From NCBI GenBank assembly GCA_002269645.1, contig NIVC01000014.1, positions 1 through 64,000 of the forward strand: a stretch of DNA of 64,000 nucleotides. Reading direction: 5' to 3'. This DNA is from Macrostomum lignano (taxonomy: Eukaryota). Position 1 is the first letter of the stretch; the number at the start of each line of letters is the position of its first letter. A program made the position numbers and the translations under genes. The notes beneath the pieces were generated by a model that did no database searches, had not been told where the DNA came from, and worked only from the letters and a program-made list of their open reading frames with translations. Shown here piece by piece: positions 1 through 64,000 of this stretch.

Positions 1-1
1 T

Positions 2-145
2 TGGATCTATCGATACTTTGCCGAAGGCTACTTGGATTGATTGTTGTAATGTCTGGCTGCTTGCAGACCTGCCTGTATGCCGACTTCTTCTATTTGTACG
101 TCACTAAAGTGCTTAGCGGTCGAAAGGATTAGTCTGCCAGCTTAG
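2..145 (+). CDS. KDELR: 3' end of ER lumen protein-retaining (KDEL) receptor, with two apparent 1-nt frameshifts (near 38 and near 124)
   Basis: Frame-corrected translation [12 protein letters not shown]-(L)[28 protein letters not shown](R)ISLPA* matches the conserved KDELR/ERD2 C-terminus (QTxLYxDFFYLY, KVLxGKKLSLPA). AATAAA near 593. Confidence 0.85.
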
Positions 146-802
146 ATTAATGTATTAGCCATAGAATACATAGTTTAGAGCATAAATAATGCTGTTAAAC
201 AAGCCAGGTAACACATACGTGTATTTGAAATAATTAAAACCAAAACGATATGAAGGAAACCAAAGCAAAATGATACTACTGAATAAAAATAGCATAGTTG
301 TATCTGCCAGTTTTTAGTCAATATTCATTCAGCTTGTTTTGCTTAAAAACTTCCATAAAGTCGACGCATCGGTTTGAAAGTAGATTTTTGTCTTCCATTC
401 AGTAGTTATTGATTAATTTAATAAAAGAATTTCAATCTTGATTTTTTAATTATCCATGAGAGGTGATCATTCACTATAGCTTAATAATTTTTAATTCTGT
501 ATTGCGATATTTTCATTTAACATGTTTTAATTTTTTTACCTGTTGTTCACTGCTATTTAATTCGGCAACTTCCCAATGCGTTGACATTGTGCAATAAAAA
601 TTAGCATACCAAAAATGCCTTTCATATTTATTGATGTTTGCTATTTTATCTGTCATTTTGTAGTGTTTTTGATACTGATTTTTATTGATTATACTAATGG
701 AAAATTCAGGTCATTTTATTTTCAGTTTGCAGCGTGTCTTTTTTAAAACATTCTTTATTCTGCTGTAGTTTTATTGATTTTTTAGACAATTTAGTGACTT
801 AG

Positions 803-1757
803 TGGGTCACTGACAGACAGAGGGTCACTGACAGAGACAGAGGGTCACTGACAGAGACAGAGGGTCACTGACAGTCGGAGGGTCACTGACAGAGACAGAG
901 GTCACTGACAGACAGAGGGTCACTGACAGAGACAAAGGTCACTGACAGACAGAGGGTCACTGAAGGAGACAGAAGGTCACTGACAGACAGAGGTCACTGA
1001 CAGACAGGGACAGAAGGTCACACAGACAGAGGGTCACTGACAGTCGTAGGGTCACTGACAGTCGGAGGGTTACTGACAGAGACAGAGGGTCACTGACAGT
1101 CGGAGGGTCACTGACAGAGACAGGTCACTGACAGACAGGGTCACTGACAGAGACAAAGGTCACTGACAGACAGAGGGTCACTGACAGTCGTAGGGTCACT
1201 GACAGAGACAGAGGGTCACTGACAGTCGGAGGGTCACTGACAGAGACAGAGGTCACTGGCAGACAGAGGGTCACTGACAAAGATAGGGGGTCACTGACAA
1301 AGATAGAGGGTCACTGACAAAGACAGAGGGTCACTGACAGAGACAGAGTCACTGACAGAGACAGAGGGTCACTGACAGTCGGGGGGTTACTTACAGACAG
1401 AGGGTCACTGACAGTCGGGGGTTACTTACAGACAGGGTCACTTACAGTCGGGGGGGTTACTCACAGACAGGGTCACTGACAGTCGGGGTTACTTACAGAC
1501 AGAGGGTCACTGACAGTCGGGGGTTACTTACAGACAGAGGGTCACTGACAGTCGGGGGTTACTTACAGACAGAGGGTCACTGACAGTCGGGGGGTTACTT
1601 ACAGACAGAGGGTCACTGACAGTCGGGGGGTTACTTACAGACAGAGGGTCACTGACAGTCGGGGGGTTACTGACAGACAGGGTCACTGACAGTCGGGGGG
1701 TTACTTACAGACAGGGTCACTGACAGTCGGGGGGTTACTTACAGACAGTCACTGACG
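803..1757. repeat. Minisatellite, about 19-21 bp core GAGGGTCACTGACAGA(GA)CA, grading into an approximately 35 bp composite unit
   Basis: Direct reading of tandem units between KDELR and HADHB. Confidence 0.9.
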
Positions 1758-1948
1758 GAGTAGAAGAGTAAGACAAAGTCGAGGGGTGTTGATTGACAGA
1801 GTCGCCTTTTTATTTTGAAGTCAGAAAAGTTTTGAAACAGTGCTTAAATTTAGTTTTAATTTTTTATCGCGCAATATTTAATGCTACTGTCTATTTCTGT
1901 GAATTTATAATCCTTTAAAGTCGAACCGCAAACCATACGCAACACACA

Positions 1949-4900
1949 ATGCTTCGCTCTCTAAATTTAAACGCGCCTATCGCCTCTTCTGGTCGATTTC
2001 TGCTGCAACAGCAGCACCGACAGTCTGTCCGCCTGTTGTCCGCGGCTCCGGCTGCCGCGAAACCCGCCGATTCAAAGCGACGCAGCTTAGCTAAACCGGA
2101 CCGGCCCAACATAGTTCTAGTTGAAGGCGTCCGGACTCCGTTTCTGCAGAGCGGCACCGATTATAAGCGTTTGATGCCGCACGATTTGGCTAGGCACTCC
2201 CTACTGACTCTGGCTAATAGGACTAAGCTGGATAAGTCCATTGTTGACTACATTGTTATGGGCACGGTTATTCAAGAGGTTAAGACTAGTAACATTGCTA
2301 GGGAGGCGGCTCTGGGCGCCGGCTACTCTGACCGGATTCCGGCTCATACGGTTACTCAAGCTTGCATCTCGTCTAATCAGGCTATCACCACCTGTATGGG
2401 CTTGCTAGCAACCGGGCTGCTCAAGTATGCATTGCTGGCGGTGTGGAGTTCATGTCCGATGTGCCAATTCGATTGAACAGGTATTTTTTGTGTCATGCTA
2501 CCCATCATGCTACCCATATCAGCACACACAGGTCTCTAATCATGCTAGCATATCAGCACCCAGGTCTCTAATCATGCTACCCATATCAGTACACCCAGGT
2601 CTCTAATCATGCTACCCATATCAGCACACACAGGTCTCTAATCATGCTAGCCATATCAGCACACAGGTCTCTAATCATGCTAGCATATCAGCACCCAGGT
2701 CTCTAATCATGCTACCCATATCAGTACACACAGGTCTCTAATCATGCTAGCATATCAGCACACACAGGTCTCTAATCATGCTACCCATATCAGCACACAC
2801 AGGTCTCTGATCATGCTAGCATATCAGCACACACAGGTCTCTAATCATGCTACCCATATCAGTACACACAGGTCTCTAATCATGCTAGCATATCAGCACA
2901 CACAGGTCTCTAATCATGCTACCCATATCAGCACACACAGGTCTCTGATCATGCTACCCATATCAGTACACACAGGTCTCTAATCATGCTACCCATATCA
3001 GCACACACAGGTCTCTAATCATGCTAGCATATCAGCACACACAGGTCTCTAATCATGCTACCCATAGCAGCACACACAGGTCTCTAATCATGCTAGCATA
3101 TCAGCACACACAGGTCTCTAATCATGCTAGCATATCAGCACACACAGGTCTCTAATCATGCTAGCATATCAGCACACACAGGTCTCTAATCATGCTAGCA
3201 TATCAGCACACACGGGTCTCTAATCATGCTAGCAGCACATACAGGTCTCTAATCATGCTAGCATATCAGCACACACAGGTCTCTAATCATGCTAGCAGCA
3301 CACACATGTCTCTAATCATGCTAGCATATCAGCAGACACAGGTCTCTGATCATGCTAGCATATCAGCACACAGGTCTCTAATCATGCTAGCATATCAGCA
3401 CACACAGTCTCTAATCATGCTAGCATATCAGCACACACAGGTCTCTAATCATGCTAGCATATCAGCACACACAGGTCTCTAATCATGCTAGCAGCACACA
3501 CATGTCTCTAATCATGCTAGCATATCAGCAGACACAGGTCTCTGATCATGCTAGCATATCAGCACACAGGTCTCTAATCATGCTAGCATATCAGCACACA
3601 CAGTCTCTAATCATGCTAGCATATCAGCACACACAGGTCTCTAATCATGCTAGCATATCAGCACACACAGGTCTCTAATCATGCTAGCAGCACACACAGG
3701 TCTCTAATCATGCTAGCAGCACACACAGGTCTCTAATCATGCTAGCATATCAGCACACAGGTCTCTAATCATGCTAGCAGCACACACAGTCTCCAATCAT
3801 GCTAGCAGCACACACAGGTCTCTAATCATGCTAGCATATCAGCACACAGGTCTCTAATCATGCTAGCATATCAGCACACAGGTCTCTAATCATGCTAGCA
3901 TATCAGCACACAGGTCTCTAATCATGCTAGCAGCACACACAGTCTCCAATCATGCTAGCAGCACACACAGGTCTCTAATCATGCTAGCATATCAGCACAC
4001 AGGTCTCTAATAATGCTAGCATATCAGCACACAGTCTCTAATCATGCTAGCAGCACACACAGGTCTCTAATCATGCTAGCATATCAGCACACAGTCTCTA
4101 ATCATGCTAGCATATCAGCACACAGGTCTCTAATAATGCTAGCATATTAGCACACAGTCTCTAATCATGCTAGCATATCAGCACACAGGTCTCTAATAAT
4201 GCTAGCATATCAGCACACAGTCTCTAATCATGCTAGCATATCAGCACACAGGTCTCTAATCATGCTAGCATATCAGCACACACAGGTCTCTAATCATGCT
4301 AGCAGCACACACAGGTCTCTAATCATGCTAGCAGCACACACAGGTCTCTAATCATGCTAGCATATCAGCACACACAGGTCTCTAATCATGCTAGCAGCAC
4401 ACACAGGTCTCTAATCATGCTAGCAGCACACACAGGTCTCTAATCATGCTAGCATATCAGCACACACAGGTCTCTGATCATGCTAGCATATCAGCACACA
4501 GGTCTCTAATCATGCTAGTAGCACACACAGTCTCCAATCATGCTAGCAGCACACACAGGTCTCTAATCATGCTAGCATATCAGCACATAGGTCTCTAATC
4601 ATGCCATCCACCCACCCCTCAATCCAGGAACACACGCAGCCACCTGCTATCCATGCGCAAAGCCAAGAGTCTGCCAGACCAGCTGTCAGTTGGAGGCAGA
4701 ATTCTTGGCTCCCTAACTGGCGGAGTTGAACTGCCAGCCGTGGCGGAATTCTCTACTAACGAGACTATGGGCCATTCAGCTGACCGCTTGTGCGCAGCGT
4801 TCGGCATCAGCCGTCGGGCTCAGGATGAATTCGCGCTTCGCAGTCACACATTGGCAGCTCAGGCCGCTAAGGATGGCCTACTGACCGAAATTGAGCCGTT

Positions 4901-6230
4901 CAAGGTTTGCTTTGATTGTTTTGTTTACATTTCCACTCGATGAATCATTGTTTATTTAAAGTTCGGATTAATCATCCTGTAAACTAAATCTACAGAAAAT
5001 GTCAGTTCCGAATCAATGATCTTCAATCATCGTGTTGAAGGTCTTGTAGGTGTGCTCTTGATCACGCTCTTGATGTGCTAAAATCTACAGAAGGTTTCAA
5101 TCATTGTGTTGAAGCCGTTTAGACTGAAGTTCTTCAATCATCGTGTTGAAGTTCCCGACGGTCTGTCAGTCTAATCACGTACCACAATCTTTAGAAGTTA
5201 CATTACGCTGAAGTTCAATCATCGTGTTGAAGTTCCCGACGGTCTGTCAGTCTAATCACGTACCACAATCTTTAGAAGTTACATTACGCTGAAGTTCAAT
5301 CATCGTGTTGAAGTTCCCGACGGTCTGCCAGTCTGATCACGTACCACAATCTTTTGAAGTACAATCATCGTGTTGAAGTTCCCGACGGTCTGCCAGTCTG
5401 ATCACGTACCACAATATTTTGAAGTACAATCATCGTGTTGAAGTTCCCGACGGTCTGTCAGTCTAATCACGTACCACAATCTTTAGAAGTTACATTACAC
5501 TGAAGTTCAATCATCGTTTTGAAGTTCCTGACAGTCTGTCATGCTGTGGAACTGCAGAAAATCCACAGGTTTCTAAATCGCTAGTTAATTTGCATTCACG
5601 CAGGTGCCCGGAGTCGCTAACACCGTCTCCCGCGACAATGGCGTCCGTCCTAGCAGCATGGAAGCGATGAGCAAGCTCAAACCGGCCTTTGTCAAGCCTC
5701 ACGGCACCATCACAGCTGCCAATGCCAGCTTCCTCACTGATGGAGCCTCGGCCTGCCTTCTAACCACCGAGGAGACGGCCAAACGACTCGGCTTGAAGCC
5801 GAAAGCTTACCTGCGCGATTTCATGTACGTTAGCCAGGACCCGAAAGATCAACTGTTGCTAGGGCCTGCCTATGCGACGCCGCGTATTCTAGAGCGCAAC
5901 GGTCTGAGCCTGGCAGATATTGACGCTTTCGAATATCACGAAGCATTCGCTGGTCAGATATTGGCTAATTTAGCCGCTTTGGATTCGGACTATTTTGCTA
6001 AGCAATACATGGGCAGGCAGGCTGGCAAGTATGGCGCTCCGCCTATGGACAAATTGAACTGCTGGGGCGGCAGTCTGTCTATTGGGCACCCGTTCGGAGC
6101 TACTGGCGTACGCTTGGTCACGTGCGCAGCTAATCGCCTGTTGAAGGGCAGCGGCCAGTTAGCTTTGGTTGCGGCGTGCGCTGCTGGCGGTCAGGGACAC
6201 GCTATGCTGGTTGAGGCCTATCCTCAGTAG
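1949..6230 (+). CDS. HADHB: Mitochondrial trifunctional enzyme beta subunit (3-ketoacyl-CoA thiolase); exons 1949-2480, 4628-4904, 5604-6230; 1-nt deletion near 2416-2418
   Basis: Arg-rich transit peptide, VEGVRTPF, thiolase catalytic Cys (QACISSNQA), His ([10 protein letters not shown]) and Cys (ACAAGGQG). GT-AG junctions join in phase (AG|G, AAG|GTG). A frame change at ACCGGGCTG restores [19 protein letters not shown]. Confidence 0.95.
2495..4605 (+). repeat. Minisatellite filling HADHB intron 1, about 28-34 bp unit GTCTCTAATCATGCTAGCATATCAGCACACACAG
   Basis: Roughly 60-65 tandem variant units; includes an approximately 196 bp higher-order duplication (identical ORF translations from about 3255 and from 3451). 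Confidence 0.95.
5005..5530. repeat. Tandem repeat (about 60-82 bp units, core CAATCATCGTGTTGAAGTTCCCGACGGTCTG) in HADHB intron 2
   Basis: Five near-complete copies plus degenerate flanking copies. Confidence 0.85.
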
Positions 6231-6539
6231 TTTTACTGTTATTATTACTATCAGTAGTAGCAGTAGTATATTAGATATGGAAGATCAATTAAAGTTGCTC
6301 GAGAAAATATTCTGGGTGTCATTTTGACGTTATTTGTTTCTGAATTTGAAAAAATCGTTTTATAACTATATATTGCTATGTAAGCTGAATCGTAAAGTTT
6401 TTTCTGTTAAAGAATTTTCCGTTTAATATCATAACTACTAATAAGAGTAAGTCTGACGTCTACATTATACTTAGTCTATATTTTGGTCTATAATTAAGCA
6501 GGCACACAAACTTAGTCGTTAGGCTGTTATTAATGTGCC

Positions 6540-7260
6540 GTCTGTTGTTGTTGTTAAACGGGGATGGAAAGCCAGGGGCTTACCGCGGATCAGCCCGAAA
6601 GGGGGCTCTGCCGCAGGGATCTGACTGTGGGCCATACTGCCAGGGGCATGTAGCCCGAGAGGCCACGATTGGGACCAGAGCTCAGGACTCTGGTGAGAGC
6701 AGGAGCATTGGTGCTACTAACCCAAACCTACGGTACAAGACACCGCCAACCCAAAAGTGGAATCAGGGACGGTGCTAGGACCGAGTCCACCCAGGCCACC
6801 ACCCAGCAGACAAAGTCCTCGGGAGTGCGCTGAAAAAATTGGAAATGCGTAAAAAGTTTGGGTTATTACTGAAAGCGGTCCGAGAGCGGGGAAACCCCGA
6901 AGTCTACGGAAATGGCTTGATTATTGGAGCGAGTCTGGAAGGCTTGTTTCCGAGGGCGTGACTCTAGGCAGGAAGACCGTCTACCGGCTACAAACCCAAG
7001 GGTATCGCCTATCCAGCTCTGTATTGGAGGCCAGGCCAAGGGGTCGGGAAGGGGCACAAGGGGCAAGAGGACCCGGACTCAGCCGGTATCCCCGATTCGG
7101 GACAAACATCCAACCCAGGACACCAATCCACTGTCAGGATGAGAGCCAGAGACACTTAGGCAGGGAGACAACCAGAGGAGCCAGCAGATGGACCAAGTAC
7201 AGCGCAGGATTGACCGGGCAGGGAGGGCAGAGCTCATAACTCCGGAAAATTAGAGCGGCA
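6540..7260 (-). mobile_element. Probable 3' end of a non-LTR retroelement with an (AAC)n tail
   Basis: GC-rich island in AT-rich intergenic DNA ending on the minus strand in AACAACAACAAC. No protein motif recognised. Confidence 0.35.
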
Positions 7261-8069
7261 GTCAAAGGCCTTACATTAAGATAAAACTGATAAAAATGTG
7301 CCGTTTAGACATTGGTCAACTTCTACACTACACAGTAAGTTAAAGTGGTAATTTATACTAAATAGGCCTCAAAGTAGTAAGTAGACGAAAAACAGGAGTT
7401 TTCTTTAACCGAGAGCAAAACTTCTGGGGCACTTGTGTAGATACCTATAGTAAGCTAAAATATTGCTGATAAGATCAATTGTGCATTATCTTTTTGTTTG
7501 AACGGAGAACTGCATTCTTTACAATAGTTTTTGTGCTTAAAAATGAAACCAGTTTTAAGTATGTAGTAGTAAGTTTATTAGTTATTATTGCCAATAATTC
7601 CATCTATTAAGATTGTGACTGGCACACATTGTTAAGTTGAGTTGAATATCAACATTTGACATTTAATAGACTTCAGTTATTGAATATGGTTGCGAATATG
7701 GCTAGTGTCTTCTGGCCTTTTCTATTTACTATTAAGTCCATAAATTTACTAGTATAAAACCTTTTAATCATCGTTTTCTTATCCATAAATACAACCATAA
7801 AATGATGCGTGAGTGTGGAACGGTGCGCTAATTAATAAATACTTTATTTCGAGGAATTCAAGTATCGTTGCGTGCTGGTTTCTTTTGTTGTTATAACTAG
7901 CCGCACTGTTTGCTTACTTCTCTCTGCCTTTTGTGATTGATTGACAGGTAGCTAACTTTAATTCTCTTCGGTTATTGATCTTATCGTTTTCTTGTTGTTC
8001 TTCTCTGCTAATAGGGGTAATAGTATAACTATAATAGTTCTAAGGATAGCTTGTTGCAGTCTAGGCTAT

Positions 8070-9418
8070 AACACACTTAAACGATAGACACCTGTATAAC
8101 AACACACTTAAACGATAGACACCTGTATAACAACACACTTAAACGATAGACACCTGTATAACAACGCACTTAAACGATAGACACCTGTATAACAACACAC
8201 TTAAGCGATAGACACCTGTATAACAGCACACTTAAACGTTAGACACCTGTATAACAACACACTTAAACGATAGACACCTGTATAACAACACACTTAAACG
8301 ATAGACACCTGTATAACAACACACTTAAACGACAGACACCTGTATAACAACACACTTAAACGATAGACACCTGTATAACAACACACTTAAGCGATAGACA
8401 CCTGTATAACAGCACACTTAAACGATAGACACCTGTATAACAACACACTTAAACGATAGACACCTGTATAACAACACACTTAAACGATAGACACCTGTAT
8501 AACAACACACTTAAGCGATAGACACCTGTATAACAGCACACTTAAACGTTAGACACCTGTATAACAACACACTTAAGCGATAGACACCTGTATAACAACA
8601 CACTTAAGCGATAGACACCTGTATAACAACACACTTAAGCGATAGACACCTGTATAACAGCACACTTAAACGTTAGACACCTGTATAACAACACACTTAA
8701 ACGATAGACACCTGTATAACAACACACTTAAACGATAGACACCTGTATAACAACACACTTAAACGATAGACACCTGTATAACAGCACACTTAAACGATAG
8801 ACACCTGTATAACAACACACTTAAACGATAGACACCTGTATAACAACACACTTAAACGATAGACACCTGTATAACAACACACTTAAACGATAGACACCTG
8901 TATAACAACACACTTAAACGATAGACACCTGTATAACAGCACACTTAAACGATAGACACCTGTACAACAACACACTTAAACGACAGACACCTGTATAACA
9001 ACACACTTAAACGATAGACACCTGTATAACAACACACTTAAACGATAGACACCTGTATAACAGCACACTTAAACGATAGACACCTGTACAACAACACACT
9101 TAAACGATAGACACCTGTATAACAACACACTTAAACGATAGACACCTGTATAACAACACACTTAAACGATAGACACCTGTATAACAGCACACTTAAACGA
9201 TAGACACCTGTACAACAACACACTTAAACGACAGACACCTGTATAACAACACACTTAAACGATAGACACCTGTATAACAACACACTTAAACGATAGACAC
9301 CTGTATAACAACACACTTAAACGATAGACCCCTGTATAACAACAAACTTAAACGATAGGCACCTGTATAACAACACACTTAAACGATAGACACTTGTATA
9401 CCAATACACTTAAACGAT
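8070..9418. repeat. 31 bp minisatellite ACACTTAAACGATAGACACCTGTATAACAAC
   Basis: About 43 highly homogeneous tandem copies. Confidence 0.95.
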
Positions 9419-9948
9419 TACAGCTTAATCAGTTGAAATACGAGTATTCACTTTACTAGTAGATACATGTATAACTGAATGTCTTCAAGTTAGAATTCAT
9501 TAACTTCAAATTTAAATAGTTGTGTGAACTTAACATGTACGCGCTATGGTACATCTGCAACATAGCAGGTTTAACTGTTTCCACTCTTACACGTATACAG
9601 TAGTACAATATAGTTTCGCTTGATCGCAATGAGGCGACGAAGAGTTTAAGACTTCTATCAATTGCATTTTAAGGTTCAGTAATCTATAAGCATGAAAGCT
9701 AAAGACTTTTGCAGCTTTTCGAGGTTAGAGAGGCTTAGAAATACAAATTTTAGAGTAGAAAGTATTGGTATTTGATTTGATTTTGAACTGTCTGACTGAT
9801 TTTGGACGCTTAAAACACCCGGTTAATATATAATCAGTAGAGTGGTATAGTATGATAGGCAGTTTATAATTAAAGTGCTAAAAAATTACACTTGTACCTT
9901 GCACCTGTCGTGATCCTATAGCACGCATGCTTCCATACACTTTTCCAG

Positions 9949-11686
9949 CCTACCGTAAAGTATCACGTGACCGTCAGCTTCCACCGCGTGTCGGTCGATT
10001 GCTGCCCAGAATTCCAACCGAGTCAGTTAGGCGTTGCTTTAGTTAAATCGACGAAACGGCGCTCCACGGAGCTCTCTGATTGGTCGGCACAGGCAGCCAA
10101 TCCGAGCGTTCGCTGCGTTAATTGGCTCTCGCCTCAAACTGTTGATTTAACGGCCAAGTTTAAATTCCGAAATGATTCAACGGAGCGCGGCCGCTATCAA
10201 GACAAGATCTGGCGACTACAAGTTGAGACTAAGAAGCGAAAGACCATCATGCCTAATAGCCGGGTTGAGGTAGCTCGATGTCGCATCAACTTGGCTGAGT
10301 TTGTCAGCTCTGACCTAATTGAGCAGAGAGTTTCTGAATTAGCGACTTACAGTCTGACGCCCACCGATCCTAGACTGGTCAGTGGAGTTTTTCCGAACTC
10401 TATGTAATTAGGGTTGCACTATTTGGAAGTGTAGCTTCCTACTTGTAAGTAGTATTAGAGTGGCTATAACAAATACCCTTTTCACTCATTCACTTTTTAC
10501 CCACATTACAGGTAACTGCTGCAAGTGTGTCGCTAACCGTCTATACAATCGGGATTAAAAATCCTGATGAAGGATTTCTAAGGCCAAATCAGCAACTAAA
10601 CGACTCTGATGTTGGTGGTGGTGGCTCTGATGAACCACCAGTAACTTCGCCGTGTTTTTCCAAAGCGCAGGCCCTCGCTACGAACCAATCAAATACTTCT
10701 CAAACGTTAGCAGAGCTTTCGTCAGACAAGGATGCCTTGATTCAGGGTACTCAAGGTGCTCAGCCTCTGGTTGATGCAGCTGCCGGGGACCCAGTTGCAG
10801 TGACCGGTTTGCAGAAGTCTCTAGTTGATGCAGCTGCCGGGGACCCAGTTGCAGTGACCGGTTTGCAGAAGTCTCTAGTTGATGCAGCTGCCGAGGACCC
10901 AGTTGCAGTGACCGGTTTGCAGAAGTCTCTAGTTGATGCAGCTGCCGAGGACCCAGTTGCAGTGACCGGTTTGCAGAAGTCTCTAGTTGATGCAGCTGCC
11001 GAGGACCCAGTTGCAGTGACCGGCTTGCAGAAGTCTCTAGTTGATGCAGCTGCCGAGGACCCAGTTGCAGTGACCGGCTTGCAGAAGTCTCTAGTTGATG
11101 CAGCTGCCGAGGACCCAGTTGCAGTGACCGGCTTGCAGAAGTCTCTAGTTGATGCAGCTGCCGAGGACCCAGTTGCAGTGACCGGTTTGCAAAGTTGCCA
11201 AACTACAAACGATGACAAACAGTTTAATCTCTCTATTTTGAGTAGTACTACTTCGATTCCTGAGTCGGGTAATCAGTCAGAGCTGAGGCTGGATTCGCTG
11301 AAGTCAAATGAAGCATTGCGCGATATCGCTAGGACACGAGTAAATATAAATGATACGCTTCAGCTGCAGTCGCTTCTCGCTAGAAGTTCCAGGAGCCATT
11401 TGCCGAATCAAATGCCTGCTGTTGTTTCTCACCAAGAGTCGCGCCAACAATTCCTGGAACTCACTGACAGTCTTATTTCGTGGACGAAGGAGGCGCTGAA
11501 AAGCTATCCGCTGGTGTGCAATTCAGACTGGGCTGTTGCGGGATTTCGCGACGGTGTGGTTCTGTGCGCCATCATTCACAAGCACAGACCGGATCTAATT
11601 GATCTTCGAGCTGTCATCGGGACTGGAGGCAACGCTCGCAGGTTTTCTATGGTGATGGAGGCCGCTAATGTTCTCGGCATTGAACG
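9949..11686 (+). CDS. EHBP1-family gene A: NT-C2 (EEIG1/EHBP1-type C2) domain, 18-aa repeat linker and calponin-homology domain; exons 9949-10377 and 10512-11686; start possibly ATG 9927 with a 1-nt frameshift; terminal exon not identified
   Basis: KYHVTVSFHRVSVDC...VARCRINLAEF resembles the EHBP1 NT-C2 (ALATSSINMKQY). LISWTKEALKSY...GFRDGVVLCAIIHKHRPDLID is a type-2 CH motif. The phase-0 junction CTG|GTCAGT...TTACAG|GTA keeps frame. Confidence 0.75.
10767..11192 (+). repeat. Coding VNTR, 54 bp x 8 (SLVDAAAEDPVAVTGLQK)
   Basis: In-frame tandem repeats in the NT-C2/CH linker of gene A. Confidence 0.95.
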
Positions 11687-11797
11687 GTGAGAGTGGTCAC
11701 TAACAGTTACTAATGAGTTTGTGTAACAATCATGCTCCATTCGGTAGACTTAACCACTAGGCTACAACCGAATGGAGCATGATTGTTACACAAACTC

Positions 11798-12890
11798 GGG
11801 TCTATGAAATTTGCTTGCGAGAAGTTTGCTTGCGGGACTTTTGCTTGCCGAACTTTGCTTGCCGAACTTTGCTTGCCGAAGTTTGCTTGCCGAACTTTGC
11901 CTGCCGAACTTTGCTTGCCGAACTTTGCTTGCCGAAGTTTGCCTGCCGAAGTTTGCTTGCCGAAGTTTGCTTGCCGAAATTGCCTGCCGAAGTTTGCTTG
12001 CCGAAATTTGCCTGCCGAAGTTTGCTTGCCGAAGTTTGCCTGCCGAACTTTGCCTGCCGAACTTTGCTTGCCGAACTTTGCTTGCCGAAGTTTGCCTGCC
12101 GAAGTTTGCTTGCCGAAGTTTGCTTGCCGAAGTTTGCCTGCCGAAGTTTGCTTGCCGAAGTTTGCTTGCCGAAATTGCCTGCCGAAGTTTGCTTGCCGAA
12201 CTTTGCTTGCCGAGCTTTGCTTGCCGAACTTTGCTTGCCGAGCTTTGCTTGCCGAACTTTGCTTAACGAGCTTTGCTTGCCGAACTTTGCTTGCAGAAAT
12301 TTTGCTTGCCGAGGTTTGCCAGCCACAGTTTTCTTGCGGAATCTTAAAGAACCTATTATTGAGCTCTTGTATTTCTAATTTTTATTTTCTAAGATTCGTG
12401 GAAGTCGCCTATAGTGTTATGATTTTGTATGAGGATATGACGGATTTGAAAAGCCCTCCTAATGCAGAAATGGAATAATTGAGTTTTTTACTGGGAATAC
12501 ATTTTCAACAAAAATTGGACACAATTTCGAACAATGCACATATCGAATGATTTAGGCACCGAAGTGTACAGAATAGATTTTTTGGAAATGAACGTACATT
12601 GTACATCAATGTACATCATTTCTATATACTAAATTCTTAGAATGAAACTCTATAAGCCTAGTTTGAAAGCTTAGTGTCAAGTCAGTTTACGTCGACGCTG
12701 ATAAGAATCCACTTGCAAAGCATCTGTAGTAAGTAATAATTGACTGACCAACTTCACAAGCAATCAAAACAAGCAAGCAGACAAGAAAATAATTCGGCAA
12801 GTTAAAATCTTGCAATTGTGATTGCGAGTTTCAAGGAAACAGACATCAAAATTCCGCAAGCAAAGTTCGGCAAGCAAACGTCGTACTCCC
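11798..12890. mobile_element. Foldback/MULE-like non-autonomous element with subterminal 14-15 bp arrays (TTTGCTTGCCGAAG)
   Basis: Termini GGGTCTATGAAATTTGC and GCAAACGTCGTACTCCC match the termini of the element at 53408-54015. No TSD visible here. Confidence 0.6.
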
Positions 12891-13075
12891 TAGTGATTAG
12901 AGCGTCGGACCCACGACTGAAAGGTCGGAGGTTCGATTCTCGACCTACTGGACCCACTGGGGTAATTGAGAGTTTGTGGCGACTGGCGACACCCCCCAGT
13001 CCTTGGACTGAACAGCCGTACGCAGCCTTCAGATGCGCCGCGCAATAGCCCGATTGGGCCAGGTGTAATCAATTA
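12885..13075 (+). mobile_element. tRNA-derived SINE-like fragment (family 2)
   Basis: A-box-like TAGTGATTAG and B-box GGTTCGATTC with tRNA-like spacing, but no complete cloverleaf. Confidence 0.45.
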
Positions 13076-13076
13076 C

Positions 13077-13372
13077 TGTCATAAATGCGCAACAGTCGGC
13101 CGATCCGGCCGACCGATTTGGCGGCCAACCAAGGAAGTCGCAAAAATGCCCACCCAAAAAATACCAAAGTAGTAGTACTAAGTAGCTGACGAGGCATTTT
13201 GACTTAATAAGACAGTCATAGTTACTCCTGTCGTTTACCCAAAGTTGCGTTAATTTTGCATTAGGGTTTTTTTACATGTAAGTCGCATTTTTGGCCAAAA
13301 ACTACGTCGCATTTTTGTAAAAACTAAGTCGCATGGCCGACCGAATTTTGGAGGTTGCGCATGTATGATTAC
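13077..13372. mobile_element. Candidate MITE
   Basis: Imperfect inverted ends CATAAATGCGCAAC and GTTGCGCATGTATG; internal AGTCGCA repeats. Confidence 0.35.
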
Positions 13373-13901
13373 TGTATTGTTATTATTAATTCGTTTGAAG
13401 CTATTCGTTTATAGTTATTCAAATACTCTGCGCAGGCAATCGGCTGCTGAGTCCGGCGCCACTACAGCGCCACTACACTACAACGTTCCTCCTACGTGTG
13501 GGTTTTAACTTTTAAAACTAAGCCAATCAATTTAAAAATATGCCATGGCAGAAAGGCTAATGGCTAAAGTTGGAGTTTAAATTTTTATGCTCGCGAAACA
13601 AACCAAATTGATAGCAAAAAAACCTATTTTTTCAGTTCTTATATCTGACTTTCAGGCAAACAAGACTATAGTGTACAAATGCGATTTTTTATAGAGTTGA
13701 AGTTTTTTAAAACTGTAACTTGATATTTTTGTTTGGAACTATATTGTTTTCTATTCTTTTTGAATATTAGAAAGTTTTTCTACCGTTTTTATACAGTTTT
13801 AAGCGTTAAAATTGAACCAATTTACGCAAGCAGGAATGTCTTTTTATTGCATCTACCGCTGTTTATCTATACAATATCTAAAAGTACATTCCTGAAATCC
13901 T

Positions 13902-14064
13902 GCACTCGGCAACATGTTAAAGTTTCCACTAAAGTCTAAAGCTGGTGAGGATCGAGCTGTCGGTTGCACGCTGGCCATTTGAGCCGATTTAATCTATTAT
14001 TGTCATTGTTATTATTATTGACCATTGGTTTTAGGGTTGGAAATTTTAACATGTTGCCGAGTGC
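13902..14064. mobile_element. MITE with 27 bp terminal inverted repeats
   Basis: GCACTCGGCAACATGTTAAAGTTTCCA versus TGGAAATTTTAACATGTTGCCGAGTGC (1 mismatch). Confidence 0.6.
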
Positions 14065-14584
14065 TAACAAATTACAAGATTAGAGATTAGAGAAGATTTC
14101 GTATCTTCCAAAAACACAATCTCAATTTTATCAATTATTTTTTGGCTGTACTTCTTTTACAACATAACAATCACAGTGTATGGTTTTTAATGTTTTTTAT
14201 TAAAATTTATTAGAAAACACGCGGAAAAAACGTAGATTGATCCTCTTATCTCGTGTGTTTTGTTATTTGTCTAGCTATAACAATTTTGTAGCTAATTGAA
14301 GTTGTTTTAGGTGGATGCAGATGATACATTAGGATACATCAGCAACGCCTAGACCATCCTGACACTGATGGTCTCGCAACACAATAGTTCAGAAATTCTC
14401 TGTCAACAACTGACTTAAAGTTTAATAAAGTTTTTCTTTGGCTAGAATGTGAAGCTTCGATATCCCACAACCCAAGGCAGAAAAGAAAGCTGCAAGAATG
14501 TCAATCTGATTTCGTGTATACAATAAACAGCGTTTTTTGAATTCATATTCCATAAGAGATAAGATAGTAAAGGAGAAGTAATCG

Positions 14585-15125
14585 AGTAGAGAGGAGAAGA
14601 AAGAGGAGACGAGAGATTAGAGATTAGAGACGATAGAAAAGAAAGAGGAGACGAGAGATTAGAGATTAGAGACGATAGAAAAGAAAGAGGAGACGAGAGA
14701 TTAGAGAAGAAAGAGGAGACGAGAGATTAGAGATTAGAGACGATAGAAAAGAAAGAGGAGACGAGAGATTAGAGATTAGAGACGATAGAAAAGAAAGAGG
14801 AGACGAGAGATTAGAGAAGAAAGAGGAGACGAAAGATTAGAGAAAATAGAAAAGAAAGAGGAGACGAGAGATTAGAGAAAATAGAAAAGAAAGAGGAGAC
14901 GAGAGATTAGAGAAAATAGAAAAGAAAGAGGAGACGAGAGATTAGAGAAAATAGAAAAGAAAGAGGAGACGAAAGATTAGAGAAGAAAGAGGAGACGAGA
15001 GATTAAAGATTAGAGCAGAAAGGAAAGGCAAGAGAGGCGACAAGAGAGAAGACAAGGGGAAAGAGGAAAAATACCCAAGGAAAGATAGACGAGAGACAAA
15101 AGGAGATGAGAGAAAAAGAGGGAGG

Positions 15126-15172
<47 letters not shown>
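14585..15172. repeat. Purine-rich composite repeat followed by a (GA)n microsatellite (about 15129-15172)
   Basis: Units AGAAAGAGGAGACGAGAGATTAGAG, then a perfect GA run, just upstream of the putative gene B 5' UTR exon. Confidence 0.85.
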
Positions 15173-15178
<6 letters not shown>

Positions 15179-15414
15179 AGAGAGCTGAGATCAAAGAGAC
15201 AGACTTTGAGCGTGCCGGATTGCCATTGTGGAGTTTCAGAGGACCCGAAGGTCGGATAGAGACTTCGAGCTTATGAAAGCGAATCTCGTGTAAGCTCTTT
15301 TGTCTGGGAGCGGATTGGCCTGTCTGGAAAGACAATTTAGTTAGCTGAGCTTAGAGAAGAGCAATCTGATGAAAAAAAATTATAATACTCTTAACTTTTC
15401 TTATTTCTGCAGCT

Positions 15415-16034
15415 ATGCAGCAGCAGCAGCAGCAGCTCATCGTCAGCTTTGCGTGCTTCTCAGTTGAGTCCCCTCCGAAGTCAAAGCGCCCTCTCCGTGA
15501 GTTGTCGGCAGTTGCTGCTCCAAACGATGCTGCAACAATCAGAAAACCTGGCGGCAGTGGCGTTCTTGATCGTCTGTTAAGGAAGTCGCTGCGCAAAAGC
15601 AAAGGGTGTCGTTGGCTTCACCGCACGGAGCCGCAGTGTTGGAGTTTATCGGCGAATTCCGCCAACGCCCGTCGCTTCTGCGGCACTGCCGCGGACTGCG
15701 GCGACTCCTCCGTCGCATTCGTCTTCTCTTGCGTCCCGTCTGATTTGTGGAAATTTGCCCTGTTAGAATCTGCTGCTAATAGAAGCTTTGCTAGCACCGC
15801 AGAGTGCAAGATTATTGCTAGTAGATCGGTAAAGATCCTTGAACTGGCGGGCATTGCTCGGGCTGTCAATGGTGGAAATCAATGGCTTGCAGAGCTGCAG
15901 CTTCGGAGCAAGTCTAAAAAGGTAAAGCAATTAGGTTAGAGCAAATCTGAGGTAAAGTTAGAATTAATAAGCCAAGTTTAGGATAAGGAAAATGTTAATC
16001 TTTGATAGTTTTCACTTTGGATAGATAGATAGAT

Positions 16035-16073
<39 letters not shown>

Positions 16074-16123
16074 ATAGATAAATAGATAGATAGATAAATA
16101 GATAAATAGATAGATAGATAGAT

Positions 16124-16214
<91 letters not shown>

Positions 16215-16227
16215 GATAGATAGATTA

Positions 16228-16298
<71 letters not shown>

Positions 16299-16305
16299 GA
16301 TAGAT

Positions 16306-16370
<65 letters not shown>

Positions 16371-16371
16371 G

Positions 16372-16433
<62 letters not shown>

Positions 16434-16450
16434 CAGATAGATAGATAGAC

Positions 16451-16510
<60 letters not shown>

Positions 16511-19500
16511 CAGATAGATAGATAAATAGATAGATAGATAGATAGTCTCAAATACATTTTAACTTCAAAGGAGGTTTTTAGCAAAAATTTCTAATTTCAA
16601 AGCACGTTCTGTTCTGTTAGGGCGTTTCATATTCCTCAACAGACGCAGTACTTGGTGAATATAGAATTTGGAGACTGTAAATTTAGGTTTCTTTAAGGAC
16701 TCCAGCCGGTATCAAAGCCTATCCTATAATTCCAATTAAAACCTGTGCAACAGGTAGCATTCGCAAGCCTGTCTCTGCTTCTCCGATTGCACTGTCCGAC
16801 TGTTGCCTCTGAACTGAACTTGCCACGGCCCGAGCCGCAGCATCCGTCATCATCAGTGAGCAGTCTCAGTCAAGTTGTTGAGCCACTTCCCAGTGTACAG
16901 CCATCCAGCCCAGACTCGATCGCTAACTTTCAAGCTTCTCCTCTAGAAAGCGAGTTCACGGACAGCCTTCTGGCTTGGAGCCAGCAGTGCAGCCAAGGCT
17001 ATCGATTTGTGCAGATCTCTAATCGGCATACCTCGTTTCGCAATGGTCTGGCATTTTGCGCCATAATTAATAGATTTGCACCTTGGCTAATTGATTACAA
17101 TTTTCTTACTAACGACATGCGTGAGAATCATCGTTTGGCGTTTGCAGCCGCTAGACAGCTGGGCGTTGACAGGTGCGAAGCTGATGCTATAATTTTTTAT
17201 GTTGTCGATATTTAGTTACTCGCAATATGCAAGGGAACGAAAATCATTTATTGGAATCCTTGAAAAATCAAAGCGGCCCCCTTAGCAATTCCCTCGTAAG
17301 CCTTGATATAGAAGTAAAACAATATAGTAGGTTTCCATGCTTTTGACACACTTCAGAGTCCCCGATCCGGCAGATCTGGTGCTTCATCGCATCCCAAGCC
17401 CTGCACTAATTGGGGCATTTCTGCGCCAACTGCGAGATCGACTTGGTAGACAGGCGCCTCTAAGAGGTTCAGGCCAGCGGGTGAACTTTAGTGACGATGA
17501 AGATGACTGGGTAATTCTGGATGCTGGAGAGTTTGACAATCAACGCGACAACTGCCTGGTGGTGTACTCACTAGAAGCGCAATCTCACTTTAGGACTCAG
17601 TCACTTGTGGCTCTTCAAATTGACTGGTCATCGTGTGCCGTTCTGTGACTTGAGTAACTTGAGTATTGCGAGAGAACTTTCTATAGCAGAAAATCCCATT
17701 TTGATTATCTCATAATCTCGTCTTTCATAACCGATCGGGGCCCTTTTTGTTTTTTGCATCATTTGCGTTCGATTTCTTAGTAAATCTCTTGTTTTAAACG
17801 ACTTTCTTATGTAAATAAAATTCAAAATGATTTAGCCTTGATATCCCCTGTCCCCCATCCTTTAGTGTCTGTCTGTCTGATCCTCAGTTGCTGGGCCAGC
17901 CTCCCAGAGTGTCAGTTGCTGGGCCAGCCTCCCAGAGTGTCAGTTGCTGGGCCAGCCTCCCAGATCCCCAGTTGCTGGGCCAGCCTCCCAGATCCTCAGT
18001 TGCTGGGCCAGCCTCGCAGATCCTCAGTTGCTGGGCCAGCCTCCCAGATCCTCAGTTGCTGGGCCACCAGCCTCCCAGATCCTCAGTTGCTGGGCCAGCC
18101 TCGCAGATCCTCAGTTGCTGGGCCAGCCTCTCAGATCCTCAGTTGCTGGGCCAGCCTCCCAGATCCTCAGTTGCTGGGCCAGCCTCCCAGATCCCCAGTT
18201 GCTGGGCCAGCCTCCCAGATCCCCAGTTGCTGGGCCAGCCTCTTGGGTCCTCAGTTGCTGGGCCAGCCTCCCAGATCCTCAGTTGCTGGGCCAGCCTCGC
18301 AGATCCTGGGATCAGCCTCCCAGATCCTCAGTTGCTCAGCCAGCCTCCCAGATCCTCAGTTGCTGGGCCAGCCTCCCAGATCCCCAATGTTTTATTTCAT
18401 CAGAAAGAACAGTAAAAGCAGAAGTGGAGTATTCCCAGTCTCCAATTCTCATTATTGCAGGCGGAAGTGCAGCTCAAGGCCCGCATTTCGTCAGCTTCGT
18501 TAATCTGCGCAGCAGGCTTCAACCCTGGTAATCTTCGTGTGACGCTGTCAGCTTCATCTCCAGATTCATCTTCAACTTCATCAACCATCTCGGCTAGCAC
18601 AGAGCCAAGCAGCTGGTCGGCCTGCCTGTCCAACCCTCGGGGCTGCCGTCTTGACTGGTCTAGCAATCCACAGACTGTCATTCTGTCCACTCCGAAGGCA
18701 AAGAAATGTTTTAGAGGCTCGGTGCTGCTTAAATATTCTGAACCGACTTCTCTGTTGGCAACCAACCTGACGGTCACACTTGAAGAGCATCGCTGCAGTC
18801 AGGGGAATGGACAGCGGCTTCTGCGGAGGTCTCCTCTGTCTTCTGTTCTCAGTTCGACTAGGATTAAACCGTTGGCCCGGTGCCAGCTAGATCTGGCGTC
18901 GCTAGATCTCATCGATCCAGCTGGCAATGAGAAGAGTTTGGAGCTACAATTGGATTTAGTGCCTAGCGAGCGGATGGCTAAAAAGGTTGCTTTGCTGTTT
19001 CTGTGTTTTCTCATGCTTTTTTCATGCTGTTGCCATGATGTTGCTGTGCTGTTGCTATGATGTTGCTGTGCTGTTGCTGTGCTGTTGCTATGCTGTTTCT
19101 ATGCTGCTATGCTGTTGCCATGCTGTTGCCATGCTGTTGCTATGCTGTTATGGTGCTGCTATCCTGTTATGCTGTTGCTATGCTGTTGCTATGCTGTTGC
19201 CATGCTGTTGCTATGCTGTTATGGTGCTGCTATCCTGTTATGCTGTTGCTATGTTGTTGCTATGCTGTTATGCTGTTGCTATGCTGTTGCTATGTTGTTG
19301 CTATGCTGTTATGCTACTGCTGTGCTGTTAGCTTTTGCTTTGCTGTTATACTGTTGCAATGCTGTTGCCATGTTAAGTTTTGTACCGTGTTGTTGCTATG
19401 CTACGTTGAATTGCAGTTAATAATTCGTTGCTAATTATTCGCGGATAAAGCTAATCCGCGAAAATGAGTAATTCAGTTGAGTTATAACAAATTTCAGATC

Positions 19501-22101
19501 GAATCTGGATCAGTCAGCCTCACTCTACACTCCGTTGTACAAAACCCGTTAGCCTTGTTATTGACGCAATCAATACCGGTAGATCAGTCTGACACGATGA
19601 CAGAAAATCAAACAAAGGCAGTCACGATCAAAGCCAACAGAAGTCTGTCAGATTTAGACATGTCAGAACTCGAACAATTGTTCACCTGGGCTAGAGAATC
19701 AACAGCTAATTGTCCCGGAGCTGTCGTACAAAATCTCAGCACCTCGTTTCGTAGCGGCCTGGCCTTCTGCGCTATTGTTGAGCGGCACAGGCCGAGGCTG
19801 TTGGACTATGGGGCGGCTGCTGAACTCGCTGCGACTGGGCCTTCTGGCTGGCTGCAGTGCCATCTGATGGCCGCTGAGGCTGCTCGACGGCTGGGGGTGA
19901 CCAGGTGAGGACGTACTGCTTGTCCCGTTGAAAAGGTTACAACTGTAGAAGCGACTGTTGAGTCACGTGAGCTGCTGTCGTTATGTGAAAGTCGTCTAAG
20001 AGTCGTGCTAGCGCTCAAATTTCTAACAAATCCAGTTGGTATTTCGAAATATACTCAGCAACATGGAAAAGTCGCCATCAAAGAAGATTCCGTCTGTGGA
20101 CGCCAATTTTGAGAGCGCGGGTAAAGTCTCTCAATCTTTGCGAGTGACGCAACTTAGGTACACCGTGGCAGACTTGAGTTGAGGAATGAAGTGGAGGGAG
20201 CGGTGTGCGAGGGTTGGACGGATTAAAGCTGTCCCGATCAGTTTTCTCGCGTCTTTTATTTCAGAATTGTCCAAGAGAAAATGCTCACTGGCGCATTGAG
20301 TGACGACTTTTCAATTTTTCTGAGTATACGATTTTGATTCATAAAAAATCAACTCATTCAGACGCAACTCAGTGGCTCTACAGCCCCAGAGTCAGTATTG
20401 AAGCGCCTCAGATTCACAGGCAGTAAAACAACCTAAATTGACTTCTTGGCCTGGGTACCGATTTCATCGGGTGTTGCGGGTGCCCACTGAAGTGTCACTG
20501 GGGCCACAGTAACAATTAAATTTGTGCCTCTCCGTATCCCTCCCACCCAGACTGCCGGACCCAGCCGAACTGATCAGCCGACGAACTCCCGACGTTCCTA
20601 CCGTGCTTGACTTTCTCCAACAGTTGAGGCGCTGTCTCGCCTTGAGTAGTCCCCACTGCGATCAGATTGACCACCACCAGACTGACATGCAGGATGTCGA
20701 AATTGTTGACATTGTCGATCACAGCCCCGACGCCGCTATGCAGCTGTTGATCCGTCGACAACAGGAACTGGTTGATGAGCGGTGCTGTTTGAACCGATTG
20801 TGCGCCGATCTGAGCGACTGTTTGAGTAGGTCTGCGACGCCGGGTTCTGGCGCGGTGGCTGCCGGGGTTCGAGGCCTGCTGGCCGACTGGTACAGCCTGC
20901 TGATGCGCCGGCTGCTGCTGCACAACAGGTGGCAACAGTTGGAGCTGATGCAGCGGGAACTGCAACAGTTAAATCGGTTGGAATCGCTAAAACGAAGGAT
21001 TCGCAGGCATCTGCAGGCAGGTGAGGACGAGGTGATGTGGGGGGAGGGCGAACATGGCTGACTCTCGCGCTTAACGACCCCTGGTTCTATTCCGCGCGCG
21101 GTCATATTCATTTGACTTGTGTACTTGTGACCCGTTATGGAAATCAATAACGTTGCTTCAGGGCGACAAAAGATAGCGCCGCATGAGTGCCTGAGGCGCT
21201 ATACGAGCTAATGAGTGCCTGCGGCGCCAAAATGAGTTCCTGAGGCGCTATACGAGCTAATGAGTGCCTGCGGCGCCAAAATGAGTGCCTGAGGCGCTAT
21301 ACGAGCTAATGAGTGCCTGCGGCGCCAAAATGAGTGCCTGAGGCGCTATACGAGCTAATGAGTGCCTGCGGCGCCAAAATGAGTGCCTGAAGCGCTATAC
21401 GAGCTAATGAGTGCCTGCGGCGCTAAAATGAGTGCCTGAGGCGCTATACGAGCTAATGAGTGCCTGCGGCGCCAAAATGAGTGCCTGAGGCGCTATACGA
21501 GCTAATGAGTGCCTGCGGCGCCAAAATGAGTGCCTGAGGCGCTATACGAGCTAATGAGTGCCTGCGGCGCCAAAATGAGTGCCTGAGGCGCTATACGAGC
21601 TAATGAGTGCCTGCGGCGCTAAAATGAGTGCCTGTGGCGCTAAAATGAGTGCCTGCGGCGCCAAAATGAGCGTCTGCGGCGCTAAAATGAGTGCCTGCTG
21701 CGCTAAAATGAGTGCCTGCGGCGCTAAACTGAGTGCTTGCGGCGCCAAAATTAGTGCTTGTATGTACTCAGGAGTCAGTGGAATGGACAGAATTGCCATC
21801 CGCACTATTTGTAGGGGACGGATGGCGCCCTCGGTTTAAGCATCTCACCGACTTATAACAACCATTAAAACCCAATAAACGCATTTCAGAAGGCCAATGC
21901 CAGTCGCTGGATCCGAAGCTGTCGCGAGAGCTGGCCAGAGAATTGAAAAGGCGAGACCGACTGCTCGCTCAGCTGGATCGCTTGGAGATTCGTTCGGCTA
22001 CTGAGCAGCAGATGGCCACCAGGGCGATCTGTCAGGCAGCTGCTGCCGATGCTGTTGATGATGCTAGTAAAGGCAGTTGGCAGGCATGCAGCCTGCTGTG
22101 A
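15415..22101 (+). CDS. EHBP1: EHBP1-family gene B: NT-C2 - CH - NT-C2 - CH - bMERB-like coiled coil - CaaX; exons 15415-15921, 16754-17172, 17357-17510, 18461-18985, 19498-19904, 20551-21020, 21890-22101
   Basis: Two CH motifs (SFRNGLAFCAIINRFAP, SFRSGLAFCAIVERHRP) completed by PDP.DL...P exons. Two NT-C2 cores (IIASRSVKILEL, PLARCQLDLASL). C-terminal LLADWYSLL...LQQLNRLE / RRDRLLAQLD resembles bMERB. Ends CSLL*, as EHBP1 ends in CaaX. All junctions are GT-AG and phase-compatible. Confidence 0.75.
16020..16545. repeat. (GATA)n microsatellite, imperfect
   Basis: Direct reading; intronic. Confidence 0.95.
17878..18385 (+). repeat. 28 bp minisatellite CTGGGCCAGCCTCCCAGATCCTCAGTTG
   Basis: Intronic tandem array; the same unit occurs inverted at 22618-22979. 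Confidence 0.9.
18990..19410. repeat. Degenerate ATGCTGTTGCT low-complexity repeat
   Basis: Intronic; source of the spurious Cys-rich ORFs. Confidence 0.85.
21157..21755 (-). repeat. Minisatellite (AATGAGTGCCTGCGGCGCCAA family) shared with the hAT element at 46988-47974
   Basis: The unit and flank TTCAGGGCG(A/C)CAAAA(G/T)ATAGCGCC match the reverse complement of about 47831-47855. Confidence 0.8.
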
Positions 22102-22617
22102 GGGCGATTGTCGGCGCGTGCACAAGTATTAAACTGTGATTCAGTGTCAGTACAACCGATTTCATTTTACTGTACTGGGATCTGTCCTTAGGATATGGGA
22201 TAGTTTGACTTTCGTTTCTTGGAAAAATGAGTTCTCACAGATATGAGTAGACAAGTCTGTTTAATAGTTAAACAATTTTTTCTTTCTGGCCCTAGTGTTT
22301 AACATTCCGGTAACTTAGACTCATATTTTGATCTCTCTCCCTGTCGTTTTGTTGCATTCTTCGCATAGCTCGTATAGGCTTTCTGCCGTTAACTTGTTCC
22401 ATTGTGTGACTAACAGCTTATTACAGTTAATGTTATTATTCTGACAGAACCAGCTCGTTTGCCTGTAGAGTAAAACTATTTTTTCTGTCTACAACTTTTT
22501 ATAATAAAAACGAAATATTTTTAAATGATTTTTTGAGCCCGTTGTAAATAAAATAGTCGGGATTCTCAGTTTTCATTTTGTACTATTCATTAGTTTAACA
22601 GTCAACTGCAGTGCGGC

Positions 22618-22979
22618 CCGGCAACCAAGAAACTGGGAGGCTGGCCCAGCAACTGAAGATCTGGGAGGCTGGCCCAGCAACTGAAGATCTGGGAGGCTGG
22701 CCCAGCAACATGAGGATCTGGGAGGCTGGCCCAGCATCTGAGAATGTGGGAGGCTGGCCCAGCAACTGACACTCTGGGAGGCTGGCCCAGCAACTGGGGA
22801 TCTGGGAGGCTGGCCCAGCAACTGAGGATCTGGAAGGCTGCCCAGCAACTGAGGATCTGGGAGGCTGGCCCAGCAACATGAGGATCTGGGAGGCTGGCCC
22901 AGCAACTGAAGATCTGGGAGGCTGGCCCAGCAACATGAGGATCTGGGAGGCTGCCCAGCAACTGAGGATCTGGGAGGCA
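22618..22979 (-). repeat. Inverted copy of the 28 bp minisatellite at 17878-18385
   Basis: Unit CAACTGAGGATCTGGGAGGCTGGCCCAG is the exact reverse complement. Confidence 0.9.
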
Positions 22980-23656
22980 TAAAGTAGCATAAGTAATAAG
23001 TAGTTAAGCATACCGAAAAGTATTATTAATCGTTAATGGCCTCTCAGGAAGTGGGAATCTGCACAGGAAGCATGTAATTTCATGCAAGTTTAACTCAGTC
23101 CACAAAGTTTATTTCAAGAGAAAAAATTCAACAAATACCTGGCTAAAAACGGGAACAAAACAACAAGAAATGAAATGGGTCACACGGAACACAGTCGTAA
23201 TGAACGGGCTAAAAACAGAGATGCTAATTAAACAGTAAAAATGAAATTGGCGGAAACACGCAAATATAATAAATCCATAAAACTGACTGCCAAATATCGG
23301 ATAACAATGGTAATTAATAGTTTAGCAACACGGTTTTACACAAAAAGAATGTATGAAAAGTCACGAGGCTGTGCTGTGGTCGCTGTGAGCTATTTTATTA
23401 TTTCTTCAGACTAAATTTCAAATAGACAAACGCAAACAGTATATGGAGCTAGATTAATAATACCAGCTAATTATGTATTAGCTTTCAAACTAAAAAGAAA
23501 ACTGTAAACAGTTGAGTCAAGTATTGTGAGATAAATTAAAATATGCACACCAAGGGAGCAAGGTTCTCTTTCACGCTGATATTTTTTTAAGGTGTTATCA
23601 CAGACTCAAAACAATGTCCATCAATACTACTGCTACAAGTCGAGTTTATAAGTAGG

Positions 23657-26600
23657 CTATGTAGGTCGGTTCAGCGCTAACCAGGACTGAAATGAAAAAC
23701 AAAAAAAACAACATTTTATTCAATTCATTAAAACTTTGTTTTAATTAAAAGCATGGTTGTATGCTTAGTTATTAGTGCAAATAATACTGCTGATTATATA
23801 TATAATTAGAACAGGTGCCACCAGTTCAACATCTATCGCTTTCTTAAATATACTCATAAATAATTAATTAGTACAGATTTATACCAGCTTAAGTCGAAGT
23901 TTGCAGAATTTATTTTCAAGCCTTTATTTCTGAATGATAGATAAAGGCAAAACATTTTTATATATTATATATACCGTAATTTTATTATGTATTAGCATTG
24001 CAAAATCAATAAATTCATAAGTTGGACTTACATTGGCTTTCTTCGACTCGTAGTCAAGCACCTGTTGAATTTGGGGCTCGCTAAATTTCAGCACAGTGCA
24101 AATCACCTTGGCCAGGGTCTGAAGTTTGGGTTTTGTTAGTTTGAGAACTATAATTATTGTCAGATACTTCTGACATTTGGATGCTACTGACCTGACAGGC
24201 AGACACTACTCCTGACAGTCAGATAATACTCCTGACAGTCATAATACTCCTGACAGTCAGACACTACTCCTGACAGTCAGATAATACTCCTGACAGTCAT
24301 AATACTCCTGACAGTCAGATAATACTCCTGACAGTCAGATAATACTCCTGACAGTCAGACACTACTCCTGACAGTCAGATAATACTCCTGACAGGCAGAC
24401 ACTACTCCTGACAGTCAGACACTACTCTTGATAGGCTGAAACTGCTCCTGACAGTCAGACACTACTCTTGATAGGCTGAAACTGCTCCTGACAGTCAGAC
24501 CCTACTCCTGACAGGCAGACACTGCTGACAGGCAGACACTCCAGGCTGTCAGACAACCAGAGCTCAATGCCAGAATTAAACAAACAATAACTTACCTGGG
24601 TCTTCTCTCCAAGCATATACTTGAACAGCACATTTCTCAGGTATTCAATCTCGGGAATTTCGATAAACGAAGCGAACTGATACTGCATCGACTCGGACGG
24701 GCCAGGCGACGGCAGTTGAGCAATCTGCGACGCCGACGGTCGCTCAGGCGACGATCTCAGCTTTAGACTTGACAGCTCGGCGCTGACGCTGCTCAATTGA
24801 GTCTAGATTAAACAGTAAGTTGGGGTTGAGAGTTGAGACAAGTGCGCAGGCATCAACCGATGAGAAACGGTACCGTGTCGTTACAGGTAACGCAGGTAAA
24901 ATAGGAAAGAAGTGACTCTGGACAGCCCAAAAACGATAAGATAGTCGTCAAAGAATCCATTTGAGTCATTTTATTGCCTGCGACTCTGGGGCCGTAACTG
25001 AGTTGCCTCTAAAGGGCATCTTTAACAACTCTATTAAGTCTACATGTACTTGTCAGTAGAGTAGAAAAGTTAAGCGCGTCATGCGCTCGTGACTCAACAG
25101 TCGCCTCTTAGGTCACAATTACGGACGTTTAAGTCGTTAAAAAGTCACAATAATCGCTCCATGATAGTCACCTTGTGAGTTGTTTGCAATGACTCTTTAG
25201 CGATTCTTGTCACTATTATTGTATTATTAGCAGAACTGAAACCTCTAAAAACACCGTTCTATACTACTTACCTCCAGATCAGTAGTGTGCATCCGAAGAG
25301 CTTCGTAGTCCTCCAGACTAACCGTGTCCCCAGTCGGTTGCGTATTTCTAAAGCGGGAAAATCCTTTGTTAAAATCACTACGTTCAATCAAATACTGAAC
25401 TTATTCATCAATTAAAGTACTAAGAGAACTCACAAAGCCGAAGATTTGACAGCCTCGATTCGGTCGGTCAGCTGTTCAGCCCATTCGAACCCGTCAGATG
25501 GTCGACCTTCCAGCTGACCGCTGCCCTCCGCTGAGGCTGAGGCCGACTTCTGCCTGTTCACCTCCGACTGGATGACCTCCTGAATTTTTATTTAAGGTAG
25601 CTAAATTTAGCTCAGATTTTACTATTTAGGCTACTGAACAGTCACCAATAGAAGTAGAAAGTGAAACATTTTACCAGATAAATTTTCAATTAGAACAAAA
25701 CCAACAAGCCAAAAACTGAAGAGAGCAGCCAAGCCCAACGGCACCAATGAGCATTTTGAGATTTCTAACTGAATAGTCTTATATTTTACTTTAACTAAAA
25801 TTACCTGAACTTTGCAAGCCATAGTGAACATTGACGGTGGAAACTGCTAAGGGAAACGTTTATTTATTTTAAATAGCAAGTATATACTAAACATATATAC
25901 TTTAAATAGATTCTTTAAAATAAAATTTTAAATATCAAACAGCTTTCAAAGCAATAAAATACTTTCTGGTTCTGTATTTAACAATAGTCTCTAATTTACC
26001 CAATAGTCCACTCAGTCTAACCAATAGCAGTCTACTCAATCTTCCCAACAGCCTACTCAATCCGTTTAACCAATCTACGACTACACAATAGTCTACTCAA
26101 TCTATCAAATAGCCTACTTAATCTAGTTAATAGTCTACTTAATCTAGCCAGCAGTCTACTCAATCTATCCCATAGTCTACTCAATCTACTCAGTAGTATA
26201 ACTCAATCTACTCAATAGTCTACTCAATCTATCAAATAGCCTACTTAATCTAGCCAGCAGTCTACTCAATCTATCCCATAGTCTACTCAATCTACTCAGT
26301 AGTATAACTCAATCTACTCAATAGTCTACTCAATCTATCAAATAGCCTACTTAATCTAGCCAGCAGTCTACTCAATCTACCCCATAGTCTACTCAATCTA
26401 CTCAGTAGTATAACCCAATCTACTCAATAGTCTACTCAATCTACCCCATAGTCTACTCAATCTACTCAATAGTCTACTCAATCTACCCCATAGTCTACTC
26501 AATCTACTCAATAGTCTACTCAATCTACTCAATAGTCTACTGAATCTACTTAATAGTCGACTCAATCTACTCAATAGTCGACTCAATCTACTCAATAGTC

Positions 26601-29600
26601 TACTGAATCTACTTAATAGTCTACTTAATCTAGCCAGTAGTCTACTCAATCTACCCAATAGCCTACTCAATCTACTCAATAGTTTACTCAATCTAGTCAA
26701 TCTACGCAATAGTCTACTCAATATCTACAAAACAATTTACTCAATAGCCTGCATAATCAGCTCAGTAGTATACCCAGTCTACCTAAAAATCTACTTGACA
26801 TACCTAAAAACCGACCTAAAAAGCCTAACAGACTACTAAGCAGTAGCATCATCCTTAAACGAATAATAATAACAAACTATTGATAAAACGCACCACATGA
26901 AGCCCGTCGGACTTCTTAGCCTCCTCAAGTTCCGCCTCCCTAGCCTTGGCCTCCGACAGTTCAGCTTGCAAGGCCTCGCATCGACGTTGCAACTCGTCCA
27001 GCTGGTGTCTGAGTTCAGTGGCCTCAGCGGCACCGTCTACAACCAGACGATCGCGTTCAATGGACGCCGAGTCGACATCTTCGCGAAGTTGATCAACCTC
27101 AGACTGGCTGGTTTGCAACTGAGACTCCAGGCTTGCTAGTCGACGTTGGAAAGACTGCGCGATGGGTACAAATTTTCCATGTAACATGCTTCTAAACTAC
27201 TGACTCAAAATAGTAGCATAGTTGCTCATGAATTTTAGTTAATCTGCCTTTCATATCTTTTGTAGTGTTCTACAGAAAATACTACGAGTAATTTATGGCT
27301 TGATTGCTTTTTCACAGGTGCAATACATACTACTTAATTTCACTTGCTACTGAACAGACCAGTGTCATTTTGAGGCCGTAGCCTAGTGGTCGGGCGCGGC
27401 GCTCTGAAGTGCCAGGGGCCCAGGCTCGATTCCCAGTGCAGTCACATCAATTTTTGGAGCTAAATTGGAATCTCAGCTTGGCTCTGCTCGTGCAATTACC
27501 AGCCTTTGAGGGCCAACCCCCAAGGCACAGTGAAGTGTACATGCCTAACGATAAATACAGTTAGGACCGCTGTACGCTCTTGTGAGTGTGTGCCTGTGCA
27601 TATGACTGCGTACATATCCGCGCGTTTGTGTGCCTGCTCAGGGGAGTCAGCGGAATAGGCAGGCAGTAATGCCTCTCGCCGGTTGTGTGACAATGTCGCT
27701 TTACACAGCCCCCTGCCTCCAATAAAAACCCCAAAGGCAAAGAATGTGTGCACTGGTTGACGATGACAAAGTGAGGGCCGCTGTACACGCTGTGTAAGCG
27801 TGTGCATTTTCAGGGTTCAGCGGAATTTACCATTACTTCGCTCGTAAGATTCTAGTCAGATTGAAGCTCTTAACCTTGACCAGTAATCTTGTCATAGCCA
27901 AGCAGATTTACAATCATTTTGTAGATTAGATCATACCCACCTGAGCCTCGGCTTCCCGTTCGGTCTTCATCTCTGCCAGTTGTTGCTTCATCGCTGCAGC
28001 AGCTTCAGCCGCCAAATCAAGGAAATTCATCGCCGCAGTCTCGCCCTCGTTATCCTCGCCCGAGTCTGAAGATTTCACATCCAACGCTTCGACCAGATTG
28101 TCAATCTTTTTCAATATCCGCATCAAAGTTGATCGGCCAGCATCTGCGGAGGCAGCTTCCGTAGCGGCCAGCTTCTCTCGAGCTTCATCAGCCGCCTCCA
28201 AATTGGCCCGATTCTCAGCCGTCAATTCGACAATCTGAGCTCGAAGTTCGGCCTCAATAGCTTCTTGACCACTGGCTAATTGATCCATCCGCAGAGCCTG
28301 CTCCTGCTCAAGCAATTCACATTTCGCTCGCCAATTATTCGCCTCGGCTGTCACGGAAACCAAATCCGATCGCAATTTAGACAGTTCGGCGTCTTTCGAC
28401 TCTTCGCCAGCTTCAACTTCTAGCAATCGTTGCAGCTGCTCTTGACACTTAGCCAGCCAGTTCTCAGCTTCTGCTGATTTGGCTAAACAATCGGAACGGG
28501 CTTGAGTAGCCTCAGCCTCAGATGCTTCCAGTCGGCTGCTCAGCTCCTTTAACTCATTCTCCTGTTCATTGCAGCGAGCCTTCAAAGTATCCACCTCGGC
28601 CGCTTTGGTGTCACAGTCAGCTCGCAGCTCGGCTAAGACTGCCTCGCTTGCCTCCTGACTGCTGCCAAACTGCTCCAGCTGGCGTCTGTGCTCTTCGCTG
28701 CTGGACCGGAGTTCGTCAAGCTCCAAACACTTGGCTTCAAGATCAGATCGCGATTGGCCTAATTCAATTTCTTTGGCTTCTAGTTGGCTTCCCAGTTGAG
28801 CTAATTGATGCTCAAGCTCCTGACACTTAGCCAACCAATTTTCAGCTTCGGATGCTTTGGCTGCGCAATCTGACCTCAGCTGGGAGAGTTCGGTCTCTCT
28901 GGCTGCTAAATCGCTGCAAAGCTGCTCCAAATGTTGCTGATGCTCTTGACGAGCTGCTTTCAAGTCGTCTGTCTCGGCAGATTTTGCTGAATATTCGGAT
29001 TTCAATTGTGTTAGCTGGTCTACATGGGCCTGCATGGCTGTCTCTAGCTCTGATTGCGCTTCCTGACACTTGGATCGCCAGTGCTCTACATCTGAAGCTG
29101 CTGCCTCGATGTCCGATCTCAGCTGCGAGATTTGAACTTCGTGAGAATGCACCGTGGCGTCAAGTTGATTTTGAGTTTCTTGGAATTTAGCTCTCCAGTC
29201 ATCCGCTTCGGTAGATTTCGCTTCAAGCTCCAATCTTAATTGAGACAGTTGCGCTTCACTTGACTCATAATGTTCGCTGGTTTCTTGGTATTTTAACTTC
29301 CAGTCGTCAATTTCAGCATTTTTCGCTTCCAGCTCGGACCGGACATGGGTCAGCTGAGCATCGGCCGTCTGCTGGCCCCCGTCCAGCTCGACTTGCAGCT
29401 CTTGACACCGGCTCTTCAGGCTATCAACTTCGGACACCTTTGCATCGAATTCAGCTTTGAACTGAGACACTTGAGCTTCGTGCGATTCAAGGCATTTATT
29501 GAATTCAGATTGAATCTCTTGGCATTTCGTTGTCAATTCTTCTACCTGAGAATTTTTCGCTTCAACCTCGGAACGCAATTCAGCAAATTTTGTATCCATA

Positions 29601-32600
29601 GCAGTTGTCTTTTCATCAAAGTCAGTTTGTAGATTTGCTAGCTGTGATTCTGAGGCTTGCAACTTAGCTTCCAACTCGTTTTGTGCCTCCTGATTTTTGA
29701 TCTTGCACTCTTCAAGTTGAGCTACCTTCGATTGGGACTCGTTTAATTCAGAGGTCAGCTTTTTGTGCGCTTGAATCGTTGCTTTTAATTTTGCTTGAAA
29801 CTCGCGACACTTGTTTTTCCAGTCTTCAACTTTAGTTGTCTTGTCTTCAACCTCTGATCTGAGTTGAGTTAGTTCCGCATCTGCTCCATGGAATTTTGTA
29901 CGCCAGCTTTCTACCTCAGTTTGAAGCTCCGAGCACTTTGCTTCGAAGTTCTCAGCTGTTGTCGTTTTAGCTTCGAGCTCCGATCTCAATTCATTTAGCT
30001 GAACGTCGGCTCCTTGAAGGCTTCTCTCTAACTGCGATTGAGCCTCATGAAACTTGGACTCCCAGCTTTTCGCTTCGCCAGTTTTTGTCTCTAACTCGTT
30101 TCTTATCTGAGTCAATTGCTCCATGTGAGTTTGGTTGACGCTGTCCAATTCAGACTGGGCAATCTGGCATTTGGCTGTCAGATCTTCAACCTCGGTGCTT
30201 TTGGATTCAACCAATGACTTTAGTTGCGACAACTGTGACTGCAATTCTTCGGACTCATCGGTTTTTGCTTTGAGTTCCGAGTTTAAATTAGTCACTTGGT
30301 CGTTCAAATCTGAGCACTTGGACTTCCATTCTTCAGCCTCTGTATTCTTAGCCTCAAATTCTGACCGTAAGGAAGACAGCTGAGACTCGCCGGATTGTAC
30401 AATTTGCTCAATACCCTGATACTTTGACTTCCATTCTTCCAGTTCGGCCGTCTTTGTTTCAACTGATTCTCTGAGGTGAGTGAGTTGAGCATCAGCTCCC
30501 TGCAAACTACTGTTTAGCTCAGCTTGCAACTCCTGACACTTGCTCTTCCATTCTTCCAATTCTGATTTCAACTGACCGGATTCAGATTCGTTAGTCTGGA
30601 TTGAGTTCTCCATCTCCTGACACTTGGTCTTCCATTCCTCCAATTCTGATTTCAACTGACCGGATTCAGATTCGTTAGTCTGGATTGAGTTCTCCATCTC
30701 CTGACACTTGGTCTTCCATTCTTCCAATTCTGATTTCAACTGACCGGATTCAGATTCGTTAGTCTGGATTGAGTTCTCCATCTCCTGACACTTGGTCTTC
30801 CATTCTTCCAATTCTGATTTCAACTGACCGGATTCAGATTCGTGAGTCTGGATCGAGTTCTCCATCTCCTGACACTTGGTCTTCCATTCTTCCAATTCTG
30901 ATTTCAACTGACCGGATTCAGATTCGTGAGTCTGGATCGAGTTCTCCATCTCCTGACACTTGGTCTTCCATTCTTCCAATTCTGATTTCAACTGACCGGA
31001 TTCAGATTCGTTAGTCTGGATCGAGTTCTCCATCTCCTGACACTTTTTCTTCCATTCTTCCAATTCTGATTTCAACTGACCGGATTCAGATTCGTGAGTC
31101 TGGATCGAGTTCTCCATCTCCTGACACTTGGTCTTCCATTTCTCCAATTCTGATTTCAACTGACCGGATTCAGATTCGTGAGTCTGGATCGAGTTCTCCA
31201 TCTCCTGACACTTGGTCTTCCATTCCTCCAATTCTGATTTCAACTGACCGGATTCAGATTCGTGAGTCTGGATCGAGTTCTCCATCTCCTGACACTTGGT
31301 CTTCCATTCTTCAGCCTCGGCAGACTTAGTCTCCATTTCAAGTCTTAATTTGCCAAACGTAGCCTCTAAATCGGCTGCCCGACTTTCACCGGCCTCGCGC
31401 ACCCCGGCCAGGTGCTCATTTTGGCGCGCCATCTCGGCGCGCAATTCCGCCGAATCGGCGGCGGCAGCTTCGGCTGCAGCGTTGGCGCGGGCTGCGTCGG
31501 CCTCCAAAGCGTCGCGTTCGGCAACGGCGCGCAGCCTGGCGGCTTCGGCATCGGCGAGAGCCGACTCGAACTGAGCAGCTCGGGACTCAGACTCGTTGAG
31601 ATCGGCTTCTCTTTGACGCAGCTCCGACTCGACGTTGGACAGATTGGCTCGCAATTGTCGCGCTGATTCGCTCAGTTCGCGTTCACGCGCTTCCGCAGCT
31701 TCGGCCTCCTGGGAGCGCAAAGATTCTGCGGCTTCAACTTGCGATTGCGCTTCCTGCCGGGCGCGCTGCAGCTCGTGCGTTCTGGACGAGTGGCGAGTTG
31801 GGGAACTTTGGGATCTTGATGCTGGATTATCGATAATGGGGATTATTTAACTTTGGGATCTTGATACTGGATTATCGATAATGGGGATTATTTAACTTTG
31901 GGATCTTGATACTGGATTATCGATAATGGGGATTATTTAACTTTGGGATCTTGATACTGGATTATCGATAATGGGGATTATTTAACTTTGGGATCTTGAT
32001 GCTGGATTATCGATAATGGGGATTATTTAACTTTGGGATCTTGATGCTGGATTATCGATAATGGGGATTATTTAACCATGGGATCTTGATGCCGGATTAT
32101 CGATAATGGGATATTCTAACTTGTCGAACAAATAAACGGCATGCTAAATGTTCACCTAAGAAAATGCTATGTACAAACCTAGTATCCAACTCCTCCCTCA
32201 GACTATCCATCTGCTTTCTTGCACTTTGCTCATTATCCTCCGAGCTGCCAATTAAATGACCAATCCTAGCTTTCAACTCGGTAGCCTCTTGCTGACCGGC
32301 GGCGATTCTCAATTCGGCAGCTTTGGCTTCCTCGGTTAAAGCGGCGACACGATCCTGCTGCTCCTCTAATCTGTGCTGAGTCCAAGTCAGCTGAGACTGG
32401 ACACTGTTTAACTCTTCCGACAGTCGGTCTCGATCTGACGTAGCTGAAGACAGTCGATTTGCAGTCTCCGATAATCGATCAGTTAGCGAAGCAACTTCCG
32501 ATTGTAAGTCGGTCACTCTACGGTTCGCCTGCTCTGCTTCTTCTGCTCGCTTGTCGGCCTGTTTTGAAAAAAAGTGCCGATATGTATCGAACTTTTTTTA

Positions 32601-35600
32601 ATTATATATTTTTTGTAAAAAAATACTATACTTGACCCAAACCTACTACTACTGTTTATCTCAAAATTTAATTCCAGCCCCAAATCAAGGCCTAAATGCG
32701 TATCCTAAATGTGTCCGATATGTATCGATAATAACTATATTTGTCTTGATGTCTTCCAGATAGACAAAAATAAAATCATCCCGCTTTGTTTACTGTAATT
32801 AATATAAAATATGAAAGCTACATCGTTAAATTTGTAGATTTTACTATAATTGAAGTCTTCTTAAAGCTAAATTTAAGAGCTTTATTTCGAAATACTACTT
32901 TTTTTAACAAAGTAAATAGTAGCAAAAAAGGATATTATAACCGAAATTTGTTGAAACTCATTAGAAAAAAACACCTATAGCATACCTCATCCTCGGCGGT
33001 TCGTCGCGCCGTCTCGGCCGTCTCAGCGGCAGTTCTGGAGCCGTCCAACTCGCGGCAAACCAGATTATAATCGTCGCGCAATCGTTCCAATTGATACTCT
33101 AATTCGGTACGCCGGCGCTCGCTATCGGCTAGCTGTTCAGTGACGCGCTGTTTGATGCCCCGTTCCTCGGACAGTTTCTCAGTTAGCTTGGCGCAGGCTT
33201 TGCTTAATCGGTCGCTTTCAGTAGCGGATTCGTCAAGCATTCGTTGGAGAGATTCTCTGGCTGTGGCCAATTCAATGGCGCTCTGTTCCAACTGTTTAGT
33301 GCGAGTGCACTCTTGCTCGAGACGTTCGTTTGCAGCGGCCAGCTGGTCCTGATGCTGGGCGCGCAGACTCTCCATTAGGTGGCCTTGTTCGTCGGCGCTA
33401 GCAGCGTAGTTTCGAACCTTGACGGCGATATGTATCGAAATAGTAATAATTAAGGCATCAATTCTTTCCCTACCTAAATACGTGAAATTAACAAGCCGAT
33501 ATGTATCGATAACAATAGTAAATAGCTTGTCCATAATGGTGCCGATTTGTACCCTAAAACCTAACAATCATTTGCTGATCAGCCAGCCGATATGTATCGA
33601 AATATATACAATCGATTTTCATCCATTGTCAACCGATATGTATCGTAATAAATTTAATAAAGTAAACTACGTATTGATAAAATTGAAACTTCTAGTAATA
33701 GTGCCGATATGTATCGTAGTAAATATAACAAAGCAATGTTTACAACCTATTCAACTCACCTGCGTTTCCAATCCCGAAGACAAATCCTTCAAGTAGTCAA
33801 TCTGCTCCTCTTTCTCAGCCAATGCGGATTGGAATCGCCATTTCTCTGATTCGAATTGACTGGCAAAACCTTTCTCTAATTCGGCTGTTAGCTCTGCTTT
33901 TTCCGCTTCAGCCTGCTCCGTTAGGCTGTCGCGCAGTCTGGCTTGCTCCTGTGCGAATTCCGCCCGGAGCTCCGACAGCACGGAGGCCTGCTGTTCGGCT
34001 GACTGAGCGAGACGGGACTCCAGCTCCGCTACCGCCTGGGGATGGAGAAGGGGATTATTATATTATAAGCAATAACAGCATATCTGTTATATAAGGAATT
34101 CAGAAACCCTAAAAACGAATTACGTTTTTCATAACGTATCCAAAATCTACTTCTCCACTCACCTCGCAAACTACTTCTTTCCTCACTCTACTTCTATCGC
34201 TACTTTTGTCTCCATACTCTACTTCTGGCCCATTATACGAGCGTATACTTCTCTCCCCACTCTATTTTCCAACTCTACATCACCCCCACTCTACTTCTCC
34301 CCCTACTCTACTTCTCTCCCCCACTCTACTTCTCTCCCCCACTCTACTTCTCTCCCCACTCTACTTCTCTTCTACTCTAATTCTCTCCCCCACTCTACTT
34401 CTCTCCCCCACTCTACTTCTCTCCCCACTCTACTTCTCTTCTACTCTAATTCTCTCCCCCCACTCTACTTTTCTCCCCACTCTACTTCTCTCCCCCACTC
34501 TACTTCTCTCCCCACTCTACTTCCGTTCTACTCTACTTCTCTCTCCACTCTACTTCTCTCCCCACTCTACTTCTCTTCTACTCTAATTCTCTCCCCCACT
34601 CTACTTCTCTCCCCACTCTACTTCTCTCTCCACTCTACTTCTCTCCCCACTCTACTTCTCTTCTACTCTAATTATTTCCTCACTCTACTTCTCTTCCTAC
34701 TCTACTTCTCATCTACTCTAATTCTCTCCCCCTCTAATTCTCTCCTCACTCTACTTCTCTCCTAATCTAATTCTCTCCCTACTCTACTGCTCTTTGCTAC
34801 TCTACTGCTTTCTCTTCCCCTACTCTACTTTATTTCCTAATCTACCTCTCTTACACATTATCTATCTCTCCCACTTCACTTCTTTCTCTCGCACCACTCG
34901 TATTGAATCCTCAGCGCACAACAATACCCTTCTCACCTGAGATTTCTCTTTCTCCATCTGAGCCTCAGTAGCGGCTCGCCTATCAGCCAGCTCCGCTGCC
35001 AACTGTTCGCTCTTGACCCGCTCCGACTCCAGCGCGTTTCTGTACTGTTTCTCGGCCGACTCCAAGGCCGCCACGCGAGCCTGCAGCTCCTCCCGGCGCT
35101 TCTCGCCCTCAAAAGCAGCCGCATTCTTAGCCATATCCCGCTCCTCAATAGCTAATTGAAATTCATCCTCTTTGCCGGCTATATGCATTTGCAATTGGCG
35201 CAACTGGTCGCTCAGCTCGCGACAGTCGGCCGAACTCGATTCAGCTTTGCCCAGGGCGGTTTGCAATTGCTGCCGTAGGCTGTCAATCAGTTCCTCTTTC
35301 TCTTGAAGTGAAGCGTGCAGAGTTGCTTTGGACTCGGCTAGCTGACGGGTTGCCTCGTCCGTGGCCTGTTTCGCTTTCTGACGGGTCTCTGCTAGTCTGG
35401 CTGTCAGCTTCTCCTGACAATGGGAGGCGGAAATAGACCAATTTGGATCCAATGTAGATTGGGATTTTACCTGGCTTAGATCTAGATTGGGGATTTTAAC
35501 TGGCCTAGATCTAGATTGGGATTTTACCTGGCCTAGATCTAGATTGGGATTTTACCTGGCTTAGATCTAGATTGGGGATTTTAACTGGCCTAGATCTAGA

Positions 35601-38600
35601 TTGGGATTTTACCTGGCCTAAGATCTAGATTATGATTTTACCTGGCCTAGATCTAGATTGGGATTTTACCTGGCTTAGATCTAGATTGGGGATTTTAACT
35701 GGCCTAGATCTAGATTGGGATTTTACCTGGCCTAAGATCTAGATTATGATTTTACCTGGCCTAGATCTAGATTGGGATTTTACCTGGCCTAAGATCTAGA
35801 TTAGGATTTTACCTGGCCTAGATCTAGATTGGGATTTTACCTGGCCTATATCTAGATTAGGATTTTACCTGGCCTAGATCTAGATTGGGGATTTTACTTG
35901 GCCTAGATCTAGATTGGGATTTTACCTGGCCTAGATCTAGATTGGAATTTACCTAGCCTAGATCTAGATTGGGATTTTACTTGGCCTAGATCTAGATTGG
36001 GATTTTACCTGGCCTAGATCTAGATTGGATTTTACCTGGCCTAGATCTAGATTGGGATTTTACCTGACCTAGATCTAAGTTTGAACTTTATCATGGATTT
36101 TACCTAGGCGAAGACTTTACATGTACATAGCAAACTATATCAAGCAACAGAAGCTCATCCTACACTTACGATTTCAGCTTTACTTGCTTGCATTTTAGCT
36201 TCAGCTTCAGCTCGCAGCGCCTCCTTGTCGGCCTGTATCTCTGCCAGTTTCTCTTTGTGACTTTGAATACTGTCGCGACACTTGGTTAGCAGCTGTTCCA
36301 ATCGCACATTCTGCATTGAAAATTAGTCATTAGCTCGTATTAGTTAATAAACAATTAAAACAAACAATTTTTGTTTTGCTCAAGTCTCACCTTCTCTTGA
36401 GCCGCTTTCAAATTTTCTTCCATTTTTCGCTTTTCAGACGCCTCCTTCTCGTGACCATCCTTGATCTTGGCTTCCAGTTCTGGGGGAAGGTCTTTGCCCT
36501 CTTTTAGAAGGCTCACCTGACCGACGTTTTATCACCACGAGGTTAAAGAATTAAGCGTAAATAGAATGAATAAAGATTAACTATAGTTTAAAATACCATG
36601 AAATATTATCAACCTGTATCCAATTTCTATAGTGCAACTTGTTACAAATAAATGGTATATAAAATTAACAGGCAGTGCGTTTTGGGTTGAATAGCTCAAT
36701 TACATCTGTAAATACTAAGGCTAATAAAGTAAAATTCACTTTGTAAAAATATTGCATAACTTTCACTTTTCCCAACTTGCTTATGATTCATTAGCAAATA
36801 TTAATAATAGTCTGTAGCTATTATTAACAATAAGGGTATGATTAACTTAGGTTAACAATATAAAAAGTTCGATACCTCAGCCATCATCAGATTGCAGTCC
36901 TCCAGCTAACGGTGGTATTTTTTATTCATTTTTATCATTAAAATTTGAACTTTTCATGTTGTGTTTTTTAATTAAACAACCTTATTTTACATACACAATG
37001 CTTGTCACCGCGTTCCAGACAGCTGAGCTTATAGACTGAAGTCGAGGGCTTCAAAGTTGTAGCTTTTCTCTCCCTACCCTACCCCCAATTTGATAGCGGC
37101 CTCTGATTGGCTGGCATGCAGTTTCTGAACTTGACGATTCTTTTCTCTCCCTACCCTACCCAAATTCGATGTCAGCCTCTGATTTGCTGGCGTGCAGTTT
37201 CTAAACTAGATGACTCTTTCTTTTCTCTTCCTAACCCCACTTTGATGGCGGCCTCTGATTGGCTGGCGTGCAGTTTCTGAACTGACGACTCTTTCCTTTC
37301 TCTCCCTACCCTACCCCCTATTTGATTACGGCCTCTGATTGGCTGGCGTGCAGTTTCGGACCTTACCCTATTTCTCTCCCTGCCTCAATTTTAACGGAGA
37401 AACCAACAGAGCATTGTTTCAAACTCACCTGTATTTTGAGCACTTTATTAAGTTCATCTTTCTCCTCTAGCATTAAACTATAGTTCTGTTCTAAATCTCG
37501 TTTAGCCAATTGGTCCAACTCGATTTGCTCTTTGAGTTCGCTGATTCTTCTAAGGGACTTGTCCTGGAAATGTATTGAAAAAATTACATTATAAACACGG
37601 TTTTTTGGGACAATGTCTAATAGATTTTTATGGAAGCTCTTGATTAGTTAGCAAAAACCCAAATCTTACCTGATTAGTAGTCAAAGCTTTCTTCAGCTTC
37701 TCCTTCTCCGTATCCAGACTCCTGTGCGCCTCCATCAATTCATAGAACTTACTCTTGTACCGTTTAGCTAACGATTGAACGTGAAGGAATTTCTGAAACA
37801 ATTCCTGTTTCGTCATAACCTCAACGCCAGCAACCGAGGCTTCGGATTCCAGATCTGAAGGCGCCGGTGGCAACGATGGCAGCGGCGTGTGGGGCGATTT
37901 TGATGCAGCGGAAGCAGCCGCTGAAAAAAATGAAGCATCGCTAGCTATTGAGCTGCCGGACGATTGGCGCGATCTGATTGGTCGGCCGGAGGCTGAGGCC
38001 AGCGGCGCTTCCTGATTGGCTGCTGCGCCATTATCAGTTTCGCCCCCTGTCGCGGCTGGGTTTGGCGTCAGACGGCCCAGAGAATCTGTTGCCTGTGTGC
38101 ATTTGTTGATAGAATTCTTTTTTTTAAAATAAAAATATTGTACATAGCAAACTAGCAGTAATGTGCATTATTTTAGACTAGACTGCTATGTAAAGGTTAA
38201 TATAAAACCGAATATTTAGTACCAATAGATCACAGAAAATATTTTAAATATTTTATTTATTTACAATATTTTTCCTATGGATTATACCATAAGTAGATTC
38301 ATTAATAAATCTCTTTTTATTATTAAACTTTCTAAAAATATTCTGTAATCCTATATACTAAAACTTTTTGCTATAATTAGCTACCATAAAAAATCTTTTG
38401 CTTTTAAATAACTATATTTAGGTTATCTAATTTATAGATTAACCAGTCTTTTTGTAAAATGGAAAATCCAATTTAACTTTGAGTATTATATTAGTAGTTT
38501 AACTTTCTTGCCATTTAACACCTGTTCTTTAGTGATTATCATTTTTTCTAATGGATCTATCTACTTGAAATGAAGTACTAATAAATGGGATAGATAGATA

Positions 38601-40205
38601 TCATAGCAAACATCTTTCTTTGTGCTTTATTAATGTGCTTGATTAATAGATTTGCAAGAATTTTTACTCTTTGCTTATTGGGCATCCCAAAGGGGGATTC
38701 TAGATTGCTAGTAGATTCAATAGTTTTAGCTAAAAGCATATGATTGCAACATATTTAACAATAAGTCTTCAACTAATAACTATATTCTATACCAATAGAT
38801 AACTAATCTATACTTTTTTATCACTAAATATTAGTATAATAAATAGAAAAAATAAATATTATAGAATTGTGTCTACATCTAAACTAGAAAACTCTGATAT
38901 CTGGCTTCGCAAAATTTTTGGTTTTAGGATATATGCATCTTTCTGACTATGGATCCAATGCTATACCCTTTAACACATTGTCATTTTTGTGTACCACCTT
39001 TTAAGCATGTGCTACCCTTCTGGTGCACTACCCCTCTAGCATACCACCCTTTAGCCTCTCTAGTGCACCAATTCTTAGCCCTTTAGGTATACCATGCTAT
39101 ATTTGAGAGGTGCAACACTATACATCAAGTGCACTAGATCTTTTAGAAACACACTGGATAGCCATCTATAGTGTCACTTTTTCCAATAGGGATCTTTTTG
39201 TAAGAAGTAATATGCTACATATAGTAAATTAGCCATATACTTTAAATACTAGAAAAAATTCAGACAGCAACCACTGAGTAAATGGTCTACTATAAGTAAT
39301 GAGTAAAAAAATGGACCCCACTAAGCTATGTATTAATGCACATTTACTGTTAGAATACCAATACAAGTCTAAATTTAACTAATCATATGGTTTTGTACAT
39401 TTTAGAAAATACAAATTTAAAGCATTTGAATTTGTAATTCCAATAAATATATTATGGTTGACTATCTTCCTTTTGACTGTCACCTTTTTGATTATTACCT
39501 TTTTGATCTATTGCCATTTTAACCTGTAGCCTATAATATTTGAGTCTTTTGATTATATTTTCTTTTTATATATATTTATTTATAATTGACTAAATATTAT
39601 ACAAAAAATCTGACTAGGCCCTACAATTATAAAAAAAGTAAAAATAGCCTATTTGATTGCAAGACATTTTATTTAAAACTTTTTTTATATCATAGAATAG
39701 TAAACTCTTATCAATATGCTTATTTTTTAAAATATAATCAATAAATAAAATTAGGATAGACTACACTTCTTAATAATTTCTTATTTAGACCTATCACCTA
39801 TGTCAAAAATGTAGACTTATGCCTATGTTTATAACATAGCCTAATAGCCAATTATATACTACAAGAGCAAAATTTAGAAGATATGGAAAGGGAATGGCAG
39901 CCAACAGCCAGCTTTTGAGAATTGAGAAGACCACAAAAATTTGTAATGCCTAGAGAGAGTAGACCTAATTCCTTCCATGGTATAAGAACTATCCCAATAA
40001 TTTTTTTATCAAAATACAGGCCTACTTTCCTCCAACCCTTTTTAACTCCAGCATCATGTGACTAAATTTTAGCTGAGTCAATTCATTTATTAGGCAATAT
40101 AAATAAATCATCATAATTATTAGAGTCCAATCTTGTTGTAATAATATTACCAACCTTTTTTACTGTATTCGATTCTTCAATTTTCTGTTTCAGCCGCTGA
40201 AACAT
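23657..40205 (-). CDS. GOLGA4: Golgin-245/p230 orthologue (GRIP-domain golgin); 16 exons: 40205-40155, 38092-37670, 37563-37429, 36516-36391, 36311-36170, 35413-34937, 34035-33760, 33417-32986, 32558-32179, 31781-27941, 27154-26894, 25579-25434, 25347-25272, 24802-24596, 24118-24032, 23686-23657
   Basis: N-terminus MFQRLKQKIEE (GOLGA4 MFKKLKQKISEE). Conserved DKSLRRISELKEQIELDQLAK...KVLKIQVSLLK block. GRIP domain EYLRNVLFKYMLGEKTQTLAKVICTVLKF. Tail SWLALNRPT*. Junctions are phase-consistent except one extra base in exon 5 (near 36300). Confidence 0.92.
24190..24540. repeat. About 19-21 bp minisatellite ACTACTCCTGACAGTCAGA in GOLGA4 intron 14
   Basis: Direct reading. Confidence 0.85.
26000..26730. 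repeat. TCTACTCAA-based minisatellite in GOLGA4 intron 11
   Basis: Direct reading. Confidence 0.85.
27372..27728 (+). mobile_element. tRNA-derived SINE (family 1)
   Basis: Head GGCCGTAGCCTAGTGGT (A box) and GGCTCGATTCCC (B-box-like); body homologous to 56491-56853; A-rich tail. Confidence 0.75.
30557..31312 (-). repeat. Coding VNTR, 84 bp x 9 (EEWKTKCQEMENSIQT(H/N)ESESGQLKSEL) in GOLGA4 exon 10
   Basis: Near-identical in-frame units of 28 aa (4 heptads). Confidence 0.95.
31804..32110. repeat. 45 bp minisatellite containing the palindrome ATTATCGATAAT, GOLGA4 intron 9
   Basis: About 7 copies with period 45. Confidence 0.9.
34240..34850. repeat. CT-rich minisatellite (CTCTACTTCTCTCCCCCA), GOLGA4 intron 6
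   Basis: Direct reading. Confidence 0.85.
35455..36080. repeat. 28-29 bp minisatellite GGGATTTTACCTGGCCTAGATCTAGATT, GOLGA4 intron 5
   Basis: About 21 copies; contains the palindrome CTAGATCTAG. Confidence 0.9.
37070..37380. repeat. Degenerate repeat of about 80 bp x 4 (CCTCTGATTGGCTGGCGTGCAGTTTC), GOLGA4 intron 3
   Basis: Four diverged copies. Confidence 0.75.
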
Positions 40206-41818
40206 TTAGGCTAACGATAATGTATCGATGAGTCTTTTAAGCAAGGAGTTCTATTTAATCCTCAATCTTATACGACATTAGGTGAGCTAGCTTACACAAC
40301 ATAAGGAAGCTTGATTAAAACTAGAGTATATTCTTTAAACTGCTGTTTTTGTTCAGCTTTGTATTTCGCAGTCTGGTACTAGGGAAAGATTATTTTGAGT
40401 AAAAAAGATCTACGAATGAAACAGCCTAATATAAAAACTATAAGGATTTTAAGGTCACTGAATCTCTTACGCTTCGTCAAGAATTGTTATTAATTTGATA
40501 AATTAAGCAAAAAATTAAGTCACATCATTTCATTTTGAACTTGTTCCATCTACATATTCACAGAAGAGAGACATCAAACATGCTTTAAAATATAATTATT
40601 AGTAAAATATACATTTTATAGCGTTTAAACTACAGAAAAACAGAAAAATCCTATCTTTAAGGTCTTGAATTGCACTAAATACTGTTGTATTCGTTTTCTA
40701 CTTTTTGACGTAACAAAGCCGTCACACTTTATGGTCCCTCGCCGCGTGTATACATTCGTACAAGTGATGGGTAATGAATATGATGGCCTGCGCAGAGACA
40801 GAGCCTTAGTTGAAAATCAGTCATCATTTACATTGAAGACAAACAAGGTCAGCAGTGTGTGCCACGTCAACCAAGTTACTGCTTGTTCGAGCAAGTTTTT
40901 AGCAAAGGCTCGATCGGTGTTGTAAAACATGTAACGGTCTCATTCTTACAGTCTCATCTACCGGGTTCAATGAAATGCGCCGTACTTTTTCCCGATTGAC
41001 AGGTCATGCACGCAGCGGCAAAGAAGCACGGCTTAATAAATGGCGGCGTAAATATATATATGGCTGCATGTGCATGTGGCATTACATGATACACTGTACA
41101 TCTATGTATTTAAATATTCACTTCTTCAAGACAGAACGAATTTAATTATTCCACTAAATCGAAACTAAAATTTCCTGAATCACTACACAAGTTGTCAAGG
41201 CTGGTCGCCTTCCTATTTACAAGAACTATATACATGTATTTTTTTATTTGAATATATATAACAGCTACTCAAAACAGGGGATCAGTAGCCCATACATGTA
41301 TATTTTTGGTTTTTTTTGCGGACAGGTCTCTTGGAAGGCGCCTGTAAGAACTTTGACAAGCCGTGTGATTTTGTTTCGGATCGATACCGATAGCAAAATT
41401 CCTATAATTACGAGTCAATGCCGATGGGTGAATTTATATTAAGTCAATGGGGGGTTGGCGCGTGTATGGCTAGAGGGTTGAATGTACGCCGAGATAGAAA
41501 GAGGCCAACCCCGCAATGCACACAAATAGTAAATACAACACAGAGCTGCTAAGGCGCAATCCTACAGCGCCGTTCTGGGGACTTTAGCACAAAAACTAGC
41601 AATCTACGCCCCCCGTTGGGGAGCCAAAGAAATGCAATACACGTTTTTTTAATAAGCTACATGTATCCTTGAAATCTTAAAAAATCTCCTGTCAAACCTT
41701 GTAAGCCTTGACATGTCAGTAATTCCCCCCACAAGCTTTAACATATCAACTTCCCCCCTTGACATCTCAGCAATGCCCCCAATAAGCCTTGGAAATCTAA
41801 AAAATATCTGTCAACCTT

Positions 41819-41874
41819 CTAACCCTAACCCTAGCCTAACCCTAACCCTAACCCTAACCCTAACCTAACCCTAA
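41819..41874. repeat. Interstitial telomere-like (CCCTAA)n / (TTAGGG)n tract
   Basis: About 9 units with two variants. Confidence 0.85.
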
Positions 41875-41984
41875 AGCATTGAAATTTCAGTAATTCTCTC
41901 TAAGAGTCATTATAGCACTACTACAGCATACACGGTAACAGTAGAGCAGCTAGGTGCGTCAAATCTCGCGTCGCAAAGCCTAAG

Positions 41985-43714
41985 AGCAGACGAAGTCCGC
42001 CCCGGCCGTTGGCAGTGTCGGGCGCCCCGCCCCCCCCCCCCCGCAGCGTCGCGTGGGAGACAGCCCTTGTATCGAGATCAACAAGTGTAGGGCTGACCCC
42101 GCCTGAACGGACCCTGCATGGTGAGCAGCAGGACGTCCTGAACAGGTTGGGGGCAGTAGCCCTCGGCCCGGACCCGGATCACGTAGCCCGCCAGTTAAAG
42201 TCGCTGCCGGCGCAGGATGATGATGAACGGGCGCTGCAGCTTGGCCCGATCGTACAGGGCCTCGGTTCCGACGCTCCCCGTTAGCTCGAAAGGCCGCACG
42301 GAGCAGCCCTGAGTGCGCCGAGTCCAGCTGCCGCTCCAGCGTAGCCGTCATGCAGCGTCCATGTCTCGGCGTTATATATATACCAGGACGGTTTCGACCA
42401 CCGCCTGCCACAGCCGAGCCCTCTGCGGTCGGGAGGCGCTTCGGACTGGAGGCTGGCCCGGATCGAACCGAAGGCCGCCCAGGCGCAGGCAGCGGCAGGC
42501 TGGCAGGCAGAGGACCTGCAGGCAGCGGCGACGCGGGTTCATTCACCATGCCGGCGAAGAAGTCGCGCAATTCATTCCTGCGCTCCTCGGGCGTGTCGCT
42601 GGCCAGATTCAGCGCCACGCGTTTTTGCGCCCCGTCAGAGTCCTGACGGCCGTCCACACTGCACGGCTTTTCACGTCGGGGCCGGCTGCAGTGATGGACC
42701 GGACGGTGTCGTCGACAGCGGCCTGCTGCCGCTCATCTAAAAGGCGCTCAAACGCGTCTTCAGCGTCGCCCGTGGCCCGCCGGTTTCTGCGAAGTCGCTT
42801 GATGTTGAACCGCGCCTGCCTGATGGTCGGGTTGCTCTGCCAGACAGGCAGCGATTTCTGCGCTGGCCGCATCAGCGGGACCGTCTGCTCTGCAGCGGCT
42901 CTAACGGCGGTGCATACGATGGAATACTCCGCCTCGAGCTGGTCTGCAAGCGCGGACGAAGGCGCCCGCGAATTGACGCTTCACGCTGGTGTCCAACAGA
43001 GCGCTATAGTAGCGCCGTGGCTGTTGCTTTGGCCGTCGGTAGAGCTGGTCGCGGAGCCGCAAGTCGCAGAGCAGGAGTCGGTGGTCTAACCGGAGAGCCA
43101 GCGGAGCCATGGTGTCGCAGTTGGTGACGCGAGTGCGAACCAGCGCATGATTGAGTTGCGCCAGTTTCCTCGTGGCGTTCCGCCCGCGTGAGTTCCGTCG
43201 CCTTCTCTTGCAGCCCACAAAAGTAACCAGGCGGGCAGGGGGCTTGCGGAACTGGGTGTTCGCGGACACCAGATCCAGCCGGTCAAGCAGATTCGAGCGC
43301 ACCGAGCACACGTACCGAGCGCATCGGTGTTGGCATTATCGCGTCCCGCGACAAAGGTCGAGCGTTCGGACCTCCGCGGTACTGTGTTCAGGTCTCCGAG
43401 CACCGCCAGCGTGTCGCAGTTTGGCACCTCTTCCAGCTGCCCAGCCAGGAAGTCGAAGAAGGCGCGAGCTCCTCAGGGTGAGCAGCGGTGGGTGTATACG
43501 CGCAGAACAGACGGATGCAGCGGGCGCGCGGGCGCAGGTGGACTCGTGTCAGTCGCGGGGACAGCGAAGCGCAGTGCACGCTCTGCCGAAGGCGCAGTCC
43601 GATCAGCATGCCGACACCGCCTTGGCCGCGGTCGTCTGCCGACGTGTACAGGAGGCTCCTGCCAGCTCCGAGGTCCTGAGAGTGGAGCCCCGGCTCAGCC
43701 ATGCAGGGGCTTTA
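41985..43714 (-). mobile_element. Degenerate RTE-type non-LTR retrotransposon: AP endonuclease, linker and C-terminal region; RT core apparently absent
   Basis: APE motifs GQGGVG, LFCAYTPT, AVLGDLN, QLNHALVR and LDHRLLLCDL; post-RT motif (V)[12 protein letters not shown]...LDSAHSGLLRAA; many frameshifts. Confidence 0.75.
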
Positions 43715-44151
43715 GCCAGCACCAGGGGCGCCAGCACCAGGGGCGCCAGCACCAGGGGCGCCAGCACCAGGGGCGCCAGCACCAGGGGCGCCAGCACCAG
43801 GGGCGCCAGCACCAGGGGCGCCAGCACCAGGGGCGCCAGCACCAGGGGCGCCAGCACCAGGGGCGCCAGCACCAGGGGCGCCAGCACCAGGGGCGCCAGC
43901 ACCAGGGGCGCCAGCACCAGGGGCGCCAGCACCAGGGGCGCCAGCACCAGGGGCGCCAGCACCAGGGGCGCCAGCACCAGGGGCGCCAGCACAAGGGGCG
44001 CCAGCACCAGGGGCGCCAGCACCAGGGGCGCCAGCACCAGGGGCGCCAGCACCAGGGGCGCCAGCACCAGGGGCGCCAGCACCAGGGGCGCCAGCACCAG
44101 GGGCGCCAGCACCAGGGGCGCCAGCACCAGGGGCGCCAGCACCAGGGGCGC
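43715..44151. repeat. 15 bp GC-rich minisatellite GCCAGCACCAGGGGC x about 29
   Basis: Nearly perfect array (one variant near 43993) abutting the 5' end of the RTE fragment. Confidence 0.95.
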
Positions 44152-44758
44152 TATCTTGTTACCAATCTAGATCGTACTAAAAGGAGGATCGAAGGCGATC
44201 CTTAGCTCTCTCATGGCTCCGCCCTGCAGGCATCCCAGTAATCTATTGAAATAAACTTGAAACCAAATTTCGAAGCAATAAAAGCCTCCAAGTCAATATT
44301 CGAGTTCGCTAAATTGCTTAAATGTTTATTCCGCAGTGGCTCATGAGGTACGTGATGTTAGGATACGGTCTCCTCTCGATTCAAGCGTCAGACACAGCAG
44401 GACAACGAACATTTAAAGTAATGTTCGATTCACACCAAAATTTCTGGCATATTGAAATGCGACTTGATTCTCATGCTTTTCGTGGGAATGCAGGCAGCTC
44501 TGATGCCATCTCTCAGGAGTCTCCTTATCTCAGTCGTTTATTTCGTTCTTTCGGGGTTGCTGCACTTGTTTGACAGTCCTTGGTCCCAAGAGAGTCAGTC
44601 TAGCCGCTTTATCTCTGCTTGAAATTTAGATTCTATTTAAAACCCGTGCAAAGACCCACATACGAGACAGGTTAGACAATTTCTGTTTTCAGCAGTCAAC
44701 AGTTGAATACGCTAGAATTTCTCTTTTCTCGTTCGTATGCCTGGAAATCGAACGTGAC

Positions 44759-63559
<18,801 letters not shown>

Positions 63560-63564
63560 GTGAG

Positions 63565-63878
63565 CACTTCCCTCTCTTCCCCATCACTTCTCACTTCCCC
63601 ATCTCCCCTCACTTCCCTTTCACCTCTCACTTCCCTATCTCCCCTCACTTCCCCATCTCCCCTCACTTCCCCATCTCCCCTCACTTCCCCATCTCCCCTC
63701 ACTTCCCCATCTCCCCTCACTTCCCCATCTCCCCTCACTTCCCCATCTCCCCTCACTTCCCCATCTCCCCTCACTTCCCCATCTCCCCTCACTTCCCCAT
63801 CTCCCCTCACTTCTCCATCTCCCCTCACTTCCCCATCTCCCCTCACTTCCCTATCTCCCCTCACTTCCCCATCTCCTC
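63565..63878. repeat. 18 bp minisatellite CTCACTTCCCCATCTCCC
   Basis: About 17 copies directly after the HELPHELG exon donor. Confidence 0.92.
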
Positions 63879-63879
63879 G

Positions 63880-64000
63880 CCTCGAGCGAGTCTGTCAGCG
63901 TCCAGGTCTCGGCGTTGTATAACAGGACGGTCTCGATCACCGCCTGGAACAGCGCCGCCCTCTGGCGGTCCGGTAGGGCCTCGGACTGCAGGACTGACCT
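63880..64000 (-). mobile_element. RTE-type LINE fragment (same family as 49935-50870), cut by the window edge
   Basis: Minus strand encodes [37 protein letters not shown]. Confidence 0.8.

Follow-up and report, generated by a model that had tools for sequence, protein, structure and literature searches.

Three NT-C2 plus CH modules of the EHBP1 family were found head to tail in the window, which is the whole stretch of 64,000 nucleotides of Macrostomum lignano DNA examined here (contig NIVC01000014.1, positions 1-64000), and these three adjacent, strongly diverged EHBP1 copies are most likely three separate genes. The probability that the array consists of old EHBP1 paralogues arranged head to tail, each unit being a gene of its own with its own stop codon, was put at about three in four. 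The array is lineage-specific and originated by tandem duplication of an EHBP1-family gene, and the Rab-binding regulatory domain was, judging from sequence, most likely lost from two of its members (genes 1 and 2).

Gene models, genome copies and shared introns

Both the row of three NT-C2 and CH modules and its origin by duplication of a cassette within an EHBP1-family locus had been proposed by an earlier sequence-only reading; the former was confirmed and the latter was supported. The RNA-seq-guided GenBank annotation places three genes here, at 9949-13508 (gene 1, BOX15_Mlig010636g1), 15424-17648 (gene 2, BOX15_Mlig029639g1, PAA94130.1) and 18461-22101 (gene 3, BOX15_Mlig011486g3, PAA94131.1), respectively, by a pipeline which splits transcripts where spliced leader (SL) and poly(A) sites were mapped experimentally (PMC5730564). 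The spliced translations of modules 2 and 3 were residue-identical to PAA94130.1 and PAA94131.1, respectively, and a repeat-trimmed gene 1 query matched the deposited Mlig010636g1 protein with 100% BLASTP identity and 100% coverage. The features are as follows.

9949..10377, forward strand: gene 1 exon 1, most of NT-C2, directly 3' of the acceptor TTCCAG; the deposited 450-aa protein starts here
10512..11686, forward strand: gene 1 exon 2, last C2 strand, repeat linker and CH start from ~11442
13436..13508, forward strand: gene 1 terminal exon, truncated, the frame ending in PPTCGF and a stop
15413..15921, forward strand: gene 2 exon 1, very diverged NT-C2-like domain, with the acceptor CTGCAG at 15412/15413
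16754..17172, forward strand: gene 2 exon 2, last C2 strand, linker and first part of CH
17357..17648, forward strand: gene 2 terminal exon, CH end, disordered acidic tail, predicted CaaX CAVL and stop, an exact match to PAA94130.1
17814..17819, forward strand: AATAAA, likely gene 2 poly(A) signal, 166 nt past the stop and kept in all three copies
17879..18383, no strand assigned: 28-bp minisatellite that takes up most of the space between genes 2 and 3, its copy number varying between genome copies
18461..18985, forward strand: gene 3 exon 1, NT-C2 with Ser-rich loop insertions, directly 3' of the acceptor TTGCAG
19498..19904, forward strand: gene 3 exon 2, last C2 strand, linker and first part of CH
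20551..21020, forward strand: gene 3 exon 3, CH end and bMERB-like helices 1-2 from ~20726
21893..22101, forward strand: gene 3 terminal exon, bMERB-like helix 3, predicted CaaX CSLL (22087-22098) and stop (22099-22101)

The window copy of the array (8461-32101, L001) was compared with copies at two further loci (L002 and L003), where the three genes are present in the same layout. The copies are 97-100% identical to each other, so that any selection signal drawn from them is built on few substitutions.

All exon boundaries of the sequence-only reading carry GT and AG, and its splice model reads through in frame; the last acceptor of gene 3 is a NAGNAG pair, at which that reading took 21890 and the deposited model takes 21893. 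The two intron positions that it had named as common to the modules were also verified. Phase-0 junctions (marked by a slash) precede the last C2 strand at PRL/VTAAS (10377/10512), SKK/VAFAS (15921/16754) and AKK/IESGS (18985/19498), and phase-2 junctions lie inside the CH domain at GIE-R (11686), GVD-R (17172/17357) and GVT-R (19904/20551). Both introns fall in the same alignment columns across the modules and are used by the exactly matched deposited proteins.

The same pair of positions was found in the canonical M. lignano EHBP1 gene, which lies on another contig (L004; BOX15_Mlig009844g3, UniProt A0A1I8GLG7, 'EH domain-binding protein 1') and encodes a 796-aa protein (P0163) with NT-C2, CH and bMERB domains scoring 54, 83 and 115 bits, respectively. 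Its phase-0 intron (KPGSKK/VTSV) and phase-2 intron (GVP-R/VMDP) coincide with the two introns common to the array genes, and two further introns of this orthologue are absent from the array.

Domain content and relation to EHBP1

The Pfam cut-offs were 26 bits for CH (PF00307) and 25.2 bits for NT-C2 (PF10358). The CH calls held in all three modules (29.5, 57.1 and 42.4 bits for modules 1, 2 and 3, respectively), the NT-C2 calls passed in module 1 and failed in modules 2 and 3, and the bMERB call was not recovered by Pfam. CH identity between the array paralogues is 27-38% with reading frames open, and the encoded proteins are 402-558 aa long.

Gene 1 has the best-kept NT-C2 of the array (Pfam 30.3 bits; BLASTP 2.4e-16 to canonical M. 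lignano EHBP1). Its exon 2 linker contains an in-frame coding repeat of 54 nt x 8 (10765-11195), which is an 18-aa tandem repeat, and the GenBank model omits six of the units, giving 450 aa instead of 558 aa. The CH of gene 1 in the window is truncated (profile positions 4-70 of 109 in the 29.5-bit match), and a bMERB domain (PF12130) was not found in this gene. A deletion of ~245 bp after ~13469, seen by tblastn and DNA alignment and common to the window and L002, takes away the last CH helix, an acidic Trp-rich tail and the CaaX box CCVM, all of which are retained by the L003 copy (protein P0155); the L002 equivalent of the truncated gene is an exact match to PAA94245.1.

Gene 2 encodes a 402-aa protein with an NT-C2-like domain, a well-preserved CH domain and a predicted CaaX box. 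For the N-terminal domain no match was obtained in the Pfam NT-C2 search. BLASTP against canonical EHBP1 gave 0.002 over 118 collinear residues, hhalign gave a collinear alignment with a probability of only 1.4% (E 0.037), and the family-HMM score of 6.3 bits was equalled by 3 of 2000 shuffles. In the AF2 model, whose alignment contained EHBP1 rows, residues 4-179 form a beta domain that matches dysferlin C2A at TM 0.60. The tail is disordered (pLDDT <35), and no bMERB was detected in it, since 1313 of 2000 shuffles scored equally well against the bMERB HMM.

A reading of genes 1 and 2 as duplicates in decay, with no function of their own, so that only gene 3 and canonical EHBP1 matter, is unlikely. 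The loss of the CH end and CaaX box of gene 1 in two copies would fit such decay, as would a frameshift in a fourth gene 1 copy (P0156), the CH of gene 1 being the most diverged of the array (27% identity to the other two) and the loss of most NT-C2 signature residues from the N-terminal domain of gene 2. Against it, the gene 2 frame is intact with its CaaX kept at all three loci, 4 of its 5 exon-3 substitutions between genome copies are synonymous, and its CH shares 52% identity with that of canonical M. lignano EHBP1 and superposes on the EHBP1 CH structure at TM 0.90 (Foldseek). Moreover, each of the three genes has a transcript-based model, and the paralogues, although old as judged by their CH identity, have kept open frames.

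Gene 3 encodes a compact protein of 536 aa in which the predicted order of the last unit (NT-C2, CH, bMERB-like region and CaaX CSLL) was borne out. Its NT-C2 is below the Pfam threshold and gave no Pfam match; by BLASTP it aligned end to end with the canonical EHBP1 NT-C2 (7.6e-9, 189 aa), and it also matched that of module 1 (1.8e-5). AF2 placed a beta sandwich at 2-189, the CH helices, and long helices at 370-404, 412-466 and 475-524, from alignments holding true EHBP1 rows, by which the models are driven; the sandwich matched C2 folds at TM 0.65-0.67 (Foldseek). The best Foldseek matches of the CH domains of genes 3 and 2 were EHBP1 CH structures (6zsh/2d89), with TM 0.81-0.90 on 6zsh.

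For the C-terminal region of gene 3, no bMERB match was obtained from Pfam at E<=1 and no significant match from a PDB-wide phmmer search. BLASTP related it to the bMERB of EHBP1L1 (4e-4) and to the canonical M. lignano bMERB (0.002), the score against the latter being reached by 0 of 1000 shuffles, and a custom HMM of vertebrate EHBP1 bMERB gave 9.7 bits, reached by 0 of 2000 shuffles. The three long modelled helices have the lengths expected for bMERB. This bMERB-like three-helix region is kept in gene 3 only among the array genes, so that gene 3 alone would have the full EHBP1 plan.

Gene 3 resembles EHBP1/EHBP1L1 in domain order (NT-C2, CH, a putative three-helix region of the Rab-binding type and CaaX), in an alignment collinear from end to end and in its best CH structural match, and the array as a whole shares two intron positions with the M. 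lignano orthologue. In contrast to EHBP1, the array proteins are far shorter (402-558 versus 796-1500 aa) and have neither long linkers nor NPF motifs. The absence of NPF motifs, noted in the earlier reading, was upheld by a motif scan (0 of 3 proteins); human EHBP1 has five, which bind EHD proteins (PMC7442826). The conserved N-terminal EHBP1 peptide M-x-SVWKRLQR is absent from all three, genes 1 and 2 are without bMERB, and Pfam thresholds are reached neither by the NT-C2 domains of genes 2 and 3 nor by the bMERB-like region of gene 3. The predicted CaaX boxes are CAVL in gene 2, CSLL in gene 3 and, in copy L003 only, CCVM in gene 1; those ending in L would specify geranylgeranylation, whereas CVLQ, CVLS and CSVQ of EHBP1 would specify farnesylation.

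The combination of CH and bMERB is also found among MICAL-L1/L2 and MICAL-cL, which are Rab8-family effectors with CH and/or bMERB, and the gene 3 C-terminus had few PDB sequence matches, of which the MICAL-cL bMERB (5szh) was one, aligned over nearly the whole domain at a non-significant E of 5. MICAL-like proteins, unlike the array, have LIM domains and no NT-C2, and both sequence and introns favour EHBP1 over them.

Spliced leader acceptors and spacers

In M. lignano the SL ends in ATG and is joined at the acceptor motif [T/C]TNCAG; trans-splicing affects 30% of genes, and operons, the spacers of which are inflated by repeats, contain 15% (Ustyantsev and Berezikov 2021, PMC8629364). In flatworms, translation is known to start from the SL AUG (Cheng et al. 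2006, as cited in PMC9851317). Each array gene begins at or near an AG acceptor, and the motif is matched by TTCCAG before 9949, CTGCAG before 15413 and TTGCAG before 18461. An SL ATG joined at any of the deposited CDS starts (9949, 15424 and 18461) keeps the reading frame. For gene 2, which has a genomic ATG at 15415 and a deposited CDS that starts at 15424 within a CAG run, it is out of frame from the motif-fitting acceptor at 15413 and in frame only from the CAG-run acceptor at 15423/15424. The deposited CDS starts 6 nt and 21 nt in from the AG in L002 gene 1 and L003 gene 3, respectively, and directly after a genomic ATG in L003 gene 2; since an AG does not precede the start in all copies, some starts reflect cross-mapped transcripts.

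The spacer between genes 2 and 3 is ~120 nt without the minisatellite, a reverse-complement array of which lies 3' of gene 3 (22615-22978). Counted from the predicted poly(A) site, the distance is ~625 nt, of which 505 nt are minisatellite, and this is within the repeat-adjusted rule of <1 kb for operons. Genes 1 and 2 are 1.9 kb apart, which exceeds the 1-kb rule, or ~1.3-1.4 kb once the tandem repeats found are taken off.

The acceptors and the in-frame SL ATG suggest an operon-like array, in which the three genes would be matured by SL trans-splicing, probably out of a precursor that they have wholly or partly in common. The terminal AUG of the SL may serve as their start codon, which would explain why the three deposited proteins are 'partial' and without Met. 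The array is like the described M. lignano SL operons (PMC8629364) in its single orientation, its short repeat-filled spacers, its [T/C]TNCAG acceptors and its CDSs without an ATG of their own; if it is an operon, it would be an unusual one, with members that are all paralogues of a single gene. In copy L003, one transcriptional-unit prefix is common to genes 1 and 2 (Mlig029639g3 and g4), a hint of co-transcription.

The boundary between genes 2 and 3 and predicted function

The sequence-only reading had joined modules 2 and 3 into one gene by cis-splicing of 17510 to 18461, with an 897-aa product of the order NT-C2-CH-NT-C2-CH-bMERB-CaaX. Such a fusion, as the main product or a regular isoform, was judged very improbable, and the claim was not upheld: the boundary-aware annotation keeps the two modules apart, and gene 2 runs on past the proposed donor, which sits within its terminal exon (17510/17511), for 45 codons to CAVL and a stop. 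The tail reads DDEDDWVIL at 17493-17519, CAVL at 17634-17645 and the stop at 17646-17648, and splicing at 17510 would remove the CaaX box. In comparison of the genome copies, the tail frame from 17511 to 17645 differed at 3 of 270 compared sites, each time synonymously, while the 187 nt after the stop showed 14 substitutions in 374 sites together with indels, ~3-4x the tail rate; the AATAAA follows.

As predicted, the junction 17510/18461 is in frame with GT and AG, but this is expected by chance in one case out of three and is no evidence for its use. All three copies keep the donor TGG/GTAATT at 17511, so that a minor chimeric isoform is possible. That gene 3 encodes no Met before residue 172, its deposited protein beginning with AEVQLKAR exactly at the acceptor 18461, could also speak for the fusion, but is accounted for by the ATG-ending SL. 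An older automatic model (UniProt A0A1I8HVX7, ML2 gene set) does join the two modules at this acceptor, so the fused architecture, put forward as undescribed, had already been predicted; since its donor lies elsewhere (~17563) and some conserved exon sequence of module 3 is left out, that model looks like a predictor artefact.

As separate genes, all three proteins would tether actin to membranes through their C2 domains and/or prenyl anchors. In human EHBP1 the CH is held by bMERB until a Rab8-family GTPase binds (PMC7442826), and by analogy the CH of gene 3 may be held by its own bMERB-like region in the same way. The earlier proposal that one CH may escape Rab gating is not supported in the form of a two-CH fusion, but it may hold for genes 1 and 2 because these encode separate proteins without bMERB; with this brake missing, their action would be Rab-independent or in competition with the gated forms.

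Three adjacent annotated genes and the joined model

The protein translated from the sequence-only reading's joined model, in which donor 17510 is cis-spliced to acceptor 18461 to give an NT-C2-CH-NT-C2-CH-bMERB-CaaX product, was used as a query and returned one 100%-identical match, PAA94131.1 ('hypothetical protein BOX15_Mlig011486g3, partial', Macrostomum lignano). M. lignano is a free-living flatworm. Its genome is rich in repeats and partly duplicated, and trans-splicing to a spliced leader (SL) occurs in about 30% of its genes (PMC8629364). The coordinates of contig NIVC01000014.1 (assembly GCA_002269645.1) and of the window coincide, and the record of the locus (L001, 8461-32101) matches window 8461-32101 without a difference. 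No mention of the gene identifiers was found in papers or in the one supplement set searched. The GenBank genes, each with one NT-C2 or NT-C2-like domain plus CH (modules 1, 2 and 3, respectively), and the canonical EHBP1 gene are as follows:

NIVC01000014.1 9949-13508, gene 1, 450 aa
NIVC01000014.1 15424-17648, gene 2, 402 aa (PAA94130.1)
NIVC01000014.1 18461-22101, gene 3, 536 aa (PAA94131.1)
L004 6001-10490 (NIVC01001258.1), canonical EHBP1, BOX15_Mlig009844g3, 796 aa, four introns, two of them coinciding with array introns

This annotation is derived from RNA-seq by a pipeline in which mapped SL and poly(A) sites set the cuts between transcriptional units (PMC5730564). All exon boundaries of the joined model show GT at the donor and AG at the acceptor, and its translation is free of stops. 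The assignment of modules 2 and 3 to one gene was not borne out, since GenBank separates them and gene 2 ends itself with a CaaX box and a stop codon. Gene 2 rebuilt from exons 15424-15921, 16754-17172 and 17357-17648 reproduces PAA94130.1 exactly; donor 17510 is unused, and the frame continues for 45 more codons to ...IDWSSCAVL*, in which CAVL is by sequence a CaaX box of the geranylgeranyl type. An AATAAA lies 166 nt downstream of the stop. Among the three genome copies of the array (the window, L002 and L003), the 135-nt tail of gene 2 has three substitutions, all at synonymous third positions, versus 14 substitutions plus indels in the 187 nt after the stop; the numbers are small and go in the same direction. 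Since the tail changes only synonymously and the post-stop sequence changes faster, these comparisons point the same way, to a coding tail and to module 2 as a complete gene.

The deposited gene 3 protein starts exactly at acceptor 18461. Of the NAGNAG tandem acceptor in its last intron (21890/21893), the deposited model takes the second site, 21893. Across this junction the residues are QAEGQ, QAGQ and QAAGQ in the proteins deposited for the three genome copies.

Stop codons at 13506-13508 and 17646-17648 rule out one gene across the three modules, and the splice 11686>15413, suggested for checking in the sequence-only reading, runs into a stop at 15462-15464. The double-cassette fusion, of which the sequence-only reading knew no description, had already been predicted in UniProt A0A1I8HVX7 (P0031) from the older ML2 gene set, where modules 2 and 3 are joined through another donor (~17563, after ...NQRDNCLV) to acceptor 18461 and part of module 3 is dropped. 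This entry looks like a gene-finder artefact and probably needs splitting. The striking double-cassette architecture most likely reflects an artificial join of two adjacent cistrons; in a weaker variant of the full proposal given below, occasional cis-splicing 17510>18461 might yield the double-cassette protein as a minor isoform.

Descent from EHBP1 and domain content

As far as is known, invertebrates mostly have just one EHBP1 gene. The standard M. lignano EHBP1 is on other contigs (P0163, 796 aa, CaaX CSVQ, 'EH domain-binding protein 1' in UniProt), and its NT-C2, CH and bMERB score 54, 83 and 115 bits, respectively; its gene (L004) is flanked by an ER-lumen-receptor (KDEL receptor-like) gene on one side and a GRIP-domain gene on the other. 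The two intron positions said to be common to the three modules were recovered, and the canonical gene has introns at both places in the same phases (KPGSKK|VTSV and GVP-R|VMDP), which links each of the three modules, even module 2, to EHBP1 through descent. As judged from these introns and from sequence, the family assignment in the sequence-only reading was right. The genes of the array are further EHBP1 paralogues that have diverged far more, with CH identity among them of only 27-38%. An upstream exon with the EHBP1 N-terminal peptide M-x-SVWKRLQR was looked for before each module and none was found. This peptide and the C2 start lie in the same exon of the canonical gene, so a duplicated unit beginning at an ancestral intron is unsupported.

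By Pfam, CH was detected in all three modules (29.5, 57.1 and 42.4 bits for modules 1, 2 and 3, respectively), NT-C2 only in module 1 (30.3 bits, cut-off 25.2), and bMERB in none of the modules' proteins at E<=1. Most of what Pfam missed was recovered by more sensitive tests. Over their full length, the N-terminal 189 residues of module 3 align with the canonical M. lignano EHBP1 NT-C2 (BLASTP 7.6e-9) and match module 1 at 1.8e-5, and their AF2 model is a predicted beta sandwich resembling C2 domains. Much weaker is the NT-C2-like domain of module 2, with BLASTP 0.002 over 118 collinear residues, 6.3 bits against the family HMM (equalled by 3 of 2000 shuffles) and an hhalign probability of 1.4%; pairwise and profile tests in which only modules 1 and 3 served as reference yielded no match. 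The module observation is confirmed, with the C2 of module 2 and the bMERB sub-threshold and the CH of module 1 incomplete in the window.

The gene 2 CH has 52% identity to the canonical M. lignano CH, and its predicted model fits the EHBP1 CH at TM 0.90. The gene 2 tail is predicted to be disordered, with no bMERB signal. A collapsed bMERB relic in this tail (DDEDDWVIL...NQRDN), which MAFFT had lined up with bMERB pieces, was rejected, as the tail is disordered and 1313 of 2000 shuffles equalled the score. The acidic Trp motif DDEDDWVIL (17493-17519), through which donor 17510 would cut, resembles in form a W-x-x-L motif of the LC3-interacting or adaptor-binding type, and a similar SDADWELDWEFVD occurs in the gene 1 tail of L003. 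Among 1.8 billion representative proteins scanned exhaustively with HMMER, no relative outside M. lignano matched gene 2 beyond the CH; two multi-stretch matches (P0158 and P0159) are unrelated proteins with 7-10 CH domains and without NT-C2.

The alignment of gene 3 to vertebrate EHBP1 is collinear over the whole series NT-C2, CH, bMERB and CaaX, in line with the bMERB and CaaX proposed for the last unit. Its C-terminal region matches the EHBP1 bMERB weakly, above composition-matched shuffles, and is predicted to form three long helices (370-404, 412-466 and 475-524); a PDB-wide sequence search with the gene 3 bMERB gave no significant match. NPF motifs are absent from the three array proteins, as had been noted.

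Gene 1 and the probable ancestral array

Gene 1 has an in-frame coding tandem repeat at 10765-11195 (54 nt x 8, 18-aa unit DPVAVTGLQKSLVDAAAE), the copy number of which varies among genome copies. Six units are skipped in the GenBank model for the window (450 aa versus 558 aa), probably through repeat collapse in transcript assembly. In the window gene 1 ends with ...GIERQSAAESGATTAPLHYNVPPTCGF*, and the L003 copy goes on with the last CH helix, a Trp-rich acidic stretch and CCVM. This difference is explained by a ~245-bp deletion at window ~13469 (L003 4618-4871), common to the window and L002, which takes out the last CH helix, the acidic Trp-rich tail and the CaaX CCVM; by this shared deletion, the copies in the window and L002 are also nearer to one another than either is to L003. 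No exon with the missing second CH half was found in 11687-15413, the answer being this terminal-exon deletion. The window allele, lacking the CH end and CaaX, may be a decaying copy. From the L003 gene 1, all three units would then ancestrally have been C2-CH-CaaX proteins, with bMERB in the third only. A tRNA-like stretch (...GGTTCGATTC...) at window ~12880-12960 in the last intron of gene 1, for which ARAGORN and Rfam report nothing, is possibly a SINE remnant.

Probable spliced-leader expression and possible working mode

None of the three deposited proteins begins with Met. The M. lignano leader (CGGTCTCTTACTGCGAAGACTCAATTTATTGCATG) ends in ATG and prefers [T/C]TNCAG acceptors (PMC8629364), and donation of the initiator AUG by flatworm leaders is known (Cheng et al. 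2006, as cited in PMC9851317). Positions 9949, 15413 and 18461 are preceded by TTCCAG, CTGCAG and TTGCAG, respectively, and the leader ATG would be in frame at 9949, at 18461 and at 15424 (an AG within a CAG run). Between genes 2 and 3 lie about 625 nt of spacer, 505 nt of them taken up by a 28-bp minisatellite, fitting the repeat-inflated spacers of M. lignano operons (PMC8629364), and genes 1 and 2 of L003 share one transcriptional-unit prefix. Some deposited starts in other genome copies are not at an AG. From the Met-less starts, motif-fitting acceptors, in-frame leader ATG, repeat-filled spacer and shared prefix, we infer an SL-resolved, operon-like array. The minisatellite (GATCCTCAGTTGCTGGGCCAGCCTCCCA) occupies 17879-18383 immediately upstream of gene 3, and its reverse complement occupies 22615-22978 immediately downstream, so gene 3 is bracketed by inverted repeat arrays; their copy number varies among genome copies.

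The human EHBP1 NT-C2 binds PI(3)P, PI(5)P and PS, the prenylated CaaX is required for endosomal localisation, and the bMERB restrains the actin-binding CH until a Rab8-family member (Rab8/10/13) binds (PMC7442826). By analogy, gene 3 would work in the same mode as human EHBP1, and genes 2 and (ancestrally) 1 would be anchored to membranes via C2 and/or prenyl groups with an exposed CH and no bMERB in cis to restrain it. The locus is a conserved array of diverged EHBP1 paralogues in tandem, with bMERB loss, and is probably expressed through SL trans-splicing; otherwise it is an ordinary lineage-specific gene family expansion. To the full proposal we give roughly three chances in ten: a three-cistron, SL-resolved array of EHBP1 paralogues only, beside canonical EHBP1 elsewhere, with one Rab-gated member and two 'brake-less' prenylated C2-CH linkers with actin binding beyond the reach of autoinhibition, in which the ATG-ending leader supplies the start codon and 5'-truncated, promoter-less duplicates are thereby expressed. 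The bMERB-less paralogues, with membrane anchors and CH kept, would be ready-made separation-of-function variants and could reveal what un-gated EHBP1 activity does in a regenerating animal that is tractable and open to transgenesis. Two annotation traps in SL organisms are also cleanly illustrated by the locus for teaching, in which 'partial' proteins may be complete once the leader AUG is counted, and in-frame GT...AG pairs between adjacent cistrons lure gene predictors and readers into fusions.

Around the array, scanning the window for tRNAs and against Rfam gave no matches. Thiolase exons resembling the mitochondrial trifunctional-protein beta subunit (HADHB) lie at 1919-6227 (+), with several kb of minisatellite filling one intron, and 3.7 kb separate the end of this gene from gene 1, which follows downstream in the same orientation. 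A gene for a large coiled-coil protein (2194 aa annotated, one 1306-aa ORF at 27929-31846) extends from 23657 to beyond 32101 (-), converging on gene 3, and is present beside the array in both other genome copies. At 42000-44200 there is a GC-rich island (GC 0.68 versus ~0.43 elsewhere) with a long Pro/Ala/Gly-coding simple repeat.
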